Assembly: GCF_016793705.1 (NCBI RefSeq)
Contig: NZ_JAEULO010000043.1
Coordinates: 351 to 64,350 of the forward strand
DNA: 64,000 bases
Direction of reading: 5' to 3'
DNA from: Tabrizicola sp.
GTDB lineage: Bacteria > Pseudomonadota > Alphaproteobacteria > Rhodobacterales > Rhodobacteraceae
In this document: positions 1 to 64,000 of the stretch, in pieces
Layout of the letters: every line of letters starts with the position of its first letter
Numbering within the stretch: the stretch's first letter is position 1
Translations under genes and position numbers: made by a program
The notes under the pieces: model-generated
Databases searched by the model: none
Told to the model about the DNA's origin: nothing
Seen by the model: the letters and a program-made list of their open reading frames with translations, nothing else

Positions 1-1488
1 AGCTTCGGCATCGTCCAGGCCACCCTCGACGCCAGCGCACAGATGCTGGCCGACTTCCCGCAAACTTCCCACATCCTCCTTGCCTCCGGCTCCTGCCTGC
101 CGATCCGGCCCGTCCGCGCGCTACAGGCCCACCTCGCCCAGCACCCCGACACCGACTTCATCGAAAGCGTTACCACGGCGGACGTCGGCTGGACCGTCGG
201 CGGCCTCAACGAAGAGCGCTTTACCCTCCGCTTCCCCTTCTCCTGGAAACGCCAGCGCAGGCTCTTCGACGGCTACGTCACCCTGCAACGCACGCTGCGC
301 TTCCGCCGCCGTATCCCGCAGGGCCTCGTCCCGCATCTCGGCAGCCAATGGTGGTGCCTGACCCGCCCCACCCTGCAAGCCATCCTGAACCACCCTGACC
401 GCCCCGCGCTGGACCGCTACTTCCGCCGTGTCTGGATTCCCGACGAAAGCTACTTCCAAAGCCTCGTCCGCCAGGTTTCCACCCGGATCGAAAGCCGCTC
501 GCTCACGCTCTCCAAATTCGACTACCAGGGCCGCCCCTACACCTTCTACGACGACCACCTGCACCTTCTGCGCCAGACCGACGCCTTCCTCGCCCGCAAG
601 ATCTGGCCCCAGGCCGACCTCCTCTACCGCACCTTCCTGACGCCCGACGGCGACCGGACGCTGGAGCCCAACCCCGGCAAGATCAACCGCCTCTTCGCCA
701 AGGCGGTCGAGCGCCGCGTCAAGGGCCGCCCCGGCCTTTACATGCAAAGCCGTTTCCCGATCCGCGCCCGCGGCGGCACCCTTTCCGCCGCGCCCTACGG
801 CGTGTTCTCCGGCTTCGCCGAGCTGTTCCACGACTTCCAGCCCTGGCTTCAACGCGCGCTGGACGCCCGGGTCCACGGCCATCTCTTCGCCTTCGACCGC
901 GCCGAATTCGCCGGTGGCGAAAGCGTCTTCAAGGGTGGCCTCTCTGACAGCCCCACCTTGCGCGACTACAACCCGAAAAGCTTCCTGACCAACCTGATCT
1001 GGAACACAAGGGGCGAGACCCAGTGCTTCCAGTTCGGCCCCGCCGACGAACAGGCCATCGCCCCCTTCCTCGCCTCCGACCCCAACGCCACGATCTTCGC
1101 CGTCACCGGAGCCTTCGCCGTACCGCTCTGGCTATCGGGGCGCAGCGCCGCCGAGGTCCGCCCGGAAGCCGCGCGCTTGCAGAAGGTGGAATCCGACTTC
1201 CTGCACGAATTGAACGGGCCGGAAACCAAAGCCAATGTCCGCATCTGGTCGCTGGCCGATTTCATCGAGAACCCCGCCGAGCCGCTGGAGCAACTGGTCG
1301 ACCTTCTGAACCCCCGCGCCGCGCATCGCGTGACCGACCTGCCGCAGCTGATCCCGCTCACCGGCTTCGGCAGCTTCCTGCAAGACCTGCGCAATCAGGG
1401 GATGGCCCCGGTCCTGATGGGCGATTTCCCTTCGGACGCCGAGCTTGCCCGGCCCGACCAGCCCTTCCGCCCCCGGATCGTCCGGTAA
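1..1488 (+). CDS. Core-2/I-branching-type (GT14-like) glycosyltransferase, 5'-truncated by the window edge
   Basis: Frame is open from base 1 (SFGIVQATLDASAQML). Motifs GSQWWCLT and WIPDESYFQSL are typical of the branching-enzyme family. Confidence 0.7.
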   Translation, partial: SFGIVQATLDASAQMLADFPQTSHILLASGSCLPIRPVRALQAHLAQHPDTDFIESVTTADVGWTVGGLNEERFTLRFPFSWKRQRRLFDGYVTLQRTLRFRRRIPQGLVPHLGSQWWCLTRPTLQAILNHPDRPALDRYFRRVWIPDESYFQSLVRQVSTRIESRSLTLSKFDYQGRPYTFYDDHLHLLRQTDAFLARKIWPQADLLYRTFLTPDGDRTLEPNPGKINRLFAKAVERRVKGRPGLYMQSRFPIRARGGTLSAAPYGVFSGFAELFHDFQPWLQRALDARVHGHLFAFDRAEFAGGESVFKGGLSDSPTLRDYNPKSFLTNLIWNTRGETQCFQFGPADEQAIAPFLASDPNATIFAVTGAFAVPLWLSGRSAAEVRPEAARLQKVESDFLHELNGPETKANVRIWSLADFIENPAEPLEQLVDLLNPRAAHRVTDLPQLIPLTGFGSFLQDLRNQGMAPVLMGDFPSDAELARPDQPFRPRIVR

Positions 1489-2876
1489 TGCCGCGCTTCC
1501 ACTCCTTCGTCGTCTTCGCCGAGATGCGCACCGGGTCGAACCTCCTGGAGGCGAACCTCAACGCCCTGCCCGGCGTCACCAGCCACGGCGAGGTCTTCAA
1601 CCGCTACATCCTCGGCAAGAAAGACCGGACCGAGCTTTTCGGCATCACGATCGAGGATCGCGACCGCGACCCGCGCCCGCTGCTGCGCAAGTTGCGCGAG
1701 GAGACCGAGGGACTGCCCGGTTTCCGCTTCTTCCACGACCACGATCTGCGCATCCTCGATGATGTGCTGCCCGATCCGGGTTGCGCCAAGATCATCCTGA
1801 CCCGCAACCCCTTGGAAAGCTACGTCAGCTGGAAGATCGCCCAGGCGACCGACCAGTGGAAACTGACCAATGCCCGGCGGCTGAAAACCGCGAAGGTCCG
1901 CTTCGACGTGGCGGAATTCCTGCAACATCTGCAAGACATCCAGGCCTTCCAGCTTCTCCTGCTGCACAGCTTGCAGACCACCGGACAGACCGCTTTCTAT
2001 CTCGACTACGAAGACTTGGGCTCGGTCGAGGTGCTGAACGGCCTCGCCGCCTTCCTGGGGGTGGAGGGTCGGCTGAGGGCGCTGGACGATACTCTGAAGA
2101 AGCAGAACCCCGGCCCGCTGGAGGACAAGCTGGAAAACCCCGAGGCTTTGGCGGAAGCCCTCGCTGCGGTGGACGTGTTCAACCTCGGCCGCACCCCCAG
2201 CTTCGAGCCCCGCCGCGCTGCCGGGGTGCCGACCGCTCTCGCCTCCGACGCGGGCCTTCTCTTCTTCCCCATCCGCTCCGGCCCCGAAGCCACGATCCGC
2301 GAATGGTTCGCGTCTCTGGGCCCCGTGACCGACGGCTTCGAGCAGAAGTCGCTCCGCCAGTGGAAGCGCAAGCATCCCGGCCACCGCAGCTTCACCGTGC
2401 TGCGCCACCCGCTCCTGCGCGCCCATGCCGCCTTCCGGCAAAAGATCGTTCAGGGCGAAGCGCAGGATTTGCGGCGCATCCTGATCAACGGCTTCCTCGC
2501 CGAACTGCAGCCCCCCGGCGAGCCCTTCGCCAGCGTCGAGGCCGAACGCGCTGCCTTCCTGATCTTCCTGAACTATTGTCGCCTTGCAACCGGCGGGCAG
2601 ACCGGCGCGCGCGTCGATCCCGGCCTCGCCAGCCAGACCGCCCTGGTGCAGGGCTTCGCCAGCTTCCAGCCGCTCGACCACCTGTTGCGGGAAGATCGCC
2701 TTGCCGAAGGCCTCGCCGCCCTCGCCGCCGAGGTGGGCGCCCCACCCGCCGCGATCACGCCCGACCCCGCCGAAGCCGCGCTCCTGTCGATCTGGGACGA
2801 AACCCTGGAAGCCGCCGCCTCCGAGGCCTACCAGCGCGACTACATGGGCTTTGGCTTCACCCGCTGGCGCAAGTAA
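1488..2876 (+). CDS. Sulfotransferase (NodH/Stf0-like N-domain plus a second sulfotransferase-like C-domain)
   Basis: ATG overlaps the upstream TAA. N-terminal PAPS-loop-like MRTGSNLL and LTRNPLESYVSW; C-terminal FTVLRHPLLR motif. Confidence 0.7.
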   Translation: MPRFHSFVVFAEMRTGSNLLEANLNALPGVTSHGEVFNRYILGKKDRTELFGITIEDRDRDPRPLLRKLREETEGLPGFRFFHDHDLRILDDVLPDPGCAKIILTRNPLESYVSWKIAQATDQWKLTNARRLKTAKVRFDVAEFLQHLQDIQAFQLLLLHSLQTTGQTAFYLDYEDLGSVEVLNGLAAFLGVEGRLRALDDTLKKQNPGPLEDKLENPEALAEALAAVDVFNLGRTPSFEPRRAAGVPTALASDAGLLFFPIRSGPEATIREWFASLGPVTDGFEQKSLRQWKRKHPGHRSFTVLRHPLLRAHAAFRQKIVQGEAQDLRRILINGFLAELQPPGEPFASVEAERAAFLIFLNYCRLATGGQTGARVDPGLASQTALVQGFASFQPLDHLLREDRLAEGLAALAAEVGAPPAAITPDPAEAALLSIWDETLEAAASEAYQRDYMGFGFTRWRK

Positions 2877-2960
2877 CCGCTCCTGCGCCGCGCCTTCGGC
2901 TTCTCGTCGCAGCGCAGCGAGGCGCGACGAAGTCGACGACGAGCGGTCGTCGGGAGTGGG

Positions 2961-3032
2961 TTAAGAAATCCCTAACGCCCGCGACCAACGCATTGATTCA
3001 GTTGAAGGATCAGAGATTGTCCACCGTGGACA
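2961..3032. repeat. Intergenic repeat copy A (IHF-consensus site plus TGTCCAC-N-GTGGACA palindrome)
   Basis: IHF-like AATCAATGCGTTG on the minus strand at 2986-2998; palindrome at 3018-3032; collinear with 32666-32737. Confidence 0.75.
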
Positions 3033-3035
3033 GGA

Positions 3036-3500
3036 TCACGCCGCCTGCGGCGCCCTTGCCTCGGTCAGGATCGCATACAGCTTCGCCGGGTCCGAATTCG
3101 CCCGCAGCTTGGCGACCACCGCCGCGTCCCGCATCGTCCGGCTGACCAGCGCCAGCGCCTTCAGGTGATCCACCCCGGAATCCTTCGGCGCGAACAGCCC
3201 GAAGACCAGATCCACCGGCTGCCGGTCGACGCTGTCATAGTCCAGGGGTTTCTCCAGCCGCAGGAAGACCCCGATGATCCCCTTCAGGTCCTCCAGCCGG
3301 GCATGGGGCAAAGCGATGCCATGCCCCACGCCGGTCGGCCCCAGCGACTCGCGCTCCTGCAGCCCGTCGATCGCCGCCGCTCCGCTCAGGCCATAGGCCT
3401 GCGCCGCGATCTCGCCCAGCTCCTGGAACAGCCGCTTCTTCGAGGTGAATTGCCCGACAACCCGAACGGCCCCCGGGGTAAGTAGCTTCGATAGTTCCAT
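3036..3500 (-). CDS. ptsN: PTS EIIA(Ntr)
   Basis: RESLGPTGVGHGIALPHAR phosphorylation motif; follows hpf. Confidence 0.95.
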   Translation of the reverse strand: MELSKLLTPGAVRVVGQFTSKKRLFQELGEIAAQAYGLSGAAAIDGLQERESLGPTGVGHGIALPHARLEDLKGIIGVFLRLEKPLDYDSVDRQPVDLVFGLFAPKDSGVDHLKALALVSRTMRDAAVVAKLRANSDPAKLYAILTEARAPQAA

Positions 3501-3531
3501 GGGTCGGCGATGATCCTGCGTCGGGGACGCT

Positions 3532-4107
3532 CTACTTGCTGTTGCGAGGGTCGATCCAGCCGATGTTCCCGTCTTCCCGACGATACACGACGTTCACGCC
3601 CCCATGTCCTTCGTTCCGGAACACCAGCATCTTCTGCCCTGCCAATTCCATCTGCATCACGGCCTCGCCGACGGTGATCGAAGGAATCTTCGTCTCCATC
3701 TCGGCGATGACCACGGGCTGCAGGCTGTCGGGCTCAGCTTCGTCGGCATCCTCGGTTGCGGCGAGGATATACGAGGACGCCCCGCCGAATTCAACAGGGC
3801 CCGAGCGGTTCGAGTGGTGGTTGCGGATCCGCCGCTTGTAACGGCGCAGCTGCTTGTCCATCTTCTCGCGGCAGGATTCGAAGGCCGCATAGATTTCCGC
3901 CGCGTGCCCCTTGGCCTGCGCGGTCAACCCGGTGGACAGGTGGATCACCGTCTCGCAGACGAACTCATGCGCGGACCGCGAGAAAACCACGACACATTCG
4001 GTCGGGCGCTGGGCGTATTTCTCCACCACCTCGCCCAGTTCCGCCTTCACATGGGTCTGAAGAGCCTCACCAACGTCGATCTGTTTTCCACTGATCTGGT
4101 AGCGCAT
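3532..4107 (-). CDS. hpf: Ribosome hibernation factor (long HPF/RaiA)
   Basis: MRYQISGKQIDVGEAL start with AAAAGGAG RBS; C-terminal S30AE-like domain (NVVYRREDGNIGWIDP). Confidence 0.93.
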   Translation of the reverse strand: MRYQISGKQIDVGEALQTHVKAELGEVVEKYAQRPTECVVVFSRSAHEFVCETVIHLSTGLTAQAKGHAAEIYAAFESCREKMDKQLRRYKRRIRNHHSNRSGPVEFGGASSYILAATEDADEAEPDSLQPVVIAEMETKIPSITVGEAVMQMELAGQKMLVFRNEGHGGVNVVYRREDGNIGWIDPRNSK

Positions 4108-4323
4108 GATCTCTCCTTTTCGCATGCTTCCGGTTGGGCCACGGCGCTCGGCCCGTGCGGTCCGGTTCTTCTGGGTAGAGGCGGAAAGAACGTTGCGTCA
4201 CGCCGCACCTGCCGGTTGGAGTCACCGCGAAAATCGGGGTCGGGACATGGGCATCAAACGCACTCATTGAGGGTATTTGGCGACGAAGCCCCCCCGCTTG
4301 TCAACCGAATCGATGGCCCCGGT

Positions 4324-5082
4324 TCAGACGATGCGGAAGTTCTCGCCGAGATAGACCCGGCGCACGTTCTCGTCGCGGACGACCTCTTCCGTGGTGCCCG
4401 ACATCAGCACCTTGCCGTCGTGCAGGATATAGGCGCGGTCGACGATCTCCAGCGTCTCGCGGACGTTGTGGTCGGTGATCAGCACCCCGATTCCGCGAAC
4501 CTTCAGATCATGGACCAGATGGCGGATTTCCCCCACCGCGATCGGGTCGACCCCCGCGAAGGGCTCGTCTAGCAGCAGGTATTTCGGGTCCGCCGCCAGG
4601 CAGCGCGCGATCTCCACCCGCCGCCGTTCGCCCCCCGACAGGGCCAGCGCGGGGGTGTGCCGCAGATGGGTGATCGAGAACTCGGACAGCAGCTCCTCCA
4701 GCCGCTCGCGCCGCTTGTGCCGGTCGGGCTGCACGATCTCCAGCACCGCGAGGATGTTGTCCTCGGCCGACAGGCCCCGGAAGATCGACACTTCCTGCGG
4801 CAGGTAGCCGATCCCCAGACGGGCCCGGCGATACATCGGCAGGGCGGTCACGTCCTTGCCGTCGATCAGCACCTGCCCGCCTTCCGGCATCACCAGCCCG
4901 GCGATGGAGTAGAAGCAGGTCGTCTTGCCCGACCCGTTCGGTCCCAGAAGCGCCACCACCTCGCCCCGGCGCAGGTCCATGCTGACATCGCGGATCACCG
5001 GGCGCTTGTTGTAGCTTTTCCGCAAGCTGCGGATCTGCAGCCCGGCCTCGCCCGCCGTCACCTTCAGTTCTGGCGGGGCCAT
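4324..5082 (-). CDS. lptB: LPS export ABC ATPase
   Basis: GPNGSGKTT Walker A, LSGGERRRVEIAR, LLDEPFAGVDP. Confidence 0.96.
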   Translation of the reverse strand: MAPPELKVTAGEAGLQIRSLRKSYNKRPVIRDVSMDLRRGEVVALLGPNGSGKTTCFYSIAGLVMPEGGQVLIDGKDVTALPMYRRARLGIGYLPQEVSIFRGLSAEDNILAVLEIVQPDRHKRRERLEELLSEFSITHLRHTPALALSGGERRRVEIARCLAADPKYLLLDEPFAGVDPIAVGEIRHLVHDLKVRGIGVLITDHNVRETLEIVDRAYILHDGKVLMSGTTEEVVRDENVRRVYLGENFRIV

Positions 5083-5567
5083 CAGTTGCCCCCCGGCACG
5101 AAGGTCGTCGTCACCCGGCCTTCCATCACGCCAGTCCCGTCCTTGAGGTTGATGGTCAGCTTCTGCCCGGCCATCGCCGAGGGCCCCTGCGTCAGTAGCA
5201 CATCGCCCGACAGCACGATCACGCCGGAGTCGATGGTGTAGAGCGCTTCCCGCGCCTCGGCGGCATCGCCCAGGTTCGTGACCACCACCCCGCCCGAGGC
5301 CACCAGCTCCTGAATGTTCTTCTGGTCCGGGCCGTAGCTGACCTTCACCTCGCCCGCCGCCAGCTTCATTTCGCCCTGCGTCACCACCACATTGCCGCTG
5401 AACACCGCCGAGCCATCGGCGTTGTTCACCGCCAGCTGGTCGGCCTGCACCTGCACCGGAAGCGAGGTGTCCTGGTTCAGGTCTCCAAAGGCGATCTTCT
5501 GCTGCGCCTCGGCGCTCGCCGCCGCCAGCGCCAGGGTCAGGACCAGAAAACCAAGCCGAAATGCCAT
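5082..5567 (-). CDS. lptA: LPS transport periplasmic protein (OstA-like)
   Basis: Signal peptide, beta-jellyroll motifs FSGNVVVTQG and LSGDVLLTQG; sits between lptC and lptB. Start re-assigned to 5567. Confidence 0.88.
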   Translation of the reverse strand: MAFRLGFLVLTLALAAASAEAQQKIAFGDLNQDTSLPVQVQADQLAVNNADGSAVFSGNVVVTQGEMKLAAGEVKVSYGPDQKNIQELVASGGVVVTNLGDAAEAREALYTIDSGVIVLSGDVLLTQGPSAMAGQKLTINLKDGTGVMEGRVTTTFVPGGN

Positions 5568-5589
5568 GCCTCGAACCTCTGCCGTCGTC

Positions 5590-6198
5590 TCAGCCGCCGG
5601 GCTGGTATACCAGCCGGACGCCGCCCTTGAAAACCAGAACATAGGCGCCGGGGGTCCGGTTGTCCTGACTTAGCACCATGCCATCGGCGCGGATCTCCCC
5701 CGCCGGGCCCGTCGCCACCACCGGAGCACGGCTTTCCAGCCCCGTCCGGTCCAGCTTCGCCGCCACTTCCGCCGTCTCCAGCCGATAGCCGGTGGCCGTG
5801 CTCAGCATCACGCCGCCGGACAGGATCACCTGCCGCGCGGCATCGTCCATCGTCGCGGTCGCCGCAAGAAGTTCCGTGCGACCGCCGTCCGGGGTGGCAA
5901 GCTCCAGCCGAAGCCCCTCAGCCGTGGCTGGGCTGCCCTCCGCCTCGGGCCGCGCCTCGGCCGCCGAAAGCGTCAGCGCGGCGCCGTCCTCGGTCGTCCC
6001 GGCATAGTTGGGTGCGGTCATCCGGGGTTCGCGCGCCAGATCCTCGACATCGACCTCGGCATAGGGCAGCGCGGCCTCGGGGTCGATCCGGCGCGCGACC
6101 AGGAACAACGTCGACAGGATCGCCAGCGCGGTCAGCGGCAGTGCCACCTTCAGCCAGCCCACCAGCCGCGTATGCCGGTCGACCCGTGCCATGGTCAC
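5590..6198 (-). CDS. lptC: LPS export periplasmic protein LptC
   Basis: Single N-terminal TM (WLKVALPLTALAILSTLF); kdsD-lptC-lptA-lptB synteny. Confidence 0.85.
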   Translation of the reverse strand: MTMARVDRHTRLVGWLKVALPLTALAILSTLFLVARRIDPEAALPYAEVDVEDLAREPRMTAPNYAGTTEDGAALTLSAAEARPEAEGSPATAEGLRLELATPDGGRTELLAATATMDDAARQVILSGGVMLSTATGYRLETAEVAAKLDRTGLESRAPVVATGPAGEIRADGMVLSQDNRTPGAYVLVFKGGVRLVYQPGG

Positions 6199-7157
6199 AC
6201 CACGCCCGCGCGCAGGCAGTCATGCACATGCAGGATGCCGATGGCCCTGCGGCTGTCCGGCGCGGTGACCAGGAGGCAGGTGATCTTGCGGTCGTTCATC
6301 AGGGCCAGCGCCTCGCCCGCCAGCGCCTCGGGGCCGATGGTGCGCGGGTTGGGAGTCATCACCTCGCCCGCCCGGTGCAGCATCAGGCCCTCCAGATGCC
6401 GCCGCAGGTCGCCGTCGGTGATGATCCCGGCCAGGTCGCCCTTGGCATCCGTCACCCCCACGACGCCGAAACCGCGCCGGGTGATCTCCAGCAGGGTCTC
6501 GCCCATCGGCAGCGTGTCGGCCACCAGCGGCGGGTCGTCATGCATCAGATCGGCCACCTTCAGAAGCCGCGCCCCTAGCTTGCCGCCGGGGTGGAACATG
6601 CGGAAATGTTCCGGCGTGAAGGCGCGATGTTCCATCAGAGCGATGGCCAGCGCATCGCCCAAGGCCAGCGTCATCGTGGTGGAGGTGGTGGGCACGATCC
6701 CGGTTTCGCAGGCCTCCGGCACCTGCGGCAGCAGGATACCCACCGTCGCCTGCCGCATCAGGGTGGAGCCCTCGCGACTGGCCACCCCGATCAGTGGAAT
6801 GCCGAAGCGCTTGGCATGGGCAAGGATATCGGCCAGTTCGGGCGTCTCGCCCGAGTTCGACAGCACGATCAGCACGTCGCCTTCGGCCACCATGCCAAGG
6901 TCGCCGTGGCTCGCCTCCGCCGGGTGGACGAAATGCGCGGGCGTTCCCGTGCTGGCGAAGGTGGCGGCGATCTTGCGGGCGATATGGCCAGACTTTCCCA
7001 TGCCCGAGACGATGACCCGCCCCTTCGCCGCCATCAGCAGGGTGACGGCCTTGGCGAAGCTGTCGTCCAGCCCCTCGGCCAGCGTGGCAAGCGCCCCCGC
7101 CTCGCGGCGGATCACCCTTTGCCCGGTGGCGAGGAGGTCAGTGGAGGAAGATGTCAT
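6195..7157 (-). CDS. kdsD: Arabinose-5-phosphate isomerase (KpsF/GutQ, SIS plus CBS domains)
   Basis: GMGKSGHIARK, HPAEASHGDLG, HPGGKLG; C-terminal CBS pair. Confidence 0.93.
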   Translation of the reverse strand: MTSSSTDLLATGQRVIRREAGALATLAEGLDDSFAKAVTLLMAAKGRVIVSGMGKSGHIARKIAATFASTGTPAHFVHPAEASHGDLGMVAEGDVLIVLSNSGETPELADILAHAKRFGIPLIGVASREGSTLMRQATVGILLPQVPEACETGIVPTTSTTMTLALGDALAIALMEHRAFTPEHFRMFHPGGKLGARLLKVADLMHDDPPLVADTLPMGETLLEITRRGFGVVGVTDAKGDLAGIITDGDLRRHLEGLMLHRAGEVMTPNPRTIGPEALAGEALALMNDRKITCLLVTAPDSRRAIGILHVHDCLRAGVV

Positions 7158-7752
7158 TGGCGTCTTCCCAGCCCAGAAGGTCCAGCTCGGCCCGGGTCGG
7201 CAGGAAGGCGAACAGGCGCTCGGCCAGCTCCATCCGGTCCTCGCGGATCAGCCGTGCCTCCAGTTCGGCCTTGAGCGCGTGCAGGTAAAGCACATCTGAC
7301 GCGGCATAGTCCCTCTGCGCCTCGGTCAGGGTTTCGGCACCCCAGTCGCTTGTCTGCTGCTGTTTCGAGACATCGACGCCGACCAGATCGGCCAGCAGAT
7401 ATTTCAGCCCGTGCCGGTCGGTGAAGGTGCGGATCAGCTTTGAGGCGATCTTGGTGCACCAGACCGGGGCGGTGGTGACGCCGAAGGCCTTCTTCATTAC
7501 CGCGATGTCGAAGCGGCCATAGTGAAAAAGCTTCAGCGTGGCGGGGTCGGCCAGCAGCCGTTCCAGGTTCGGCGCCCGGGTCTGGCCCTTGGCGATCTGC
7601 ACCAGATGCGCGTCGCCCGCGCCGTCCGACAGCTGCACCACGCAAAGTCGGTCGCGCCGGGGGTCAAGACCCATGGTCTCGGTGTCGATGGCGACGACGG
7701 GGCCAAGGGTCAGGCGGTCGGGAAGGTCGGATTGGTGCAGGTGGATGGCCAA
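7138..7752 (-). CDS. rnd: Ribonuclease D-family 3'-5' exonuclease
   Basis: DEDD motifs AIDTETMGL, FHYGRFD, YAASDV. Probable TTG start at 7752. Confidence 0.85.
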   Translation of the reverse strand: MAIHLHQSDLPDRLTLGPVVAIDTETMGLDPRRDRLCVVQLSDGAGDAHLVQIAKGQTRAPNLERLLADPATLKLFHYGRFDIAVMKKAFGVTTAPVWCTKIASKLIRTFTDRHGLKYLLADLVGVDVSKQQQTSDWGAETLTEAQRDYAASDVLYLHALKAELEARLIREDRMELAERLFAFLPTRAELDLLGWEDANDIFLH

Positions 7753-7939
7753 GGGAATGCTCTTTGCTGGATCAGCCCCCGGATTACGCCCGTGGCCCTG
7801 AAGGGTCAACCGCAGCGGCGGGTTGGAACATGGGGACTTTGCACCGCTTGCAATGCTTCGCGGCGCTGACGATTCTTTCCGGGGCCACCGCAGATCGACC
7901 GCCCGGTTCATGCCCGGAAACTCGCTAAAATCCGACAGG

Positions 7940-7954
7940 TTAAGGCGCCGTAAA
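7940..7954 (+). promoter_or_regulatory. CtrA-like box upstream of motB
   Basis: TTAA-GGCGCCG-TAAA, one mismatch to TTAA-N7-TTAA. Confidence 0.55.
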
Positions 7955-8003
7955 GCCTGCGTCTGCTATCACTTGTTCCGGGTAGAAGACTTGGGTGATG
8001 TGG

Positions 8004-8849
8004 ATGGCTGCGCAAGGCAATGCGGCGCCGGTCATCATCAAACGGAAGAAGGTTGTCGGTGGCGGGGGCCACCATGGCGGGGCCTGGAAAGTGGCCTACG
8101 CCGACTTCGTGACCGCCATGATGGCGTTCTTCCTGTTGATGTGGCTGTTGAACGCGACGACGGAAAAGCAACGCAAGGGAATATCGGACTATTTCAATCC
8201 GACGATCCCGGTGAACCGGATCTCGGGCGGCGGCGACGGCGCCTTCGGGGGCGACAGCGTCTTCGCCGAAGAGACGATGGCGCATGACGGTACCGGAGCG
8301 GTCGACCGCAAGACCGCCGCCAGCGCGACCGCCGCCAGTGGGGACGGTGCCGGCAAGGGGGCGGCGGGCGAGGGCAAGGCCATGTCCGAGCTGGAAGATG
8401 TCGAAAAGGCCCTGATGGCGCGGGGCGGCGAAAGCAACACGATGGAGCGGCTTCTGCGCCATGTCGTGACGCGGGTGACCGACGAAGGCCTGGTGATCGA
8501 GCTGTTCGATCTTCCCGATGCGCCCCTTTTCGTGGGGGAAACGGCCGAACCCTCGCCGGTGCTTCTGGCGCTGTCCGGCCTGCTGTCCGAGGTGCTGAAC
8601 CTCACCACGAACGAGATTGCGGTCGCGGGCCATCTGCGGGCGCTTCCGGTGACGCTGATCGACAACCCGGTCTGGGACCTGTCGGCGCTCAGGGCGCAGA
8701 CGGCGCGCGAGCAGTTGGAAGAGGCCGGGCTCGACCCCGCGCGGATGCAGCGGATCTCGGGCTATGCCGACCGGAAACCGGCGGTCTCGGACCCGGCGGC
8801 CGAGCGCAACAACCGGATCGAGGTGATCCTTCTGCGCCGGAACCGATAA
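8004..8849 (+). CDS. motB: Flagellar stator protein MotB
   Basis: HGGAWKVAYADFVTAMMAFF TM motif; OmpA-like C-terminus (RNNRIEVIL). Confidence 0.93.
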   Translation: MAAQGNAAPVIIKRKKVVGGGGHHGGAWKVAYADFVTAMMAFFLLMWLLNATTEKQRKGISDYFNPTIPVNRISGGGDGAFGGDSVFAEETMAHDGTGAVDRKTAASATAASGDGAGKGAAGEGKAMSELEDVEKALMARGGESNTMERLLRHVVTRVTDEGLVIELFDLPDAPLFVGETAEPSPVLLALSGLLSEVLNLTTNEIAVAGHLRALPVTLIDNPVWDLSALRAQTAREQLEEAGLDPARMQRISGYADRKPAVSDPAAERNNRIEVILLRRNR

Positions 8850-8867
8850 TGGGTCGAATTTTACCCG

Positions 8868-8882
8868 TTAGGCCGGTGTTAA
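8868..8882 (+). promoter_or_regulatory. CtrA-like box upstream of flgE
   Basis: TTAG-GCCGGTG-TTAA, one mismatch to TTAA-N7-TTAA. Confidence 0.55.
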
Positions 8883-8939
8883 GCGACGCGGATGCAGGGT
8901 CGGCGCTACAGGAGTCGAAGCTGCAGAAAGGCGCTTACC

Positions 8940-10247
8940 ATGACGATTTCCTCCTCGCTTTCCGCAGGCGTGGCCGGTTTGAACGCGAATGCCACCCGGC
9001 TGGCCTCGATCTCCGACAACATCGCGAACTCGGGCACCTATGGCTACAAGCGCGCGTCGACGGATTTCACCAGCATGGTGATCACCTCCTCGCGCGGGTC
9101 GGGCACCTATTCCGCGGGGGGTGTGCGGGCTTCCACCGTGCGGTTGATCGACGAACGCGGCGACCTCGTCGGCACCGGCAACCCGCTGGACCTGGCGATC
9201 GCCGGGCGCGGCATGTTGCCGGTGATCAACGAGGTGTCGCTGGGCAATGCCCTGTCGGACACGCCCTTGCTCATGACCCGGACCGGCAGCTTCCGCACCG
9301 ATGCCGACGGCGTGCTGAAGACCGATTCTGGCCTCGTGCTGCTGGGTTGGCCCGCCAATGCCGACGGCACCATCCCCTCGAACCCGCGCGACACGATCTC
9401 GGGACTGGTGCCGATCGTGATCAACACGAACCAGACGGCGGGCGATCCGACCACGACGATGAACCTCGGCGTGAACCTGCCCGCGACCTATACTGTCGCC
9501 GGGTCTACCGCTACGCCGCCGCCGCTGTCGGTCGAGTACTTCGGCAACCTCGGCACCTCGGAAGCGCTGGAGGTCACCTTCGTTCCCGTCGTTCCGGCCA
9601 CCGGATCGTCGAACCAGTGGACGATGCAGATCCGCGACAGCGCGGGCGGGGGCGCGCTGATCGGCGAATACAATCTCACCTTCGATGATTCACGGGGCGC
9701 AGGCGGCACGCTCGCCTCGGTGACAGTGGTTTCCGGCGGGGCCTACAACCCGGCGGACGGCACCTTGGCGCTGAACGTCGCCGGTGGTCCGATGACCGTC
9801 GGGATCGGCCGGTTGGGCGACCCGAATGGCCTGACCCAGCTGTCCGACAACTTTGCCCCGGTCTCGATCACCAAGAACGGCTCGCCCGTCGGCAACCTGA
9901 CCACCATCGAGGTCGACGAGAAGGGCTATGTCAACGCCACCTACGACACCGGCTTCACCCGGCGGCTGTACCAGATTCCGCTGGTCGACGTGCCCAACCC
10001 GAACGGCCTTCTGTCCTTGTCGAACCAGACCTACCAGGTCTCGCCCGATTCCGGCTCGTTCTTCCTGTGGGACGCAGGCTCCGGCCCGACCGGCTCGATC
10101 CAGGGTTATTCGCGCGAGGGGTCGAAGACCGATGTCGCGGCGGAACTGACCAGCCTGATCCAGACCCAGCGCGCCTATTCCTCGAACGCCAAGGTGATCC
10201 AGACGGTGGACGAGATGCTGCAGGAAACCACCAACATCAAGCGGTAA
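8940..10247 (+). CDS. flgE: Flagellar hook protein
   Basis: ISDNIANSGTYGYK N-terminus; DVAAELTSLIQTQRAYSSNAKVIQTVDEML C-terminus. Confidence 0.94.
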   Translation: MTISSSLSAGVAGLNANATRLASISDNIANSGTYGYKRASTDFTSMVITSSRGSGTYSAGGVRASTVRLIDERGDLVGTGNPLDLAIAGRGMLPVINEVSLGNALSDTPLLMTRTGSFRTDADGVLKTDSGLVLLGWPANADGTIPSNPRDTISGLVPIVINTNQTAGDPTTTMNLGVNLPATYTVAGSTATPPPLSVEYFGNLGTSEALEVTFVPVVPATGSSNQWTMQIRDSAGGGALIGEYNLTFDDSRGAGGTLASVTVVSGGAYNPADGTLALNVAGGPMTVGIGRLGDPNGLTQLSDNFAPVSITKNGSPVGNLTTIEVDEKGYVNATYDTGFTRRLYQIPLVDVPNPNGLLSLSNQTYQVSPDSGSFFLWDAGSGPTGSIQGYSREGSKTDVAAELTSLIQTQRAYSSNAKVIQTVDEMLQETTNIKR

Positions 10248-10253
10248 CAGGCG

Positions 10254-11717
10254 ATGAGCGTCACCTCCGCCCTTGCCGGAGCCCTGTCGGGCCTGTCGGC
10301 CACCTCGCGCCAGGCCGAGATCCTGTCGTCGAACGTGGCCAATGCCACCACGCCCGGCTATGCCCGCCGCCAGGTCAGCCTCGGCTCGGCAGTGCTCGCG
10401 GGCCATGGCCAGGGAGTGCAGGTCCTGGGCATCACGCGCGATGTCGACCGGCAGCTTCTGGGCGAGCGGCGGATCGCTCAGGCCGGGGGTGCCGACCGCG
10501 ACGTGCGGGCCGCGTTTCTGGCCCGGGTGGAACAGGCGCTCGGCACGCCAGACAGCCAGGGCTCGCTCGCCGCACGGCTTGCAGCTTTCGATCAGGCGCT
10601 GGTGGAAGCGGCGGGCCGCCCGGAGTCGCAGGCGCGGCTGACCGGCATTGCCACCGCCGCGAAGTCGCTGATCGACGGGTTGGCTGCGGCCAGCGATGAC
10701 ATCCAGACCGCCCGCACCACCGCCGACCGCCAGATCGGCGAAGAAGTCGGCAAGCTGAACGCCACCCTCGCCCAGTTGCAGGAGCTGAACGTCGAGTTGC
10801 GGTCCTTCACCGGGGCAGGGCGCGACATCTCGGCGCTCCTGGACAAGCGGCAGCAGCTGGTCGACCAGATCTCTGCCATCGTACCCGTCCGCGAGATTCC
10901 CCGCGATCTCAACCAGATCGCGCTGTTCACTACCGGCGGCGCGCCGCTCCTGGAAGGCTCGGCTGCCGTCATCGGCTTTTCGACCACCCATACCATCACA
11001 GCCGAGATGACGCAGGCCTCGGGCGGGCTCTCGGGCATCACCATCAACGGAAGGCCCTATGATACCGCAGGCTCGGCCAGCCCGATCCTGGGGGGCAGCC
11101 TGGGCGCGCTCTTCGCGGTGCGCGACGAGCTTGCGGTCAGTGCCCAGGGCAAGCTGGACGCGGTCGCGCGCGATCTGGTCGAACGTTTCGCCTCGCCCTC
11201 CGTCGACCCCACGCTTGCTCCGGGCGCGGCGGGCCTCTTCACCGATGCGGGCGCCACCTTCGACCCGCTGAACGAGGCGGGCCTTGCGAGACGCCTCTCC
11301 CTCAATGCCGCCGCCGACCCCGACCGGGGCGGCGCGCTTTTCCGCCTGCGCGATGGGCTGGGGGCCGCAACCGAAGGCCCGCCGGGCAATGGCACGCTGA
11401 TCACCGCTCTCCACGCCGCGCTGACCGAGGCCCGGCCCCTGTCCTCGACCGGCTTCGCCACTGGGAACCGCAGCTTCGCCACCCTGACCGGCGACCTGAT
11501 GAGCGATACTTCGGCACTGCGGCTCTCGGCGCAGTCCGAGCAGAGCTTCGCCTCGGCAAAGCTGATCGCACTGACCGACCTCGAAGCGCAGAACGGCATT
11601 GATACCGACCAGGAGATGCAGGATCTGCTGGTGATCGAGAAGAACTACGCCGCCAACGCAAAGGTGATCCAGGCGGTGGCCGACATGATCGACACGTTGA
11701 TAAGGCTGGACGGATGA
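10254..11717 (+). CDS. flgK: Hook-associated protein 1
   Basis: SSNVANATTPGYARR; GIDTDQEMQDLLVIEKNYAANAKVI. Confidence 0.92.
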   Translation: MSVTSALAGALSGLSATSRQAEILSSNVANATTPGYARRQVSLGSAVLAGHGQGVQVLGITRDVDRQLLGERRIAQAGGADRDVRAAFLARVEQALGTPDSQGSLAARLAAFDQALVEAAGRPESQARLTGIATAAKSLIDGLAAASDDIQTARTTADRQIGEEVGKLNATLAQLQELNVELRSFTGAGRDISALLDKRQQLVDQISAIVPVREIPRDLNQIALFTTGGAPLLEGSAAVIGFSTTHTITAEMTQASGGLSGITINGRPYDTAGSASPILGGSLGALFAVRDELAVSAQGKLDAVARDLVERFASPSVDPTLAPGAAGLFTDAGATFDPLNEAGLARRLSLNAAADPDRGGALFRLRDGLGAATEGPPGNGTLITALHAALTEARPLSSTGFATGNRSFATLTGDLMSDTSALRLSAQSEQSFASAKLIALTDLEAQNGIDTDQEMQDLLVIEKNYAANAKVIQAVADMIDTLIRLDG

Positions 11718-12712
11718 CCCGGATCTCGGTTGGCGACGCGAGCCTCACGAACATCCTGGCGCGGCAGAGCGCCGATCTGCGCGGTCAGGTGCAGCGCGCC
11801 TCGCAAGAGGTAGCGACCGGCAGGCATTCCGACCTCGGCGCCGCCCTGCGCGGGGACTTCTCGCCGCTCCTCGCCATCGACGCGAGCCTCGCAGGGCTGT
11901 CGGCCTACAAGTCGAACACCGCCGATGCGGCCTTCCAGACAGCGGCCCAGCAAAGCGCGATCAGCGGGCTGTCGGACCTGGCCTCGGGCATTTCGACCAC
12001 CCTGCTGGGCGCAAAGAACGCCACGCCCGCGCAGATCGACACGCTGGCGGCTGACGCCAAGGGGCGTCTCGCCTCGGCCATCGGGCTGCTGAACACACAG
12101 GCCTCCGGTCGCGCGATGTTTTCCGGGGTGGCGACGGATACGGTCCCGCTCGGCCCGGTCGAGGACATGCTCACCGCCCTGCAAACCGCCGCTGCGGGGG
12201 CCGCCACCGCGGGGCAGGTGACGGCGGCCGTGACCGGCTGGTTCTCCGACCCGCTGGGCTTCGGTGCCTTCTACCAGGGCGGCAGCCCGCTCTCCCCTAC
12301 CCCCATCGCGCAGGGCGAGGCGGCGGAGGTCTCGACCACAGCGATGGACCCGGCCCTGCGCGATTCGCTTGCAGGCTTTGCGATGGCGGCGCTGATCGAC
12401 CGGGGTATCCTTGCCGGTGATGCGACCGAACGCGGGCGACTCGCTCAAGCGGCCGGTCAGCAACTGGTCTCGACCGAGGATGCGCGGACCAGCTTACAGG
12501 CGCGGATCGGCACGGTCGAGGCGCGGATCGAAGCCGCGCGGACCCGGAATTCGGCGGAGGAAACCTCGCTGGGCATCCTGCGATCGGACATTGGCTCGGT
12601 CGATCCCTACGAGGCCGGCACCCGGCTGGAGGCGATCCAGTCGCAACTGGAATCGCTCTACCTCGTCACCGCCCGCGTCTCGCGGCTGAGCCTTGCGGAG
12701 TATGTGAGATGA
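11714..12712 (+). CDS. flgL: Hook-associated protein 3 (flagellin-like)
   Basis: Follows flgK with a 4-nt overlap; flagellin-like termini (VDPYEAGTRLE...SLYLVTARVSRLSL). Confidence 0.85.
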   Translation: MTRISVGDASLTNILARQSADLRGQVQRASQEVATGRHSDLGAALRGDFSPLLAIDASLAGLSAYKSNTADAAFQTAAQQSAISGLSDLASGISTTLLGAKNATPAQIDTLAADAKGRLASAIGLLNTQASGRAMFSGVATDTVPLGPVEDMLTALQTAAAGAATAGQVTAAVTGWFSDPLGFGAFYQGGSPLSPTPIAQGEAAEVSTTAMDPALRDSLAGFAMAALIDRGILAGDATERGRLAQAAGQQLVSTEDARTSLQARIGTVEARIEAARTRNSAEETSLGILRSDIGSVDPYEAGTRLEAIQSQLESLYLVTARVSRLSLAEYVR

Positions 12713-13800
12713 TCCGTTTCCTGCTGGCCCTGTGCCTTTTCGCCAGCGCAGCGCTGGCCGAGCCGATCCGGATCAAGGACCTGGTGGAGTTCGATGGGGT
12801 GCGCGGCAACGACCTGGTCGGCTACGGGCTGGTGGTGGGCCTGAACGGCACCGGCGACGGGCTGCGGAACGCACCCTTCACCGAGGAGATCATGGCCAAC
12901 CTGCTGGAGCGGCTGGGGGCCAACGTGACGGGCGAGGAATTCCGGCCGAAGAACGTGGCCGCCGTCTTCGTGACTGCGCAGCTGCCACCCTTCGCCCGCG
13001 CCGGGGGGCGGATCGACGTGACGGTCTCGGCCATCGGGGACGCGAAGAGCCTTCTCGGCGGGACGCTGGTGATGACGCCGCTCAATGGCGCGGACGGGCA
13101 GATCTATGCGGTGGCGCAGGGGACGATCATCGCGGGCGGCGTGTCGGCCGAAGGCGATGCGGCGCGGGTCACGCAGGGCGTGCCCACGGCGGGGGTCATC
13201 CCCTCCGGTGCGCGGGTGGAGCGGGAGGTGGAGTTCGACTTCGCGGGCCTGCCGGTGCTGCGGCTGGCGCTGAAGGCGGCGGACTTCACCACCGCCGCAC
13301 GGATCGAGCAGGCGGTGAACGCCGAATTCGGCGCGCGGGTGGCCGAGATGCAGGATGCGGGGACGGTGGCAGTGGACATCGGCGCGACGGGGATGCTCTC
13401 GCCCGCGCATGTGCTGGCCCGGATCGAGGGCATCCTGGTCGAGCCCGAGACCCGGGCGCGGGTGGTGGTGGACCAGCGGTCGGGGACCATCGTGATGGGG
13501 GCGGACGTGCGGATCAGCCGGGTCGCGGTGGCGCAGGGGAACCTGACGCTGCGGGTCGAGGAGAGCCCGCTTGTCGTCCAGCCCAACCCCTTCACCGAGG
13601 GTGAGACGGTGGTGGTGCCCCGGACCAGCGCCTCGATCGGGAAGGAAGGGACGGGGCTTGCGGAAGTGCAGGGGGGGACAGATCTGGCCGAGGTGGTGGC
13701 CGGGCTGAACGCGCTGGGGGTGGCCCCGCATGACATGATCGACATCCTGAAAAGCATCAACGCGGCGGGGGCCCTGCATGCGGAGTTCGTGGTCAACTGA
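12709..13800 (+). CDS. flgI: Flagellar P-ring protein
   Basis: RIKDLVEFDGVRGNDLVGYGLVVGLNGTGD. Confidence 0.96.
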   Translation: MIRFLLALCLFASAALAEPIRIKDLVEFDGVRGNDLVGYGLVVGLNGTGDGLRNAPFTEEIMANLLERLGANVTGEEFRPKNVAAVFVTAQLPPFARAGGRIDVTVSAIGDAKSLLGGTLVMTPLNGADGQIYAVAQGTIIAGGVSAEGDAARVTQGVPTAGVIPSGARVEREVEFDFAGLPVLRLALKAADFTTAARIEQAVNAEFGARVAEMQDAGTVAVDIGATGMLSPAHVLARIEGILVEPETRARVVVDQRSGTIVMGADVRISRVAVAQGNLTLRVEESPLVVQPNPFTEGETVVVPRTSASIGKEGTGLAEVQGGTDLAEVVAGLNALGVAPHDMIDILKSINAAGALHAEFVVN

Positions 13801-13806
13801 CGCGGT

Positions 13807-13877
13807 TGTCCACGGTGGCAGAAATTAGAGACATCTGGAATCAACGGGTTGCGCGTGGACAGTAAGGATCTGGCAAG
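13807..13877. repeat. Intergenic repeat copy C (inverted relative to A and B)
   Basis: TGTCCACGGTGGCAG at 13807-13821, IHF consensus AATCAACGGGTTG at 13839-13851, extra GTGGACAG arm at 13856-13863. Confidence 0.65.
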
Positions 13878-13979
13878 GAATGGCGCTGCCGTCGGGTGCA
13901 GCAAATGATGTCTCCAGGGCGGATGGTGGGGCGTGCGGGCACACAGTGCGGGTTGGGCAGGGCGACCTGCCCTCGCCGG

Positions 13980-14876
13980 TCAAACCGGCACGGCGCTTTC
14001 GAGGGTCGCCGAGGGGAAGGAGCGGCAGATCTTCGTGATCGTCTCCCGGTTCTCGCTCAGGCAGGCGGCAGTCGACAGGGCGTCCGCCAGCGCGGCGGAG
14101 GGTGCGGACACCGAGACGGAGCGCCAGGGCGACAGGACGGGCCGGGCGGTGCGGGGGTCGAGGATGTGGCTGCTCACGCCGTCGCCGCCGAAGGTCATCC
14201 CGAGGGGCGCCGATGTGGCGAGCGCCCGGTTGCGCAAGGCAAGGCTGCCCCCGGCCTCCAGCTGAACCGGCCAGTCGCCTTCGGGCAGCGCCACCATCTC
14301 GCCGGTGTCGATCAGCGCGCGGGTCAGGCCATGCCCGGCCAGAAGCGCTGCCACTCGGTCAGCGATGTAGCCCTGCGCGATGCCGTTCAGCGTCAGCCCC
14401 ATGCCGGGGCGAAGCGCGATCGCCTCGGGTTCCAGCCGGACCGCGGCCCAGCCGATCAGCGCGCCGGCCCGCGCCCGGTCGGCATCGGAAGGCGGCGTCC
14501 CGGCCTCGCGCGCCGCCGCTTCGGCCCGCCACAGCGGCTGGACCGTCGGGTCGAAGCGGCCCTCGCTCGCGGCATGGACGGAACCGGCGATGGCGAGGCA
14601 TTCCAGCAGCTCGAAGGGCGGTTCGGGCAATGTGCCGTCACGGTTCAGCCGGACCAGGGCGCTGTCGGGCAGATACAGCGAGAAGACCCGCTCCAGCCGC
14701 CGGATTTCGGCCATGGCGAGCGCGGCGAGCTGCGGTGCCTGCGGATGCTGGAGCCGCAGCGTGACCTTCGCGCCAAGCGCAACCCCAGTTTCGACGTGCA
14801 GGTCGGGCCGCTGGGCGAGCGCCATCGACGGGGCGAGGGCGGCGGAAATGGCGATGAAGCGGCGGCGGGTCAGCAT
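13980..14876 (-). CDS. nosX: FAD:protein FMN transferase (ApbE family) NosX
   Basis: Tat signal MLTRRRF; LTLNGIAQGYIAD; SHILDPRT; last gene of the nos operon. Confidence 0.9.
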   Translation of the reverse strand: MLTRRRFIAISAALAPSMALAQRPDLHVETGVALGAKVTLRLQHPQAPQLAALAMAEIRRLERVFSLYLPDSALVRLNRDGTLPEPPFELLECLAIAGSVHAASEGRFDPTVQPLWRAEAAAREAGTPPSDADRARAGALIGWAAVRLEPEAIALRPGMGLTLNGIAQGYIADRVAALLAGHGLTRALIDTGEMVALPEGDWPVQLEAGGSLALRNRALATSAPLGMTFGGDGVSSHILDPRTARPVLSPWRSVSVSAPSAALADALSTAACLSENRETITKICRSFPSATLESAVPV

Positions 14877-14878
14877 GG

Positions 14879-15430
14879 TCAGCCTCCGGTGGACAGGGAT
14901 TTCAGACGGTCGGAATAGCCCTCGTCGCCCCCGGTGAGATCGGGTGTCAGGGGCGCAAGCGCGCTGTCGGGGATCGCTGCCAGCGCCATGACCGAACCGC
15001 CGTGCAGAGCGGCGAAGGCACGGGCCTTGTCAGCATCGGCGAAGGGCGCCAGCTCCGGCGCGCCCATGCCACCGGTGACATCGGCCCCGACAACATATGT
15101 CGCAGTCGTCGCATCGGTCCAGTTCGTCGCCCCCGGCTGGTCCCAGGTCGCCCCTTCTGCCCCCATGTCGCTGACATAGATCGCAAGCACCCTGTTGCTC
15201 TGCTCGGGCAGGCGCAGGTAGGTCACAAGGTCGGTGACCTGGCTGAAGAACAGCGGCGCGCCCGGCAGGCCTTCAAGATGGACCTGCCCCTTCGGCCCTT
15301 CATGCTCCAGGAGGTTCATCTGGCAGAAATAGCCCAGGGTTTCCGGCGCGAGCGGAAGCGGGTCGGTGTTCTGCGCCACCTCTTCGTTGCAGGCGCCAAG
15401 GGCAAGGGCAAACAACAGCGCACGTTTCAT
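14879..15430 (-). CDS. nosL: Copper chaperone lipoprotein NosL
   Basis: Lipobox LALGAC; GYFCQMNLLEHEGPKGQ; GGMGAPE. True start is 15430, inside the longer tracked ORF. Confidence 0.9.
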   Translation of the reverse strand: MKRALLFALALGACNEEVAQNTDPLPLAPETLGYFCQMNLLEHEGPKGQVHLEGLPGAPLFFSQVTDLVTYLRLPEQSNRVLAIYVSDMGAEGATWDQPGATNWTDATTATYVVGADVTGGMGAPELAPFADADKARAFAALHGGSVMALAAIPDSALAPLTPDLTGGDEGYSDRLKSLSTGG

Positions 15431-16248
15431 GGCGTGACCTTTCGGAAGGCAGCGGCGGCCAAGGCCAGCGCGGCCAGGGGCCAGAGCAGGACCGAGGCGA
15501 GTGACTGCCACAGCGGTATGGCATCGGCGGCCCCGCCCACCCCGGCAGCGGCGGCGGTTGCGCCCGAGGCGGTGAGGTTGAACAGCCGGAAGGCATCGGC
15601 CGGGTTGGCGAGAAGGGCGACGGGGAAAGCATCGGTCGTGAACCAGCCGCCGTTGTCTGCGACGATGGCCGACAGCAGGGCAAGGTCGTAGAGGACGACG
15701 AGGCCGAGCCAGAGCCCGACGGCAAGGCCCGCGGCGCCGGACGGGCGGCGCGACAGTGACGACAGCGCATAGCCCACGCCGAGGAAGGTGGCGCCGAGGA
15801 GGATTGAGGACCAGGAGAGCCGCCAGAGCGCGGGCAGGCCCTGCACTGCGGTCGGGTCGGACCAGAGGGTCACGGCGGCGGCGAGGCCGTGGCCAAGGAG
15901 GACGGCGAGCGTCAGGATGGCGAGATGGGCGAGGAGCTTGCCGAGCAGGATTTCCCACCGCGCGATGGGATAGGCGAGGAGCAGCGGCAGCGTGCCGCGT
16001 TCGGTTTCCCCGGCGATGGCGTCGAAGCTCATCAGGAGGGCGAGGAGCGGGATCAGGTAGACCGAGAGCGAGGTGAGCGAGGCGACCGTGACCGACAGCC
16101 GGTCGACGCCCAGCCCGCCGGTCGGGGCGGAGCCGGCCAGCGCGAGGACCAGCGAGAAGACCGCCATCAGGGCCAGCGCGATGGCGACCCAGCGGTTGCG
16201 GAGCGCGATGCGGAATTCGGTCCGGGCGGTGGAGAGGATGCGGATCAT
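15427..16248 (-). CDS. nosY: Nos ABC permease
   Basis: Multi-TM protein; GETERGTLPLLLAYP. Confidence 0.92.
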   Translation of the reverse strand: MIRILSTARTEFRIALRNRWVAIALALMAVFSLVLALAGSAPTGGLGVDRLSVTVASLTSLSVYLIPLLALLMSFDAIAGETERGTLPLLLAYPIARWEILLGKLLAHLAILTLAVLLGHGLAAAVTLWSDPTAVQGLPALWRLSWSSILLGATFLGVGYALSSLSRRPSGAAGLAVGLWLGLVVLYDLALLSAIVADNGGWFTTDAFPVALLANPADAFRLFNLTASGATAAAAGVGGAADAIPLWQSLASVLLWPLAALALAAAAFRKVTP

Positions 16249-17141
16249 TGCAGGCCCCCCTGGCTGAAATGGGCGTAGAGGTCTTCCAGGCTGGGGGGCA
16301 GGACTTCGAGGTCGGCCACCTTGTCGCCCAGCCCGGCGATGCGGCCCAGCGTTTCCAGCTTCTCGGCCTGCGGGCAGGTCAGGTGCAACGCCCCGTCGAC
16401 CAGGATCGCCCCGGGCAGGGCGCGGGCGATGTCGGGGGCGTAGCCGTTGCGGGCGGTGACGTGAAGCGCCACCGGCAGGTCGGCCCGGCGACGGAGGTCG
16501 GGAAGCGAGCCCTCGGCAACCATCCGGCCCTTCGACAGGATCACGATGCGGTCGGTCCGCGCCTCGACCTCGGTCAGGGCGTGCGAGGAGAGGAGGATCG
16601 ACGCCCCCTTCGCCGCCAGATCGTCGAGCAGTGCGTAGAACTCCCGCCGCGACACCGGATCAAGGCCGGAGGTCGGCTCGTCCAGCACCAGCAGGCGGGG
16701 ATGGCCGATCAGCGCCTGCGCCAGGCCGACGCGCTGGCGCATCCCCTTGGAATAGGTGCCGATCCGGCGGCGCGCGGCTTGGGCGAGGCCGACCTTTTCC
16801 AGCAGCGCCATCGCCTGCGACTGGTCTTCCCCGCGCAAGGCGAGATAGTGGCGGGTCTGTTCCAGCCCGGTCAGCGCCGGGTGGAAGGCGGCGTTCTCGG
16901 GCAGATAGGCCACGGCGCGGCGGGCGGCAGCCGAGCCGGGCGTGGCATCGCAGATCGTGACCGCGCCGCTGGTGGCCGGGATCAGGCCGAGGATGATCTT
17001 CATCAGCGTCGATTTGCCCGCGCCGTTGTGGCCGAGAAGCGCGACGCGCTCGCCCGGGGCCACGGACAGGCTGACCCCGGTCAGCGCGGCGACCTCGCCG
17101 AAGCGCTTAGTGAGATCCGAGATCGTCAGTGTCGATGTCAT
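16245..17141 (-). CDS. nosF: Nos ABC ATPase
   Basis: GHNGAGKST, YSKGMRQR, LDEPTSGLDP. Confidence 0.92.
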   Translation of the reverse strand: MTSTLTISDLTKRFGEVAALTGVSLSVAPGERVALLGHNGAGKSTLMKIILGLIPATSGAVTICDATPGSAAARRAVAYLPENAAFHPALTGLEQTRHYLALRGEDQSQAMALLEKVGLAQAARRRIGTYSKGMRQRVGLAQALIGHPRLLVLDEPTSGLDPVSRREFYALLDDLAAKGASILLSSHALTEVEARTDRIVILSKGRMVAEGSLPDLRRRADLPVALHVTARNGYAPDIARALPGAILVDGALHLTCPQAEKLETLGRIAGLGDKVADLEVLPPSLEDLYAHFSQGGLQ

Positions 17142-18435
17142 CGTAGGTGCCTTTGCTCCAACGCCCGGCAACCGCGGCTTCCATGGCGGCGATATCGTCG
17201 GGGACGGGTATGGTGATCGGCTGCATCAAGGGGTGGCTGTCGGTCACGCCGCCCGGCAGGATCGCCGGGAACGAGGACTGCGACCAGCGCACCAGCTGCA
17301 CGGCGGGAGAGCCGGTGAGCAGGGCGGCCGAGGGTTGCGACCACAGGATATGGTCCATCAGGTCGTTCGGGCGGTAGACCCCGTCGGCGATCCCGTCGCC
17401 GTTCAGGTCGAAGGCCGGGTGGTCCGACCAATAGTTGCCGCGGCCCTCGAAGCTCCACTCCATGAACCGGGTGCCGACGTATTTCACCTGCTCCTGGTTG
17501 CCGACGAAAGCGTTGCCGGTCAGCATGTTGCGCTCGGACCCCGCGGTGAAGTGGATGCCGATGCCACAGCCCTCGAAGCGGTTGTTCGCGATCAGGTTCT
17601 TGTGGGCGTTGTAGATGAAGAGGCATTTCCTGGTGCCGCCCCGCACCAGGTTGCCCGCCACATCCGCGTTGTTGGCGAAGTTCAGCATCACCCCATGCTC
17701 GCGGTCGCCGAGCGAGAGGTTGTTCGTCACCACCACCCGGTCGCTGAACATGATCGCGAAGCCCAGGTGGTTGCCGATCGAGATGTTGCCCGACACCTCG
17801 CTGTCGTGGGTATACATGTAGTGGACCGCGAAGCGCAGGTCACGGAACAGGTTGTTGCGGTAGGTGCCCTTCTTCGAGGCGTTCGAGAAGATGCCGTCAC
17901 GGCCCCAGCGGATATCGTTGCCCTCGATCACCGTGCCGGGGCTGTTCCAGATGTAGACACCGTTGCCGCGTTCATTCATGCGCAGGTTCTGTCGGCCCAG
18001 GATCACGTTGTTCCGGACCAGCGTGTCGAGCCCGCCATGGACATCGACGCCATGCATGTTCTCGACCAGCCGGTTGCCCTCGATCCGCGTGCCGTCGGCG
18101 CCCTTGACCACCTTGATCGCGGAATCGATGGACTGGTTGTCGTCGCCCGATCCGATGACTTCCAGCCCGGTCAGGACCACGCCATCCCCGGTCACGGTGA
18201 TCACGGTTCCCCTGCGCTGCCCGTCGACCACTGCGCTGCCGTCACCTTGCAGGGTCAGGGTCCGGTCGATGGTGATGGGCCCCAGATAGGCCCCGCCAGA
18301 GAGAATGAGCACGTCGCCGGGGGCAGCCCCGGCGATGGCTTCGGCCAGCGTGCCCTCACCCGGCATGACATGCGTCTCTGCCGCCAGAAGCGGCGAGGAG
18401 AGCAGCATGAGAAGGGCAAGGACACGCAGCATCAT
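17107..18435 (-). CDS. nosD: Periplasmic N2O-reductase maturation protein
   Basis: Beta-helix CASH repeats; RFAVHYMY and GNYWSD; ATG overlaps the nosZ TGA. Confidence 0.93.
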   Translation of the reverse strand: MMLRVLALLMLLSSPLLAAETHVMPGEGTLAEAIAGAAPGDVLILSGGAYLGPITIDRTLTLQGDGSAVVDGQRRGTVITVTGDGVVLTGLEVIGSGDDNQSIDSAIKVVKGADGTRIEGNRLVENMHGVDVHGGLDTLVRNNVILGRQNLRMNERGNGVYIWNSPGTVIEGNDIRWGRDGIFSNASKKGTYRNNLFRDLRFAVHYMYTHDSEVSGNISIGNHLGFAIMFSDRVVVTNNLSLGDREHGVMLNFANNADVAGNLVRGGTRKCLFIYNAHKNLIANNRFEGCGIGIHFTAGSERNMLTGNAFVGNQEQVKYVGTRFMEWSFEGRGNYWSDHPAFDLNGDGIADGVYRPNDLMDHILWSQPSAALLTGSPAVQLVRWSQSSFPAILPGGVTDSHPLMQPITIPVPDDIAAMEAAVAGRWSKGTYDDIDTDDLGSH

Positions 18436-20387
18436 CAGGCCCCGGTCGGCTCCACGAACATCCGGCCCCGCATCTCCATGTGCAGCGCGTGGCAGAACCA
18501 CTGGCAATAGTACCAGTAGACCCCGGCATTCGCCGCCGTGAAGGTGACGGAACTGGTCGCCTGCGGCCCGATCTCCATCGCGACGCCGTGGTTGCCCATG
18601 GTGAAGCCGTGGGTCAGGTCGTCGATGTCGTCGAGGTTGGTGACGATCACCGTGACCTCATCACCTTCCTTCACCGTGAAGCTTTCCAGCGCGAAGCTGG
18701 GCGCCTGGCTGGAGATGTAGACGCGGACCTTCTTCGGGTCATTCTTGTCGCGGATCACCATGTCCTGCCAGTCGTCCAGGTTCACCCCGTCCGCTTCGGC
18801 CTGGGTACGGGTCTCTGCCCACATCTTGTCCTGCCGGTTCCAGACCGACAGCGGGTTCACCTTGCTTGCCGCCACGCCGATGGCGTCATGCGGTTCGGCG
18901 AAGTTCGGGCCGTCGTGCACCACCACCATCTTGTCGCCCGAGATGTCGATCAGCTGGTCGTTCTCGGGCTTCAGCGGGCCGACGTTCAGGAAGCGGTCCT
19001 TCGAGAACTTGCACAGGCAGACCAGCCAGTTGTTCTCGGCCTCCAGCGTCTCGCCCATCACGGTCTTAAGGTGACCGGGCTGGTACTGCACGTCGACCTT
19101 GTCCTTGATCGGGTCGACCTGTTCGCCGGCATAAGCCTTGATCGCGTCCTCGATGGACCACTTCACCACCTGGCTGTCCAGGAACAGCGAGGTATAGGCG
19201 AAGCCACGTCCGTCGAAGGCGGTGTGCAAGGGGCCGAGGCCCAGTTCCGGCTGCGCGACGATGGTCGTGGACGGATCGGCATCGCCGTCGAAGAGCGCGT
19301 CGAACCTGGTCACATCCAGCACGGTGACGGTCGGCGACAGCTTGCCGCCGATGCAGAGGTGCTTTTTGTCCGGCGCCATGTTGCAGCCGTGCGGGTTGTT
19401 CGGAATGGGGATATAGCGGGTGAACTTGCTCTTCGCGTCCTTCCGCCCGTCCAGCACCCTGACCCCGTTCAGCTCTTCCCCCTCGCCCGCCGCGACGGCG
19501 GCCTCGATCGCGGCGATGTTGAAGACGACGACATGGTCGGCCTCGGCGGCGGTCATGTCGGCCAGCGTCATGCCCATTTCCGAGTTGTAGGACGTGGAGA
19601 AGGCCCACTTGCCCTCATAATCCGCATCGCAGTTGTCGAGGTTGCCCGAGACCATCACCTGCCAGGCGGGCAGCATCGCTTCGGCGTCCACCGCGGTGAA
19701 GATGTTCACATAGGTCGACACGTCCTGCATCGTCGAGCCGTCGTTGACCAGCGGAGCCTCGTCCTCGCCGTTGCAGAAGACGTATTTCGTGCCGGGGAAC
19801 TTCTGCGGCCGCATCCCGTGGATCGCCTTGGCGTTGGGGATTTCCAGGATCGCATCGCATTTCATCACGTCTGCGCGGACCCGGGCGACGCGGGTGTTGG
19901 CCTTGTCGTTCATGAACAGGTACTTGCCGTCGTACTTGCCGTCGGTGAACGACATATGGACGTGGTGCAAATCGCCGTTGTCATGCACCTTCTTGCCGTT
20001 GGCGGCGAGCTGCTTCTTGGTCTTCTCGGTCATCGTGCGCTGGTGGATGCGGACCGATTCATTGGTCTCGCCCCAGCCGGTGGCCGAGCAGCGGTTGAAA
20101 ACCGGCACCCGCATCAGCTCGCGCATCGATGGCAGGCCGAGGATGCGCATCTCGCCGGTCTGGCCCGAGGACCAGAAGCCGTAATGCGTGTCCAGCTGGC
20201 CGGGCGCGACTTCGAAGCCTTCCGCCGCCTGGGCCACGGCGGCCGAGGTGCCAAGCGCCAACGCGCCGACGCCGGCGCCGGTGCCAAGCGCCAGGCGGCC
20301 GCCAAGCGCGCCGGCCAGCGCCGCGCCACCGGCTGTGGCTCCCAGAAGGCCGCGGCGGGAGATGCCAGAGGTGGGTCGTTCAGACAT
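18435..20387 (-). CDS. nosZ: Nitrous-oxide reductase, clade I (Tat-exported)
   Basis: Tat signal ISRRGLL; CuZ His motifs DLHHVH and GPLHT; CuA motif [13 protein letters not shown]. Confidence 0.98.
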
Positions 20388-20399
20388 GATCTGTCCCTT

Positions 20400-22583
20400 T
20401 CATTCAGCAGGTTGGGGTTTGGGTGAGTTCGGATGGCCCGAGATGTTCCGGGCTGGCGAAGCGGCGGCAGTCTCGCGCCGCTTCAGCTTCTTGATCACGA
20501 CCGGACACTTGGTCTTGGACTGGTACAGGACCTGGCAATGCAGACAGTCGATGCATTCGTTCGGGTTGATCTCGCCCGTGGGGTGGATCGACTGGACCGG
20601 GCATTCGATGGCGCAGGTCTGGCAGGGGTTGCCGCATTCCTTGTAGCGCTTCAGCCAGTCGAACATCCGCATCCGCGCGGGGATCGCCAGCGCCGCGCCC
20701 AGCGGGCAGAGATAGCGGCAGTAGAAGCGTTCCACGAAGAGCCCCGCCGCCAGCAGCGCCAGCGCATAGGCCACGAAGGGCCAGGCCCGGACGAATTTCA
20801 GCACGATGGCGGTCTTGAACGGCTCTACCTCGGCCAGATGCTCGGCCTGCTCGATGCTCATGAGGGAAACGCCGAAGAGGCCCAGGAAGATCATGTACTT
20901 GATCGGCCACAGCCGTTCATGCAGGCCCCAGGGCAAAGTCCATTGCGGGATGCGCAGCTTGCGGGCGATCTGGTTGGTCAGCTCTTGCAGAGCGCCAAAG
21001 GGGCAGAGCCAGCCGCAATAGGCGCCCCGGCCCCAGAAGATCAACGAGGCCGCCACGCTGAACCACAGGATGAAGGTCAACGGATCCAGAAGGAAGGCCT
21101 GCCAACTGAACCCGCTGATCAGCGCCCCGAACAGCGCCATCAGGTTGACCACCGAAAGCTGCGCATTGGCATACCAACCGAGGAAAACCAGCGTCACGGT
21201 CAGATAACCCATGCGGAACCACCAGAAGCGGCGCTCGTTCCGGGTGGCGAAGCCTTGGAAGAAGAAGACCAGCGTCAGCACCGCCAGCATCCCGGCGGTG
21301 ATCGCGATTTCAACCTGCTTGTCCTGCCAGATGCGCTTCCACAGCGCCTGCTGCGCCGCCGTCTCTTCCTGCGCGGCAACTGCCTCGGCGGGACCGGTAT
21401 CCTCGGCGGCGACGGGCACCGCGACGGGACGTAGGTATTTCTCGGGCAGCTGATAGCCCAGGTCGAAGGTGGTGTAGAGCTTCTCGATCGGCCCGACCTC
21501 GCGCTGCACCAGAAGCTGGATGCGGAACGGCTTGGTCGGATCGAACCCCACGTCGGCGGGAATCTTGAAGAGATCAGCCTCGGTGAACTCGGGTGCGCCC
21601 GGGGCCGCGACCCCGACCACGCGCTTGTGCATCTTGTCGTGGAACCGGACCGAGACATCGTCCTGGATCAGCACGATCCGGTCGAAGATGCCGCCCCGCA
21701 CATAGCCCGAGCCCTTGAAGCTGTAGATCCCGCGCCCGACGATGATGATGGCATTCTCGCCCGGTTGCAGCCAGTTGCCCAGGTTCGCCGCCTCGCCCTC
21801 GCCCAGGATCACCTTGGCGATCGCCGGGTGGGATACCAAGGCGGCCTGCATCTCGATGAAGGTGGTTTCCGGCGGCTCGGTCAGCGCCCTGGCCGTGGCG
21901 CGCGGATCGCCGAGCGCCGCGAAGGCCGCGTTGACCTGGCCCACGTCCAGCGACAACCGGCGCAGCGTTCCGTCGCCCTCCAGCGCCCTCCAGTCCTGGG
22001 CCGCCGTCGCATCGGGGTTCACCTCGAAGGCCGGACCGGTGCTGGCCGTCTCGGGCGCGAGGCCCCCCAGCCCCATCGCCCGCGCGGCCTTAAGCCCGGC
22101 CCGCACGATGGAATCGTCGATCACCATCACCGTCACGGTCGCACCCGAGATGATGTCGAGGTCATGCGAGGTGCCGCCCGACTTCGCCTCGGCCACAAGG
22201 TCGACGCCGACATAGCTTGCCGCCAGCGCGTCGATCTTGGCCTGGGGAATGCCAATCAGCACGATGGGCTCGGAATGCTTCAGAAGCTTGACGCCGATGA
22301 TCCTGGCGTCCTTGTCGACCGCGACCATCGTGTGAATGGGCTTGCCGGAATAGCCGGTGGTCGACACGAAATCGCTGGTGATGAAGGCCCAGCCGACCGT
22401 CTCGCCCCCTTTCAGGACCGGAACGGCAGGCGCATCCTCGCGCAGCGGACCGAACCCTTCGGCGCCCGCGACCAGTTCTGCCGCAGTGACCTTGGGCAGA
22501 AGGGTCTCCAGGATCGAATCCGCCGCTGCCGGCAGGGGCAGCAGAAGTGCGAGCGAAACGACAAATCGAACAAGAGCTTGCAT
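20400..22583 (-). CDS. nosR: NosR flavo-iron-sulfur membrane protein
   Basis: FMN-attachment ISGAT; CGWLCPFG, CRYLCPLG and C-terminal ferredoxin Cys clusters. Start re-assigned to 22583. Confidence 0.94.
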   Translation of the reverse strand: MQALVRFVVSLALLLPLPAAADSILETLLPKVTAAELVAGAEGFGPLREDAPAVPVLKGGETVGWAFITSDFVSTTGYSGKPIHTMVAVDKDARIIGVKLLKHSEPIVLIGIPQAKIDALAASYVGVDLVAEAKSGGTSHDLDIISGATVTVMVIDDSIVRAGLKAARAMGLGGLAPETASTGPAFEVNPDATAAQDWRALEGDGTLRRLSLDVGQVNAAFAALGDPRATARALTEPPETTFIEMQAALVSHPAIAKVILGEGEAANLGNWLQPGENAIIIVGRGIYSFKGSGYVRGGIFDRIVLIQDDVSVRFHDKMHKRVVGVAAPGAPEFTEADLFKIPADVGFDPTKPFRIQLLVQREVGPIEKLYTTFDLGYQLPEKYLRPVAVPVAAEDTGPAEAVAAQEETAAQQALWKRIWQDKQVEIAITAGMLAVLTLVFFFQGFATRNERRFWWFRMGYLTVTLVFLGWYANAQLSVVNLMALFGALISGFSWQAFLLDPLTFILWFSVAASLIFWGRGAYCGWLCPFGALQELTNQIARKLRIPQWTLPWGLHERLWPIKYMIFLGLFGVSLMSIEQAEHLAEVEPFKTAIVLKFVRAWPFVAYALALLAAGLFVERFYCRYLCPLGAALAIPARMRMFDWLKRYKECGNPCQTCAIECPVQSIHPTGEINPNECIDCLHCQVLYQSKTKCPVVIKKLKRRETAAASPARNISGHPNSPKPQPAE

Positions 22584-22634
22584 GGGCCCCCCGGGGAACT
22601 GGTGCTTGCTTAGTCCGGATCTGCGGAAAGGGCC

Positions 22635-22648
22635 TTGACCTAACTCAA
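22635..22648 (-). promoter_or_regulatory. FNR/NnrR/DNR-type box for nosR
   Basis: TTGAC-CTAA-CTCAA, about 50 bp upstream of the nosR ATG. Confidence 0.75.
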
Positions 22649-22795
22649 GCTTCCGAAAAACGCGATACGGACCCGGCGGCAGAACATCGAGGCGGATTTC
22701 CTGTCTGGCAGGGTAGCCGATTGATCCGGCATTCCACGATCTCTTTACGAAAGAGTTCCTGTCAACCTTTTCCGCATGTAGCATGATGCCAACAC

Positions 22796-23386
22796 ATGTC
22801 CACGACAACGAACATTCCCCCTTCTCTGCTCCCTGCCCGCGTTCATGAAGTCTGCGGACCGGCGGCGACCGGCTTTGCGGCTGTCGCCTGCGCGCAGGGC
22901 AAGGGAGACCTGCTCTGGCTGCGTGAGGACTGGCAGGCCGGGATGCTTGACCCCGCAGGCCTGTCGGCGTTCTGCGATCCCGCGCGAATCCTGGTCGCGC
23001 GGACGAAGAACCAGACCGACACGCTCGCCGCCGCCGAAGAGGCGCTGAGGGATGGCGTGGTCGCGCTGGTGGTGATCGAGATCACCCGCCCGCTGGACCT
23101 GCGCGAGGGGCGGCGGCTGCAACTGGCTGCAAAGGCCGGGCGATCGACGGGCCTCTGCCTGATCCCCGAGGGGGCGGGCAGCCCCGCCACCGAGACACGC
23201 TGGCATTGCGCCCCGGTCTTCGACCCCGCCGAACCGACGGACTCGACTCTGATGCGCTGGGAAATTATCAAGAACAAATCAGGAACAATTGGGGCCTGGC
23301 ATGTTCGATGGAATAGAGCGGCGCATCGTCTCGATGTGGTTTCCCCGGTTGGCCAGCGACCGGGTTCTTCGGCGGCAGGCGGTTGA
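22796..23386 (+). CDS. imuA: ImuA (RecA/SulA-like)
   Basis: RVHEVCG, RRLQLAA; first gene of the imuA-imuB-dnaE2 cassette. Confidence 0.85.
   Translation: MSTTTNIPPSLLPARVHEVCGPAATGFAAVACAQGKGDLLWLREDWQAGMLDPAGLSAFCDPARILVARTKNQTDTLAAAEEALRDGVVALVVIEITRPLDLREGRRLQLAAKAGRSTGLCLIPEGAGSPATETRWHCAPVFDPAEPTDSTLMRWEIIKNKSGTIGAWHVRWNRAAHRLDVVSPVGQRPGSSAAGG
23272..23286 (+). promoter_or_regulatory. Alphaproteobacterial LexA box within the imuA CDS
   Basis: GAAC-AAATCAG-GAAC is a perfect GAAC-N7-GAAC, ending 14 bp before the imuB ATG. Confidence 0.7.
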
Positions 23387-24782
23387 TGGCCCCTTTGCCC
23401 TGACCCTGCGGCTGGACAATACCGAGCGGGTCCATTGCCTGAACCGGCAGGCCGAGGCCGAAGGGCTGTATCGCGGCATGCCGTTCTCCGAGGCCCGGGC
23501 CTTCTGTCCCACCTTGCGCGGCGCCCCGGCCGACCCGGCCCGGGATGCCGTCATGCTGGAAACCTTGCGCCGGTGGGCGACGAAATATTGCCCCTGGGTG
23601 GGGATGGAGGGTGCGGACGGGCTGGTGCTGGACATCACCGGGGCAGCGCATTTGTGGGGCGACGAACCGGCGATGCTGGCCGACATGCAGCTGCGGCTGG
23701 ACCGGGCGGGGTTCGAGGCTCGGATCGGGCTGGCCGACACGCGCGGGGCGGCCTGGGCGCTGGCCCGCCACGGTGGGGGGATCACCGCGCCGGGCGCAGG
23801 TCTGGCCGCGCTGGCAAGCTTGCCCGTCGCGGGCCTGCGGTTGGACGAAGCGACGGTGATCGCTCTGAAGCGGCTGGGGCTGCGGACCATCGGCGCGCTG
23901 GCCACGGCGCCCCGCGCGCCCCTGGCCCGGCGGTTTGGCGCGGGTCTGCTCCTGCGGCTCGACCAGGCGGCGGGCCTTCAGCCCGAGCCGGTCACCCCTC
24001 TTGCCGACCCGCCCCGCCATGCGGTCCGCCTGACCTTGCCGGACCCCATCGGGCTGACGTCTGATGTCATGGCCGGCACCGCGCGGCTGCTTCAGGAGCT
24101 TTGCCTCAGGCTCAAGGCGCAGGAGGTAGGCGCGCGTGTCTTGCGCCTGACCTTGCGCCGGGTCGATCAGGCCAGTTGCCAGGTGGAGTTGCGGCTCGCC
24201 TCTGCCATGCGCGACCCGGCGCGGATCCTGCCGCTTTTCGCGCGAGGGGTGGAGGAGGTGGACGCGGGGTTCGGCATCGACCAGCTGCGGCTGGAGGCGA
24301 CCCAGGTCGACCCCCTGCCCGTGCAGCAGATCGGCCAGGCGGCAGAGGCCCCGGACCGGCGCGACAACCTGATCACCCGGATCGGCACCCGGATCGGGCT
24401 GGACAACATCCGGCGCTTCCTGCCCGCGGACAGCCATATCCCCGAACGCAGCTTCGTCATGATGCCCGCAGCAGGGACGAAGACCTGCGGCGACTGGCAG
24501 GTGCCCCGCCCTCGTCCGCGCCCCCTGCTGCTGTTTCCGCCCGAACCCATCGTCGCGCAAGGAACCCTGCCACCCACCAGTTTCCGCTGGCGGCGGATGC
24601 GCCTGACCACTGCCCGCGCCACGGGGCCGGAACGCATCGCCCCGGAATGGTGGGTCGAGGACGACGGCCCGTGTTCGGGGCTGCGCGATTACTGGCGGAT
24701 CGAGACGCATCAGGGCCGGCGATTGTGGCTGTTCCACATGCCGCAGAAACCGGGCTGGTTCGTACAGGGAGAATTCGCATGA
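23301..24782 (+). CDS. imuB: ImuB, catalytically inactive Y-family polymerase
   Basis: IVSMWFP in place of the catalytic Asp motif; GPERIAPEWW and RDYWRIE C-terminus. Confidence 0.92.
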   Translation: MFDGIERRIVSMWFPRLASDRVLRRQAVDGPFALTLRLDNTERVHCLNRQAEAEGLYRGMPFSEARAFCPTLRGAPADPARDAVMLETLRRWATKYCPWVGMEGADGLVLDITGAAHLWGDEPAMLADMQLRLDRAGFEARIGLADTRGAAWALARHGGGITAPGAGLAALASLPVAGLRLDEATVIALKRLGLRTIGALATAPRAPLARRFGAGLLLRLDQAAGLQPEPVTPLADPPRHAVRLTLPDPIGLTSDVMAGTARLLQELCLRLKAQEVGARVLRLTLRRVDQASCQVELRLASAMRDPARILPLFARGVEEVDAGFGIDQLRLEATQVDPLPVQQIGQAAEAPDRRDNLITRIGTRIGLDNIRRFLPADSHIPERSFVMMPAAGTKTCGDWQVPRPRPRPLLLFPPEPIVAQGTLPPTSFRWRRMRLTTARATGPERIAPEWWVEDDGPCSGLRDYWRIETHQGRRLWLFHMPQKPGWFVQGEFA

Positions 24783-27700
24783 TCCATGCGGCTTTCGAAC
24801 CGGCGGATGACGGGAAAAATGCCCGCTCCCATCGCTATGCCGAACTGTGCGTCACCACGAATTTCACCTTCCTCACCGGCGCTTCGCATCCCGAGGAACT
24901 GGTGCTGCGCGCCGCCGAACTGGGGCTGGAAGCCGTCGCCATTACCGACCGCAACAGCCTGGCCGGCGTCGTGCGGGCGTGGTCGGCGCTGAAGACCTTG
25001 CGGCAAGACGCAGCGAACAGCCTGCGAATCCGCTCATCCACCCGGATCGACACCAGCTCCCGGCAGGAAATCGGACCCGCGCAGGATCTGGCCCATCCGG
25101 CCTGTCCGGCGCTGCCCCGGCTGATCGTTGGCGCGCGGCTTGTCTTGCAGGACAGCGCGGTCGAATGGCTGGCTCTGCCCACGGATCGCAGCGCATACCA
25201 TCGGCTCTCGCGCCTCCTGACGCTGGGCAAGCGCCGGGCCGGAAAGGCGGAATGCCACCTGACGCAGGCCGACCTGGCCGCTCCCGATCCTGACGGCGGC
25301 TGCCGGGGAATGATCCTGATCGCGCTACCCCCTTCTGACCTGCCGCAGTCGGACCCGGACCGGGCGCTTGCTCCGATCCGGGCCATGGTGCGCCGCTATC
25401 CCGGTCATGTCTTCCTGGGCGCCGCGCCGCGCTATGACGGGACGGATCAGGCCTGGTTCGACACCTGCGCCAGGCTTGCACAACAGGCGTCCAGTCCGAT
25501 GGTGGCGGTGGGCGACGTGCTGATGCACCGCGCCGCCCGCCGCCCGCTGGCCGATGTGCTGACCTGCATGCGCGAAGGCCTCACCATCGACCGGATCGGC
25601 ACCCGCGCCCTGATGAACGCCGAGCGGCGGCTGAAAGGCGCCGGGGACATGGCCCGGCTCTATCACCGTCATCCCGCCGCGATCCGCCGCACGCTGGAGA
25701 TCACGGCGCGCTGCGGCTTCGACCTGTCCGAACTCAGCTACGAATATCCCGACGAGATCGCCGATGGCGAAGCGCCCCAGGCCCGGCTGGAACGGCTGAC
25801 CCGCGCGGGTCTGGCCCGGCGTTGCCCCGATGGCATTCCCGACCGCTACCACGACCTCCTGGCGAAAGAACTGGGTGTGGTCGGCGAGCTTGGCTATGCC
25901 GCCTATTTCCTGACCGTGCATGACATCGTGTCCGAGGCCCGCAAGCGCGGCATCCTGTGTCAGGGCCGGGGATCGGCGGCCAATTCGATCATTTGCTGGG
26001 CCCTCGGCATCACCGATGTCTCGCCCGACATGATCGGCATGGTGTTCGAACGCTTCGTCTCGCGCCATCGGGGCGAGCCACCCGACATCGACGTGGATTT
26101 CGAACACGAGCGGCGCGAGGAGGTGATCCAGTGGATCTATGAGCGCTACGGCCGCCACCGCGCCGGGCTTTGCGCGACGGTCATCCATTTCCGCTCCCGC
26201 GCCGCGATCCGCGAAGTGGGCAAGGTCATGGGCCTCAGCGCCGACGTGACCGCCAGCCTCTCGGGGCAGGTCTGGGGCCTGTCAAACGGCGGTGCGGATC
26301 CGGCGCGGATTCGCGAACTTGGCCTGAACCCTGACGACCGCCGCCTTGCCCGCACCATCGCGCTCATCAGAGAGATCATCGGCTTTCCGCGCCACCTGTC
26401 GCAGCATGTCGGCGGTTTCGTCATCACCAAGGGCAGGCTGGACGAGTTGTGCCCGATCGAGAATGCGGCGATGGAGGCGCGCACCTGCATCGAATGGGAC
26501 AAGGACGACATCGACGCGCTGAAGATCCTCAAGGTCGATGTGCTTAGCCTCGGGATGCTGACCTGCATCCGCAAAGCCTTCGATCTGCTGGAAACGCACG
26601 AGAACACCCGCCACACGCTCGCCTCGGTTCCGCAAGAGGACGGGGCAACCTATGACATGCTCTGCCGCGCCGATGCGGTGGGCGTCTTCCAGGTCGAAAG
26701 CCGGGCGCAGATGAATTTCCTGCCCCGCATGAAGCCGCGCGAATTCTACGATCTGGTGATCGAGGTCGCCATCGTCCGCCCCGGCCCGATCCAGGGCGGC
26801 ATGGTCAAACCCTATATCAAGCGGCGGCAGGGGCTGGAAAAGCCGGAACCCTTCGGCCCGGCGCTGGAGGAGGTGACGCGCAGGACGCTCGGGGTGCCGC
26901 TGTTTCAGGAGCAGGCGTTGCAGATCGCCATGGTCGGGGCGGGCTATACGGCGGAAGACGCCGACCAGCTGCGCCGCTCGCTGGCCTCGTTCCGACGCAT
27001 GGGCACCATCGCCCAGCACAAGCAGAAGTTCATCGGCGGGATGCTGGCCAACGGCTACGACCCCGAGGTCGCGGAACGCTGCTTCGGCCAGATCGAGGGT
27101 TTCGCCGACTATGGCTTTCCCGAAAGCCATGCCGCAGCCTTCGCCATGCTGACCTATGTCTCCTCCTGGCTGAAGTGCCACCATCCGGCGATCTTTGCCT
27201 GCGCGCTTCTGAACGCGCAGCCGATGGGCTTCTATGCCCCCGCCCAGATCGTGCGCGACGCCCGCGAGCACGGGGTGGAGATCCGCCCCGTCTGCGTGAA
27301 CCACAGCACCTGGGACAACCGGCTGGAACGGCGTCCCGACGGGCATCTTGCCCTGCGGCTGGGGTTCCGCCAGATCAAGGGCTTCAGCGAGGCGGATGCG
27401 GACGGGATCGTCACCGCGCGCGGCAACGGCTATCCCGATCCCGAAGGCCTCTGGCTGCGGGCTGGCCTGATGTCTCCCGTGCTGGAGCGCCTGGCCGAAG
27501 CCGATGCCTTTTCCGGCCAGGGCCTGACCCGCCGCGATGCGCTCTGGGCCGTGCGGGCGATCCGGGCGCCTGCGCCGCTGCCGCTCTTCGCCAATCCGCT
27601 GGATGGCGAAGGGCTGCGCGAACCGCCCGTCACGCTGCCCGCCATGCATCTGGGCGAGGAGGTGGTCGAAGACTATGTCGCCCTGCGCCTGACCTTGCGC

Positions 27701-28171
27701 GCGCATCCGATGGAACTCTTGCGCCCCGCAATCCCCGGCCTGACGCCTCATGCCGAGCTGGCCCATGTCCCCCTCCGCCGCCTGTCGGTCTGCGGGCTGG
27801 TGATCACCCGCCAGCGCCCCGGCACCGCCTCGGGCGTGATCTTCCTGACGCTGGAGGATGAAACCGGGGTCTGCAACGTCGTCGTCTGGCCGAAGGTCTA
27901 TGAGCGCTTCCGCCGGATCGTGATGGGCGGGCGGCTCTTGCGCGTCACCGGGCGGCTGGAGCGCGAGGGCATCGTCACCCATCTGATCGCCGAACGGATC
28001 GAGGACCTGTCGCCCCGGCTTGCCGATCTCGGTCATCCGCTGGAAGCTGCCGTGGGCCTGACCCAGCCGCAGGCCGACGATGCCCCCCGCCCCCCGCGTC
28101 CTCATCCGGCCCGGGCGCACCATCCGCGGGAACAGGCGAAAAAGCTGTTCCCCAGCCGGGATTTCCATTGA
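24779..28171 (+). CDS. dnaE2: Error-prone DNA polymerase III alpha (ImuC)
   Basis: PHP start YAELCVTTNFTFL; GRGSAANS, PPDIDVDFEH; C-terminal SRDFH. ATG overlaps the imuB stop. Confidence 0.96.
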   Translation: MIHAAFEPADDGKNARSHRYAELCVTTNFTFLTGASHPEELVLRAAELGLEAVAITDRNSLAGVVRAWSALKTLRQDAANSLRIRSSTRIDTSSRQEIGPAQDLAHPACPALPRLIVGARLVLQDSAVEWLALPTDRSAYHRLSRLLTLGKRRAGKAECHLTQADLAAPDPDGGCRGMILIALPPSDLPQSDPDRALAPIRAMVRRYPGHVFLGAAPRYDGTDQAWFDTCARLAQQASSPMVAVGDVLMHRAARRPLADVLTCMREGLTIDRIGTRALMNAERRLKGAGDMARLYHRHPAAIRRTLEITARCGFDLSELSYEYPDEIADGEAPQARLERLTRAGLARRCPDGIPDRYHDLLAKELGVVGELGYAAYFLTVHDIVSEARKRGILCQGRGSAANSIICWALGITDVSPDMIGMVFERFVSRHRGEPPDIDVDFEHERREEVIQWIYERYGRHRAGLCATVIHFRSRAAIREVGKVMGLSADVTASLSGQVWGLSNGGADPARIRELGLNPDDRRLARTIALIREIIGFPRHLSQHVGGFVITKGRLDELCPIENAAMEARTCIEWDKDDIDALKILKVDVLSLGMLTCIRKAFDLLETHENTRHTLASVPQEDGATYDMLCRADAVGVFQVESRAQMNFLPRMKPREFYDLVIEVAIVRPGPIQGGMVKPYIKRRQGLEKPEPFGPALEEVTRRTLGVPLFQEQALQIAMVGAGYTAEDADQLRRSLASFRRMGTIAQHKQKFIGGMLANGYDPEVAERCFGQIEGFADYGFPESHAAAFAMLTYVSSWLKCHHPAIFACALLNAQPMGFYAPAQIVRDAREHGVEIRPVCVNHSTWDNRLERRPDGHLALRLGFRQIKGFSEADADGIVTARGNGYPDPEGLWLRAGLMSPVLERLAEADAFSGQGLTRRDALWAVRAIRAPAPLPLFANPLDGEGLREPPVTLPAMHLGEEVVEDYVALRLTLRAHPMELLRPAIPGLTPHAELAHVPLRRLSVCGLVITRQRPGTASGVIFLTLEDETGVCNVVVWPKVYERFRRIVMGGRLLRVTGRLEREGIVTHLIAERIEDLSPRLADLGHPLEAAVGLTQPQADDAPRPPRPHPARAHHPREQAKKLFPSRDFH

Positions 28172-28237
28172 GACAGGCCGCCAAACCCCCGATTTCGGGC
28201 CAGAGGCTCGCAACGGGGCCTCCCCAGGCATGAAACG

Positions 28238-28265
28238 GACCCCGGCAGCGCGACCTGCCGGGGTC
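28238..28265. terminator. Hairpin between convergent genes
   Basis: GACCCCGGCAG-cgcgac-CTGCCGGGGTC, perfect 11-bp stem. Confidence 0.7.
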
Positions 28266-28279
28266 CTCGTCTTTCGGGG

Positions 28280-28529
28280 TCAGCGGTTGCGCCAGTCGCG
28301 ATGGGCGGCTTCGGCATGACCCTCGGAATCTCCGGACCATCCCTGGCCCCGGTCATCCCCGAAACGCGACGACATCGACCGCCCGCCGCCGAACCCCGCC
28401 GAAGAACCGATCCCGGCGGTCTTCGTCGCTGGTGAAGCGCCCCTATTCGTCACGCTCGCGGGAATTCGCGTTCCTGTTCGTCTGGATCACCGTTCCTGAT
28501 GTTGCGGCGGACGTGCCGCCCGCTGCCAT
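28280..28529 (-). pseudogene. Degraded small stress protein (RDExGRF / GDSEGHAEAA-type)
   Basis: Frame 1 reads ...SRERDE*GRFTSDED (TAG at 28443-28445). After a frameshift the other frame reads ...GQGWSGDSEGHAEAAHRDWRNR*. Confidence 0.55.
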
Positions 28530-28624
28530 TTGAACCGGAAAGGAAGGGTTGTTCCCCCTCCCATCCCGGTCAGCTTCAAGGGGAAACGTCGGCCGAGAAT
28601 CCAGCCGACGCCGCTTTCGTAGCG

Positions 28625-29236
28625 TCAGTTCTTCTTCGGGGAACTTCCGCTGCTCTCACCCGAGCCCGAGCTGCCGCCCATACCCGACCCGCTGCTGCCG
28701 TGCACGCCCGAGCCGGACTTGCGGTTCTTGCGCCAGTCCTCGAACTCGCTGTCGAATTTCTTCTGGCGCTCGTCGTTGAATGCCTTGAAGTCCTCGTCAT
28801 GGGCCTGCATCTGCCGCTCGCGCCAGTTGTGGTAATGCTGGTCCTGGCTCATGCGGCGGCCCGGCTGGCCCTGCCCGCCCTGGCCGTAGCCGGACTGATA
28901 GTCACCATAGCCGCCTTGCGCATAGCCATAGCCCTGCCGATCGCCATAACCGCTCTGATCGGAATACATCCCGCCGCCCGCTTCGCCGTAGCCCCGGCTG
29001 CGCTGGTCATCGTACATGCCGCCCGACTGCCTGCGCGAGCCGTAGGTCCGACCGTAGTCCGACCCCTCGCCGCGGCCCGAGCCGTAATCTTCGTCTTCCT
29101 CGGACCAGCGCGACGACCCCGACGCACCGCGGCGGTTGTAGCGGTCGTCCTCGGCATAGGCGCGACCGGACGGCCCGGCCCGGTCGCCGCGATACGAACT
29201 GCCGCGATGGTCGTCGTCTTCATATCTTTGTGCCAT
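28625..29236 (-). CDS. Low-complexity G/R/D/S/Y-rich protein with a helical C-terminal segment
   Basis: GGAG RBS, EcfG-type promoter; DQHYHNWRERQMQAHDEDFKAFNDERQKKFDSEFEDWRKNR. Confidence 0.8.
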   Translation of the reverse strand: MAQRYEDDDHRGSSYRGDRAGPSGRAYAEDDRYNRRGASGSSRWSEEDEDYGSGRGEGSDYGRTYGSRRQSGGMYDDQRSRGYGEAGGGMYSDQSGYGDRQGYGYAQGGYGDYQSGYGQGGQGQPGRRMSQDQHYHNWRERQMQAHDEDFKAFNDERQKKFDSEFEDWRKNRKSGSGVHGSSGSGMGGSSGSGESSGSSPKKN

Positions 29237-29289
29237 GTCTCTCTCCAGTTGCTTGCCCGCGGGGGCGCCCCCCTTGCGGCTGTCTGTTC

Positions 29290-29314
29290 AACCGGGGCCG
29301 CATCCGATTGTTCC
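29290..29314 (-). promoter_or_regulatory. EcfG-type promoter
   Basis: GGAAC-N17-GTT on the minus strand, upstream of 28625..29236. Confidence 0.75.
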
Positions 29315-29381
29315 AGACCCAGTCAGGGGATCACCCGCGGTTCACGGGCTCTCGCGAAAGCCGGCAGTGGGACATGAAAAA

Positions 29382-29416
29382 CCGGTGGCCGCACCGCTTT
29401 CGCGCACAACCACCGG
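29382..29416 (-). terminator. Intrinsic terminator
   Basis: GC hairpin with G-U pairs and a GAAA loop, followed by TTTTT on the minus strand. Confidence 0.6.
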
Positions 29417-29478
29417 CCCCGGCAGGCCGAAGAGATCGACCCGCCAGTCGTCCCGCGATCAGGGCTGTCGCGGGTCCG

Positions 29479-29928
29479 TCACAGCGTGCCGACCGCTTCG
29501 CAGATCGCCTTCATCTCGGCCAGGTCATAGCCGGTCGGGGCGGTGGTCGCTGGATCGGTCGATGTCGTGCCGGTCGCTGCCCCGTCGCTTGCCGCCGTAT
29601 CCGCAGAGGTGTCCGCGGCGGCGGCCGAGCCGTCCGTTCCCGCATCGCCATGCGCGGTAAGGAAGGCCTGGCAATCGGCCTTGATCATCGTCTGGTCTTC
29701 CGGGCTCAGCGATTGCCAGCCCTTCGTCAGCTCCTCCCTGCTGCGCAGCGTCGCGCTGTCGGCATCGGTGAAGAAGGTGGTCCCGACCGAAAGCGGCCAG
29801 TTGGTCCCGAACTCGCCCGCTGTGGCGGCTTCGGGCGTGGCGTTCCCGATGGCGGTGGCATCGCTCTGGGCAGTCGCTTCCGCTGAAAGCAGAATCGTCA
29901 CGGGCAGGGCAAGGATGACGCGTTTCAT
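29479..29928 (-). CDS. Secreted hypothetical protein
   Basis: Signal peptide MKRVILALPVTILLSAEATA, AAAGGA RBS, two Cys, Ala/Thr/Asp-rich linker. Confidence 0.75.
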   Translation of the reverse strand: MKRVILALPVTILLSAEATAQSDATAIGNATPEAATAGEFGTNWPLSVGTTFFTDADSATLRSREELTKGWQSLSPEDQTMIKADCQAFLTAHGDAGTDGSAAAADTSADTAASDGAATGTTSTDPATTAPTGYDLAEMKAICEAVGTL

Positions 29929-30009
29929 GGCTCGTCCTTTCAATCATTGCAGGATGTCGCGCGGAGCAGCTTGTGCGCCCGCCTATGGTCTGAAGTCGCC
30001 AGTCCTCAG

Positions 30010-30034
30010 AACCATCGGGACAAGGATTTGTTCC
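30010..30034 (-). promoter_or_regulatory. EcfG-type promoter
   Basis: GGAAC-N17-GTT on the minus strand. Confidence 0.7.
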
Positions 30035-30180
30035 CGGTGCACGTGCTTCTCTAGAGGAACGCCGGGATGCAACGGTCGGGCCGCAATCCGCCGATGATCC
30101 GCAGAAAAGGTCTTTACTTTTCGTCGTTTGCGATAACCTTGAACAAACCGGGTTTGCGCTGCGTCGCAGGGAGGGAACCC

Positions 30181-30345
30181 ATGCCGCAGGAAACCGACCC
30201 GAAAGCCGGCCCCGAGACGGATGCTGACCTGCGTCAGGTTCTGGACAATGCCAAGGCGGAACCCGTTCCCGGCAAGATCATCGAACTTGCGGAAAAGCTG
30301 GAGGGCGTGCTCGCCGCGAAGCGGAAGCCGCAAAAGCCTCGCTAG
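30181..30345 (+). CDS. nepR: NepR-like anti-sigma factor
   Basis: LRQVLDNAKAEPVPGKIIELAEKL matches the NepR pattern LRxxxDxxxxEPVPxxxxxL; 54 aa; GGAGG RBS. Start re-assigned. Confidence 0.65.
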   Translation: MPQETDPKAGPETDADLRQVLDNAKAEPVPGKIIELAEKLEGVLAAKRKPQKPR

Positions 30346-30348
30346 ATC

Positions 30349-30537
30349 TCAGCCATGCACCGGCGGGATCACCTTCCCCGGCGGCGGCTGTTGCGGGTCC
30401 TGGGGCGGTACGGGTTGCGGGTCTGGCATCGGGTCCGGAAAGACATCCGGCTCGACAGGATCGCCGGGAACCGGAAGCTCGGGTTCAGCGGGCGGCAGAT
30501 CCGGACCTTCGGGGCGACCGAAAGCATGAGGCATCAT
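30349..30537 (-). CDS. Small Pro-rich protein
   Basis: AGGAG RBS; PAEPELPVPGDPVEPDVFPDPMPDPQPVPPQDP. Confidence 0.6.
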   Translation of the reverse strand: MMPHAFGRPEGPDLPPAEPELPVPGDPVEPDVFPDPMPDPQPVPPQDPQQPPPGKVIPPVHG

Positions 30538-30604
30538 CTGAAGTGCTCCTGTTGCAGGTCGGCAGGGGGAGGGCCGGACCGCAACGCGCGATCCGCTCCT
30601 CTCG

Positions 30605-30904
30605 TCAGTCGCGATGCTCGGGCAGGGCCTTCAGCTGGTCCTTGGTCCAGGACGTCATGCCATGGACGTTGCCGTTCTCGTCGCGCATCATGTTCAGCTT
30701 GTCCAAGGCCACCAGAACCGGCTTCGAGCCGATCCCGAGGAACCCGCCCACGTCGATGACCGCCTGCGCTGTATCTCCGCCCGCCCCGTGCAGATGCGAG
30801 ATCGTGCCCACCTTCTCGTCCTCCGCCCCGTAGATCGGGGCGCTGACCAGGTTCGACTCGGTCAACTCGGCGGCGCTCAGTCGGGTATGCGTGCTATGGT
30901 CCAT
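30605..30904 (-). CDS. PRC-barrel domain protein
   Basis: IYGAEDEKVGTI, VIDVGGFLGIGSKPV, WTKDQLKALP. Confidence 0.88.
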   Translation of the reverse strand: MDHSTHTRLSAAELTESNLVSAPIYGAEDEKVGTISHLHGAGGDTAQAVIDVGGFLGIGSKPVLVALDKLNMMRDENGNVHGMTSWTKDQLKALPEHRD

Positions 30905-30957
30905 CGCAGATCGCTCCTCTGTTCCAGGCCGGACGGTTCCGGCCGATCAGAGGATGC

Positions 30958-30983
30958 AACCGGCAACCCGCCGGGATTGTTCC
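30958..30983 (-). promoter_or_regulatory. EcfG-type promoter
   Basis: GGAAC-N18-GTT on the minus strand. Confidence 0.7.
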
Positions 30984-30996
30984 CCTGCCGAAGGCG

Positions 30997-31182
30997 TCAA
31001 TCCTCCTTGCGCTCTGGCAAGCCCTTGCGCGGGGTGGCCGCCAGTTCTTCCAGCTCGCGCTCCGTCATGGACTTGGCCATGTCCTTCGACGCGCCGAAAA
31101 GCTTGTCCTTGCTCGTCTCGCCGCGCTTTGCGGCCAGGGCCGCCCCCGCCGCCTTCTGCTGTGCCTTCGATCTGGCTGGCAT
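30997..31182 (-). CDS. DUF3008-family small protein
   Basis: MPARSKAQQKAAGAALAAKRG...SMTERELEELAAT. Confidence 0.85.
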   Translation of the reverse strand: MPARSKAQQKAAGAALAAKRGETSKDKLFGASKDMAKSMTERELEELAATPRKGLPERKED

Positions 31183-31275
31183 GATCATTCCTCCGTGTCA
31201 GGTTTCCCCGGCTTCGGGCGTGCGTCAGCTTCGGGAGTGTCCACCATCGGGGCCTCCAGCCGGTCAGGCCATACC

Positions 31276-31301
31276 AAGCCCCGGCCTGCGCGGATTGTTC
31301 C
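31276..31301 (-). promoter_or_regulatory. EcfG-type promoter (variant -10)
   Basis: GGAACAAT with N18-CTT spacing. Confidence 0.5.
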
Positions 31302-31408
31302 CCAACGTCCGCATCACGGAATCGGGAGCCTTTCTCCCGGTCGCGGATCCTTCGGGACCGGCCATCACCGGACGAGATCCGCTTCTTCTCCGGCCTCGCC
31401 GTCTGCCG

Positions 31409-31948
31409 CTACCGGGCCGGAAACGGATGGCTCAGCCCCGGCGCACCCGCCATGCCGAACCGCCACGGACGCTCGACGGCGCGCGTGATCCCGATCCGCG
31501 GGCCGACCAGCAATTCCGTCGCCCGCCCGCCGCCCTCCAGCGCGAACCCCTCGGCACCGAACAAGGTCCCGCCATCGGAAAGCCCGATCCCCAGCGCCTG
31601 GCCCACCCGGCCAGGCCCCGCCGCCAGCAGTCCCGCCCCGCCCCGGCGCTCCCGCATCGCCTCGATGCCGAACTCCGGCCGGATCGCGCGGATCAGCACC
31701 GCCTCGCCCGGCCGCCCCACCACGTTCAGGCACAGATGGCAGCCGTAGGACAGATAGACATAGACGCTGCCCGCCGGGCCGAACATCGCCGCATTCCGCG
31801 CCGTCAGTCCGCGAAAACTGTGCGAGGCCGGGTCGTCCCGCCCATACGCCTCGGTCTCCAGAACGGTCCCGCCCACGCCGCGCACCAGAAGCCGCGCCCC
31901 GATCAGGTCGCGGGCCAGGCCGGTGATCTCCTGGTCAAAGATCAGCAT
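31409..31948 (-). CDS. 3-methyladenine DNA glycosylase (Mpg/AAG family)
   Basis: ETEAY, AMFGPAGSVYVY, AVLIRAI, GPGRV, GPRIGI. Start re-assigned to 31948. Confidence 0.9.
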   Translation of the reverse strand: MLIFDQEITGLARDLIGARLLVRGVGGTVLETEAYGRDDPASHSFRGLTARNAAMFGPAGSVYVYLSYGCHLCLNVVGRPGEAVLIRAIRPEFGIEAMRERRGGAGLLAAGPGRVGQALGIGLSDGGTLFGAEGFALEGGGRATELLVGPRIGITRAVERPWRFGMAGAPGLSHPFPAR

Positions 31949-31978
31949 CCGCCTCTCGCATGAAACTTTCCCCGCTCT

Positions 31979-32004
31979 GGAACGCCACGCCCCCGATCCG
32001 CGTT
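31979..32004 (+). promoter_or_regulatory. EcfG-type promoter
   Basis: Perfect GGAAC-N17-CGTT. Confidence 0.8.
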
Positions 32005-32031
32005 TCCACCTATAGCCACAGGGAACCCGGC

Positions 32032-32301
32032 ATGTCGCGCCAGAAGCCACCCGTTCAACCCTTCAACCTTGCGCTCGAAGGTCGGCTCCTCGCTCACCGT
32101 CGGCTCCTGGTCGAGCTTGTGCGATCCCTGCCCGATGCCCGCCGGGCCGAGTTGATGGACTGGCTCGATGACCGCGCCCTCTATCGGGACGGTCAGGAAG
32201 ATCCCGGCGCCGTTCCGGGCGAGGGGATCGCGCTGGAGCTTGCCCGCGCCGACGAATTCCGGCTTCTGAAGCGTCTCTGCGCCAGTCTGGAGCCCGACTG
32301 A
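32032..32301 (+). CDS. Hypothetical protein
   Basis: ATG 27 bp after the EcfG-type promoter; LEGRLLAHRRLL and QEDPGAVP. Confidence 0.7.
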   Translation: MSRQKPPVQPFNLALEGRLLAHRRLLVELVRSLPDARRAELMDWLDDRALYRDGQEDPGAVPGEGIALELARADEFRLLKRLCASLEPD

Positions 32302-32320
32302 TCCGTCGTTCGGCAGCCGG

Positions 32321-32346
32321 GGAACATTTCGCCCCTGCCGCAGGTT
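32321..32346 (+). promoter_or_regulatory. EcfG-type promoter
   Basis: GGAAC-N17-GGTT. Confidence 0.72.
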
Positions 32347-32379
32347 CCTTCAGGATGTCCAAACCACCCGGAGACTGCC

Positions 32380-32601
32380 ATGTCCGCCCCCAAAACCAAC
32401 CTCGAAACCCAAAGACGTCGGCACATCGTCCCGCTGATCGGCATGGCGCTGGTCGTGATCTTCGGGGTCGGCCTGATCCTCTTCTGGCAGTTCGAAGAGG
32501 CCGCGCGGGGTGACTCTCCGGGCACGGACGTGACCGACAGCCCGGATGCCCGCCCGAACGATGCCACCAACCCGCCCGTGACGCCCGCTCCGATCGAGTG
32601 A
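32380..32601 (+). CDS. Small single-TM protein
   Basis: GGAG RBS; MSAPKTNLETQRRRH, then a TM helix and a P/T/D tail. Confidence 0.8.
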   Translation: MSAPKTNLETQRRRHIVPLIGMALVVIFGVGLILFWQFEEAARGDSPGTDVTDSPDARPNDATNPPVTPAPIE

Positions 32602-32616
32602 AGCCCGGCAAGATGA

Positions 32617-32640
32617 AAGCCCGGCCGCAAGGCCGGGCTT
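32617..32640 (+). terminator. Hairpin terminator
   Basis: AAGCCCGGCC-GCAA-GGCCGGGCTT, perfect stem. Confidence 0.75.
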
Positions 32641-32665
32641 CGCATTTCAGGACGGGGGGCAAAGG

Positions 32666-32737
32666 TTTAGAAAGTCCTAATTTCCACAAGCAACCCCTTG
32701 ATCTGAAACCATTCTCGCGGATTGTCCACTGTGGACA
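32666..32737. repeat. Intergenic repeat copy B
   Basis: IHF-like GATCAAGGGGTTG (minus strand, 32691-32703), 19-nt gap, TGTCCACTGTGGACA at 32723-32737; same spacing as copy A. Confidence 0.75.
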
Positions 32738-32750
32738 GCCCGCACCCGCC

Positions 32751-32924
32751 TCAGCGCTGCTGAGGCCGGTTCTGGTCCTGCTGGCCTTTCTGCTGGCCTT
32801 GGCCCGCCTGCCTTTGGTCGGCCTGGCCCTGACCACCTTGCTGCGGCTTGTGCTGGCCGCCCTGGTTGTCCTGGCCTTGCTGCTTCTGTTGGTCCTGCTG
32901 CGGGTTCTGCTGCTGGTTCGCCAT
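32751..32924 (-). CDS. 57-aa Gln/Gly-rich disordered microprotein (not in the ORF track)
   Basis: MANQQQNPQQDQQKQQGQDNQGG...RPQQR*; AAAAGGAGAG RBS; own EcfG-type promoter. Confidence 0.8.
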   Translation of the reverse strand: MANQQQNPQQDQQKQQGQDNQGGQHKPQQGGQGQADQRQAGQGQQKGQQDQNRPQQR

Positions 32925-32958
32925 CGTTTCTCTCCTTTTCGGCTGGCAATGCAGAAAG

Positions 32959-32983
32959 AACCGCCGTTCCGCCGCATTGTTCC
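32959..32983 (-). promoter_or_regulatory. EcfG-type promoter
   Basis: GGAAC-N17-GTT on the minus strand. Confidence 0.75.
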
Positions 32984-32985
32984 CG

Positions 32986-33010
32986 GGAACCGTCGTCCTC
33001 CCCCCGGGTT
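32986..33010 (+). promoter_or_regulatory. EcfG-type promoter for ku
   Basis: GGAAC-N17-GTT. Confidence 0.75.
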
Positions 33011-33037
33011 GAGCACATTCACCGGATGGAGACCCCG

Positions 33038-33847
33038 ATGCCCGCTGGCGCCTTCTGGAAGGGCTACCTCAAGCTCTCGCTCGTCACCTGCCCTGTGGCG
33101 ATGCAGCCCGCCACCAGCGACAGCGGCCGCCTGCGCTTCCACACCCTCAACCGCCGGACCGGCAACCGGGTGCAGCGGCAGTATGTCGACGCGGTGACCG
33201 GGAAACGGGTGGCGGACGAAGACCAGGCCCGCGGCTACCCGCGCGGGGAAGACGGCCATGTGATCCTGGAGGAAGCCGAGCTTGACGCCGTCGCCCTGGA
33301 AAGCACCCGGACCATCGACATCGAGGAGTTCGTCCCCTCCGGCCGCATCGGCTGGATCTGGTATGACCGCCCGCATTTTCTGGTCCCCGATGACAGGATT
33401 GCCGAAGAGGCCTTCTCGGTCATCCGCGACGCCATGCGGTCCACCGATACCGTCGGCATCGCGCGGCTGGTCCTCTACCGCCGCGAGCGGGCGGTGATGC
33501 TGACCCCGCGCGGCAAGGGGATCATCCTGTGGACCCTCCGCTATGGCGACGAGGTGCGGGACGAGGCGGAGTATTTCGCCGAGGCGGAAGCATCGAAGCC
33601 CGATGGCGAAGCGCTGAAGCTGGTCAGCCGGTTGATCGAAAGCCGGACCGCGGACTGGGACCCGAGCCTGGTCGAGGACCCGGTTCAGGACCGGCTGCTG
33701 AAACTGATCGAGTCGAAGCGGAAGGGCAGCAAGCGGGCGGCCAGGGCCAAGCCGGAGGCTCCGGCGGAGAGCGGCAAGGTGGTCAGCATCATCGACGCCC
33801 TGAAACGCAGCATCGCCGCCGAGAAGGCCCCGTCGCGCAAGCGCTAG
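33038..33847 (+). CDS. ku: NHEJ Ku protein (copy 1)
   Basis: AFWKGYLKLSLVTCPV; YDRPHFL; VVSIIDALKRS. Its stop shares a CTAG with the ligD stop. Confidence 0.94.
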   Translation: MPAGAFWKGYLKLSLVTCPVAMQPATSDSGRLRFHTLNRRTGNRVQRQYVDAVTGKRVADEDQARGYPRGEDGHVILEEAELDAVALESTRTIDIEEFVPSGRIGWIWYDRPHFLVPDDRIAEEAFSVIRDAMRSTDTVGIARLVLYRRERAVMLTPRGKGIILWTLRYGDEVRDEAEYFAEAEASKPDGEALKLVSRLIESRTADWDPSLVEDPVQDRLLKLIESKRKGSKRAARAKPEAPAESGKVVSIIDALKRSIAAEKAPSRKR

Positions 33848-36303
33848 GCGGGCAGAGACCGCGCTGCCTCGGCGAAACCCTCCCAGGGGTCGCGGCGCAG
33901 CGATTGCAGGCGGACGGGCATGGTCCGCACCGTGAAATCCGCAGGCCCTGCCCCGGCGGCAAGCTCGTCCCAGGTCACGGGGGCCGACACCTGCGCGCCG
34001 GGCCGGGCGCGTGTCGAATAGGCCGCCACCGCCGTCGCGCCCCTCTGGTTCCGCAGGTAGTCGACCAGAATCTTCCCCCGCCGCTTCGATTTGGTGATCG
34101 TCGCCACATAGCGGGACGGATCCTCCGAGGCCATTGCCTGCGCAAGGTCGCGGCAGAAGGTCTTGACGGCAGGCCAGTCCGCCCTGGGCTGCAAGGGCGC
34201 CACGACATGCAGCCCCTTGCCGCCCGAGGTCTTGGCGAAGGCCGCAAGGCCAACCGCTTCCAGCCTTTGCCGGACGTCCGTCGCCGCCGCCACCAGGTCC
34301 GCCCATGCGATCCCCTCACCGGGGTCGAGGTCGATCACGATGCGGTCCGGCCTCTCCCAGTCCTTCAGCGTGCCGCCCCAGGGGTGGATCTCCAGTGCCG
34401 CCGATTGCACCAGCGCGATCAGCCCGTCGAGGGTCGCAATCGCCAGCGACGGCGCATCCTTCGGCTCGGCAGGGTCCTGTACCCGCAGGATGGCGGCGTT
34501 CATCCCCTTCCATTCGTGTTTCTGGAAGAACTGCTGCCCGCCGATCCCGTCCGGGCAGCGCAAGAGCGCCAGCGGGCGACCGATGACATGCGGGGCGATC
34601 CAGGACCAGACCGCCGTGTAGTAATCCGCAAGCTCGGCCTTGGTGATCCCCTCCTTGGGCCAGTAGACGCGATCGGGATGGGTCAGCTTGATCCGCCGGG
34701 CGGGAGGCGGGTCGGTGGGCGTGGCTTCCGCGTCCTCTGGCGCTGGGGAGGGCCGTCCTTCGCCCGTCACCTCGCTGGCCTCCTTGTCCTCGCGCAGGCC
34801 CCGAAAGGCGGCGTGGCGCAGGTTGCCGTCGGCGGTCCAGGCTCGGAAATCCACCTCGGCCACCAATTCCGGCCGGACATAGCGCACTCCGCGTTTCTCC
34901 ACGCCCTTGAGCAGCGGGTCGAAGGGCGATTCCCCGGTCTCCAGCGCCTTGAGCCTTGTCATCAGCCCTTCCGCCACGGCGGCGGAGAAGCCTGTGCCGA
35001 CCCGGCCGACATGGTGCAGCTTGTCGCCCCGGAACACGCCCATCACCAGAGACCCGATGGCGCGGGGTGAAGCGGCCGAGGGCACGAAGCCGCCGATCAC
35101 GAACTCCTGCCGGGCCGAGCATTTCGACTTGACCCAAGCCTGCCCCCGCCCTGCCCGATAGGGGCTGTCGCGCAGCTTCGAGACGACGCCTTCCAGCCCC
35201 ATCCGGCAGGCATGGCGCAGCACGATCTCGCCCCGGTCATCCAGATGGTCGCTGAGCCGGATCGGGTCGGCGGCCTTGGCGACCAGCGTGGCGAGCAGGC
35301 GCTTGCGTTCGACCAGCGGCAACGGGGTCAGGTCGTGGCCGTTCAGGTGGAGGAGGTCGAAGACGTAGTAGAGCATCCGGTCGCTGCGCCCCTCGGAGAG
35401 GTCGGCCTGCAAGGCCGAGAAGTCCGATGACCGCCCCGCCACTTCCACCACCACCTCGCCGTCAAGGATCGCCTGTTCGGCGGGGAGCCCTGCCAGCGCC
35501 CTGGCCAACGCCTCTCCGAACCGCCCGGTCCAGTCGCGGCCCGACCGGGTGAAGAGGCGGACCTTGCCGTCCATCAGATGCGCCTGGATGCGGTAGCCAT
35601 CGAACTTGATCTCGTGCAGCCAGCGGTCGTCGCCGGGGGTCGCCTTGACCAGGGTCGCCAGCATCGGCGGCAGGAAGTCCGGCATCGTAGCGGCGGGTGA
35701 GGGCGGGGATCTCCTGCTGCGAGGTTTCCGGGCGGGTTTGCCCGCGACCTCCTCGATCAGCCGTCCCGTCTTCACCGACTCCGGGCGTTCCTCCAGGATG
35801 TCGGGGGCGCTTTCGTCGCGTGCGCTGGCATCCTCGCCCTTGATCAAGAGCCAGTTCTCGCGCTTTTCCCTGGGCTTGCTGCGCATCCGGATCAGGTGCC
35901 AGCGGCCCGTCAGCTTTTCGCCCTTCAGCTCGAATTCCAGATGACCCTTGGCAAAGCCCTTCGCGGCGTCGAAGACCGGCGTCCAGGTGCCGCGGTCCCA
36001 GACGATCACCGTGCCTGCGCCATACTGGCCCGCGGGGATCGTGCCCTCGAAGCTGCCGTAGTCCATCGGGTGATCCTCGACATGGACCGCAAGGCGCTTT
36101 TCGCCCGGCACGAGGCTGGGCCCGCGCGTCACCGCCCAGCTTTTCAGCACCCCGTCCACCTCCAGCCGCAGGTCATAGTGCAGCCGCGTCGCATCGTGCT
36201 TCTGGATGACGAAGACCGGATCGCCCGCCGACTTGCGCTTGCGGCCCTTCGGCTCGGGCGTCGCATCGAAGTCGCGCATCGACTGGTAGGTCTCCAGCAC
36301 CAT
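33844..36303 (-). CDS. ligD: DNA ligase D (phosphoesterase-ligase-polymerase)
   Basis: HYDLRLE (PE domain), HEIKFDGYR (ligase adenylation), KTSGGKGLHV and DYLRN (polymerase). Confidence 0.96.
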   Translation of the reverse strand: MVLETYQSMRDFDATPEPKGRKRKSAGDPVFVIQKHDATRLHYDLRLEVDGVLKSWAVTRGPSLVPGEKRLAVHVEDHPMDYGSFEGTIPAGQYGAGTVIVWDRGTWTPVFDAAKGFAKGHLEFELKGEKLTGRWHLIRMRSKPREKRENWLLIKGEDASARDESAPDILEERPESVKTGRLIEEVAGKPARKPRSRRSPPSPAATMPDFLPPMLATLVKATPGDDRWLHEIKFDGYRIQAHLMDGKVRLFTRSGRDWTGRFGEALARALAGLPAEQAILDGEVVVEVAGRSSDFSALQADLSEGRSDRMLYYVFDLLHLNGHDLTPLPLVERKRLLATLVAKAADPIRLSDHLDDRGEIVLRHACRMGLEGVVSKLRDSPYRAGRGQAWVKSKCSARQEFVIGGFVPSAASPRAIGSLVMGVFRGDKLHHVGRVGTGFSAAVAEGLMTRLKALETGESPFDPLLKGVEKRGVRYVRPELVAEVDFRAWTADGNLRHAAFRGLREDKEASEVTGEGRPSPAPEDAEATPTDPPPARRIKLTHPDRVYWPKEGITKAELADYYTAVWSWIAPHVIGRPLALLRCPDGIGGQQFFQKHEWKGMNAAILRVQDPAEPKDAPSLAIATLDGLIALVQSAALEIHPWGGTLKDWERPDRIVIDLDPGEGIAWADLVAAATDVRQRLEAVGLAAFAKTSGGKGLHVVAPLQPRADWPAVKTFCRDLAQAMASEDPSRYVATITKSKRRGKILVDYLRNQRGATAVAAYSTRARPGAQVSAPVTWDELAAGAGPADFTVRTMPVRLQSLRRDPWEGFAEAARSLPA

Positions 36304-36304
36304 C

Positions 36305-37126
36305 CTATCCCGCCTTCCGCTTCGGCGCCTTCGAAACAGGCTGCCGGCCCTTCGCCGCCTTCGCGCTTTCGCGCAGCGCCGCCATAAGGTCGACCACCTT
36401 TTCGCGCTGTGGCTCTTTCCGGCGCGGCGGCGGGCGGCCTTCCAGCTTGGCCTTCACCAGATCGGCCAGGGCGGCATCGTAGCGGTCGTCGAAGGAGGAG
36501 GGATCGAAGTCGCCCAGCTTGGTGCCGATTATATGCTCGGCCAGGTCCAGCATCTCGCCCTGGATCTCGATCTTCGGAATGTCGGCGAAGGCCTTCTCGG
36601 CCGAGCGGACCTGGTAGTCGAAGTTCAGGGTGTTGGCGATGAAGCCTGCCCCCTGCGGCCGGATCAGCAGCGTGCGGAGACGGCGGAAAAGCACGGTGCG
36701 GGCGAGCGCCGCGACCTGCTTGCGCTCCATCCCCTCGCGCAAGAGCGCGAAGGCCTCGACCGAGGCGGGATCGGCGGGGGCAAGGTAATAGGGCCGGTCG
36801 AAGTAGAGCGTATCGATCTCGGCGCAGGACAGGAAGCTTTCGATGGGCAGGCTCTTGTCGGAGTCGGGGATGGTGGCGGCGATTTCCCCGGCCTCCAGAA
36901 GCACGTAGTCACCGCTGTCGACCTCGTAGCCCATGGCCTCGTCCTCGTCCGCCACGGGTTTGCCGGTTTCGGAATCGACCATCTCGTTGCGCAGCCGGTT
37001 GCCGGTGCGGCGGTTGACCATGTACAGGGCGACGCGGTCGGAGGTGGCGGCCGCAGTATAGAGCTTCACGCCGAAGGCGATCTCGCCCAGGCGCATCCGG
37101 CCCTTCCAGCTTGCCCGTGGCGCCAT
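36305..37126 (-). CDS. ku: NHEJ Ku protein (copy 2)
   Basis: MAPRASWKG; YFDRPYYLAP; VVDLMAALRES. Start re-assigned to 37126. Confidence 0.93.
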   Translation of the reverse strand: MAPRASWKGRMRLGEIAFGVKLYTAAATSDRVALYMVNRRTGNRLRNEMVDSETGKPVADEDEAMGYEVDSGDYVLLEAGEIAATIPDSDKSLPIESFLSCAEIDTLYFDRPYYLAPADPASVEAFALLREGMERKQVAALARTVLFRRLRTLLIRPQGAGFIANTLNFDYQVRSAEKAFADIPKIEIQGEMLDLAEHIIGTKLGDFDPSSFDDRYDAALADLVKAKLEGRPPPRRKEPQREKVVDLMAALRESAKAAKGRQPVSKAPKRKAG

Positions 37127-37177
37127 CTGCCCGTCTCCATTCCCGACCGCAAAGCACGCGGGTCCGACGGAGTCGTG

Positions 37178-37203
37178 AACCGCCGGGTGTGCGGTTCGGT
37201 TCC
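37178..37203 (-). promoter_or_regulatory. EcfG-type promoter for ku2-ligD
   Basis: GGAAC-N18-GTT on the minus strand. Confidence 0.72.
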
Positions 37204-37264
37204 CTTGCCATTCGCCGATCTGGGCTGATTGCCGCCGGCGTGTGGCCGCAGAGCCACTTGGGGC

Positions 37265-37289
37265 GGAACCGCATCTGCCGCCCGGCATT
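37265..37289 (+). promoter_or_regulatory. EcfG-type promoter for the sigma-factor gene (possible autoregulation)
   Basis: GGAAC-N16-CATT. Confidence 0.65.
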
Positions 37290-37318
37290 GACCCCGGCAT
37301 GCCCGATGGAGAGGCCCG

Positions 37319-37792
37319 ATGTCCGACGACGTGCTAAGCCATATCCCCGCCCTGCGCCTCTTTGCCCGGTCGCTCACGGGGCGCTACGGTGATGCGGATG
37401 ATCTGGTGCAGGACACCCTTGTCCGCGCGATTGCCAGCGCCGCCTCCTATTCCGCGGGGACCAACATGCGGGCCTGGTTGTTCACCATCATGCGCAACTG
37501 CTTCTACAACAACCGCGTGAAGCTGAACCGCGAACAGCCGGGGGCCGAGACCTGCGTCTCCGACACTCCATCGACGCCTGACAGCCAGTACTGGCACCTG
37601 CGCGGCCGCGAGGTCGAGGCGGCGCTGATGGCGCTGCCGCAGGCCTACCGCGAGGCGGTGATGCTGGTGCTGGTTACGGGCGAAAGCTACCAGTCCGCCG
37701 CGGACATTCTGGAGGTGGACATCGGCACGATCAAAAGCCGGATCAGCCGGGGACGGAAGCTGCTTCAGGTCGCGCTCGGCGAAGAGGTCTGA
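37319..37792 (+). CDS. ECF sigma factor, EcfG/RpoE2/SigT-like
   Basis: LRLFARSL, ADDLVQDTL, GTNMRAWLFTIMRN, GTIKSRISRGR. Confidence 0.85.
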   Translation: MSDDVLSHIPALRLFARSLTGRYGDADDLVQDTLVRAIASAASYSAGTNMRAWLFTIMRNCFYNNRVKLNREQPGAETCVSDTPSTPDSQYWHLRGREVEAALMALPQAYREAVMLVLVTGESYQSAADILEVDIGTIKSRISRGRKLLQVALGEEV

Positions 37793-37798
37793 GGCCTT

Positions 37799-37823
37799 GG
37801 AACATTCCCCGGCGCGGTGGGTT
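37799..37823 (+). promoter_or_regulatory. EcfG-type promoter
   Basis: GGAAC-N17-GTT. Confidence 0.75.
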
Positions 37824-37861
37824 TGTGGCAGCGAAGCCCCGCAAAACCACAGGAGACGAAG

Positions 37862-38359
37862 ATGAAGACCAAGACCCTCGAAGTGCTGTTCCACGAGACG
37901 CTGAAGGACATCTACTACGCCGAGCGGAAGATCCTGCGCGCGTTGCCGAAAATGGCGCGCGGGGCGCAGTCCCCGGAACTGCGCGCGGCCTTCGAGAAGC
38001 ACGAAGAGGAAACCCAGGGCCATGTCGAGCGCCTCCAGCAGGTCTTCGATCTGATCGGCAAACCGGCGCGCGGCAAGACCTGTCCGGCCATCGACGGCAT
38101 CATCGAAGAGGGCGAAGAGGCGCTTCAGGCCTTCGCTGACACCCCGGCGCTTGATGCCAGCCTTGTCGCCGCGGCCCAGGCGGTCGAGCATTACGAGATC
38201 GCCCGCTACGGCACCCTATGCCGCTGGGCGCAGGTCATGGGCCTGAAGGACGCCGCGAAGCTTCTGGAGCAGACCCTGCAAGAGGAAAGCATGACCGACG
38301 AGGTGCTGACCCGGATCGCGGACGGGTCGGTCAACCAGACGGCGCTGCAAGCGGCCTGA
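37862..38359 (+). CDS. yciF: Ferritin-like DUF892/YciF stress protein
   Basis: LKDIYYAE, HEEET, QAVEHYEIARYGTL; AGGAG RBS. Confidence 0.9.
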   Translation: MKTKTLEVLFHETLKDIYYAERKILRALPKMARGAQSPELRAAFEKHEEETQGHVERLQQVFDLIGKPARGKTCPAIDGIIEEGEEALQAFADTPALDASLVAAAQAVEHYEIARYGTLCRWAQVMGLKDAAKLLEQTLQEESMTDEVLTRIADGSVNQTALQAA

Positions 38360-38656
38360 CCTCCGGCTGCGCTCTGGAGTTGCTCCCTTTCCACAAGGCG
38401 CAGTCGGCGGGCGGTTCCGCTTCCCCCGGAGCCGCCCGTTTCCCGTTTCACCGAGGTGACCGATGCCTGGCCAAGATATGAACATTCACCAGGCCCACCT
38501 GCCAATGAGCGGCTTCATCAGCCGGAATGGCATCTCGTCAACCAGCGCCGGCAGCAGATTGACCCGGCGGGACAACAACACCCGTCCCGACAGCAACCGC
38601 AGGCGGCCGGGCGGCGGCGTCCAAAGGATAGAACCAGGCCAGAAGGATCCGACATC

Positions 38657-39514
38657 GTGACCGATCATCCCAAGCCCCCCTTTCCCGAACAGACCCAGGA
38701 CGCCCCTGGCAGCTTTGCCCCGATGCAGCCCCGCCCCGATCATGGCGAGACGACCTGGGTCGGCGCCGGACGCCTGCAAGGCCGCGTCGCGCTGATCACC
38801 GGGGCGGACAGCGGCATCGGCCGCGCCGTCGCCATCGCCTTCGCGCGGGAAGGGGCGGACATCGCGCTCTGCTTCCTGAACGAAACCGAAGACGCCGCCG
38901 ATACCGCGAGGCTGATTGAGGACGAAGGCCAGAGCTGCGTGAAGATAGCGGCCGACCTGTCCGACTCCGCCGAATGCCGCCGCGTCGTGCAGGAGGCCGT
39001 CAATACCTGGGGCCGGATCGACATCCTGGTGAACAACGCCGCGCATCAGACCGTCTGCGAAAGCTTCGAGGATCTCTCGGCGGCGGAATGGGACAAGACC
39101 TTTGCCATCAACATCGACGCGGTCTTCCACCTGTCGCAGGCCGCCGTGCCGCACATGGGCGCCGGAAGCTCGATCATCAACACCGCTTCGATCAATGCCG
39201 ACAAGCCGAACCCCACGCTTCTGGCCTATGCCACGACGAAGGGTGCGATCCAGAATTTCACCGCAGGCCTCGCCCAGCTTCTGGCAGACCGCGAGATCCG
39301 CGTGAATTGCGTGGCCCCCGGCCCGGTCTGGACCCCGCTGATCCCGTCCAGCATGACTGGCGAGAAGGTGGCGAAGTTTGGCCAGGACAGCCCGATGAAA
39401 CGCCCAGCTCAGCCCGTCGAGCTGGCCTCGGCCTATGTGATGCTTGCCGAGCCGATGTCCAGTTATGTCTCCGGCGCGACCATCGCCGTCACCGGTGGCG
39501 CGCCGATGCTTTGA
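38657..39514 (+). CDS. Classical SDR oxidoreductase (YghA-type general-stress SDR)
   Basis: TGADSGIG, YATTK, NCVAPGPVWTPL. Probable GTG start at 38657. Confidence 0.88.
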   Translation: MTDHPKPPFPEQTQDAPGSFAPMQPRPDHGETTWVGAGRLQGRVALITGADSGIGRAVAIAFAREGADIALCFLNETEDAADTARLIEDEGQSCVKIAADLSDSAECRRVVQEAVNTWGRIDILVNNAAHQTVCESFEDLSAAEWDKTFAINIDAVFHLSQAAVPHMGAGSSIINTASINADKPNPTLLAYATTKGAIQNFTAGLAQLLADREIRVNCVAPGPVWTPLIPSSMTGEKVAKFGQDSPMKRPAQPVELASAYVMLAEPMSSYVSGATIAVTGGAPML

Positions 39515-39520
39515 CGCATC

Positions 39521-39545
39521 GGAACAATCGACGCGCTTCCCGGTT
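39521..39545 (+). promoter_or_regulatory. EcfG-type promoter
   Basis: GGAAC-N17-GTT. Confidence 0.75.
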
Positions 39546-39586
39546 GAGCTGTCTGCACGTCCCTTGCGACAGAAAGGACTTCTACC

Positions 39587-39904
39587 ATGACCGATCTACC
39601 CCCAAGGACAACGCCTGGTACCGATGGCCGCCGCGTCCCGGAGACGCGCTATTCGCAATCCAGCATGTGGATCGTCCTGCTGATTCTTGCGGCAGTCATC
39701 ATTGCCGCGGTGGTCTTCAGCATGAACCGCTCCGGCAGCGTGGTCGACCAGACGGTGATCGAACCAGCCGCCGATACTCCCGCCGTCACCGAAACGGCCC
39801 CCGCGACCGGTGCCGGGACGGGCACCGAACCAGCGCCGATGCCGGAGAGCGGGGAAACCGCGCCAGCCACTCCGGCTCCGGCCACCGATACGACCGCGCC
39901 GTAA
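39587..39904 (+). CDS. Small single-TM protein with a P/A/T-rich tail
   Basis: AAAGGA RBS; WIVLLILAAVIIAAVVF. Confidence 0.78.
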   Translation: MTDLPPRTTPGTDGRRVPETRYSQSSMWIVLLILAAVIIAAVVFSMNRSGSVVDQTVIEPAADTPAVTETAPATGAGTGTEPAPMPESGETAPATPAPATDTTAP

Positions 39905-39923
39905 CTCCCGCCTGACAATCGCG

Positions 39924-39956
39924 CAAAGGCCGCCCCATTGCCCGGGACGGCCTTTG
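39924..39956. terminator. Bidirectional hairpin
   Basis: CAAAGGCCG...CGGCCTTTG between convergent genes. Confidence 0.65.
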
Positions 39957-40007
39957 TCCGTGGTTTCTCCGCTGCGTGCGCCCTTAGGCATGACGTTGAA
40001 CCTGGCG

Positions 40008-40526
40008 TCAGAGATCGACCTCGCCGCGTGTCCCGAGATCGGGTGACTGTTTGCGAACGGCGCCCTTGACCAAGCTCGCAAGCCCGGCCAAGAGACCGGG
40101 GCCATCCCAGATGTCGACATGGCCGGGGTCTATGACCAGTGTCACCACGTCATGCGCCTCCGGACCGTTCGGCCAGAAGACCTCGGCCCCCGGATTCCAC
40201 AGATCCTTGACCAGCTCCTTGTCCGGATTCACCGTCGCGCGGCCCTGCAAGGCCAGATGGTCGCCCTTGCCCTGGTAGGACAGGAAGACCGAGGCCTCGG
40301 CCTCTATCTCTCGTGCTGCAGAGGAGTTCGCTTCGGTCAGGATGTAGATGACACCTTTGTCCAGCGCGGGAATGGTCGACATCGGTCGACCTCGCAGCCC
40401 TTCTGCCGAGCCGGTCACCAGCATGGCGATGTCGATCGCCTTCAGCATCTCCCATACCCTTTCGGCAGGAATTGTCTGCACTGGCGAGGGATTCGGCGTG
40501 TCGGGGTGGTCTGAAACAAGGGCCAT
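40008..40526 (-). CDS. General stress protein (pyridoxamine-5'-phosphate oxidase-like, FMN-binding split barrel)
   Basis: DIAMLVT, LRGRPM, DLWNPGAEVFWPNG. Confidence 0.85.
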   Translation of the reverse strand: MALVSDHPDTPNPSPVQTIPAERVWEMLKAIDIAMLVTGSAEGLRGRPMSTIPALDKGVIYILTEANSSAAREIEAEASVFLSYQGKGDHLALQGRATVNPDKELVKDLWNPGAEVFWPNGPEAHDVVTLVIDPGHVDIWDGPGLLAGLASLVKGAVRKQSPDLGTRGEVDL

Positions 40527-40575
40527 TGAACTGTCCTTTGCTGTGCCACCGCAGCGGCAGTGAATCGCCCAGTCA

Positions 40576-40601
40576 AACGTCCGGTAGCGGGTTTCGGTTC
40601 C
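40576..40601 (-). promoter_or_regulatory. EcfG-type promoter
   Basis: Perfect GGAAC-N17-CGTT on the minus strand. Confidence 0.8.
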
Positions 40602-40689
40602 CGGCTCGTTGCCGACCCCGTCTTGTATGTCACGTGATCATTTCAGCCCGGCTCGTCTGAGACCCTTGCGCGGGGAAGGGTTCGATCCA

Positions 40690-41715
40690 TCAGCGTTGAG
40701 GGATGTTTTCACGAAGGATGATCCGTGGCTCGATGTTCTTCAGCAGAAGATGCGGGGCGGTGGTGGCGATCGCTCCCAAAAGGCGGATGACCGCTTGTTC
40801 GCCCACCAGCTGCACATTCTGGTCGATGACCACATCGATCACTCCGTCTGCAAGCCAGGCATGGGTGCGGTCGGTCAAGTCGTGCATGACGACAACAGGG
40901 CGGCGCGGGGGCCGGACCTCCTCCAGCGCGGCGACGATCCCCGTGCGTCCGGCGCCCACGCAATAGACGCCCGCAAGGTCTGGGGTGCCGCGCAAGAGCT
41001 GGGTCATCGCCACGCGGGTACGGTCACTGCGCTCGCCTGTCTCGATGGGAGGCAACAAGGACAGCGAGGGGAAATCGCGTTCCAGGACGGCGCGAAATCC
41101 GGTCTCGCGGCCCTGATGGCCATCATAGGCGCGCGACCCCATGAAAAGCCCGATGGCTCCGCCAGCGCTGCCTGCCATACGCCCCATCAGCAGCGCCGCC
41201 GTGCGTCCCGCGACGGTGTTGTCGACGCCCACGTAGGCCGAGCGGCCCGAGTCCGGGACGTCGGAGGCAATCGTCACGACCCGCACTCCGGCCTCGCAGA
41301 CGCGGCGGATCGCTTCACGCGATCTTGGGTGGTCGGCGGCGACGAGACCGATGCCGCTGGTGCGCAGGCCAACCGTTTCCAGCGCGGGCAGCAGGGATTC
41401 CGGCCCGAACCCGTCCAGCGTGCGAATATTGCACGAGGCGACCAGCGGGACCGTCGCCGCAAAGCGCCGGATGCCGTTGACCAGTTCGCCCATGAAGCCG
41501 TTCTGCACCATCGGAATGAAGAATTCGAGATGCACGGGACGCGACGGCAGCGTGACCATTCCCTCGACGGGAAGGTAGCCAAGGTCGCGCGCCGCCTGCA
41601 TCACACGATGGCGATTGGCCGCGGCCACTCCGGCGCGACCGTTCAGCACCCGGTCGACCGTCGCGGTCGAAACCCCGGCGCGTCTGGCGATGTCGACGAT
41701 GGTGGACCGGCCCAT
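40690..41715 (-). CDS. LacI-family transcriptional regulator
   Basis: TIVDIARRAGVSTATVDRVLNGR HTH; divergent from the ABC operon. Start re-assigned. Confidence 0.92.
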   Translation of the reverse strand: MGRSTIVDIARRAGVSTATVDRVLNGRAGVAAANRHRVMQAARDLGYLPVEGMVTLPSRPVHLEFFIPMVQNGFMGELVNGIRRFAATVPLVASCNIRTLDGFGPESLLPALETVGLRTSGIGLVAADHPRSREAIRRVCEAGVRVVTIASDVPDSGRSAYVGVDNTVAGRTAALLMGRMAGSAGGAIGLFMGSRAYDGHQGRETGFRAVLERDFPSLSLLPPIETGERSDRTRVAMTQLLRGTPDLAGVYCVGAGRTGIVAALEEVRPPRRPVVVMHDLTDRTHAWLADGVIDVVIDQNVQLVGEQAVIRLLGAIATTAPHLLLKNIEPRIILRENIPQR

Positions 41716-42031
41716 GCGCGGCAGCCTAGAGCCGGATGGGCGGGCTGTCACGGCATTGCTGATGGAATCTGATGTGAACTGCGGTTGCGGCAATCTGTCG
41801 CATCGCCCAAGCTGACCCCATCCGGCGTGGCCTCGTTCAGACGGGCCGCACCGGAAAGCGGCTGCTTCAGGAGGGATGCAGGCCGACTGCCCGACCAGAG
41901 CAAGAACGAGACTGCGACGCGAATTTCGCTGCGGCCCCGATGGGTGGCAAGCTGTCGTGCCGCTGAGAGAACGACCGGCCTGGCCGGAAACCGGGTCAGA
42001 CGACCCAAGGGTCACAAGGAGGAAACCCACG

Positions 42032-42961
42032 ATGATCAAGACGTTGCTTGGCGCCGCCGCTGCGCTTGCCCTGACCGCCGGTCTCGCCGCGGCCGAGGGC
42101 AAGACCTTTTACTGGGTGTCGCATGGCGGCCCGGCCGACCCGGTCTGGACCTATTTCCTGCAAGGCGCCGAGGCCTATGCCAAGACCTCCGGCAACACCG
42201 TCAACACCTCCTTCCACTCGGGCGATGTCCCGAGCCAGCAGGAAGCCGTGCGCGCGGCCATCGCGGCAGGGGCCGACGGCATCTGCTCGACCAGCCCCGA
42301 CCCGGGCTCGATGGTCGATGTGGTGGCCGAGGCCCGGGCTGCGGGTATCCCGATCATCAACTTCAACACCTCGGATTCTGCGCCGAACTGGAATGCCTAT
42401 GTGGGCGGCGACCTGAAGGCCGTGGGCAAGGCCTGGGCGCAGTATCTGGTGGATCATGAGCTGGTGAAGGCTGGCGACTTCGTCTGGATGCCGGTCGAAG
42501 TACCGGGCGCCTCCTACGGCGTTGAGGAGGAAGCCGGGATCAAGGAGGTCTTCGAGCCTCTGGGCATCACCTGGGAAGTCACCGACGCGACGCTGGACCA
42601 GGCCGAGGTGATCACCCGGATGACCGACTACGTCACCGCCAACCGCGACAAGATCAAGGCGATGATCGGCCTTGGCGACATGGTGACCGGATCGGTCAAG
42701 CGGGTCTGGGATCAGGCGGGCGTGCAGCCCGGTGAAATCCCGGTGGTCGGCTGGGGCAACTCGCTCGACACCACGCAAGAGGTGATGGACGGCTATGTAA
42801 ATGCCGGCATGTGGCAGGATCCGCAGGCCACATCGTATCTCTGCCTTTCGGCGCTGCAGATGGAAGGCGACGGCATTCCGCTTGGCTTCAACATCATCAC
42901 TGGCGCGCTCTACGAAAAGGATACGGCGCCGGTCTATTCCAAGATCATGGGCGGCAACTGA
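42032..42961 (+). CDS. Sugar/polyol ABC substrate-binding protein
   Basis: Signal peptide; type I periplasmic binding fold motifs; AGGAGG RBS. Confidence 0.88.
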   Translation: MIKTLLGAAAALALTAGLAAAEGKTFYWVSHGGPADPVWTYFLQGAEAYAKTSGNTVNTSFHSGDVPSQQEAVRAAIAAGADGICSTSPDPGSMVDVVAEARAAGIPIINFNTSDSAPNWNAYVGGDLKAVGKAWAQYLVDHELVKAGDFVWMPVEVPGASYGVEEEAGIKEVFEPLGITWEVTDATLDQAEVITRMTDYVTANRDKIKAMIGLGDMVTGSVKRVWDQAGVQPGEIPVVGWGNSLDTTQEVMDGYVNAGMWQDPQATSYLCLSALQMEGDGIPLGFNIITGALYEKDTAPVYSKIMGGN

Positions 42962-43054
42962 CGCAGGGTTCCTGCACAGTCGGACCGTGACCTTGCCGAA
43001 ACCGCCCGCAGCGATTGCGGGCGGCCCCGGCATCCCTTTCCCCGAGGAACCAGA

Positions 43055-44074
43055 ATGTCCAACCCGTCAACGGTTTCAGCCGTCCATCCCGCCGAGCCGG
43101 GTATCCTGAAGCGCTTCATCGCCAAGCCGGAGTTCGGGCCGCTTGTGCTTCTGGTGGCGATGGTTGTCGTCTTCACCGCGATCAACCCGACGTTCATGTC
43201 ACTGAACAACATCGGCAACGCCCTGACCTTCACCGTCGAGCTGGGGCTGATCGCGCTGGCGATGACGCTTCTGATGACGGCGGGCGAATTCGACCTGTCG
43301 GTTGGGTCGGTCTTCGGATTTGCGCCGGTGGTGATGTGGGCCTTCTTCAACGCCGGGCTGATGCCCCTGCCCGCAGCCTTTCTGGTGGCCATGCTGATCG
43401 CGCTGGGGATCGGGCTTTTCTCCGGCCTCTTCGTCACCCGGCTGGGCATTCCGTCCTTCCTCGTTACGCTGGGGATGCTGCTGGTCGTGCGCGGCGCGGC
43501 CCTTTGGCTGACCTCGGGCTTCCCGCAGCGCACCTGGGACGCGGGCGACCAGTGGCTTGCCAAGCTTCTGGTCGGTGACTTCTACGTGGGCGGTCTGCGC
43601 ATCTACATGAGCCTGATCTGGTTCATCGTCCTGGCGGTGATCTTCCACTACGTCCTGACCCGCACCAGGTTCGGCAACTGGACCCAGGCGACGGGCGGCA
43701 ATCCTGGTGCTGCGCGCAACCGGGGCGTGCCGATCCAGCGGGTCAAGGTGATCCTGTTCATGCTCTCCTCGGCCATGGCGGCGCTGGCCGGGATCATCTC
43801 GTCCATCCGGGTCTCGGCGGCGAACCCGAACTCCGGCACCGGCTACGAGCTGGAGGTCATCGCCATGGTGGTGATCGGCGGCACGGTGCTGACCGGCGGG
43901 CGCGGCACGATCATCGGCACGGTTCTGGGGGTGCTGATCCTGAGGCTGATGCGCAATGGCATCGTCCTGATCGGGGTTCCCGGGCTGGCCTACAACATCT
44001 TCATCGGTGCGATCATCCTGGGGATGATGGCGCTTCATGCCGCGCTGGAACGCCGGCACAACGCGGGGACCTGA
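43055..44074 (+). CDS. Sugar ABC permease (RbsC-like)
   Basis: GEFDLSVGS, IPSFLVTLG, ELEVIAMVVIGGT. Confidence 0.92.
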   Translation: MSNPSTVSAVHPAEPGILKRFIAKPEFGPLVLLVAMVVVFTAINPTFMSLNNIGNALTFTVELGLIALAMTLLMTAGEFDLSVGSVFGFAPVVMWAFFNAGLMPLPAAFLVAMLIALGIGLFSGLFVTRLGIPSFLVTLGMLLVVRGAALWLTSGFPQRTWDAGDQWLAKLLVGDFYVGGLRIYMSLIWFIVLAVIFHYVLTRTRFGNWTQATGGNPGAARNRGVPIQRVKVILFMLSSAMAALAGIISSIRVSAANPNSGTGYELEVIAMVVIGGTVLTGGRGTIIGTVLGVLILRLMRNGIVLIGVPGLAYNIFIGAIILGMMALHAALERRHNAGT

Positions 44075-44076
44075 GC

Positions 44077-44829
44077 ATGAGCGACGAATCTCTTGTCGAG
44101 ATGCGGCATATCGAAAAGTCCTATGGCCGCGTCCATGCCTTGCGCGACGTGAACCTGACGATCCGGAGGGGCGAGATCGTCGGCCTTCTGGGCGACAACG
44201 GCGCCGGGAAATCCACGCTGATCAAGGTGCTTTCGGGTGCGGTGCCCTATACGTCGGGTGAGATCCGCATCAAGGGCAAGCCGGTCAGGATGACCTCGAC
44301 CAACGATGCCATTGCTGCGGGGATCGAGACGATCTACCAGGATTCGGCGCTGGTGCCTCAGCTTTCCATCGCGCGGAACCTGTTCTTGGGGCGCGAGCTG
44401 ACCTCGGGCCATCTGGGGCGACTGGACCTCGACCGGATGAATGAGGTCGCGGCGGACCTGTTGAAGCGGGTGGGCATCTCGAAGAACATCCCGCCCACCA
44501 CGCCCATCGGCTCGCTGTCGGGTGGCGAGCGGCAGGCGGTGGCCATCGCCCGCGCAATGTATTTCGACAGCGACCTGATCATCCTGGACGAGCCGACCAA
44601 CAACCTGGGTGTGGCCGAGACCCAGGGCGTCCTCCGCTTCGTCCGCGAGGCGCGGGACACCGGGCATTCCTGCATCTTCATCGCCCACAACATCCACCAC
44701 GTCTTCCAGGTGGTGGACCGCATGGTGGTGATGCGGCGGGGGACGGTCGTGGCGGATGACCTGAGCCCGAAAACCTCTTCGATCCAGGATGTCGAGGACG
44801 TGATCACCGGGGACCATATCCTCGTCTGA
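44077..44829 (+). CDS. Sugar ABC ATPase (single domain)
   Basis: GDNGAGKST, LSGGERQ, LDEPT. Confidence 0.92.
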   Translation: MSDESLVEMRHIEKSYGRVHALRDVNLTIRRGEIVGLLGDNGAGKSTLIKVLSGAVPYTSGEIRIKGKPVRMTSTNDAIAAGIETIYQDSALVPQLSIARNLFLGRELTSGHLGRLDLDRMNEVAADLLKRVGISKNIPPTTPIGSLSGGERQAVAIARAMYFDSDLIILDEPTNNLGVAETQGVLRFVREARDTGHSCIFIAHNIHHVFQVVDRMVVMRRGTVVADDLSPKTSSIQDVEDVITGDHILV

Positions 44830-44876
44830 GATTGCTTTGATTGGCCGAGGTGGTCCGCCAGCGGAAAGGAGAAGAC

Positions 44877-45905
44877 ATGCGCGCGCTCTACGATCCTGCT
44901 CCCCGCGCGACGGACGAGATCTTCTCGCCCGAAGAGCTTGCCGTTCTGCGGTCGCGCTACGAGGTGACGGAGTGGCAGGGCGAGGATCGGGAGGCCTTCT
45001 ATGCAGAGCACTTGCCGAAGACCGAAATCCTGATCTCGCAGCAGCCGATGGAGTCGGGGCGGCTGGCAATGGCGCCGAAGCTGCGGGCGATCTTCAACGT
45101 CGAGACAAACTTCCTGCCGAACGTGGACTATGCCGAATGCTTCCGGCGCGGCATCCACGTCCTTGCCCCCGGCGCGGTCTTCGCCGCCCCGGTGGCCGAG
45201 ATGGCGCTTGGCATGGCGCTGTCGCTGGCGCGGAACATTCACGGCGAACACGCGGCCTTCCTGACGGGGCAGGAGAAGTGGTTGTTCGAGGGCAACAAGC
45301 AGTCCGAGCTTCTGGCAGGATCAACGGTCGGGATCATCGGCTTTGGTGATCTGGGCCGGTCGCTTTACCGCCTGCTCGCGCCCTTCGGCTGCCGGGTGCA
45401 GGTGTTCGACCCCTGGCTGCCGCACGGTCATCTGAAGCGGCTTGGGGTGGAGCCGGTCGGCTTCGATGCACTGATGGCGGGCAACCGCTTCGTCTTCGTC
45501 ATGGCCACGATCACCACCGACAATGCCGGGATGATCGACTCACGGGCGCTGGGCCTGATGCAGCCCGGCGCAATGCTTCTGCTGATGTCACGCGCGGCAG
45601 CGGCCGATTTCGGTGCGTTGGCCGAAGCGGCTGCCTCGGGGCGCATCCGGGTGGCGACGGACGTCTTCCCGGTCGAGCCGCTGCCCAAGGACGACCCGAT
45701 CCGGGCCGTGCCGAATATGCTCTTTTCGCCCCACCGGGCCGGGGCGCTGACCTTCGCCCTGCGCGAGATCGGGACGCGGGTGCTGGAGGACATGGACCTC
45801 ATCGCCCGCGGCCTGCCGCCGGTCGCCTGCCGCCGTGCCGAGCCCGAGACGGTGGCCCGCATGCGCTCGATGCCCGTCGCCGCCACGCCAGACGAAAAGG
45901 GCTGA
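44877..45905 (+). CDS. D-isomer-specific 2-hydroxyacid dehydrogenase
   Basis: GIIGFGDLG, SR, DVFPVEP, SPHRAG. Confidence 0.85.
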   Translation: MRALYDPAPRATDEIFSPEELAVLRSRYEVTEWQGEDREAFYAEHLPKTEILISQQPMESGRLAMAPKLRAIFNVETNFLPNVDYAECFRRGIHVLAPGAVFAAPVAEMALGMALSLARNIHGEHAAFLTGQEKWLFEGNKQSELLAGSTVGIIGFGDLGRSLYRLLAPFGCRVQVFDPWLPHGHLKRLGVEPVGFDALMAGNRFVFVMATITTDNAGMIDSRALGLMQPGAMLLLMSRAAAADFGALAEAAASGRIRVATDVFPVEPLPKDDPIRAVPNMLFSPHRAGALTFALREIGTRVLEDMDLIARGLPPVACRRAEPETVARMRSMPVAATPDEKG

Positions 45906-45909
45906 GGCG

Positions 45910-47097
45910 ATGGCGGAGCTGTTCGGCGAATCCCTGACGCGGGACGACATCCGGAGGCGGTCGGGCCAGCTTGCGGCCTATGGTGGCGTGCGATTGATGG
46001 AGCTGGCCGATGGCACCGAGCGCGGCATCCGGCTGCTGGAGTTCCGCACCGGGGCGGGCCTGCGCTTCACGGTGCTGGTCGACCGTGCGATGGATATTGC
46101 CGAGGTGGATTGGCGCGGTGCCTCGCTGGGCTGGCACGGGCCTTCGGGGCTGCGGTCGGCGGCCCTGCACGAACCGGAAGGCGAAGGCGGCTTCGGCTGG
46201 GCGCGCAGCTTCACCGGCTTCCTTGTTACCTGCGGGCTGGACCATATCCTTGGCCCGGAAGAGGTGGAGGCCAGCCATTACGGCTATCCTGGTATCCGGA
46301 CCAAGCGGCACGGGCTGCATGGCCGGATCGCCAACATCCCGGCCCGGCTGACCGGCTATGGCGAAAGATGGGACGGCGACCGCTGCATCCTCTGGGCCGA
46401 GGGCGTCGTGCGGCAGGCGACGACCTTCGGCGAATACCTCGTTCTGACCCGGCGGATCGAGGCAGAGCTGGATGGCAGCGAAATCCGGCTGACGGATCGT
46501 GTGACAAACGAAGGCTTTGCGCCGACACCGCATATGTTCTTTTACCACGTCAACCTCGGCGCGCCGCTCTTGGCCGAGGGCGCGCGCTATGTTGCGCCGA
46601 TTGCCGATGTGGTCTGGGCCGCCCATGCGGCGCGCTATCGCGACCAGGGCACCGGCTATGCGGTGGTCCCGGCCCCGCAGGACCGGTTCGTGGAGCAGGT
46701 CTGGCAGCACGAAACCGCGCCGGACGCGGGGGGCGAGGTGCCGGTGGCGCTGATGAACGACCGGCTGGGGCTGGGCCTTCAGGTCACGACCCGCAAGGAC
46801 CAACTGCCCTGCCTGTACGAATGGCAGCATTTCCAGGCCGGGGCCTACGGCTTTGGCATCGAACCCTCGACCCACCATGTCCTTGGAGACAACGCCGCGC
46901 GAGAGCGAGGAGAGATGACCTGGCTGAAAGCGGGCGAGGAGCGCCGCTACGACGCCCGTTTCACCGTTCTGGACGGAGCGGCGACGCTGGGCAAGGCCGA
47001 GGCCCGCATCCGCGCCATCATCGGGCAGCCCGACGATCCTTATCCCACCCCATCGGGCAATTTCCGCCCGCTGACCGTTCCTGCGACGATCCGATGA
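45910..47097 (+). CDS. DUF4432 / aldose-1-epimerase-like protein
   Basis: VLVDRAMDI, LVTCGLDH, LHGRIAN, YHVNLG, GIEP. Confidence 0.8.
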   Translation: MAELFGESLTRDDIRRRSGQLAAYGGVRLMELADGTERGIRLLEFRTGAGLRFTVLVDRAMDIAEVDWRGASLGWHGPSGLRSAALHEPEGEGGFGWARSFTGFLVTCGLDHILGPEEVEASHYGYPGIRTKRHGLHGRIANIPARLTGYGERWDGDRCILWAEGVVRQATTFGEYLVLTRRIEAELDGSEIRLTDRVTNEGFAPTPHMFFYHVNLGAPLLAEGARYVAPIADVVWAAHAARYRDQGTGYAVVPAPQDRFVEQVWQHETAPDAGGEVPVALMNDRLGLGLQVTTRKDQLPCLYEWQHFQAGAYGFGIEPSTHHVLGDNAARERGEMTWLKAGEERRYDARFTVLDGAATLGKAEARIRAIIGQPDDPYPTPSGNFRPLTVPATIR

Positions 47098-47109
47098 CCG
47101 GAGACACCC

Positions 47110-48237
47110 ATGCCAACTGACCAGACTCTTGCCGACCGGCCCGAACCCCTTGTCGAGCGGCGCGACTATTCGCTGACCGGGCCAAGCGCGGCGCTGGCGA
47201 TCGAACGGGGGCTAGCCTCGGCCGAATGGTATCATTCCGATGTGCCGCGCAAGGTAATGAAAGAGTTGATGCAGCGCCGCGACGGACCGGCGATCCGCGA
47301 CACGCTGATCTGGCTGGGTCTTCTGGCCCTGACGGCTGCGGGCGGCATATATTTCTGGGGCAGCTGGTGGTGCGTGCCGTTCTGGGCAGTCTATGGCGTG
47401 CTGTACGGATCAGCCTGCGACAGCCGCTGGCACGAATGCGGCCATGGCACCGCCTTCCGCACGCCCTGGATGAACGATGCGGTCTACCAGATCGCCAGCT
47501 TCATGGTGATGCGCAACCCGGTGTCCTGGCGCTGGAGCCACGCCCGCCACCACACCGACACGATCATCGTCGGCCGCGATGCCGAGATCGCCTTCATGCA
47601 TCCGGCCTCGATCCTGCTGAACATCCTGCATTTCATCGGGATTGTGGACATCTGGCAGTGGATGAAGGTGCTGGTCCGCAACGCCGCAGGCCACCTCACC
47701 CCGGACGAGCGCGACTACATCCCCGAGGCCGAAGTCGGCAAGGCGATCTTCTGGGCCCGGGTGCATGTGGCCATCTATGCCCTGACCCTGGCGGCGGCGA
47801 TCTACTGGCGCACGATCCTGCCCTTCATGCTGATCGGCGGGCCGCGTATCTATGGCGCGTGGCACATGTTCATGACGGGCATGATCCAGCATGGCGGGCT
47901 GGCAGAGGATGTGCTCGACCACCGGCTGAACAGCCGCACCTGCCTGATGAACCCGGTCAGCCGCTGGATCTACTGGAATATGAACTACCATGTGGAGCAT
48001 CATATGTTCCCGATGGTGCCTTACCATGCGCTGCCGCGCCTGCATGAGGTCATCAGGAACGACCTGCCTGCGCCGACCCGCTCGATCCCGGCGGCCTTTG
48101 CCGAGATGGTGCCCGCGATCCTGCGCCAGCGGCGCGAGAAGGGATATTTCCTGAAAAAGACCCTGCCGCCGACCGCGCGCGCCTACCGCGAGGAGCTGCA
48201 CCAGACCATCCCCCACCGTGACGGACTGAAGGAGTGA
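47110..48237 (+). CDS. Membrane di-iron oxygenase, MocD-like (fatty-acid-desaturase superfamily)
   Basis: His boxes HECGH, HARHH, HVEHH; adjacent Rieske ferredoxin. Confidence 0.85.
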   Translation: MPTDQTLADRPEPLVERRDYSLTGPSAALAIERGLASAEWYHSDVPRKVMKELMQRRDGPAIRDTLIWLGLLALTAAGGIYFWGSWWCVPFWAVYGVLYGSACDSRWHECGHGTAFRTPWMNDAVYQIASFMVMRNPVSWRWSHARHHTDTIIVGRDAEIAFMHPASILLNILHFIGIVDIWQWMKVLVRNAAGHLTPDERDYIPEAEVGKAIFWARVHVAIYALTLAAAIYWRTILPFMLIGGPRIYGAWHMFMTGMIQHGGLAEDVLDHRLNSRTCLMNPVSRWIYWNMNYHVEHHMFPMVPYHALPRLHEVIRNDLPAPTRSIPAAFAEMVPAILRQRREKGYFLKKTLPPTARAYREELHQTIPHRDGLKE

Positions 48238-48242
48238 CCGCG

Positions 48243-48557
48243 ATGCAATGGGTTTCCGCCTGCGCCCTGGACGACATCGACCCCGAGGACCTGGTCCGCT
48301 TCGACCACGGCGGCAGGACCTATGCGATCTACCGCGATGAGGATGGCGCTGTCTTCGCCACCGATGGGCTTTGCACGCATGAGCAGGTGCATCTCTGCGA
48401 CGGGCTGGTGATGGGCGACGAGATCGAATGCCCCAAGCACAACGGTCGCTTCAACTACAAGACCGGCGAGGCCGAACGACTGCCTTGCGTGACCACGCTC
48501 AGGACCCATCCGGCGCGTGTGGTGGGCGAGATGATCGAGATCGGGCTGGAGGACTGA
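48243..48557 (+). CDS. Rieske [2Fe-2S] ferredoxin, MocE-like
   Basis: CTHEQVHL and ECPKHNGRF. Confidence 0.9.
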   Translation: MQWVSACALDDIDPEDLVRFDHGGRTYAIYRDEDGAVFATDGLCTHEQVHLCDGLVMGDEIECPKHNGRFNYKTGEAERLPCVTTLRTHPARVVGEMIEIGLED

Positions 48558-48558
48558 C

Positions 48559-49392
48559 ATGGCACGTACCCGCCCGACCGTTGCCGACCTGCGCGCCTGG
48601 AAGGGCAAGCGGCAGCTGACCATGCTGCGCCTCTTCACCCTCGACGAGGCCGCCGCCGCCGAAGAGGCCGGGATCGACCTGGTCTCGATTCCGCCGGATC
48701 TCGTGCTGGATCCGGAATACCGCAAGGTTGCACCCACGCTCTTCTCGATGTCGGGCATGGATCACCTTGGTGCGGGCACGCGGGAGGATTACCTGCGGCT
48801 TTGCGGCAAGCTGCTCTCCGCCGGGGCCGACGCGATGTATTGCTCGGCCAGCATCGACACCGTGCGCTATCTGGCGTCCGAGCATATCCCGGTGGTCGGC
48901 CATGTCGGCCTTGTCCCCAGCCGCGCCACCTGGACCGGCGGCTTCCGCGCTGTGGGCAAGACGGCGGATCAGGCGCTGGCGCTTTATAGGGAATGTCTGG
49001 CCTATGAGGCAGCCGGTGCGTTCGCGGTCGAGATCGAGGTCGTGCCCGAAGAAGTCGCAACCGAAATCAGCCACCGGATGAAGCAACTGCTTCTGTGGTC
49101 GATGGGGTCCGGGGCAGGCTGCGATGCGCAATACCTGTTTGCCATGGATATCCTGGGTGAGCATCGGGGAAAGATGCCCCGTCACTCCAAAGTTTACCGC
49201 GACTTTGCGGCGGAGTACGACCGCCTCCAGCGCGAGAGGGTGGCGGCCTTCACCGAATTCCGCACGGATGTTGAGACCGGCCGCTTCCCGGAGGCCCGCT
49301 TCACGCTGCACATGGTGCCCGAGGAACTGGCAAGGTTCAGTTCGGCGCTGGAGCAAGAGGGTATCGGGGCGGAAAGCACCGGCGAAACCTGA
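48559..49392 (+). CDS. Divergent PanB-like (ketopantoate hydroxymethyltransferase fold) protein
   Basis: PVVGHVGLVP, GGFRAVGK, VEIEVVP and GSGAGCDAQ are retained; LVGDS, ADLPF and VKIEG are absent. Confidence 0.8.
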   Translation: MARTRPTVADLRAWKGKRQLTMLRLFTLDEAAAAEEAGIDLVSIPPDLVLDPEYRKVAPTLFSMSGMDHLGAGTREDYLRLCGKLLSAGADAMYCSASIDTVRYLASEHIPVVGHVGLVPSRATWTGGFRAVGKTADQALALYRECLAYEAAGAFAVEIEVVPEEVATEISHRMKQLLLWSMGSGAGCDAQYLFAMDILGEHRGKMPRHSKVYRDFAAEYDRLQRERVAAFTEFRTDVETGRFPEARFTLHMVPEELARFSSALEQEGIGAESTGET

Positions 49393-49469
49393 CTCTTGCG
49401 TCGCGGGAGAGACGACCTTCTCGTCCGCATATCCGATGCTCAGCTGCGTCGCATATGGCTTCTGTCGGC

Positions 49470-50138
49470 TCAGGCCGCGACCAGCCGCAATATCGTATCG
49501 ATGTTGAAGTGGAGCCGCTCCTCCAGCGCCTCCTTGGTCATGAGGTCGCGCTCGAACACGATGGATCCGGTGAAACGGTTCGTCAGATAGTAATAGCCGA
49601 TGGCGGCGACCGTGATGTTCAACTGCACCGGGTCGACGCCCTTGCGGAAGACGCCCGCGGCAACACCGCGTTCGAGGATCGACTGAACCATCGAGACGAA
49701 TCGGCGGCTGTAGTCCTTCACCGTTTCCGACTTCTTCAGATGCTTGGCGCGGTGCAGGTTCTCGCTGTTCACCAGTGTGATGAATTCCGGGTTCTTCAGG
49801 TAATAGTCCCAGGTGAATCGGACCAGGCGTTCCAGGGCCTCGCGCGGGTCCAGATGGTCGAGATTCAGCTTCTGCTCCGCGATGCGGATATCGAGATAAG
49901 CGTTTTCCAGCACGGTCTGGAACAAGCGTTCTTTCGAATCGAAGTAGTGATAGATCATCCGTTTGTTTGCGCGCGCCTTCTCGGCGATCACGTCCACCCG
50001 CGCGCCGCCCAGGCCGCTCTTTGCAAATTCGCGCTTCGCGGCCTCCAGGATGCGGGCCTTTGTCGCCTCTGCATCCCGGATGCGCGGTTTCTGGGCAGGC
50101 TTCGCCTTCCCTTGGGCTGTGTTCTCACTGGCGTCCAT
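49470..50138 (-). CDS. TetR-family regulator (RutR-like C-domain)
   Basis: ILEAAKREFAKSGLGGARVDVIA, MIYHYF. Start re-assigned to 50138. Confidence 0.92.
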   Translation of the reverse strand: MDASENTAQGKAKPAQKPRIRDAEATKARILEAAKREFAKSGLGGARVDVIAEKARANKRMIYHYFDSKERLFQTVLENAYLDIRIAEQKLNLDHLDPREALERLVRFTWDYYLKNPEFITLVNSENLHRAKHLKKSETVKDYSRRFVSMVQSILERGVAAGVFRKGVDPVQLNITVAAIGYYYLTNRFTGSIVFERDLMTKEALEERLHFNIDTILRLVAA

Positions 50139-50256
50139 CAATCCACTCCCAGGGCATCGGTTTTTGCCGCCTGCGGCGCTGATCCCCTGCCTGCGACCAA
50201 AGCCCGCACTGTTGCAGGTTGCAACAAACATCTTGACTCGGGGGTCAGCTGTCAAG

Positions 50257-50275
50257 TAACCAGTTAGTGCATTAA
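50257..50275 (+). promoter_or_regulatory. Candidate operator/promoter motif copy 1
   Basis: TAACCAGTTAGTGCATTAA. Confidence 0.6.
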
Positions 50276-50368
50276 CGGAGAGGCGTGCGCTGATGACGCA
50301 GGTGTCCGCCCCCGCCGAAGGCAGGGCCACGCTTCCGTGGCATTGGAGTGGAAAAAGGGAGGGAATCC

Positions 50369-51481
50369 ATGTCCACGTTCATCAAGGACTTCGTCGAACG
50401 CGAGAAGATCAACCGTCGGAACTTCCTGTTCGCCTCGGCTGCCGGCCTGACGGCCACGGCAGTTCCGGGCATCCTCGGTCGCGGCGCGGCGTTTGCCGAC
50501 GCGGGTGGCTGGTCGCTGGCCTGGAGCTATCGTGACCGAGCCTCGGCCTACTGGAACGCCATCGTTTCGGGTGGTGAGGCCTATGTCGAGAGCCTTGGCT
50601 TGACCAAGGAAGACATGACGAACCTGATCAACGAGGGGTCGTCCGAAAAGTCGCTCGCCGACATCAAGGCCTTCCTTGCCAAGAATGCCGGCAAGGGCGC
50701 CATTGCCAGCGATCCGAACGACAGCCCGAACGCACGTCCGGTCGTGGAGGCGGTGCGGGACGCTGGCGGCTATGTCTCGACGATCTGGAACAAGACCGAT
50801 GACCTGCATCCCTGGGACATCGGCGACAACTATGTCGCGCACCTGTCCTGGTCGGGCGAAAAGCCCTCGGAGGACGCCGCGCGCCTGCTGTTCGAGAAGA
50901 TGGGTGGAGAAGGCGGCGTCGTCCATCTGGGCGGCATTCCGGCCAACATCCCGGCGGTCGAGCGCCTGAACGGCCTGAAGAACGCTCTGAAGGATTTCCC
51001 GAACATCGAGCTTCTGGACGAACAGTCCGCCGACTGGGACACCAACAAGGCCGCCGAGCTGATGTCGAGCTACCTGACCCGCTATGGCGACAAGATCAAG
51101 GGCGTGCACTGCGCCAACGACAACATGGCCTACGGGGTCATCGAGGCGCTGAAGGCGGAAGGTATTACCGGCATGCCGATCACCGCCTTCGACGGCAACC
51201 CGGAAGCGGTGGATCTGGTGATGAAGGGCGAGCTTCTGGCTACCGTCTTCACCAACCCGCATTGGGGTGGCGGCATCGCGCTGGCCCTGGCGCACCAGGC
51301 CGCCATCGGGGCCTTCAAGCCCTCGGAGGAGCCCAACGAGCATCGCGAGTTCTATGGGCCGTCGATCCTTGTCACTCAGGCAGATGCCGAAGAGTTCAAG
51401 AAGACCTACCTGGACGCGACCCCGACCTATGACTGGACTGATCGTTGGGGCCTGTCGGCGGGCGGTATTGTCTACAAGTAA
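50369..51481 (+). CDS. Sugar ABC substrate-binding protein, Tat-exported
   Basis: INRRNFLFA twin-arginine signal; RbsB-like HCANDNMAYG. Confidence 0.9.
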   Translation: MSTFIKDFVEREKINRRNFLFASAAGLTATAVPGILGRGAAFADAGGWSLAWSYRDRASAYWNAIVSGGEAYVESLGLTKEDMTNLINEGSSEKSLADIKAFLAKNAGKGAIASDPNDSPNARPVVEAVRDAGGYVSTIWNKTDDLHPWDIGDNYVAHLSWSGEKPSEDAARLLFEKMGGEGGVVHLGGIPANIPAVERLNGLKNALKDFPNIELLDEQSADWDTNKAAELMSSYLTRYGDKIKGVHCANDNMAYGVIEALKAEGITGMPITAFDGNPEAVDLVMKGELLATVFTNPHWGGGIALALAHQAAIGAFKPSEEPNEHREFYGPSILVTQADAEEFKKTYLDATPTYDWTDRWGLSAGGIVYK

Positions 51482-51493
51482 GGCCTGACCAAC

Positions 51494-51520
51494 GGGGAAC
51501 CGGGCGCAAGTCCGGTCCCC
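51494..51520 (+). terminator. Stem-loop after the binding-protein gene
   Basis: GGGGAACCGGGC-GCAA-GTCCGGTCCCC. Confidence 0.55.
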
Positions 51521-51562
51521 CAGCCTTTTGCCCCTGCGGGGCTGTCGCCAAGGGAGGGTGGC

Positions 51563-52528
51563 GTGACACGATTTCTGACCCGGGAAGCCGCCATCCGCTG
51601 GGCGCCCCTGCTGGTGCTGATCGCGCTGGTGATCCTGTTCACGGCGATCAATCCGGATTTCTTCGCGCAGCGGAACTTTGCCCGCATTGCGATTGCCGCG
51701 GCGCCCGCCCTGATGGTGGCGATCGGCGTGACCTTCATCATCGTCATGGGCTCGATCGACCTGTCGATGGAGGGCGCGGTTTCGCTGACGGCGGTGCTGT
51801 TCTGCTTCGCCTTCCTGTGGCTGGGGGGCACGTTGGCGGCAGGGGGGTGGCTGGCCATCCCGCTTGCCCTGATCGTCGGAGGACTGATCGGGCTGATCAA
51901 CGGGCTCGTTCATGTCAAGCTGCGCATCCCCTCCTTCATGGCAAGCCTGGCAATGGGGTTTGTCGGGACGGGTGCCGCCGTGCTGATCACCGGCGGCGAT
52001 ATCGTGCGGATCGAGGACGACACTTTCCGGGCGCTTCTGACCTGGCGCATCGCGGGCTTTCCGCTGATGGTCTATGTCGTGGTCATTCTGGCCTTCCTGG
52101 CCTGGTTCATCCAGAACCACACCACGCTGGGTCGGAACTTCTATGCCGTGGGTGGCGGCGAGGAGCTTGCCCACGCCTCGGGGCTGAACGTTCGGCGGGT
52201 TCGGATCACCGGTTTCGTGCTCGCGGGCGTGTTCTATGCCATCGCCGGGATGCTGCAGGTCGCCAAGCTGGGCCAGGCGGAATCGGTCACTGGCGCGAAT
52301 TTCATGTTCATCTCGATCACCTCGGTCGTGGTCGGGGGTGTCGCGCTCTGGGGTGGCATCGGCGGGGTCTGGAACACGGTCGTCGGCGTGCTGATCGTGA
52401 ACGTCATCAACAACGGCATGGTCGTGATCGGACTGCCCGACTATGTGCAGGACGGCATGCTGGGGCTTCTGGTGATCCTGGCAGTGGTCCTCTCGACCGA
52501 CCGGCGCAACATCAGCTTCGTGAAATAG
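51563..52528 (+). CDS. Sugar ABC permease
   Basis: GSIDLSM, IPSFMASL, SVVVGGVALWGG. Confidence 0.92.
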   Translation: MTRFLTREAAIRWAPLLVLIALVILFTAINPDFFAQRNFARIAIAAAPALMVAIGVTFIIVMGSIDLSMEGAVSLTAVLFCFAFLWLGGTLAAGGWLAIPLALIVGGLIGLINGLVHVKLRIPSFMASLAMGFVGTGAAVLITGGDIVRIEDDTFRALLTWRIAGFPLMVYVVVILAFLAWFIQNHTTLGRNFYAVGGGEELAHASGLNVRRVRITGFVLAGVFYAIAGMLQVAKLGQAESVTGANFMFISITSVVVGGVALWGGIGGVWNTVVGVLIVNVINNGMVVIGLPDYVQDGMLGLLVILAVVLSTDRRNISFVK

Positions 52529-52539
52529 GGGGGCGGGCG

Positions 52540-54045
52540 ATGTACGAACTCAAGGCGGTCGACAAGAAGTTTCCCGGTGTCCATGCGCTGAAGGCAGTGG
52601 ATTTCCAGGTCAAGCGCGGTGAGATCGTCGGCCTTGTCGGCGAGAACGGTGCCGGCAAGTCCACCCTGATGAAGGTGATCTACGGCGCCTATCAGCCCGA
52701 CGGCGGCACCATTACCATCGACGGCAAGACCGTGCGCTTCCAGAACCCGCGTCAGGCGATGGAAAAGGGCATCGGCATGGTGTTCCAGGAACAGTCGCTG
52801 ATTTCCAACCTGACGGTCATGGAGAACATCTTCCTGGGTTATGAAGCGCAGTTCGTGCGTCTGGGCGTGATCAACTGGAAGGCCATGGCCGAGGCTGCGC
52901 GAAAGCAACTGGCCAAGGTGAAGCTCGACATCGATCCGGCCACGGTGACGGCCAGCCTGTCCTTTGCGCAGCGCCAGCTGGTCGAGTTGGCCAAGGTGCT
53001 CACGCTTGAGGAGCGGGTCGACGGCGACCTGGTCATCCTTCTGGACGAGCCCACCAGTGTTCTGGCCGAGGACGAGGTCAAGATGCTGTTCCGCATCGTT
53101 CGCGACCTGACGGCACGGGCGAGCTTCATCTTTGTCAGTCACCGCATGGACGAGGTGATGGAGCTTTCCGACCGAATCTATGTGATGAAAGACGGGGCGG
53201 TGGTCGATGTGGTCAACCGGGGCGGCGCCACGGTCGAGCAGATCCAGCACAAGATGGTGGGCCGCAACGTCGACCGGGAATATTACCGTGAGCAGCGCCA
53301 GAAACCCTATGATGACAGCCGCCAGCTGGTGAAGCTGGAGGACGTTGGCCTGCCGGGTCGGATCAGCGACATCTCGCTGACCCTGCATCCGGGCGAGGTA
53401 TTGTGTCTGGTTGGTACCGAAGGCTCGGGCCGCGAGGCGATCCTGCGCACGATCTACGGGATGCGGACCCCCGTGACCGGGCATGTCACGATGAAGGGCG
53501 CGCGGATCGAACGCTTCACCCCGCAGGCGGCGGTCGCGAAGGGCGTCGGCTATGTCCCGCGCGAACGCAAGGTCGAGGGCATCGTCGCGGGGATGAACGT
53601 TTACGAGAACATGACGCTGTCGCAGATGGGTCATTTCTCGAACGCCGGCGTTCTGCGTGTCGGCGAAGAGCGCAAGCTGGCGCGCGACTGGATCGGAAAG
53701 CTGTCGATCAAGGCGCATTCCGAATACGCCGATTGTGGCAACCTTTCAGGCGGGAACCAGCAGAAGGTGGTACTGGCAAAGTGGCGATCCGGCGGGTCGG
53801 ACATCATGCTTCTGGATCACCCGACGCGCGGCCTCGACATCGGCGCCAAGGAAGACGTCTACGAGATGATCCGCGACATGTGCGACGACGGAGTGGGTGT
53901 CATCCTGGTCGCCGACACGCTGGAAGAGGCGATCGGGCTTTCTCACACGATCATCGTCCTCAAGGACGGCCGCATCCAGAAACGCTTTGACTGCGAGCCG
54001 GGCAAGAAGCCTTCGCTTTACGATCTCCTGCACGCGATGATCTGA
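52540..54045 (+). CDS. Sugar ABC ATPase (two-domain, RbsA-like)
   Basis: GENGAGKST, LSGGNQQKVV. Start re-assigned to 52540. Confidence 0.93.
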   Translation: MYELKAVDKKFPGVHALKAVDFQVKRGEIVGLVGENGAGKSTLMKVIYGAYQPDGGTITIDGKTVRFQNPRQAMEKGIGMVFQEQSLISNLTVMENIFLGYEAQFVRLGVINWKAMAEAARKQLAKVKLDIDPATVTASLSFAQRQLVELAKVLTLEERVDGDLVILLDEPTSVLAEDEVKMLFRIVRDLTARASFIFVSHRMDEVMELSDRIYVMKDGAVVDVVNRGGATVEQIQHKMVGRNVDREYYREQRQKPYDDSRQLVKLEDVGLPGRISDISLTLHPGEVLCLVGTEGSGREAILRTIYGMRTPVTGHVTMKGARIERFTPQAAVAKGVGYVPRERKVEGIVAGMNVYENMTLSQMGHFSNAGVLRVGEERKLARDWIGKLSIKAHSEYADCGNLSGGNQQKVVLAKWRSGGSDIMLLDHPTRGLDIGAKEDVYEMIRDMCDDGVGVILVADTLEEAIGLSHTIIVLKDGRIQKRFDCEPGKKPSLYDLLHAMI

Positions 54046-54054
54046 GGGACAGAG

Positions 54055-54996
54055 ATGGATATCCAGCGACTGAAACCGCATTTTCCCTGGATCACCTTGC
54101 TGGTCCTGGTGATCTTCGTCGGCCTGAATGACCCGAACTTCCTGAAACCGGCCAACCTTCTGTCTCTGGCTGGGGATATCGTGCCCCTGTTCATCATGGC
54201 GCTTGGCCTGACCTTCGCAATCTACATCGGCGGGATCGACCTGTCGGCTCAGTCTATGGCGAACATGATCACGGTTGTTGCCTCCGTCTATCTCGCGTCG
54301 CTGGGGATCTGGGTCGCGCTTTTGTGCGTGGCGATCGGCTTTGCCCTCGGGATGCTGTCAGGCTTCATCACCACCCGACTGTTCGTGCCTTCCTTCATCT
54401 CGACGCTGGCTGTCGGCGGGCTGTGCTTTTCGATGGCGCAGTGGCTGTCGGGCAATCGCGCGCTGAACATGGATGCCGCCGAACGCGATGCGCTGTTCGG
54501 CTGGATGATCGGCCGCACCGGTATCATTCCGAACGAACTGTTCCTGGCGGTGGCCTTGCTGGCAATCTGCCTCTTCATCGAACGGCGCACCACGCTCGGC
54601 CGCGCCTTGAAGGCGGTGGGCGCGGGCGAGCTTGCGGCAGCGGCCTCGGGCGTGAACGTGGCCCGCTTCAAGATGCTGGCCTTCGCGATTTCGGGCGCGC
54701 TGGCTGCGGTGGCAGGGCTTCTGTTCGCGGTCAAGCTGTCCGGTGGGGCGCCGACGATTGCCAACGGCTTCCTGTTGCCTGCCATCGTCGCGGTTCTGGT
54801 CGGTGGCACGCCGCTGACCGGCGGCGTGGGCGGGGTGCTGAACACCGCCATAGGTACGCTGATCGTGGCGGTGATCCGGGCCTCGATGCTGTATTTCGGG
54901 GTCGAGGCAACGCAGCAGCAGATGGTCTTCGGACTTGTGCTGATCGCGGCCATCGCGCTGACGATGGATCGGTCCAAGCTGCGGACAGTCAAGTAA
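54055..54996 (+). CDS. Sugar ABC permease 2
   Basis: GGIDLSA, VPSFISTL, AVLVGGTPLTGG. Confidence 0.92.
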   Translation: MDIQRLKPHFPWITLLVLVIFVGLNDPNFLKPANLLSLAGDIVPLFIMALGLTFAIYIGGIDLSAQSMANMITVVASVYLASLGIWVALLCVAIGFALGMLSGFITTRLFVPSFISTLAVGGLCFSMAQWLSGNRALNMDAAERDALFGWMIGRTGIIPNELFLAVALLAICLFIERRTTLGRALKAVGAGELAAAASGVNVARFKMLAFAISGALAAVAGLLFAVKLSGGAPTIANGFLLPAIVAVLVGGTPLTGGVGGVLNTAIGTLIVAVIRASMLYFGVEATQQQMVFGLVLIAAIALTMDRSKLRTVK

Positions 54997-55056
54997 CACA
55001 AGGCAGGCGAGCAGCGGACAAGACGTCGCAGGCGGCGGCTCTTCGTTGACATTTTG

Positions 55057-55075
55057 TAACCAAACAGTTACTTAA
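55057..55075 (+). promoter_or_regulatory. Candidate operator/promoter motif copy 2
   Basis: TAACCAAACAGTTACTTAA, just downstream of a TTGACA (55046-55051). Confidence 0.62.
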
Positions 55076-55116
55076 TGCGCATCGCAGGCGTAAGACGACT
55101 CATGAGGGGGAAGACC

Positions 55117-56613
55117 ATGGACAAGACCACCAGATCGCTTTCGTTGCCCGAAGCCCCGCGCGAATTCGGCTTCTGGTTGGATGGCGTCTGGGAAGCTGGG
55201 CGAGATTTCTTCGACCGCAGTTCCCCGGGGCACGGAACGCCGGTGACGCGCATCCCGAAATGCACGGTGGATGACCTGAACGCCGCCGTTTCCGCCGCGC
55301 GCCGCGCGTTCGAGGATCGCAGCTGGGCCGGCTTGCCGGGGGCCGAGCGGGCCGGGGTACTGCTGCGCACCGCAGAAATCCTGCGTCGCCGCCGCGACGA
55401 GATCGCCTATTGGGAAGTGCTGGAGAACGGCAAGCCCATCGCCCAGGCGCGGGGCGAGATCGACCATGCCATCGCCTGCTTCGAGGTGGGGGCCGGCGCG
55501 GCGCGGATGCTGCATGGCGACAGTTTCAACAGCCTTGGCGACAATCTCTTCGGTATGGTCCTGCGCGAGCCCGTCGGCGTCGTGGGGCTGATCACGCCCT
55601 GGAACTTCCCCTTCCTGATCCTGTGCGAGCGGGTACCCTTCATCCTCGCCTCGGGCTGCACGATGGTGGTGAAGCCTTCGGAAGTGACCAGCGCGACCAC
55701 TCTCCTGCTCGGAGAAATCCTGGCCGAGGCGGGGTTGCCGAAGGGGGTCTACAACGTCGTTACCGGATCGGGCCGAACCATCGGTCAGGCACTGACCGAG
55801 CATCCGGATGTGGACATGCTGTCGTTCACCGGATCGACCGGGGTGGGGCGGTCGGTGGTTCATGCCGCCGCCGACAGCAACTTCAAGAAACTGGGGCTGG
55901 AACTGGGCGGCAAGAATCCGATCATGGTCTTTGCCGATGCCGATCTGGAAGATGCCGCAGACGCCGCCGCCTTTGGCATCAGCTTCAACACCGGCCAGTG
56001 CTGCGTGTCCTCCAGCCGCCTGATCGTCGACCGCCGTGTTGCACTCGAGTTTGAAAAACTTCTGGCGGCCAAGATGAACAAGATCGTCGTCGGAGATCCC
56101 CTGCACGAGACGACCCAGGTCGGGGCCATCACCACGGATGCGCAGAACCAGACGATCCTGTCCTATATCGAAAAGGGCAAGGGCGAGGGGGCAAGAGTCG
56201 TGACCGGCGGCTCTGCGCTGGATCTTGGCCGGGGCAGCTATATTGCGCCGACGCTGTTCACCGGCGTGAAACGGGAAATGTCGATCGCCCGGGACGAGAT
56301 CTTCGGGCCGGTGTTGTCTTCATTCCAGTTCGAGACGGTGGAGGAGGCGATCCAGCTTGCCAACGATACCGTCTACGGGCTGGCGGCAAGCGTCTGGTCG
56401 AAGAACATCGATACCGCGCTAACCGTCTCGCGCCGGGTCCGTGCCGGGCGGTTCTGGGTCAACTGCATCATGGCCGGGGGGCCGGAAATGCCGCTTGGCG
56501 GATTCAAGCAATCCGGCTGGGGCCGCGAAGCTGGCATCTACGGTGTCGAGGAGTACACCCAAGTGAAATCGGTCCATGTCGAAATCGGCAAACGCAATCA
56601 CTGGATCAAGTGA
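55117..56613 (+). CDS. NAD(P)-dependent aldehyde dehydrogenase, L-sorbosone dehydrogenase-like
   Basis: PWNFP, FTGST, LELGGK, GQCCV, EIFGPV. N-terminus PREFGFWLDG...FFDRSSP recalls Gluconobacter SNDH. Confidence 0.85.
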   Translation: MDKTTRSLSLPEAPREFGFWLDGVWEAGRDFFDRSSPGHGTPVTRIPKCTVDDLNAAVSAARRAFEDRSWAGLPGAERAGVLLRTAEILRRRRDEIAYWEVLENGKPIAQARGEIDHAIACFEVGAGAARMLHGDSFNSLGDNLFGMVLREPVGVVGLITPWNFPFLILCERVPFILASGCTMVVKPSEVTSATTLLLGEILAEAGLPKGVYNVVTGSGRTIGQALTEHPDVDMLSFTGSTGVGRSVVHAAADSNFKKLGLELGGKNPIMVFADADLEDAADAAAFGISFNTGQCCVSSSRLIVDRRVALEFEKLLAAKMNKIVVGDPLHETTQVGAITTDAQNQTILSYIEKGKGEGARVVTGGSALDLGRGSYIAPTLFTGVKREMSIARDEIFGPVLSSFQFETVEEAIQLANDTVYGLAASVWSKNIDTALTVSRRVRAGRFWVNCIMAGGPEMPLGGFKQSGWGREAGIYGVEEYTQVKSVHVEIGKRNHWIK

Positions 56614-56614
56614 G

Positions 56615-58216
56615 ATGGCCAAGGGATATGACTATGTGATCGTGGGCGGAGGTTCGGCAGGTTGTGTCCTCGCCGCCCGCCTGTCCGAGGACCCCGCTGT
56701 TCGGGTCTGCCTGATCGAGGCGGGGGGCAAGGACAGCAATCCCCTGATCCATATGCCGGTGGGGTTTGCCAAGATGACCACCGGCCCGCTGACCTGGGGC
56801 CTGGTGACGGCGCCGCAGAAACACGCCAACAATCGCGAGATTCCCTACGCTCAGGCCAAGGTGCTTGGCGGCGGCTCATCCATCAACGCCGAGATTTTCA
56901 CGCGTGGTCATCCGTCGGACTATGACCGCTGGGCGAATGAAGAGGGGGCCGAGGGCTGGGGATTCAGGGACATCCAGAAATACTTCCTGCGCTCTGAGGG
57001 CAACACCATCCTGTCCGGGACATGGCATGGCACAGATGGTCCGTTGGGTGTTTCGAACCTTCCCGCGCCGAACGCGATGTCGCGCGCCTTCGTGCAAGGT
57101 GCTCAGGAACTGGGTCTGCCCCACAGCGCGGATTTCAATGGTGCGGTGCAGGAAGGCGCCGGGATGTACCAGCTTACGGTCCGGGGAAACCGGCGCTGCT
57201 CGGCGGCGGTGGGCTATCTCCGCCCGGCTCTGAAGCGGCCGAACCTGACGCTGATCACCGGCGCTCTGGTGCTAAGGCTGGTATTCGCGGGAAAGCGGGC
57301 AGTTGGGGTGGAATACGCCGCTCGCGGTCAGGTGGCGGTCGCGCGGGCGGAGAACGAAGTCATCGTGACCTCGGGGGCCATCGGCAGCCCGAAGCTTCTG
57401 ATGTTGTCGGGGCTTGGGCCCGCAGCGCAACTGCGCGCGCAGGGGATCGAGGTGCAACAGGACCTGCCGGGGGTCGGCCAGAACCTGAACGACCATTTCG
57501 GCATCGATATCGTGGCCGAGCTCAAGGGCCACGACAGCCTGGATAAATACGGCAAGCCGCATTGGGCGCTCTGGGCCGGCATGCAGTATTTCCTGTTCAA
57601 CTCTGGCCCCGTCACCTCGAACGTGGTCGAGGCAGGCGCCTTCTGGCATTCGGACGGGCAGGTGGCCAGCCCCCCGGATTTGCAGTTCCACTTCCTGGCA
57701 GGTGCGGGCGCCGAGGCCGGGGTTCCAAGCGTGCCGAAGGGATCGTCAGGCATCACCCTGAACAGCTATACGCTGCGGCCCAAGGCGCGTGGGTCCGTCA
57801 CGCTGCGGTCGGCCGATCCGCGCGACCTGCCGGTCGTCGATCCGAACTTCCTGGGCCATCCCGACGATCTGAAGATTTCGACCGAAGGGGTGAAGATCAG
57901 CCGGGAAATCTTCAGCCAGCCATCGCTTCAGAGATACATCAAGACTATCCGCTTCCCCGACACGAGCGTGAAGACCCAGGCCGATTTCGAGGCCTATGCG
58001 CGGCAGTATGGTCGGACGTCCTACCACCCGACCTGCACCTGCAAGATGGGCAAGGACGAGATGTCGGTCGTCGACCCGCAGTTGCGGGTGCGTGGCGTGG
58101 ACGGGTTGCGTGTCTGTGACAGTTCGGTGATGCCCTCGCTGATCGGGTCGAACACCAATGCACCGACCATCATGATCGCCGAGAAAGCCGCCGACATGAT
58201 CCGGGGCAATCACTAG
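56615..58216 (+). CDS. GMC-family FAD oxidoreductase, L-sorbose dehydrogenase-like
   Basis: GGGSAG, GGGSSIN, YHPTCTCKMG, SNTNA. Strongly recalls Gluconobacter SDH. Confidence 0.85.
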   Translation: MAKGYDYVIVGGGSAGCVLAARLSEDPAVRVCLIEAGGKDSNPLIHMPVGFAKMTTGPLTWGLVTAPQKHANNREIPYAQAKVLGGGSSINAEIFTRGHPSDYDRWANEEGAEGWGFRDIQKYFLRSEGNTILSGTWHGTDGPLGVSNLPAPNAMSRAFVQGAQELGLPHSADFNGAVQEGAGMYQLTVRGNRRCSAAVGYLRPALKRPNLTLITGALVLRLVFAGKRAVGVEYAARGQVAVARAENEVIVTSGAIGSPKLLMLSGLGPAAQLRAQGIEVQQDLPGVGQNLNDHFGIDIVAELKGHDSLDKYGKPHWALWAGMQYFLFNSGPVTSNVVEAGAFWHSDGQVASPPDLQFHFLAGAGAEAGVPSVPKGSSGITLNSYTLRPKARGSVTLRSADPRDLPVVDPNFLGHPDDLKISTEGVKISREIFSQPSLQRYIKTIRFPDTSVKTQADFEAYARQYGRTSYHPTCTCKMGKDEMSVVDPQLRVRGVDGLRVCDSSVMPSLIGSNTNAPTIMIAEKAADMIRGNH

Positions 58217-58252
58217 GCACGAAGGGGGGCGGTCGTGCCGCCCCGTCGCGCT

Positions 58253-59071
58253 TCAGTCGAAATCGGGGGCGTAGGGCACCCGGTCCCTGCTGATGATGCG
58301 GTAGCCAGTAGCTGTCATCGCCTCGATCCGCGCCATGTCGATCGCCGACAGGGTGAAGTCCATGACCTCGTAATTCGCGCGGATGTTGGCAGGTCTCGTC
58401 GACATGGTGTTGATCGTGACACCCTTTTGCAAAATCCAGCGCAGCGCGACCTGGGCGGCGGACTTGCCGTAGCCCGCACCGATTTCCGCGAAGAGCGGAT
58501 ACTTGAACACCTCGCCCCGCGCGACCGAGCAGAAGGAGGACAGCGGGATGCCGGTCTCGATCGACGCAGCCAGCAGGCGTGACTGGTCGAGGAGGGGATG
58601 AAACTCCACCTGGTTGGTCACAAGCGGCGTGTCGAGCAGGCCTCGCGCATGGCGCATCATGGCGGCGGTGTGGTTGGAAAGGCCGATGTTCGTTGCCAGT
58701 CCGCGCTTGTGGGCCTGATCCAGAAGGCGCAACGAAAGATCGATCTCGCCGCCCGGTGTGGGCCAGTGGAGAAGCAGGACGTCCACCCGGTCCACCCGCA
58801 ATGCCTTCAGCGAAGCCTCGACCGAAGGCAGGAAACGCGCTTCGGTATAGTTCTCGACCCCAACCTTGGTGGTGATGCACAACCGGTCGCGCGGCACGCC
58901 GCATTCGGCCAGCGCCGCGCCGGTGTCGGCCTCGTTGCCGTACATCTGCGCCGAATCAAAAGCGCGATAGCCCACGTCGACGGCGGCGAAGATCGCAGCG
59001 CGCAGATCATCTCCCTTCAACGGGAAAGTGCCAAACGCGCGCTGATGATTAAGCTGAAACAGGATGTTCAT
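58253..59071 (-). CDS. Aldo-keto reductase (DkgA/DkgB-like)
   Basis: FDSAQMYGNE, ITTK, LLLHWP, NQVEFHP. Start re-assigned. Confidence 0.88.
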   Translation of the reverse strand: MNILFQLNHQRAFGTFPLKGDDLRAAIFAAVDVGYRAFDSAQMYGNEADTGAALAECGVPRDRLCITTKVGVENYTEARFLPSVEASLKALRVDRVDVLLLHWPTPGGEIDLSLRLLDQAHKRGLATNIGLSNHTAAMMRHARGLLDTPLVTNQVEFHPLLDQSRLLAASIETGIPLSSFCSVARGEVFKYPLFAEIGAGYGKSAAQVALRWILQKGVTINTMSTRPANIRANYEVMDFTLSAIDMARIEAMTATGYRIISRDRVPYAPDFD

Positions 59072-59163
59072 TGTCGCTTCCCCCTCTGTCTTCTGTCCGT
59101 AGCCGAATGGGCCGGACTGCAACTGACCCCTTGAAATCAGTCGCGACTCTGAGTATCTAGTTA

Positions 59164-59182
59164 TAACTGGTTAGTTACTTAA
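59164..59182 (+). promoter_or_regulatory. Candidate operator/promoter motif copy 3
   Basis: TAACTGGTTAGTTACTTAA. Confidence 0.62.
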
Positions 59183-59206
59183 ATGAAACCCCGAAAGGAA
59201 CGAGCG

Positions 59207-60778
59207 GTGTCGAAGGTCAGGACTCCAGCCCAGGCAGCGCGGCTTGTCGCCGATGGCGCAACCGTCGCCGTCAATTCGTCGTCCGGGCTGCTTTGCCCCG
59301 ATGAAGTGCTGAAGGCCCTGGGTGAACGCTTCCTGACGGAAGGCGCGCCGCGCGATCTGACGACCGTTCATCCCATTGCCGCAGGTGACATGTTCGGCAC
59401 AAAGGGTGTGGATCACATCGCGCACAAGGGCATGATCCGGCGCATCATCGGGGGTTCCTACCCCTCTGGGCCGACAAATGCCGAACCGCCGCTGATCTGG
59501 CAGCGGATCCTGGCCGAGGACCTGGCCGCCTGGAACGTGCCCTCGGGCATCATCTTCGACATGCTGCGCGAGGGTGCTGCGAAGCGGCCCGGCGTGCTGA
59601 CCAAGGTGGGGATGGACACTTTCGTCGATCCGGAACTGGATGGCTGCGCGATGAATGCCAGCGCACGGGCGATGCCGCTGGTCCGGCGGATGGATTTCGA
59701 CGGGGACACCTGGCTTCACTTCCCGGCAATCCGGCCCGATGTGGCGATCATCCGTGCCTCGACCGCCGACGAGAATGGCAACCTGACCTTCGAGCAGGAG
59801 GGGGCGACGCTGGGCGCCATGGAAATGGCGCTGGCCGCCCGCAATTCTGGCGGGCTGGTCATCGCCCAGGTGCGGCGGGTGGCCGCGCAGGGGACGCTGA
59901 AGCCGCATGACGTGCGGGTTCCGGGGATCCTGGTCGATGTCATCGTCGAGGCGCCTGACCAGCTTCAGACCACGGCGACCGCCTATGATCCGGCGATTTC
60001 GGGCGAACTGTTCCGACCGCTGCACACCTTCCGCCGGGCCGAGTACAACCCGGCGAAGGTGATGGCGCGCCGCGTGGCGATGGAACTGAGGGACGGCTGG
60101 GCGGTGAACATCGGCTTCGGCATTTCGGCGAATGTACCACGCATCCTTCTGGAGGAGGGGCTGCACGGTAAGGTGACATGGGTCATCGAGCAGGGCGCGG
60201 TGGGCGGGGTGCCGCTTCTGGACTTCAAGTTCGGCTGTGCCGCCAATGCCGAGGCCTTCGTCGCCTCGCCGCACCAGTTCCTGTATTTCCAGGCGGGTGG
60301 GTTTGATTGTTCGCTGCTGTCGTTCCTGGAGGTCGGCGCGGACGGCTCGGTCAACGTCAGCCGCCTGTCGGCAACGCCGCACCGCACGGCCGGGGCGGGC
60401 GGGTTCGTTGACATCACCTCTCGCGCGCGGAAGATCGTTTTCAGCGGCAACTTCAACGCCGGCGCAAAGATGCGGCTGGAGGACGGGCGCCTTGTCATCG
60501 ACAAGGAGGGCAGGATCGCCAAGTTCGTGTCCCGGGTCGATCAGGTCAGCTTTTCGGGCAAGCGCGCGCTGGCGCAGGGGCAGGACGTGACCTATGTCAC
60601 CGAACGCTGCGTCATCCGCCTGGAGGAAGAGGGGCTGACCGTGACCGAGATAGCGCCCGGACTGGATTTGCAGCGCGACATCCTGGATCAGGCCGCGACG
60701 CCTCTGCGCATCTCGCCCGGTCTCAAGGAAATGGACGCAGCGCTGTTCCGGCCGGAACCTCTGGGACTGGTTCTGTGA
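59207..60778 (+). CDS. Family I fused acyl-CoA transferase (YdiF/Pct-like)
   Basis: RPGVLTKVGMDTFVDP, ADENGNL, catalytic-Glu segment IEQG, GAGGFVDI. GTG start after AAAGGA. Confidence 0.88.
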   Translation: MSKVRTPAQAARLVADGATVAVNSSSGLLCPDEVLKALGERFLTEGAPRDLTTVHPIAAGDMFGTKGVDHIAHKGMIRRIIGGSYPSGPTNAEPPLIWQRILAEDLAAWNVPSGIIFDMLREGAAKRPGVLTKVGMDTFVDPELDGCAMNASARAMPLVRRMDFDGDTWLHFPAIRPDVAIIRASTADENGNLTFEQEGATLGAMEMALAARNSGGLVIAQVRRVAAQGTLKPHDVRVPGILVDVIVEAPDQLQTTATAYDPAISGELFRPLHTFRRAEYNPAKVMARRVAMELRDGWAVNIGFGISANVPRILLEEGLHGKVTWVIEQGAVGGVPLLDFKFGCAANAEAFVASPHQFLYFQAGGFDCSLLSFLEVGADGSVNVSRLSATPHRTAGAGGFVDITSRARKIVFSGNFNAGAKMRLEDGRLVIDKEGRIAKFVSRVDQVSFSGKRALAQGQDVTYVTERCVIRLEEEGLTVTEIAPGLDLQRDILDQAATPLRISPGLKEMDAALFRPEPLGLVL

Positions 60779-61548
60779 GCGACGAGCGGCTTGATCTGGT
60801 CATCTCCGACGGCATCGCCACGCTGACGATCCGCCGGGCCGAGAAGCACAATGCGCTGGACGCCGAGATGGTCGACGCGCTCATGCCGCTATGCCGCAAG
60901 ATCGAACGGTCGGATGCTTTCGTGGTGATCCTGACTGGCGAGGGTGGCAAGGCGCTGAGCGCGGGCGGGGATATCTCCGCCTGGTCGGCGCTGTCGCCAG
61001 AGGATTTCGGGCGGCACTGGCTGCGCGACGGGCATCAGGCCTTCGACTCCCTGGCCCGTCTGCGCCAGCCGGTCATCGCGGTGCTGAACGGCAGTGCCCT
61101 TGGTGGAGGACTGGAGCTTGCCGCCTGCGCCGATCTGCGCATCGCCGAGTCTCATGTCAAGATCGGCCTGCCGGAAACCGGGCTGGGCATCATTCCGGGC
61201 TGGTCCGGCACCCAGCGCACGTCCCGGCGTTTCGGCGGGCAGGTGGTCCGCCGGATGGCCCTGTTCGGCGAGGTGTTCGGCGCGGACGAGGCGCTGCGGC
61301 TTGGGCTCGTCGATCAGGTGGTGGTGACGGGGGCCGGCATGGATGCGGCGATGGAGCTTGCCGCCCGGCTGAGGGCCCGGTCGTCGCGGGCGACAGAACT
61401 CGTCAAGATGCTGGTCAACGCAGCCGAGGGTGAGGAACAAGGGCGTGTTCTGGAGGCGCTGGCCGGAACCGTTGCCGCCGCCTCGCCCGACCTGGCCGAG
61501 GGGCTGGCTGCCTATCGGGAGCGGCGCAAGCCGGACTTCCGGAAGTGA
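60775..61548 (+). CDS. Enoyl-CoA hydratase/isomerase (crotonase)
   Basis: AGGDI, GGGLE and LPE (both catalytic Glu positions present). Confidence 0.9.
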   Translation: MSDERLDLVISDGIATLTIRRAEKHNALDAEMVDALMPLCRKIERSDAFVVILTGEGGKALSAGGDISAWSALSPEDFGRHWLRDGHQAFDSLARLRQPVIAVLNGSALGGGLELAACADLRIAESHVKIGLPETGLGIIPGWSGTQRTSRRFGGQVVRRMALFGEVFGADEALRLGLVDQVVVTGAGMDAAMELAARLRARSSRATELVKMLVNAAEGEEQGRVLEALAGTVAAASPDLAEGLAAYRERRKPDFRK

Positions 61549-62804
61549 ACGGGCAGGACCGCGCCTTCCTGACCGGCCTGTTCGAAGCCGTCGTCATGGC
61601 GGCGGACCCACGGAATGCGCTTGCCACCAATCTGCCAGAGCCGCCCAGGGGCCGGACGGTGGTGATCGGCGCGGGCAAGGGCGCGGCTCAGCTCGCGGCG
61701 GCGTTTGAAACCTTGTGGCGGGGTCCGTTCGAGGGCGTGGTCGTCACGCGCTATGGCTACGGATGTCCCACGCGGCAGATCAAGGTGATCGAAGCTTCCC
61801 ATCCCGTTCCCGATGCGGCCGGGTTGGCGGCCAGCGCGTCGCTGTTCGACGCCGTAAGCGGTCTTACATCAGACGATCTGGTCGTGGTGCTGGTCTGCGG
61901 CGGCGGCTCGGCGCTGCTTCCCTGCCCGGCGGGCGGCCTGACGCTGGAGGACGAGATTGCGCTGAATCGCGCTCTCTTGGCTTCCGGGGCGCCGATCTCG
62001 GTGATGAACGCAATCCGGAAGCAGGTTTCAGGCATCAAGGGCGGACGGCTTGCTCTGGCCTGTCATCCAGCGCGGGTGGTGACGCTGGTCGTCTCGGACG
62101 TTCCGGGGGACGATCCGGCGCAGGTGGCGTCCGGCCCCACGGTTCCCGATGCAACAACGCGCGCGGCGGCGCGAGCCATGGCGCTGCACTGGAGGGTCGA
62201 TCTGCCTCCGCGCGTTGCGACCTGGCTGGAGGGCGACGACGGCCTGGCTCCCGATCCGGCGGACCCGCGTTTTGCCGCCAACGAGGTGAAGGTCATTGCC
62301 TCGGCCCGCCTGTCGCTGGAATCGGCGGCGGCCCGGGCAGAAGGGCAGGGTGTTCCAGCCGTGATCCTGTCAGATGCGATCGAGGGAGAGGCACGCGACG
62401 TTGGCCGGGTCCACGCCGCCATCGCCCGGGAGGTGGCGCAGCGAGACAGGCCATTTGCAAAGCCCGTGGTCATTCTGTCGGGCGGAGAAACCACAGTGAC
62501 GCTGCGCGGCGCGGGACGTGGCGGCCGCAACAGCGAATTCCTGCTGGCGCTGGCATTGGCCGCGGAAGATGTGCCCTTCGCGGCACTGGCTGCTGATACC
62601 GATGGGATCGACGGCTCCGAGGTCAACGCTGGCGCATTTGCCACGGGCGCGACGGCCAGCCGCTTGCGCGCGATCGGGCTTGATCCGGCGCAGCTTCTTG
62701 CCGGCAACGATAGCTATACTGCTTTCGCCGCGCTGACTGACCTGTTCGTGCCAGGGCCGACTGGCACCAATGTGAATGATTTCCGCGCCATCCTGCTGCG
62801 CTGA
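61545..62804 (+). CDS. Glycerate 2-kinase (TtuD/MOFRL family)
   Basis: IGAGKG, EASHPVPD, GGGSAL, GGETTV, GTNVND. Confidence 0.9.
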   Translation: MNGQDRAFLTGLFEAVVMAADPRNALATNLPEPPRGRTVVIGAGKGAAQLAAAFETLWRGPFEGVVVTRYGYGCPTRQIKVIEASHPVPDAAGLAASASLFDAVSGLTSDDLVVVLVCGGGSALLPCPAGGLTLEDEIALNRALLASGAPISVMNAIRKQVSGIKGGRLALACHPARVVTLVVSDVPGDDPAQVASGPTVPDATTRAAARAMALHWRVDLPPRVATWLEGDDGLAPDPADPRFAANEVKVIASARLSLESAAARAEGQGVPAVILSDAIEGEARDVGRVHAAIAREVAQRDRPFAKPVVILSGGETTVTLRGAGRGGRNSEFLLALALAAEDVPFAALAADTDGIDGSEVNAGAFATGATASRLRAIGLDPAQLLAGNDSYTAFAALTDLFVPGPTGTNVNDFRAILLR

Positions 62805-62811
62805 GGCCGGG

Positions 62812-63267
62812 TCAGACCTGCATCATCAGCTGGTTGCGACCGCTCTGCACCACTTCGTCGTACTGATTCAACGCAGAAACCTCGAAGCTGACGATCCCGC
62901 GATCCGCCCTTCTGCTCAGGCGCTTGCCCTCGACCACCAGAACCGAGCGAATGCTGTCGCCCAGCAGAACGGGCGCATGGAAGCTCCAGCTCCAGTTGAG
63001 CGAGGCAATCGCGGCCAGTTGCGCCGGGGCCTGGTTCTTGAGCCCGTCGATCACTGACAGCACAAGAAGCCCATGCGCCACCCGGGTCGGAAACCCGAGC
63101 CTCCGGGCGGCGGCTTCGTCCATGTGAAGGGCGAAGCGGTCGCCGCTCAGATCGGCGAACCGATCTATCATTCCGTCATCGATCATGGCGCGCCCGGTCT
63201 CGATCCGGTCGCCGACGGCAAGGTCGCCGTAGCGATGCATGCCTGCCGCAAGACGTCGGCCCGTCAT
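62812..63267 (-). CDS. MaoC-family (hot-dog) acyl-CoA dehydratase
   Basis: FADLSGDRFALH hydratase-2 motif; VAHGLL. Confidence 0.85.
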   Translation of the reverse strand: MTGRRLAAGMHRYGDLAVGDRIETGRAMIDDGMIDRFADLSGDRFALHMDEAAARRLGFPTRVAHGLLVLSVIDGLKNQAPAQLAAIASLNWSWSFHAPVLLGDSIRSVLVVEGKRLSRRADRGIVSFEVSALNQYDEVVQSGRNQLMMQV

Positions 63268-64000
63268 GCCGGAACCGGCGCGTCTTCGCGCAGCAGACCT
63301 TTCGCTTTCAGTGCCTGCCAGAAGGCGGCGGGGATGGAGTGGTTGAACCAGTCGAGGTTCTGCCGCAGCTGGTCGACCGTCCGGGTCCCGGCGCAGAAGG
63401 ACGGGATGGCCGGATGCGCGACCACGAACTGCAAGGCAGCCGCGGGCAGCGGCACCTTGTACTCGGCGCAGACCGCCTCGATCCGGGCAACTTTCTGCAT
63501 CACGTCGGAGGGGGCGGCCGAGTAGTTGTATTTGGCGCCCGGTCTTGCCCCGGTGGCCAGGATGCCCGAGTTGAACCCGCCGCCGACCAGCACCGCCGCA
63601 CCACGCGCTTCGCAGAGGGGAAGGAATTCGTCCAGCGCATCCTGTTCCAGCAGGGTATAGCGCCCCGCCAGCAGGAAGCAGTCGAAGTCGCGCTGCTTCA
63701 GCGCCTCATGGCAGACCTGCCACTCGTTCACGCCGACACCGATGGCCTTGACCACCCTTTCGTCCCGCAGTCTTGCAAGTGCCTTGTAGCAGCCGTCCAT
63801 GGCCTGCCGGAACACCTCAGGCTGATCCTTGCCGCGGGTATAAACGTCGATGTCATGGATGAAGAGGATGTCGATCCGCTCCAGCGCAAGGCGCTGAAGG
63901 CTGTCCTCGAACGATCGCATGGTGCCGTCATAGCTATAGTCGAATTCGATGGTGAAGGGTCCGGCGTTTACCCAGGGTGCATAATTGATCGTCTCGCGCC
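63264..64000 (-). CDS. Aldo-keto reductase, D-threo-aldose/L-fucose 1-dehydrogenase-like; 5'-truncated by the window end
   Basis: Frame stays open beyond the tracked start (FDYSYDGTMRSFEDSLQRL); LLAGRYTLLEQ, GGFNSGILA. Confidence 0.85.
   Translation of the reverse strand, partial: RETINYAPWVNAGPFTIEFDYSYDGTMRSFEDSLQRLALERIDILFIHDIDVYTRGKDQPEVFRQAMDGCYKALARLRDERVVKAIGVGVNEWQVCHEALKQRDFDCFLLAGRYTLLEQDALDEFLPLCEARGAAVLVGGGFNSGILATGARPGAKYNYSAAPSDVMQKVARIEAVCAEYKVPLPAAALQFVVAHPAIPSFCAGTRTVDQLRQNLDWFNHSIPAAFWQALKAKGLLREDAPVPA

What the first reader, a model, noticed from the sequence alone, without database searches (positions are those of the whole stretch)
2961..3032. ~72-bp IHF-site plus palindrome repeat found only between convergent genes (3 copies)
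Seen: copies at 2961-3032, 32666-32737 and, inverted, 13807-13877. Each has a WATCAA-N4-TTR-type site and a TGTCCAC-N-GTGGACA palindrome (imperfect in copy C). The gap between them is exactly 19 nt in A and B and about 17-18 nt in C. All three lie between convergent stop codons (sulfotransferase/ptsN, small genes, flgI/nosX). Established: WATCAANNNNTTR is the IHF consensus, and enterobacterial RIP/RIB elements pair IHF sites with REP palindromes. Inference: a Rhodobacteraceae analogue that handles supercoiling, termination or nucleoid folding, or a non-autonomous REP/MITE family.
Basis: partly seen in the sequence, partly recalled or inferred. Interest (0 to 1): 0.65.

Follow-up and report, generated by a model that had tools for sequence, protein, structure and literature searches.

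The report
Stop-codon-abutting IHF-site palindrome repeat family
The three look-alike stretches belong to an apparently undescribed family of about 78-base intergenic repeats in Tabrizicola-like bacteria, each built from a perfect 15-base palindrome, an IHF-type bending site and an A/T-containing block, and usually placed directly behind a gene's stop codon.

Summary
All three copies sit at the stated coordinates, and no fourth copy is in the window.

About 110 hits share an architecture that extends beyond the bases the pattern demanded: CAAA-S-TTAA-N7-YTAAC-G, 8 bp, CAACCCaTTGAT (the reverse complement of WATCAA-N4-TTR), 18-19 bp, TGTCCAC-Y-GTGGACA.

The "only between convergent genes" rule does not generalise. 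The actual rule is that the palindrome end lies 0-10 nt from the stop codon of a gene reading towards it (0-3 nt in 47 of those 64 copies). This holds in 64 of 82 evaluable copies. The other end faces gene ends and gene starts about equally.

- No RNA covariation, Rfam match or literature hit for the palindrome was found.
- There are no terminal inverted repeats and no target duplication.
- Spacings are rigid.
- Non-motif positions are randomised even between near-identical flanks, while motif positions are kept. This points to an old, selected element.
- It is absent at the same sites in Thioclava, Xinfangfangia, Pseudogemmobacter and two Rhodobacter isolates.

Best reading: a clade-specific extragenic repeat that works like the enterobacterial RIP/BIME elements, as an IHF-bent nucleoprotein site at the ends of transcription units. 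It is also transcribed as a hairpin directly behind the stop codon. No binding has been tested.

The parts
2960..2977 (+). Copy A, TTAA block: G-TTAA-GAAATCC-CTAAC-G
   Evidence: Family logo: TT 0.88/0.96, AA 0.98/0.97, G 0.93.
2986..2998 (-). Copy A, IHF-consensus core: AATCAATGCGTTG (WATCAANNNNTTR)
   Evidence: One of only two matches in the window (expected 0.11).
2999..3017 (+). Copy A, 19-nt spacer, purine/A-rich next to the palindrome
   Evidence: Across the family the spacer is 19 nt in 62 copies, 18 nt in 38, and 17 or 20 nt once each.
3018..3032 (.). Copy A, perfect 15-bp palindrome TGTCCACCGTGGACA, 3 nt from the ptsN stop codon (3036-3038, - strand)
2877..2955 (.). GC-rich long-hairpin repeat of a second family, adjoining the TTAA end of copy A. 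Together with copy A it forms a ~155-nt insertion relative to Thioclava and other relatives.
32665..32737 (+). Copy B: TTTA-N7-CTAAT block at 32665-32682, GATCAAGGGGTTG core at 32691-32703 (- strand), palindrome TGTCCACTGTGGACA at 32723-32737. The stop codon of a small - strand ORF lies 13 nt away (32751-32753).
   Evidence: RNA contigs cover this ORF and the whole copy.
32617..32641 (.). Terminator hairpin left of copy B, usable on both strands. It places copy B between the stop codon and the terminator of the - strand transcript.
13807..13877 (-). Copy C: degenerate palindrome at 13807-13821 (CTGCCACCGTGGACA on the - strand), AATCAACGGGTTG core at 13839-13851 (+ strand), TTGC-N7-TTAC block at 13860-13877. 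It lies 6 nt after the flgI stop codon (13798-13800).

Best explanation
The finding is one copy of an apparently undescribed family of ~78-bp extragenic repeats carried by Tabrizicola and close relatives (Paracoccaceae).

Each copy is a fixed-geometry composite of four parts:
- a 15-bp palindrome, TGTCCAC-Y-GTGGACA;
- an 18-19-bp spacer, A-rich next to the palindrome;
- an IHF-consensus core (WATCAA-N4-TTR on the opposite strand);
- after 8 further bp, a TTAA-N7-YTAAC-G block.

Copies sit at the ends of transcription units, with the palindrome end butted against the stop codon of the upstream gene.

Likely mechanism (inferred): as DNA it works like the enterobacterial RIP/BIME-1 elements. IHF bends the middle sharply, which brings whatever binds the palindrome next to the TTAA block. 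The result is a compact nucleoprotein site at the operon end that could act as a topological or read-through barrier.

Because the element lies upstream of the terminator, it is also transcribed as the first part of the 3'UTR. There the palindrome forms a 6-bp hairpin directly behind the stop codon, which could affect mRNA decay or ribosome release.

The family spread long ago by an unknown copy-and-paste process, and its motif positions have since been held by selection.
For: Shown:
- The family is real. 102 distinct copies share one architecture, including strongly conserved bases that the search pattern did not demand.
- Geometry is rigid. There are no indels between the TTAA block and the IHF core in any of the 102 copies, and the spacer varies by 1 bp only.
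- IHF consensus:
  - It occurs twice in 64 kb, both times inside the elements, against 0.11 expected.
  - In diverged copies CAAC becomes CAAA or CAAG, which changes only the free N of the consensus and keeps TTR.
- The palindrome end is 0-10 nt from a converging stop codon in 64 of 82 evaluable copies, and 0-3 nt in 47 of those 64. The genes are unrelated (EF-P, FlgI, PtsN, GAPDH-type, CobO and others).
- Orientation does not follow one replication direction. Both orientations occur within 30 kb of the window.
- Selection: where flanks are 90-99% identical, non-motif positions are near random while motif positions are kept.
- Transcription: RNA contigs of two metatranscriptomes cover the small gene and all of copy B. 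A terminator lies beyond it.
- Clade restriction and gain or loss: the ptsN and gntR sites are empty in Thioclava sp. FR2, Xinfangfangia, Pseudogemmobacter and two Rhodobacter isolates.

From the literature: REP/BIME elements bind IHF and gyrase, lie at 3' ends, stabilise mRNA and, within 15 nt of a stop codon, stall ribosomes (PMC5082802).
Against: - No binding of IHF or any other protein has been shown.
- The IHF consensus carries little information, and it was noticed after the fact.
- A purely architectural DNA role does not by itself explain the fixed orientation towards the upstream gene, or the 0-3 nt abutment to the stop codon.
- The centre base of the palindrome is strand-asymmetric (C 79, T 19, G 4, A 0 of 102). 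That fits single-strand or asymmetric recognition better than a simple symmetric dimer.
- About 18 of 82 copies do not abut a stop codon. Some lie 3-7 nt upstream of a -35-like CTTGCC/CTTGCA box, before typA and before the tmRNA gene.
- There is only one palindrome and no homology to REP, so this is an analogue of RIP, not a member.
- The copying mechanism is unknown.
Confidence: 0.45

Rival explanations
1. RNA-level 3'UTR element. The function lies in the transcript. A sequence-specific hairpin 0-3 nt after the stop codon, followed by a conserved single-stranded tract, would be recognised by an RNA-binding protein, a ribonuclease or the terminating ribosome. It would set mRNA stability or translation termination, as REPs within 15 nt of a stop codon do in E. 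coli.
For: - The orientation is fixed relative to the upstream gene, and the palindrome abuts the stop codon.
- Copy B lies between a stop codon and a terminator and is covered by RNA contigs.
- Of 14 changes in the outer three pairs, 9 keep pairing as G-U in the gene-sense RNA.
- L140 carries a symmetric double change, TGACCAC-N-GTGGTCA.
- The centre base is strand-asymmetric.
- 38% of copies have a U-rich tract right after the hairpin.
- There is precedent in REPs (PMC5082802).
Against: - RNAalifold finds no structure beyond the 6-bp hairpin on either strand, and no compensatory pairs among 100 sequences.
- The stem sequence is invariant rather than covarying.
- The rigid 1-bp spacing and a correctly placed IHF consensus with an A/T tract are not expected of a single-stranded RNA tract.
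- The right half of the palindrome was fixed by the search pattern, so the G-U count is biased.
- Some copies lie upstream of promoters, not in 3'UTRs.
Confidence: 0.2
2. Site-specific recombination or docking site. The layout of core palindrome, IHF site and directly repeated A/T block mimics a lambda-type attL arm. The elements would then be sites where accessory DNA is inserted or exchanged next to the 3' ends of genes.
For: - At the gntR-pirin locus, the stretch beyond the TTAA end is 0-1470 nt long, unrelated between contigs and of lower GC. It carries different accessory ORFs, while gntR itself is up to 99% identical.
- In L021 a 1.09-kb desaturase insert is bounded by two element copies, each preceded by the last ~20 nt of gntR.
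- 6 of 13 orthologous loci have indels of 130-1400 nt at the TTAA end.
Against: - A 7-1-7 palindrome leaves no 6-8-bp overlap region of the kind tyrosine recombinases need.
- No integrase was seen next to any copy, although this was not searched systematically.
- Ends of operons are indel hot spots in any case. Synteny also breaks after flgI and ptsN in relatives that lack the element.
- 7 of 13 loci are collinear right up to the element.
- The L021 repeat extends about 85 nt into gntR, so the crossover need not have been in the element.
- Metagenome contigs can be chimeric.
Confidence: 0.12
3. Regulon or promoter module. The palindrome would be an operator for a dimeric transcription factor. 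The TTAA-N7-YTAAC block would be a CtrA-type response-regulator box, with IHF looping the two. Together they would drive or repress a promoter for the downstream gene, an antisense RNA or a small RNA.
For: - The TTAA-N7-YTAAC block matches the CtrA-type TTAA-N7-TTAAC layout, as I recall it.
- Some copies lie 3-7 nt upstream of a -35-like box, before typA and before the tmRNA gene.
- About half of the copies have a co-directional gene 30-290 nt beyond the TTAA end.
Against: - In most copies the palindrome abuts a stop codon. In about half of the classifiable cases a converging gene lies on the other side, so there is nothing downstream to regulate.
- No sigma-70-like promoter was found in any window copy.
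- The first half-site is TTAA in only about half of the copies.
- The RNA contigs at copy B start outside the element, not inside it.
- The adjacent genes have no functional theme.
Confidence: 0.08
4. Currently active non-autonomous mobile element (a MITE, or a REP mobilised by a RAYT-type transposase) with no host function.
For: - The family is dispersed and clade-restricted, and presence varies between relatives at the same site.
- It is often adjoined by other repeat families.
Against: - There are no terminal inverted repeats and no target duplication.
- Copies within a contig are as diverged as copies between contigs (0.618 against 0.624).
- Window copies are only about 55-63% identical to one another.
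- Motif positions stay intact while neutral positions are saturated. A decaying selfish element would not show this.
Confidence: 0.08

Closest known systems
RIP/RIB elements (BIME-1) of E. coli and Salmonella: IHF-binding extragenic palindromic repeats at 3' ends of transcription units (Boccard & Prentki 1993, as cited in PMC5082802)
   Same: - Dispersed extragenic repeat.
- An IHF consensus site joined to a palindrome.
- Found at the ends of transcription units, between convergent or co-directional genes.
- Transcribed into 3'UTRs.
   Different: - No sequence homology.
- One perfect 15-bp palindrome instead of two inverted REP units flanking the IHF motif.
- An extra TTAA-N7-YTAAC block.
- Fixed orientation towards the upstream gene, with 0-3 nt abutment to its stop codon.
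- Restricted to a Tabrizicola-like clade.
REP sequences and their RAYT (TnpA_REP) transposases
   Same: - Short clade-specific extragenic palindromes just downstream of stop codons.
- Kept over long periods.
- Effects at the RNA level when within 15 nt of a stop codon (PMC5082802).
   Different: - No conserved GTAG-type tetranucleotide. GTAG precedes the palindrome only where the stop codon happens to be TAG.
- A perfect rather than imperfect palindrome.
- About 60 further conserved bases.
- No RAYT gene was examined.
Br-REP1 and Br-REP2 of Bradyrhizobium (PMC5082802)
   Same: Alphaproteobacterial, genus-restricted palindromic repeats in 3'UTRs and between convergent genes, with copy number differing strongly between relatives.
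   Different: Different sequences. They are made of stem-loops only, and neither an IHF-type site nor fixed stop-codon abutment is reported for them.
Correia elements (NEMIS) of Neisseria
   Same: About 100-bp intergenic repeats with a functional IHF site in the middle, often transcribed with neighbouring genes (from my own knowledge).
   Different: Correia elements have 26-bp terminal inverted repeats and a TA target duplication. Neither is present here.
Lambda-type attL arm (core, IHF H' site, arm-type direct repeats)
   Same: The same order of parts over a similar length: inverted core, IHF site, directly repeated A/T-containing sites.
   Different: The inverted halves are separated by 1 bp, not 6-8. 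The element occurs at many unrelated genes with a constant 'core'. No integrase is known.

Membership tests
RIP/RIB (BIME-1) | IHF-binding motif matching WATCAANNNNTTR | tested here: met
   Consensus match only, in copies A and C. Copy B has one mismatch. Across the 102 pattern-selected copies the unconstrained W position is A or T in 91%. It is kept in 5 of 8 copies that were not selected by the pattern.
RIP/RIB (BIME-1) | IHF motif flanked by two REP units in inverted orientation | tested here: not met
   There is one palindrome on one side only. The other side is a TTAA-N7-YTAAC block, which forms at most a 4-bp inverted repeat.
RIP/RIB (BIME-1) | [quoted passage not shown] | tested here: met
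   64 of 82 evaluable copies abut a stop codon. The other side faces either a gene end or a gene start. A minority lie upstream of promoters.
RIP/RIB (BIME-1) | IHF binding demonstrated | not testable with these tools
   Needs EMSA or ChIP.
REP/RAYT system | Imperfect palindrome with a conserved 5' GTAG-type tetranucleotide | tested here: not met
   The palindrome is perfect, and the positions flanking it are not conserved (Y at -16, S at +0).
REP/RAYT system | A RAYT gene flanked by the repeats | not tested
   The whole genome is not available here.
MITE | Terminal inverted repeats and a target-site duplication | tested here: not met
   The two ends are unlike (CAAAsSTTAA... against ...GTGGACA). 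By eye, no direct repeat is shared between the left and right flanks.
MITE | Near-identical recent copies within a genome | tested here: not met
   Same-contig pairs are 0.618 identical against 0.624 for all other pairs.
Intrinsic terminator | GC-rich hairpin followed by a U tract | tested here: inconclusive
   - The hairpin is only 6-7 bp, at -6.5 to -9.4 kcal/mol.
- A U-rich tail follows in the 38% subfamily with the 18-nt spacer.
- No terminator is called within the elements in the window copies.
Structured RNA family (Rfam) | Match to a curated model, or covarying structure | tested here: not met
   No Rfam hit on the elements at gathering score or at E<=5. No covariation was found.
Integron attC | R''/L''...L'/R' imperfect inverted repeat spanning the whole site, next to the cassette ORF | tested here: not met
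   There is no long-range pairing. The adjacent genes are core housekeeping genes.
Lambda-type att arm | Core of two inverted sites around a 6-8-bp overlap, plus IHF and arm-type repeats and a nearby integrase | tested here: inconclusive
   The order of parts fits, but the core spacing (1 bp) does not. An integrase was not searched for. There is one suggestive insert, in L021.
CtrA box | TTAA-N7-TTAAC | tested here: inconclusive
   The spacing fits. Copy A matches TTAA-N7-CTAAC. In the family logo the third and fourth bases of the first half-site are A in only 0.69 and 0.73 of copies, and the fifth-last base is T in 0.53 or C in 0.46.

The most novel reading that the evidence does not exclude
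The elements are not passive repeats but part of a clade-specific system that marks gene ends. Two versions remain open. In one, they are protein-bound, IHF-folded roadblocks that define where transcription units end, in place of or ahead of hairpin terminators. In the other, they are attL-like docking sites at which accessory DNA is inserted next to core genes, which would amount to a chromosome-wide cassette system unlike integrons.
Probability: 0.15. Interest if true: 0.8.

Novelty: new variant of a known kind. Interest (0 to 1): 0.55.

Why it matters
In a 66% G+C genome, consensus IHF sites are very rare: 0.11 are expected in this window by chance. These repeats may therefore supply many of the strong IHF sites on the chromosome, all at gene ends, which would make them a major feature of nucleoid and transcription-unit architecture in this clade.

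The abutment to stop codons, together with a sequence-invariant palindrome, makes a clean and testable case for how extragenic repeats couple DNA architecture, transcription termination and mRNA fate outside the enterobacteria. The palindrome also offers a direct handle for pulling down an unknown binding protein.

Tried and rejected
- **Genome-collection scan.** I set the gap wrongly (15-21 nt instead of 19-25), so only the rare C-type spacing could match. The 4 hits are probably chance; L004, the only one read, is not a family member.
- **Plasmid collection, blastn with two consensus queries.** No family member was found.
- **Phage and viral contigs.** One true copy and two chance hits, so this is not a phage feature.
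- **Rfam at gathering score and at E<=5.** Nothing on the elements.
- **Literature search for the palindrome in six spellings.** No papers.
- **RNAalifold on both strands.** Only the palindrome hairpin.
- **Sigma-70 promoter and terminator scans of the three copies.** None within the elements.
- **My own terminator search beyond the TTAA end.** Only 15% of copies have a canonical terminator there.
- **Laying DNA metagenome contigs to find empty sites (RNA run X14).** The 'joints' have 20-nt sides that are just the shared palindrome, so I treat them as spurious.
- **Ideas read off the sequence and dropped:**
  - the palindrome as two overlapping DnaA boxes, a parS or matS site, a lux box, a PpsR or NifA site (TGT-N9-ACA does not fit N12 or N10), or a Fur-type 7-1-7 box;
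  - sigma-54 or ECF promoters in the TTAA block;
  - a small ORF, since the 1-nt length variants break the reading frame;
  - a polarity signal tied to replication direction, since both orientations occur within 30 kb.
- **Extension of the palindrome by its flanks.** The flanks are complementary in 25% of copies against 22% expected, so there is no extension.

Full report
**1. Observation**

- Copies A (2960-3032, +) and B (32665-32737, +) carry the perfect palindrome TGTCCAC-N-GTGGACA. These are its only two occurrences in the window, against 0.14 expected.
- Copy C (13807-13877, -) has CTGCCACCGTGGACA.
- The gap between the IHF-type site and the palindrome is 19, 19 and 17 nt.
- A profile built from the three copies finds no fourth copy in 64 kb.
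- The strict IHF consensus WATCAANNNNTTR occurs only twice in the whole window, both times inside copies A and C, against 0.11 expected. Copy B reads GATCAAGGGGTTG, one mismatch.
- All three copies lie between convergent units:
  - A lies between an unnamed gene with no Pfam family (so 'sulfotransferase' is unsupported) and ptsN (PTS_EIIA_2).
  - C lies between flgI and an ApbE-family gene.
  - B lies between a terminator-ended + strand unit and a small Q-rich - strand ORF next to a Ku gene.

**2. A large family**

My first scan of the genome collection used a wrong gap and was wasted. With the gap corrected, the pattern matches all three window copies and no shuffle of the window.

By my own estimate, chance would give roughly ten hits. 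Ten matches are indeed unrelated coding sequence. The other roughly 110 share an architecture that includes bases the pattern did not demand:

CAaa-S-TTAAsAAAyCCyTAAC-G, 8 bp (yCCRCRac or an A-run), CAACCCaTTGATTTCA, a variable spacer with (G)AAAATC or ATCAGAgaT next to the palindrome, then TGTCCAC-Y-GTGGACA-S.

Among the unconstrained positions:
- TT is present at 0.88 and 0.96, AA at 0.98 and 0.97, and G at 0.93.
- The left three bases of the palindrome are at 0.93-0.98.

The geometry is rigid:
- No copy has an indel between the TTAA block and the IHF core.
- The spacer between IHF core and palindrome is 19 nt in 62 copies, 18 nt in 38, and 17 or 20 nt once each.

A profile search of the fetched loci added seven diverged copies, and one more lies after ptsN in L140. 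In these copies the IHF core survives changes of CAAC to CAAA or CAAG. That alters only the free N of the consensus and keeps TTR.

**3. Source organism and spread**
- The window's PtsN is 98% identical to that of a Tabrizicola sp., in the family Paracoccaceae.
- The DNA occurs in activated-sludge and bioreactor metagenomes.
- The element-bearing loci have 57-72% G+C (5th-95th percentile 62-69%).
- In relatives with 90% identical PtsN (Thioclava sp. FR2 and two unnamed lineages), ptsN and the convergent gene are 2-5 nt apart, with no element.
- At the gntR site, Xinfangfangia, Pseudogemmobacter sonorensis and two Rhodobacter isolates also lack it.
- No copy is on any plasmid in PLSDB.
- The family is therefore confined to a narrow clade, and individual sites are gained or lost. 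Copy A is part of a ~155-nt insertion relative to those relatives.

**4. Placement rule**
- In 64 of 82 evaluable copies, the palindrome end lies 0-10 nt from the stop codon of a gene that reads towards it.
  - 47 of the 64 are within 0-3 nt.
  - The window copies lie at 3, 6 and 13 nt.
- The genes are unrelated: EF-P, FlgI, PtsN, class IV aminotransferase, CobO, a thioredoxin-reductase-like protein, a GAPDH-type protein, a glutamine-synthetase-type protein, acetyl-CoA hydrolase and an FCD-type GntR regulator.
- The TTAA end faces 29 gene ends and 27 gene starts, at distances mostly from about 0 to 280 nt. 'Only between convergent genes' is therefore not the rule.
- Where both neighbours converge, the palindrome side is the closer one in 15 of 19 cases.
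- A minority of copies break the rule. In L025 and L059 the palindrome is 3 nt upstream of a CTTGCC box before typA. In L074 and L119 (and probably L111, by its flank) it directly precedes the two-piece tmRNA gene.
- Both orientations occur within 30 kb of the window, so the polarity follows the gene, not replication.

**5. RNA or DNA?**

Against an RNA-level function:
- RNAalifold on either strand predicts only the palindrome hairpin, with no compensatory pairs among 100 sequences.
- Rfam has no match.

For an RNA-level function:
- The hairpin is modest, at -6.5 to -9.4 kcal/mol.
- 9 of 14 changes in its outer pairs give G-U in the gene-sense RNA. However, the right half was fixed by my search pattern, so this count is biased.
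- L140 carries TGACCAC-N-GTGGTCA, a symmetric double change.
- The centre base is strand-asymmetric: C 79, T 19, G 4, A 0 of 102.
- Copy B lies between a stop codon and a terminator. RNA contigs of two metatranscriptomes cover the small gene and the whole element and stop at 32655-32664. That copy is therefore very probably 3'UTR, although contigs carry no strand and may include DNA.

For a DNA-level function: the invariant stem sequence, the 1-bp tolerance in spacing, and an IHF core with an A/T tract at the expected distance all suggest a nucleoprotein complex.

I conclude that the element is probably read as DNA and, unavoidably, also exists as a hairpin directly behind the stop codon in the mRNA.

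**6. Evolution**
- Copies on the same contig are no more alike than copies from different contigs (0.618 against 0.624).
- The window copies are only about 55-63% identical to one another, so there has been no recent burst of copying.
- The same gene end carries the element in several species.
- Between such orthologous copies the non-motif positions are near random, even where flanks are 90-99% identical (L039/L092, L074/L119), while motif positions are intact.
- This is the signature of selection on the motifs. It argues against a decaying selfish repeat.
- It is not explained why the unconstrained positions diverge so much faster than the neighbouring synonymous sites. Gene conversion between copies or repeated replacement are both possible.

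**7. An unexplained lead**
- At the gntR-pirin locus the element and the last ~90 nt before pirin are shared. The 0-1470 nt between them are unrelated between contigs, lower in G+C, and carry different accessory ORFs (a fatty-acid desaturase, a RibD_C protein, an unknown protein).
- In L021 the 1.09-kb desaturase insert is bounded by two element copies, each preceded by the last ~20 nt of gntR. As a result the desaturase ORF ends with gntR's last seven codons.
- 6 of 13 orthologous loci show indels of 130-1400 nt at the TTAA end, and 7 are collinear.
- This could mean that the element is a recombination or docking site. Its order of parts resembles a lambda attL arm.
- However, operon ends are indel hot spots even without the element. 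The 7-1-7 core also leaves no overlap region, and contigs can be chimeric. I keep this as a minority reading.

**8. Comparison and verdict**
- The closest known things are the enterobacterial RIP/RIB (BIME-1) elements: an IHF site joined to extragenic palindromes at the 3' ends of transcription units.
- REP elements more generally act on DNA (IHF, gyrase) and on RNA (mRNA stabilisation, termination, ribosome stalling when within 15 nt of a stop codon) (PMC5082802).
- This family works like them in layout and placement but is not a member. It has no homology, a single perfect palindrome, an extra TTAA-N7-YTAAC block, fixed polarity and near-zero distance to the stop codon.
- It also fails the tests for a MITE, an integron attC site and a structured RNA.
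- I rate it a new variant of a known kind, with moderate interest. All functional statements are inferences. The decisive work is a whole-genome census, IHF and palindrome-binding assays, and transcript-end mapping in a Tabrizicola isolate.

Noticed in passing
window 2877-2955; also L019, L037, L055, L073/L105, L107 (two copies), L115: A second repeat family. It is a GC-rich long hairpin (GCTCGTCGtcGACTTCGTCGCkCCTCGCT ... CGACGAGrAGcCGAAG ...), usually directly adjoining the TTAA end of the 78-bp element. The pairing gives BIME-like mosaics.
   Followed up: partly
L031:676, L036:7316 and 11131, L070:11509, L096:4461, L117:66, L144:10676: A third repeat (...GAGCGCtgacGCGCAAGCCTTTTGTCTCGCCTCTGCGCG...CAACCGGCTCGGGCG...CCTCCGGCGGGGATATTTG). 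It often lies about 90-120 nt from the element's TTAA end, and it also sits after gntR in a Rhodobacter isolate that lacks the element. It has no Rfam match.
   Followed up: partly
L021:4959-6140: A desaturase-like ORF (5135-6068) ends with the last seven codons of the neighbouring gntR gene, followed by a second, degenerate element copy. This looks like a small integrated islet bounded by a direct repeat of 'gntR 3' end plus element'.
   Followed up: partly
L074:226-629 and L119:4960-5398: The palindrome end of the element lies 3 nt from the start of the Rfam alpha_tmRNA match (two-piece tmRNA gene), just upstream of a CTTGCAC-N17-CCTATAT promoter-like box.
   Followed up: partly
L140:10469-10554: After ptsN in a relative with 94% identical PtsN, the element carries the palindrome TGACCAC-N-GTGGTCA. 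Both halves are changed symmetrically.
   Followed up: partly
L132:10465-10471, L134:10465-10468, L137:4353-4360: In related genomes, convergent genes (ptsN with its neighbour, flgI with its neighbour) are only 2-6 nt apart, with no room for a terminator. Intergenic space at gene ends is extremely compressed in this clade.
   Followed up: no
window 32751-32924 (- strand) and 33026-33847 (+ strand): A small ORF encodes a Q/G-rich repetitive peptide with no Pfam family. It lies next to a Ku (non-homologous end-joining) gene and is covered by metatranscriptome contigs.
   Followed up: no
window 8867-8882 (- strand): A perfect TTAA-N7-CTAAC match (TTAACACCGGCCTAAC) lies outside the elements, about 4 kb from the flgI gene. 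It could be a CtrA-type box.
   Followed up: no

What the first reader, a model, noticed from the sequence alone, without database searches (positions are those of the whole stretch)
23272..23286. Perfect LexA operator written into the imuA coding sequence
Seen: GAAC-N7-GAAC at 23272-23286 within the codons for K-N-K-S-G-T, which use AT-rich codons (AAA TCA GGA ACA) that stand out in this GC-rich DNA. It ends 14 bp before the imuB ATG. I found no GAAC/GTTC-N7 box upstream of imuA. Established: alphaproteobacterial LexA binds GTTC-N7-GTTC, and imuABC is normally SOS-controlled. Inference: this is dual-coding DNA, where LexA gates imuB-dnaE2 from inside imuA (internal promoter or roadblock) while imuA may be regulated separately.
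Basis: partly seen in the sequence, partly recalled or inferred. Interest (0 to 1): 0.65.

Follow-up and report, generated by a model that had tools for sequence, protein, structure and literature searches.

The report
LexA operator inside imuA gene
A binding site for the DNA-damage repressor LexA, probably with its own promoter, is written into the last codons of imuA just before imuB. Its silent codon positions are frozen in about 170 species, so the error-prone polymerase genes imuB-dnaE2 appear to be switched on by DNA damage separately from imuA.

Summary
GAACAAATCAGGAAC lies at 23272-23286 inside imuA codons K-N-K-S-G-T and ends 14 bp before the imuB ATG. The bare pattern is not rarer than chance in the window (2 found, 1.6 expected). 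The extended alphaproteobacterial LexA motif gives a different answer: the site scores 29 bits, against 7.9 bits for the next independent hit in 64 kb.

It is perfectly conserved in all 80 closest imuA loci and in 177 unique sequences overall. Its silent positions are fixed on locally rare codons (AAA, GGA, ACA), while neighbouring silent sites vary freely.

A second conserved block, GACTCGACTC-N15-TTA, lies just upstream and reads as a -35/-10 pair. Homologues that lack the internal box also lack this block, revert to GC-rich codons, and usually carry a LexA box upstream of imuA instead (Fisher p = 2e-6).

Best reading: a LexA-repressed internal promoter for imuB-dnaE2, with imuA under its own promoter that has no LexA box.

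The site was listed as a predicted LexA site before imuB in a 2012 supplementary table for two species. I found no description of its dual-coding nature or of the promoter.

LexA binding and the transcription start are inferred, not shown.

The parts
22796..23386 (+). imuA coding sequence (196 aa), a divergent ImuA. The regulatory element lies in its codons 149-164, about 100 nt before its stop.
   Evidence: ORF and translation. Weak NCBIfam ImuA hit of 32 bits, no Pfam hit. Public relatives are named 'ImuA family protein'.
23272..23286 (+). Core LexA operator GAAC-N7-GAAC. The extended site is 23268-23290, AGAACAAATCAGGAACA.
   Evidence: PWM score 29.1 bits. Present in 80/80 and 69/74 homologous loci, and AAA and GGA are 100% in 177 unique sequences.
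23240..23249 (+). Conserved block GACTCGACTC. Proposed -35 element: CTCGAC at 23242-23247 or TCGACT at 23243-23248.
   Evidence: 92-99% conserved at every base, including the silent positions of GAC, TCG and ACT (ACT is 2.4% of Thr locally). Lost together with the box. Resembles ACTCGACA, TGGACC and TTGACTCT in imuA promoters of other cassettes.
23265..23271 (+). Proposed -10 element, TTATCAA (TA at 23266-23267). It lies 17 nt after the -35 and directly abuts the operator.
   Evidence: T26, T27 and A28 are 97-99% conserved. The residue at codon 148 varies (I, N, K, S, T) but its codon always begins with A. This is inference: an E. coli-type scan rejects the site because position 6 is A rather than T.
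23261..23264 (+). Weak third half-site GAAA, giving GAAA-N7-GAAC-N7-GAAC. Seen only in this subfamily.
   Evidence: The overlapping PWM hit at 23257-23279 scores 16.3 bits. GAA is 86% and ATT 99% in subfamily 1. Absent in subfamily 2.
23301..24782 (+). imuB (inactive Y-family polymerase). Its first 86 nt overlap the end of imuA in another frame.
   Evidence: Pfam IMS and IMS_C hits. The ATG sits at box+29 in nearly all homologues.
24779..28171 (+). dnaE2 (error-prone DNA polymerase). Its ATG overlaps the imuB stop (ATGA).
   Evidence: NCBIfam error-prone DNA polymerase, 1310 bits. Start region read.
22584..22795 (.). imuA-nosR intergenic region, which holds the imuA promoter. No LexA-like site here.
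   Evidence: No PWM hit among the window's top 12, all of which are 5.1 bits or more. nosR and nosZ are divergent.

Best explanation
The 15-mer at 23272-23286 is a genuine alphaproteobacterial LexA operator, embedded in the 3' part of the imuA reading frame. The conserved block upstream of it probably forms a promoter: -35 CTCGACT at about 23242-23248, a 17-bp spacer, and -10 TATCAA at 23266-23271. Together they would make a LexA-repressed internal promoter for imuB-dnaE2. The transcription start is expected at about 23276-23280, inside the operator.

Without DNA damage, LexA sits on the start site and blocks initiation. After damage, RecA-stimulated LexA cleavage frees the promoter and ImuB and DnaE2 are made. 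In this window imuA is transcribed from its own promoter in the imuA-nosR intergenic region, which has no LexA site, so ImuA supply is uncoupled from the SOS switch.

The element was built on an older ImuA peptide motif, KNKxG, by fixing codons (AAG AAC AAA ... GGA ACA). It also seems to have imposed residues on the protein: D-S-T, Thr154, and an A-starting codon at position 148.

Shown here: the sequence, the nucleotide-level purifying selection, the motif match, and the complementary distribution with upstream boxes. Inferred: LexA binding, the promoter and its start site, and the physiological consequence.
For: 1. Conservation. All 80 closest loci (ImuA 56-78% identical) have GAACAAA-N4-GAAC at the same codons. 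So do 69 of 74 loci in a second Rhodobacterales subfamily.

2. Silent-site selection. Conserved-residue columns elsewhere in imuA have codon entropy of 0.8-2.0 bits. Within the block it is about 0.1 bit (GAC, TCG, ACT 95%, ATT 99%, AAG, AAC, AAA, GGA 99%). Interspersed silent sites stay saturated: CGN 2.0 bits, ATH 1.55, GGN 1.95. Given the peptide and local codon usage, the box has a probability of about 0.03, or about 0.005 if AAA is also required.

3. Motif. Published alpha LexA sites give TGTTC-N4-TTTGTTC, which is GAACAAA-N4-GAACA on the other strand. This explains the AAA and ACA codons. The site scores 29.1 bits, against 7.9 for the next hit.

4. Same sequence as a classical operator. 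Acetobacter oryzoeni has the identical GAACAAATCAGGAAC 60 nt upstream of imuA. Shinella has GAACAAATAGAGAAC at -46. Box-less relatives have GAACAAAATAGGAAC and similar sites upstream.

5. Complementary distribution. Among 162 loci with the internal box, 22 also have an upstream box. Among 20 loci without it, 13 have an upstream box. Fisher p = 1.8e-6.

6. Co-loss. Loci without the box also lack GACTCGACT and TTA, and use AAG AAC AAG CGC GGC.

7. Promoter-like layout. The strongly constrained silent sites fall in the -35, the -10 and the operator. Spacer silent sites are weak or free. The -35 resembles those of imuA promoters elsewhere.

8. RNA. In eight D. shibae RNA-seq assemblies the SRAP (SOS response-associated peptidase)-imuA contig is 4-9 times deeper than imuB. 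It ends 100-400 nt after the imuA stop.

9. Earlier prediction. The same site was predicted as a LexA site before imuB in R. sphaeroides and P. denitrificans (PMC3323433, Additional file 4).
Against: There are no binding data and no transcription start data for any member.

The proposed -10 (TATCAA, or TAnnAA in general) has A instead of T at its last position, which is normally highly conserved. A strict sigma-70 scan finds no promoter here.

The conserved upstream block is 10 nt long, longer than a -35 hexamer, so it could bind something else.

The RNA evidence comes from assembled contigs with flat depth, from one organism that also has an upstream LexA box. It cannot resolve a start site.

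The loci were retrieved with peptide patterns that include the KNK motif. That enriches for the peptide, though not for the codons.
Confidence: 0.72

Rival explanations
1. It is a genuine LexA operator but there is no internal promoter. imuA-imuB-dnaE2 is one transcript from the imuA promoter, and LexA bound inside imuA acts as a roadblock to elongating RNA polymerase. This would also leave imuA transcripts without a stop codon.
For: No canonical sigma-70 promoter is detected at the site. The operator lies inside a transcribed gene. In D. shibae transcript abundance falls downstream of the site.
Against: RNA contigs in eight runs cross the box without a break and end 200-500 nt further on, not at the box. 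A roadblock does not explain the strictly conserved GACTCGACTC and TTA block 5-32 nt upstream, nor its co-loss with the box. I know of no case of LexA acting as a roadblock (my own knowledge).
Confidence: 0.13
2. The nucleotide conservation serves the mRNA rather than LexA. Possibilities are an unstructured A-rich ribosome landing zone or hairpin controlling imuB translation, or a frameshift signal joining imuA to the overlapping imuB frame.
For: The region is AT-rich and lies just before the imuB start. GAACA can pair with UGUUC at the imuB start codon. imuA and imuB overlap by 86 nt in different frames.
Against: The fold is weak (-7 kcal/mol) with no covariation, and there is no Rfam match. 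In subfamily 2 the imuB ATG is 15 nt further away yet the box is unchanged. The codon mix is not simply AT-rich, since AAG and AAC are kept: it is exactly what spells GAAC...GAAC. No slippery heptamer is present. None of this explains the match to the LexA consensus or the swap with upstream boxes.
Confidence: 0.05
3. It is a chance match created by a conserved protein motif (KNKxGT) plus recent shared ancestry or horizontal spread of the cassette.
For: The bare pattern occurs at the chance rate in the window. KNKxG is conserved in very distant ImuA proteins. The cassette is often plasmid-borne, and one pair of loci is 100% identical.
Against: Silent sites elsewhere in the same genes, and even within the block, are saturated. 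Homologues that keep KNKxG without the box use AAG and GGC. Local codon usage gives a probability of about 0.005 per lineage, yet 177 of 177 unique sequences keep AAA and GGA.
Confidence: 0.02

Closest known systems
Alphaproteobacterial SOS box (LexA operator GTTC-N7-GTTC / GAAC-N7-GAAC) upstream of imuA in the imuA-imuB-dnaE2 cassette (Caulobacter, Rhizobiales, Acetobacteraceae)
   Same: Same direct-repeat motif, including the spacer preference (GAACAAA-N4-GAACA). Same cassette. The identical 15-mer is found in Acetobacter oryzoeni. The Caulobacter imuABC operon is LexA-controlled (PMC12700426).
   Different: In those cassettes the operator lies in non-coding DNA 40-60 nt before imuA and controls all three genes. 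Here it lies inside the imuA reading frame, 14 nt before imuB. imuA is left without a LexA box, and the site is maintained through codon choice.
Predicted LexA sites 'RSP_1458 (imuB) -1' and 'Pden_4289 -38' in Sanchez-Alberola et al. 2012 (PMC3323433, Additional file 4)
   Same: This is the same element. The reverse complement of the Pden_4289 site is ATAAGAACAAATCAGGAACATAT, and the R. sphaeroides site is GAACGAAACAGGAAC directly before imuB.
   Different: It was listed only as a promoter-proximal site in a table. In the text and supplements I could read there is no mention that it lies within an imuA coding sequence, of silent-site conservation, of an internal promoter, or of imuA being left outside LexA control. 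Erill et al. 2006 (PMC1326238) was not available to check.
Intragenic LexA sites found by ChIP-seq in Mycobacterium tuberculosis, Leptospira and Streptomyces
   Same: LexA binding sites inside coding sequences are a documented phenomenon (papers listed).
   Different: I did not read those papers. This site is conserved across about 170 species and is placed to control the next gene of the same functional cassette.

Membership tests
Alphaproteobacterial LexA operator (SOS box) | Direct repeat GAAC-N7-GAAC (GTTC-N7-GTTC) | tested here: met
   Perfect match at 23272-23286.
Alphaproteobacterial LexA operator (SOS box) | Extended consensus TGTTC-N4-TTTGTTC with flanks, scored against known or predicted sites | tested here: met
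   29.1 bits, against a training median of 24.7. It is the best site in the 64-kb window by 21 bits.
Alphaproteobacterial LexA operator (SOS box) | Position overlapping or adjoining the promoter of a DNA-damage gene | tested here: inconclusive
   The site lies 14 nt before the imuB ATG and directly after a conserved -35/-10-like block. The promoter is inferred only, and the strict scan is negative.
Alphaproteobacterial LexA operator (SOS box) | Evolutionary conservation beyond neighbouring sequence | tested here: met
   80/80 and 69/74 loci. Silent sites are frozen while their neighbours are saturated.
Alphaproteobacterial LexA operator (SOS box) | Physical binding by LexA and de-repression after DNA damage | not testable with these tools
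   No EMSA, ChIP or damage-induction data were available. The R. capsulatus lexA-mutant paper is not held.
imuA-imuB-dnaE2 mutagenesis cassette | Three co-oriented genes: a RecA/SulA-like ImuA, an inactive Y-family ImuB, and a DnaE2 polymerase | tested here: met
   NCBIfam and Pfam hits for ImuB and DnaE2, plus a weak ImuA hit. Relatives are named ImuA family protein.
imuA-imuB-dnaE2 mutagenesis cassette | A single LexA-controlled operon with the operator upstream of the first gene | tested here: not met
   There is no LexA-like site upstream of imuA in the window. The operator lies inside imuA instead. 140 of 162 related loci show the same arrangement.

The most novel reading that the evidence does not exclude
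In most Rhodobacterales the mutasome operon has been split by moving its SOS promoter-operator into the imuA reading frame. ImuA would then be made independently of LexA and might have an SOS-independent role, while only ImuB-DnaE2 are damage-gated. The regulatory DNA would dictate part of the ImuA sequence: the D-S-T motif, Thr154, and an A-starting codon at position 148. This would be a deeply conserved case of a transcription-factor site and promoter constraining protein evolution.
Probability: 0.5. Interest if true: 0.7.

Novelty: new variant of a known kind. Interest (0 to 1): 0.58.

Why it matters
The imuA-imuB-dnaE2 cassette drives damage-induced mutagenesis in about a third of bacteria and is usually described as one LexA-controlled operon. 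If this reading is right, a large clade (Rhodobacterales and some other alphaproteobacteria, often on plasmids) gates only ImuB and DnaE2 by SOS and expresses ImuA separately. That changes how the stoichiometry and timing of mutasome assembly should be thought about in these organisms.

It is also an unusually clean natural example of overlapping codes. Promoter, operator, the tail of one protein and the head of the next share about 150 bp. Nature has supplied control lineages in which the operator moved back upstream and the codons relaxed.

Practically, it warns that regulon predictions restricted to intergenic DNA, and annotations that call this ImuA a 'hypothetical protein', miss or misplace the site.

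Tried and rejected
1. Window-level enrichment of the bare pattern. It is not significant, so I replaced it with PWM scoring.

2. E. coli-type promoter and terminator scans around the site and in imuB. Nothing was found.

3. RNA evidence for the window organism. It occurs only in sludge and wastewater DNA metagenomes.

4. R. capsulatus RNA runs. These are held only as long assembled contigs with flat depth, about 7% divergent from my locus, and are uninformative.

5. Laying reads on the D. shibae plasmid locus. I worked around it with the 100% identical locus L104.

6. Papers not held: Erill 2006, Erill 2004, Kuchinski 2016.

7. D. shibae per-gene expression tables. Not present in the held supplements.

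8. Rfam and a consensus RNA fold. No family matched, and the only structure is a weak hairpin without covariation.

9. Search for the KNKRGP-type ImuA group in genomes. It returned mostly Rhodobacterales again, but still gave 15 or so box-less loci that served as natural controls.

10. ECF-sigma reading of GGAAC-N16-GTTC. I considered and dropped it, because the start site would fall inside imuB and the spacing is off.

Full report
**1. What is in the window**

imuA runs from 22796 to 23386 on the + strand. imuB starts at ATG 23301 in another frame and ends at 24782. dnaE2 starts at ATG 24779, overlapping the imuB stop, and ends at 28171. The upstream genes nosR and nosZ are divergent, so imuA has its own 212-bp upstream region.

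The sequence GAACAAATCAGGAAC lies at 23272-23286 within the imuA codons AAG AAC AAA TCA GGA ACA (K N K S G T). Local GC content drops to 0.43-0.47.

**2. Is it more than chance?**

The bare pattern GAAC-N7-GAAC occurs twice in the window, against 1.62 expected. On its own it proves nothing.

I built a position weight matrix from 77 predicted alphaproteobacterial LexA sites in Additional file 4 of Sanchez-Alberola et al. 2012 (PMC3323433), leaving out the two imuB-type sites.
- The window site scores 29.1 bits.
- The leave-one-out median of the training sites is 24.7 bits.
- The best of 13 P. denitrificans and R. sphaeroides SOS-gene sites scores 24.0 bits.
- The next non-overlapping hit in the 64-kb window scores 7.9 bits.
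- The other perfect GAAC-N7-GAAC match, inside dnaE2, is not among the top 12 hits.

The published sites give the consensus TGTTC-N4-TTTGTTC, which is GAACAAA-N4-GAACA on the other strand. The AAA and the trailing A are therefore part of the motif.

**3. Conservation**

Searching one genome per species with ImuA gave 80 loci. Most are Rhodobacterales, with a few from Hyphomicrobiales and Geminicoccaceae, and ImuA identity is 56-78%. All 80 carry GAACAAA-N4-GAAC at the same codons.

A second subfamily, about 45-50% identical to the window protein and often a second copy in the same genome, carries the box in 69 of 74 loci. Pooled, 177 unique sequences have AAA at 100% and a trailing A at 73%. 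The GAAC half-sites and the Gly codon GGA, also 100%, were the criterion used to collect this set.

*Codon-level test.* Columns with a conserved residue elsewhere in imuA have codon entropy of 0.8-2.0 bits, and GGA is 4-11% of Gly codons. Within the block D139-T154 the entropy is about 0.1 bit: GAC, TCG, AAG, AAC, AAA and GGA are each 99%, ACT is 95% and ATT is 99%. Three silent sites interspersed in the same block are saturated: CGN at 2.0 bits, ATH at 1.55 and GGN at 1.95. This rules out recent common ancestry and shows selection on the DNA itself.

In neighbouring genes of the window, AAA is 15.5% of Lys, GGA 4.6% of Gly, ACA 1.8% and ACT 2.4% of Thr, and ATT 6.6% of Ile.

**4. Natural controls**

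The peptide KNKxG is conserved in ImuA proteins as distant as 35-45% identity, many of them KNKRGP, where a second GAAC is impossible. The peptide is therefore older than the box.

In loci that keep KNKxG but lack the box, the codons are AAG AAC AAG CGC GGC/GGG. The upstream GACTCGACT and TTA features are also gone. Thirteen of these 20 loci have a perfect LexA box within 260 nt upstream of imuA. Only 22 of the 162 loci with the internal box do (Fisher p = 1.8e-6). Four of the seven exceptions still have a one-mismatch internal box.

The upstream boxes in those loci look like the internal one: GAACAAAATAGGAAC, GAACAAATTAAGAAC, GAACAAAACACGAAC.

In canonical cassettes on plasmids, the box sits 39-60 nt before imuA:
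- Acetobacter oryzoeni has the identical GAACAAATCAGGAAC at -60.
- Shinella has GAACAAATAGAGAAC at -46.
- Microvirga and Roseomonas have GTTC-type boxes at -45 and -39.

SOS control of the cassette is thus kept by one operator or the other. This is the strongest argument that the internal sequence functions as a LexA site.

**5. The upstream block and the promoter model**

Besides the box, 23240-23249 (GACTCGACTC) is 92-99% conserved at every base, and 23265-23267 (TTA) is 97-99% conserved. The 15 nt between them are conserved only where the protein demands it, namely the Trp codon.

The strongly constrained silent positions fall in three places:
- CTCGACT, the proposed -35. The alphaproteobacterial consensus is CTTGAC (my own knowledge).
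- TAnnAA, the proposed -10, 17 nt downstream.
- The operator, which begins immediately after the -10.

Spacer silent sites are weak or free. Codon 148 changes residue among I, N, K, S and T but always starts with A. That is what selection on the -11 A of a promoter would produce.

Similar -35 sequences (ACTCGACA, TGGACC, TTGACTCT) precede the LexA boxes of imuA promoters in other cassettes.

There is a caveat. The last base of the proposed -10 is A, not T, and a strict E. coli-type scan finds no promoter. The promoter is therefore an inference. I give it about 65-70% probability, and about 90% that the 15-mer is a real LexA operator.

**6. imuA regulation**

The window has no LexA-like site upstream of imuA, and the same is true of 140 of 162 box-bearing loci. 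Many relatives show TTGAAA-N16-TAGnnT ending about 6 nt before the imuA ATG, which suggests a leaderless mRNA.

**7. RNA evidence**

The window organism is known only from sludge and wastewater metagenomes.

For Dinoroseobacter shibae pDSHI03 the gene order is an SOS response-associated peptidase gene (SRAP), then imuA, imuB and dnaE2. The internal box lies 41 nt before imuB, and there is a second box before the SRAP gene. I used locus L104, which is 100% identical to this region.

In eight RNA-seq assemblies a high-depth contig covers the SRAP gene and imuA, crosses the box, and ends 100-400 nt beyond the imuA stop. Further into imuB the depth is 4-9 times lower.

This fits uncoupled expression of imuA and imuB-dnaE2, and it argues against a hard roadblock at the box. 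Assembled contigs cannot show a transcription start, however.

**8. Rival explanations**

- *An RNA-level function.* The only fold is a weak hairpin (GAACA with UGUUC at the imuB start, -7 kcal/mol) with no covariation, and there is no Rfam match. In subfamily 2 the imuB ATG is shifted by 15 nt while the box is unchanged.
- *A frameshift signal.* There is no slippery site.
- *Chance plus protein constraint.* Excluded by sections 3 and 4.

**9. What was already known**

The GTTC-N7-GTTC SOS box and LexA control of imuABC are established (PMC12700426; PMC3323433).

The very site was listed in 2012 as 'RSP_1458 (imuB) -1' and 'Pden_4289 -38'. Its existence as a predicted LexA site before imuB is therefore not new.

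In the literature available to me I found nothing on the following:
- its position inside an imuA reading frame;
- the frozen codons;
- the associated promoter block;
- the reciprocal distribution with upstream boxes.

This ImuA has no Pfam hit and is mostly annotated as a hypothetical protein, which may explain the gap. Erill et al. 2006 could not be read.

**10. Verdict**

This is a new variant of a known kind of system: an SOS operator, probably with a promoter, embedded in a coding sequence and splitting the mutagenesis cassette. Binding and start-site experiments are still needed.

Noticed in passing
window 23301-23386: imuA and imuB overlap by 86 nt in different frames. The overlap is conserved in nearly all homologues, and is about 83-86 nt in the Shinella and Microvirga cassettes too. 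The ImuA tail (RLDVVSPxGxRPG) is the alternative-frame reading of the conserved ImuB N-terminus (RRIVSMWFPRL).
   Followed up: partly
window 23261-23286: Three half-sites one helical turn apart, GAAA-N7-GAAC-N7-GAAC. This resembles the triple repeats in rhizobial and Brucella lexA promoters. The overlapping second site scores 16.3 bits and occurs only in this subfamily.
   Followed up: partly
L021, L034, L041 and many other loci, about 40 nt before the imuA ATG; window 22740-22795: Most homologues have a TTGAAA-N16-TAGnnT-like promoter ending about 6 nt before the imuA start codon, which suggests a leaderless imuA mRNA.
   Followed up: no
window 23272-23276 and 23302-23306: The first half-site GAACA can pair with UGUUC at the imuB start codon. 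The hairpin is weak (-7 kcal/mol) and shows no covariation. It would exist only in read-through transcripts, not in ones starting at the proposed internal promoter.
   Followed up: partly
L104 versus D. shibae plasmid pDSHI03 (L241 1268-4213): A Roseovarius sp. contig is 100% identical over 2,946 nt to the D. shibae 126-kb conjugative plasmid. 74 PLSDB plasmids encode a relative of this ImuA, and several genomes carry two cassettes, so the cassette is mobile.
   Followed up: partly
L241 (D. shibae) 1783-2463; L106: In some cassettes an SOS response-associated peptidase (SRAP) gene precedes imuA and overlaps it. It has its own LexA box about 54 nt upstream, giving two operators per cluster.
   Followed up: partly
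window 18435-22583 (- strand): nosR (FMN-binding and 4Fe-4S domains) and nosZ (nitrous oxide reductase) lie divergently upstream of imuA, so the organism is probably a denitrifier. The sequence is found in activated-sludge and wastewater metagenomes.
   Followed up: no
L104 1874-2182 (inside imuB); window equivalent about 23480-23790: In D. shibae the abundant imuA-containing transcript ends reproducibly 100-400 nt into imuB, although no intrinsic terminator is detectable there. The cause is unknown.
   Followed up: partly

What the first reader, a model, noticed from the sequence alone, without database searches (positions are those of the whole stretch)
28533..40601. 12-kb island where almost every transcription unit carries the same EcfG-type promoter
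Seen: 13 GGAAC-N17/18-(G/A/C)TT sites, each correctly oriented shortly upstream of a gene. Minus strand: 29314, 30034, 30983, 31301, 32983, 37203, 40601. Plus strand: 31979, 32321, 32986, 37265, 37799, 39521. Six extend to GGAACAA. An EcfG-like sigma gene lies inside the island behind one of them. Established: GGAAC-N16/17-CGTT-type promoters are read by EcfG/RpoE2/SigT. Inference: a physically clustered, self-amplifying general-stress regulon that also assigns a function to about 10 hypothetical small genes.
Basis: partly seen in the sequence, partly recalled or inferred. Interest (0 to 1): 0.72.

Follow-up and report, generated by a model that had tools for sequence, protein, structure and literature searches.

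The report
Clustered general-stress (EcfG) promoter regulon
A 12-kb stretch of an uncultured wastewater Rhodobacterales genome packs about 17 stress-survival transcription units (DNA end-joining repair, ferritin-like, disordered and small membrane proteins), 13 of them behind the same alphaproteobacterial general-stress promoter, together with a matching sigma factor and a likely anti-sigma factor. It is a clear but essentially ordinary new example of a well-known regulatory system.

Summary
All 13 GGAAC-N17/18-(G/A/C)TT sites are at the stated coordinates. Each lies 27-87 nt upstream of, and co-oriented with, a Shine-Dalgarno plus ATG. The stricter GTT form occurs 12 times in the 12-kb island and twice in the other 52 kb, which equals chance.

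In four related contigs (sigma factor 84-85% identical) each orthologous gene keeps its own GGAAC/GGTT boxes. The surrounding DNA is only 32-45% identical and the gene order is shuffled.

The island sigma is EcfG-like but non-canonical: no phyR is in the window.
- a divergent NepR-like anti-sigma gene (30181-30345);
- the Ku-LigD-Ku end-joining genes;
- four or five units that lack the motif;
- one decayed cassette.

EcfG control of ku/ligD, non-canonical EcfG copies and this promoter motif are all published. My survey shows that dense EcfG-box clusters around ecfG/phyR loci are common.

Verdict: a new member of a known kind. Self-amplification, and which sigma reads the sites, remain untested because no TSS data were obtainable. 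The most novel lead is a REC plus sigma2-like "reverse mini-PhyR" encoded next to the NepR-like gene in relatives; it is absent from the window.

The parts
28280..28555 (-). Decayed cassette. The promoter-like site at 28533-28555 has a spacer 2 nt shorter than in the orthologues. It precedes a truncated SWFGD-like repeat-protein gene with an in-frame TAG plus a frameshift; only the C-terminal 57 codons (28280-28453) remain open.
   Evidence: the intact 217-aa orthologue is at L001 18822-19475
28625..29236 (-). 203-aa Gly/Ser/Tyr/Asp/Arg-rich, probably disordered 'hydrophilin-like' protein. No Pfam or NCBIfam hit.
29290..29314 (-). EcfG-type promoter GGAACAA-N-CGGTT for the 203-aa gene. The -10 ends 53 nt before the ATG.
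29479..29928 (-). 149-aa protein with an N-terminal signal-peptide-like segment. Conserved in L001, L090 and L250.
30010..30034 (-). EcfG-type promoter for the 149-aa secreted protein (81-nt leader).
30181..30345 (+). 54-aa NepR-like anti-sigma candidate (LRQVLDNAKAEPVPGKIIELAEKLE). No EcfG box lies upstream.
   Evidence: Custom NepR HMM: top of 3029 six-frame ORFs, E 0.005. Profile-profile comparison with canonical NepR: 94.6%, E 7e-8. Pfam PF18557 does not hit it. Called as a gene in L082.
30349..30537 (-). 62-aa proline-rich protein. It has no promoter of its own here, although it does in L001, L090 and L250. Probably co-transcribed with the PRC-barrel gene.
30605..30904 (-). 99-aa PRC-barrel domain protein.
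   Evidence: PF05239, 2.9e-7
30958..30983 (-). EcfG-type promoter for the PRC-barrel gene (and probably the P-rich gene).
30997..31188 (-). DUF3008 protein (61-63 aa).
   Evidence: PF11450, 9e-28
31276..31301 (-). EcfG-type promoter with a CTT -10, for DUF3008 (87-nt leader).
31410..31948 (-). Methylpurine-DNA glycosylase (179 aa). No perfect site upstream; the orthologues in L001 and L250 have one.
31979..32004 (+). EcfG-type promoter (CGTT -10) for the 89-aa gene.
32032..32301 (+). 89-aa conserved hypothetical protein.
32321..32346 (+). EcfG-type promoter for the 73-aa membrane protein. It is palindromic, so 32323-32348 also matches on the - strand.
32380..32601 (+). 73-aa protein with one predicted transmembrane helix.
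32751..32924 (-). 57-aa glutamine-rich protein.
32959..33010 (.). Back-to-back divergent EcfG-type promoters: 32959-32983 (-) for the Q-rich gene and 32986-33010 (+) for ku1. The -35 boxes abut as GTTCC-CG-GGAAC.
   Evidence: the same architecture is at L001 5603/5607
33038..33847 (+). Ku1 (269 aa).
   Evidence: PF02735, 1e-42
33844..36303 (-). LigD (819 aa: phosphoesterase + ligase + primase-polymerase domains), in an operon behind ku2.
36305..37126 (-). Ku2 (273 aa), 35% identical to Ku1.
37178..37203 (-). EcfG-type promoter for ku2-ligD.
37265..37289 (+). EcfG-type promoter variant (GGAAC-N16-CATT) for the sigma gene. The -10 is non-G in all five lineages.
37319..37792 (+). Non-canonical EcfG-like ECF sigma factor (157 aa).
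37799..37823 (+). EcfG-type promoter for DUF892, and probably also for the downstream small ORF and SDR.
37862..38359 (+). DUF892 (YciE/YciF-type ferritin-like) protein, 165 aa. Largely deleted in sibling strains.
38463..39514 (+). 65-aa hydrophilic ORF (38463-38660) overlapping the start of a 285-aa SDR oxidoreductase (38657-39514).
39521..39545 (+). EcfG-type promoter for the 105-aa membrane protein.
39587..39904 (+). 105-aa protein with one transmembrane helix and a Pro/Thr/Ala-rich tail.
40008..40526 (-). Pyridoxamine-5'-phosphate-oxidase-like protein (172 aa).
   Evidence: PF16242, 9e-27
40576..40601 (-). EcfG-type promoter (ACGTT -10) for the PNPOx-like gene.

Best explanation
The region 28.2-40.6 kb is a chromosomal cluster of about 17 transcription units. 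It belongs to the alphaproteobacterial general stress response (GSR) of an uncultured Tabrizicola-like Rhodobacterales bacterium from activated sludge.

Thirteen units carry a GGAAC-N16/17-(G/C)GTT promoter; the local consensus is GGAAC(A/C)(A/T)-N-GGTT. An EcfG-type (ECF15) sigma-RNA polymerase holoenzyme would read these sites.

Proposed mechanism (inferred, not shown):
1. Without stress, an EcfG-type sigma is held by a NepR-type anti-sigma. The island encodes one of each: the sigma at 37319-37792 and the NepR-like gene at 30181-30345.
2. On stress, a PhyR-type anti-anti-sigma titrates NepR. It is not encoded in the window. In relatives, a REC plus sigma2-like protein sits next to the nepR-like gene.
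3. The freed sigma transcribes the cluster: Ku1 and Ku2-LigD (end-joining repair for non-growing cells), a ferritin-like DUF892 protein with an SDR, a PNPOx-like protein, a PRC-barrel protein, DUF3008, disordered hydrophilic proteins and small membrane proteins.
4. It also transcribes its own gene from a deliberately weak CATT -10 promoter, giving positive feedback.

Shown here: the sites, their placement and enrichment, their conserved presence at orthologous genes, and the identities of the proteins. Inferred: transcription from the sites, which sigma reads them, the partner switch and the feedback.
For: Sites and statistics. Placement 27-87 nt upstream of SD+ATG and co-oriented in 13 of 13 cases. 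No sigma70-like promoter in the 13 kb.

Conservation: in L001, L090, L091 and L250 (sigma 84-85% identical) every orthologous gene has its own GGAAC/NGTT pair at the same relative place. Upstream, spacer and downstream identities are 32%, 45% and 43%, and gene order differs. None of the 117 core positions is polymorphic among eight sibling contigs (not significant on its own).

Sigma: the best solved relative is 5uxx_A (3.7e-30, about 45% identity); the next is M. tuberculosis SigH at 2.4e-22. It is 41-47% identical to the EcfG genes next to phyR in 79 of 80 loci. It matches 46 of 69 columns that are at least 80% conserved in 78 of them.

NepR-like gene.

Gene content matches published GSR regulons, including ku-ligD and catalases (PMC7083833). 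ku3-ku4/ligD4 are RpoE2-dependent, and about 90% of ku-bearing alphaproteobacteria have an EcfG box at a ku gene (PMC6379672). The published motif is GGAAC-N16-CGTT (PMC3892343, PMC7083833).
Against: - There is no transcript 5'-end evidence. Metatranscriptome contigs cover the region thinly, run across divergent promoters, and so cannot resolve starts.
- The sigma lacks the defining nepR-phyR neighbourhood and diverges at a third of the conserved EcfG columns.
- Its own promoter lacks the G of GTT.
- The NepR-like protein fails Pfam's NepR model and is not co-transcribed with the sigma.
- The REC-sigma2 partner found in relatives is missing from the window and its sibling strains, so how the system would be switched on here is unknown.
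- Four or five units have no site.
- The conservation figures for the boxes themselves are partly circular, because sites were located by the motif. The independent fact is that a site exists at each orthologue.
Confidence: 0.8

Rival explanations
1. The promoters are real EcfG-type promoters, but they are driven mainly by a canonical EcfG encoded with nepR and phyR elsewhere in the genome. The island sigma is only a regulon member or secondary paralogue, like SigU, RpoE5 or EcfG2. It would have a minor or distinct role, and there would be no self-amplifying loop inside the cluster.
For: - The island sigma has no adjacent nepR-phyR.
- Its closest relatives beyond the 84-85% group (L002-L005, about 51%) also lack phyR.
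- Canonical phyR-ecfG pairs are common in Rhodobacterales, including Rhodobacter, Cypionkella and Pararhodobacter, and in R. sphaeroides (PMC5830050).
- Half of alphaproteobacterial genomes carry extra non-canonical EcfG copies (PMC3892343).
- A related island (L288) has the regulon genes but no sigma within +/-8 kb.
- The sigma's own promoter is the weakest match.
Against: - The sigma is kept next to the regulon genes in five lineages, always behind its own GGAAC box.
- A NepR-like gene and, in relatives, a PhyR_sigma2-bearing response regulator travel with the cluster. This suggests a dedicated regulatory module.
- No canonical locus could be shown for this organism or for the Tabrizicola MAG.
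Confidence: 0.35
2. The motif is read by a different ECF family with a similar consensus, such as the SigH/SigR-type thiol-oxidative-stress sigma factors (GGAA(C/T)-N17/18-GTT; consensus recalled from memory). The cluster would then be a redox-stress regulon rather than the GSR.
For: The second-best solved relatives of the island sigma are M. tuberculosis SigH chains (2.4e-22). GGAAC...GTT is not unique to ECF15.
Against: - The best relative is 5uxx_A, by 25 bits.
- Identity to PhyR-linked EcfGs is 41-47% over the full length.
- No ZAS-type anti-sigma gene lies next to the sigma, whereas a NepR-like gene is in the cluster.
- The gene content (ku/ligD, DUF892, catalase in relatives) matches published EcfG regulons (PMC7083833, PMC6379672).
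- The organism is an alphaproteobacterium.
Confidence: 0.04
3. The repeated motif is not a set of promoters. It would instead be a by-product of a repeated or mobile sequence, of base composition, or of chance.
For: The genome is high in GC, and several sites are palindromic (32321/32348; 21215/21241 outside the island).
Against: - Shuffles never reach the observed count.
- No extended repeat family carries the sites; only the two short boxes are shared.
- All 13 sites are intergenic, co-oriented and at leader distance from start codons.
- The boxes persist at orthologous genes while the flanks have randomised.
Confidence: 0.01

Closest known systems
PhyR-NepR-EcfG general stress response of Alphaproteobacteria (M. 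extorquens EcfG1, C. crescentus SigT, S. meliloti RpoE2, S. granuli EcfG1/2)
   Same: - The same -35 GGAAC and N16/17 spacing, with a GTT-containing -10 (published consensus GGAAC-N16-CGTT; PMC3892343, PMC7083833).
- An ECF15-like sigma and a small NepR-like protein.
- The same kinds of targets: ku-ligD, catalase in relatives, and many small unknown proteins.
   Different: - There is no phyR in the window.
- The nepR-like gene is 7 kb from the sigma, on its own and without an EcfG box, instead of forming a nepR-ecfG operon.
- The local -10 consensus is GGTT rather than CGTT.
- The sigma gene's own -10 is CATT.
RpoE2-controlled ku3-ku4 / ligD4 stress-inducible NHEJ of Sinorhizobium meliloti (PMC6379672)
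   Same: Two divergent Ku paralogues (35% identical here) and a LigD sit behind EcfG boxes. That paper already predicts EcfG boxes at ku genes in about 90% of ku-bearing alphaproteobacteria.
   Different: The arrangement here is ku1 convergent with a ku2-ligD operon, rather than a ku3-ku4 operon plus a separate ligD4. There are no functional data here.
Non-canonical EcfG copies (R. etli EcfG2; C. crescentus SigU; Sphingomonas EcfG2) (PMC3892343)
   Same: An EcfG-like sigma gene without adjacent nepR/phyR, itself preceded by an EcfG-type box.
   Different: Here the non-canonical copy sits in the middle of a dense block of target promoters. It is accompanied by a divergent NepR-like gene and, in relatives, by a REC-sigma2-like regulator.
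Sigma-B / sigma-S general stress regulons (B. subtilis YdaD SDR and YdaG 'GSP26' PNPOx-like; E. coli YciE/YciF DUF892). Recalled from memory, not tested here.
   Same: The same protein families (SDR, PNPOx-like, DUF892) recur as general-stress proteins.
   Different: The sigma factor family and the signalling logic are entirely different.

Membership tests
EcfG-type (ECF15) sigma factor | Sequence affiliation with EcfG proteins rather than other ECF groups | tested here: met
   The best PDB relative is 5uxx_A at 3.7e-30, against 2.4e-22 for the next group. That 5uxx is the Bartonella quintana EcfG-NepR complex is my recollection and was not verified here (one search found no text). The sigma is 41-47% identical to the sigma next to phyR in 79 of 80 loci. 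It matches 46 of 69 columns conserved in 78 of them. NCBIfam top hits all fall below their equivalog cut-offs.
EcfG-type (ECF15) sigma factor | Genomic linkage to nepR (same operon) and phyR (canonical copies) | tested here: not met
   No PhyR-like sequence is in the 64 kb. The only NepR-like gene is 7 kb away on its own. This fits the published category of non-canonical EcfG copies (PMC3892343), not the canonical one.
EcfG-type (ECF15) sigma factor | Own gene preceded by a GGAAC-N16/17-CGTT box (autoregulation) | tested here: inconclusive
   A GGAAC-N16-CATT box ends 29 nt before the ATG. The -35 box and spacing are right. The -10 lacks the G in all five lineages: CATT in four, AATT in one.
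EcfG-type (ECF15) sigma factor | Binding and inhibition by NepR; release by phospho-PhyR | not testable with these tools
   This needs two-hybrid, pull-down or in vitro transcription assays.
EcfG-dependent promoter | GGAAC -35, 16-17 nt spacer, (c)GTT -10 | tested here: met
   Eleven of 13 sites meet it strictly. The -10 is CTT at 31301 and ATT at 37265.
EcfG-dependent promoter | Located upstream of, and co-oriented with, a gene at leader distance | tested here: met
   13 of 13 sites, with the -10 ending 27-87 nt before an SD+ATG.
EcfG-dependent promoter | Transcription start about 5-8 nt downstream of the -10; dependence on the sigma | not testable with these tools
   Only low-depth metatranscriptome contigs without direction were available.
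NepR anti-sigma factor | Match to the curated family model (Pfam PF18557) | tested here: not met
   No hit even at E <= 10, whereas a canonical Bosea NepR scores 5e-14.
NepR anti-sigma factor | Homology of the core helix-EPVP-helix segment to NepR proteins encoded upstream of ecfG | tested here: met
   An HMM of 39 canonical NepRs ranks the ORF first of 3029 (E 0.005); the L001 orthologue ranks second. The L090 orthologue scores E 1e-6. hhalign gives 94.6%, E 7e-8 over 39 columns.
Bacterial NHEJ (Ku + LigD) | Ku beta-barrel domain; LigD with phosphoesterase, ligase and primase-polymerase domains | tested here: met
Horizontally acquired genomic island | Integrase/transposase, tRNA or direct-repeat borders, deviant composition | tested here: not met
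   There are no tRNAs. GC is 0.65-0.69, like the flanks. No mobility gene appears among the annotated ORFs, and no flanking repeats were found. The flanks do differ from those of the Tabrizicola locus, so relocation or rearrangement has occurred.

The most novel reading that the evidence does not exclude
The cluster is a self-contained second general-stress module, distinct from the canonical PhyR-NepR-EcfG system. It would consist of a non-canonical EcfG, a divergent NepR and, in relatives, an uncharacterised 191-aa 'reverse mini-PhyR'. That protein has an N-terminal receiver domain followed by a C-terminal three-helix PhyR_sigma2-like segment, and is encoded divergently from the nepR-like gene. 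The module would control an array of single-gene promoter cassettes that are shuffled, gained and lost between closely related lineages. The window's lineage would have lost the switch protein, and with it perhaps normal control of the module.
Probability: 0.2. Interest if true: 0.6.

Novelty: new member of a known kind. Interest (0 to 1): 0.4.

Why it matters
It provides a clean, comparatively validated set of 13 EcfG-type promoters and a candidate sigma/anti-sigma pair for an uncultured wastewater denitrifier.

It places about ten unannotated small proteins in the general-stress (probably stationary-phase or desiccation survival) programme, alongside end-joining DNA repair.

It shows that general-stress genes can be organised as a dense array of single-gene promoter cassettes that rearrange between close relatives. 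My survey suggests that dense clustering around ecfG/phyR loci is widespread, though rarely remarked on.

None of this changes the current understanding of the system. The only lead with real discovery potential is the receiver-plus-sigma2-like protein family found next to the NepR-like gene in relatives.

Tried and rejected
- **TSS evidence.** Two metatranscriptome runs hold the region, but only as low-depth, undirected contigs that even span divergent promoters. They were unusable.
- **Source genome.** It is not among the species representatives. Only one genome (Tabrizicola MAG L001) has a close sigma orthologue, together with three metagenome contigs and later L250.
- **Plasmid search.** Only the ku-ligD core (about 73% nt) is shared with Paracoccus replicons. 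A mini-cluster of boxes exists there too. The 12-kb cluster itself is not plasmid-borne.
- **Canonical PhyR in Tabrizicola.** This is inconclusive, not evidence of absence.
- **Naming the NepR-like protein.** Database search gave only two near-identical hits. Pfam and NCBIfam gave nothing.
- **Strain polymorphism as a constraint test.** 0 of 117 core positions are variable against 1.8% elsewhere. The power is too low to count as evidence.
- **Fold search of the receiver-sigma2 protein.** Receiver-domain hits dominate and say nothing specific about the C-terminal helices.
- **Other checks.** Rfam, tRNA and sigma70 scans found nothing in the island. The repeat-element explanation was rejected.
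- **The GGAAC site at 23282.** It overlaps the imuB start and is half of a GAAC-N7-GAAC box, so it was not counted as an EcfG promoter.

Full report
**Observation.** Eleven are GGAAC-N16/17-NGTT. Site 31301 has CTT and site 37265 has ATT in the -10 position. Six start GGAACAA, as claimed.

Each site is followed by a Shine-Dalgarno-like run and an ATG opening an ORF on the same strand, with the -10 ending 27-87 nt before the ATG. The ORFs were picked by codon-position GC. Independent gene calls on a 98%-identical sibling contig reproduce them.

GGAAC-N16-18-GTT occurs 15 times in the window. One hundred dinucleotide-preserving shuffles gave 3.7 +/- 1.9, with a maximum of 10. With N16/17-NGTT there are 12 matches inside 28.5-40.6 kb and 2 in the other 52 kb. 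That is 0.99/kb against 0.039/kb, and 0.039/kb is exactly the compositional expectation. The two outside matches are one palindrome inside nosR.

A weight matrix built only from a different genome (L001) places 10 of its 11 best window hits in the island. No sigma70-like promoter is found in the 13 kb. No longer repeat carries the boxes.

**What is there.** From left to right:
- a decayed SWFGD-like repeat-protein cassette (28280-28555);
- a 203-aa Gly/Ser/Tyr/Asp/Arg-rich protein;
- a 149-aa secreted protein;
- a 54-aa NepR-like gene on the opposite strand;
- a 62-aa Pro-rich protein;
- a PRC-barrel protein;
- DUF3008;
- a methylpurine-DNA glycosylase;
- an 89-aa protein;
- a 73-aa membrane protein;
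- a 57-aa Gln-rich protein;
- Ku1, convergent with a Ku2-LigD operon;
- the 157-aa ECF sigma;
- DUF892 (ferritin-like);
- a 65-aa ORF overlapping the start of an SDR oxidoreductase;
- a 105-aa membrane protein;
- a PNPOx-like protein.

Thirteen of about 17 units carry the motif. The nepR-like gene, the glycosylase, the Pro-rich gene and the small-ORF/SDR pair do not. The last two are probably co-transcribed with their upstream neighbours.

The flanks are ordinary chromosomal genes: LPS, flagellar, nosRZDF and imuB-dnaE2 on the left, and LacI with a sugar ABC transporter on the right. GC content does not differ from the flanks, and there is no tRNA or mobility gene. 'Island' is therefore justified only in the sense of a cluster.

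**Origin and relatives.** The sequence occurs in activated-sludge and bioreactor metagenomes. The nearest genome is a Tabrizicola MAG (L001, sigma 85% identical). Identity then drops to about 51%. Metagenome and follow-up searches added L090, L091 and L250 (84-85%) and L092 (61%).

These relatives hold the same genes in different orders:
- The block 28.2-32.3 kb is inverted and moved in L001 and L250.
- The ku1-ligD-ku2 block is absent from L090 and L091, where the Gln-rich gene and the sigma gene are directly divergent.
- The SDR is absent from L090 and L091.
- A catalase, a second DUF892, DUF2934 and more small membrane proteins are added in L001.

Yet each orthologous gene keeps its own GGAAC-N16/17-GGTT in every lineage. 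The 30 nt upstream, the spacer and the 20 nt downstream are only 32%, 45% and 43% identical. Because I located the sites by the motif, the 100% and 98% identity of the boxes is partly circular. The independent fact is that a box pair exists at the same relative place for every orthologue in up to five lineages. This is the strongest evidence available here that the boxes are functional.

L001 has about 20 sites in 20 kb.

**The regulators.** The sigma hits Sigma70_r2, r4_2 and PhyR_sigma2. Its best solved relative is 5uxx_A (3.7e-30, about 45% identity), ahead of mycobacterial SigH. It is 41-47% identical over its full length to the sigma gene next to phyR in 79 of 80 loci fetched with a Rhodobacterales PhyR. 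That is the same range reported between bona fide EcfGs of different orders (PMC5830050). It matches 46 of the 69 columns that are at least 80% conserved in 78 of those canonical EcfGs.

It lacks the canonical neighbourhood. No PhyR-like sequence is in the window, and no nepR precedes it. It therefore belongs with the published 'non-canonical' EcfG copies (PMC3892343).

It carries the NepR core (LR...EPVP....L...L):
- It is the top hit, of 3029 six-frame ORFs, of an HMM built from 39 NepRs encoded just upstream of ecfG in other genomes (E 0.005).
- The syntenic ORFs of L001 and L090 rank next or better.
- A profile of the island proteins matches a canonical NepR profile at 94.6% probability, E 7e-8.
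- Pfam's own NepR model does not detect it. I call it NepR-like, not NepR.

In L001, L090, L250, L288 and L291 this gene is divergently paired with a 190-191-aa protein. That protein has an intact receiver domain (Asp57, Lys102) followed by a three-helix C-terminal segment resembling region 2 of EcfG/PhyR (lPxLRxxARxxLxDxxAADRLVE; PhyR_sigma2 hit below threshold). It forms a family of at least about 75 sequence clusters, annotated only as 'response regulator' or 'hypothetical'. An AlphaFold model (pLDDT 81.5) shows the receiver domain plus three helices. The fold search was uninformative beyond the receiver.

This gene is cleanly absent from the window and its sibling strains.

**Mechanism.** The best-supported reading is the standard partner-switch logic. 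An EcfG-type sigma is held by a NepR-type anti-sigma and released on stress by a PhyR-type protein. It then transcribes the 13 units.

The sigma gene's own box has a non-G -10 in all five lineages: CATT in four and AATT in one. That is consistent with a deliberately weak autoregulatory promoter. Because the nepR-like gene has no box, induction would raise sigma relative to anti-sigma. This part is inference.

It is equally possible that a canonical EcfG elsewhere is the main driver. Canonical loci are common in Rhodobacterales (PMC5830050), and one related cluster (L288) has no sigma within 8 kb.

**Comparison with what is known.**
- The motif is published (PMC3892343, PMC7083833).
- EcfG control of ku/ligD is published. 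PMC6379672 demonstrates it for S. meliloti ku3-ku4 and ligD4 and predicts boxes for about 90% of ku-bearing alphaproteobacteria. PMC7083833 places ku-ligD in the S. granuli GSR regulon.
- Non-canonical EcfG copies are published (PMC3892343).
- The clustering is not unique. Loci fetched through PhyR have a median of 0.57 boxes per kb, about 12 times chance. Seven of 65 loci fetched through the sigma have at least 10 boxes in 12 kb. The window has 12 and L001 has 15, which is the top of a continuum.
- I found no paper that describes such dense arrays explicitly, but they follow from known biology.

**Verdict.** It is unproven for self-amplification and incomplete on regulators and exceptions. 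This is a new member of a known kind, of moderate interest. The receiver-plus-sigma2-like protein family in relatives is the only element that might be new biology, and it lies outside the window.

Noticed in passing
L001:16475-17050 (+); also L090:12208-12780, L250:8001-8573, L288:8001-8573, L291:8001-8576, L004:3912-4478: An uncharacterised 190-191-aa protein family. It has an N-terminal receiver domain (Asp57 and Lys102 conserved) and a C-terminal three-helix PhyR_sigma2-like segment, the reverse of PhyR's domain order. It is encoded divergently from the NepR-like gene in five related clusters and is absent from the window. At least about 75 sequence clusters exist in public data, none with a functional name.
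   Followed up: partly
window 37948-38637: Eight sibling contigs from other samples (97-99% nt, identical sigma protein) replace these 690 bp with about 49 unrelated nt. This removes most of DUF892 and brings the SDR close to the 37799 promoter. The window's intact version matches Tabrizicola and so looks ancestral.
   Followed up: partly
window 28280-28555 (-): The orthologue of a 217-aa SWFGD-like Asp/Arg/Gly repeat protein (L001 18822-19475) is broken here by a TAT-to-TAG change, a frameshift and a large internal loss. Its promoter spacer is 2 nt too short. It is a decaying cassette.
   Followed up: yes
window 23272-23286 (+): GAAC-AAATCAG-GAAC lies directly upstream of imuB (23289-24782), which is followed by dnaE2 (to 28171). 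It matches the alphaproteobacterial LexA/SOS box GTTC-N7-GTTC (recalled from memory). This explains the stray GGAAC...GTT match at 23282 without invoking EcfG.
   Followed up: partly
window 32979-32990; L001 5599-5611, 15262-15273: Divergent EcfG-type promoters are placed back to back, with their -35 boxes only 2-3 bp apart (GTTCC-NN-GGAAC). The arrangement recurs in the window and its relatives. Whether two holoenzymes can occupy both at once is unknown.
   Followed up: no
window 32321-32348: The promoter of the 73-aa gene is palindromic, so the - strand also reads GGAAC-N17-TGTT. A transcript from it would run antisense through the 89-aa gene towards the motif-less MPG glycosylase gene. The 31979 box likewise reads GGAAA-N18-CGTT on the - strand, 32 nt before the glycosylase ATG.
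   Followed up: no
window 37265-37289 and orthologues: The sigma gene's own promoter has CATT (AATT in L250) in place of GGTT in all five lineages. Almost all other boxes in the cluster have G. This is a conserved sub-optimal -10.
   Followed up: partly
window 38463-38660 (+): A 65-aa hydrophilic ORF ends in an overlap with the SDR start codon. It is conserved as a separate ORF with an ATGA overlap in L001 and L250. The ORF listing fuses it in another frame into a spurious 352-aa SDR.
   Followed up: partly
window 13980-22808 (-): A nitrous-oxide reductase cluster (apbE, nosF, nosD, nosZ, nosR), so the organism is a denitrifier. A palindromic GGAAC-N17-GTT pair at 21215/21241 lies inside nosR coding sequence and is probably chance.
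   Followed up: partly
L081 (Paracoccus aminovorans plasmid IV) 11650-16110: A smaller version of the cluster sits on a 740-kb Paracoccus replicon. ku, ligD and a Gln-rich small gene each sit behind a GGAAC-N16/17-GTT box. The Gln-rich gene appears to be annotated on the wrong strand there.
   Followed up: partly
window 5636-5664 (+): AGAACATAGGCGCCGGGGGTCCGGTTGTC scores 17.9 bits with the L001 matrix. It lies antisense inside lptC and lacks the first G of GGAAC. It is probably fortuitous.
   Followed up: no
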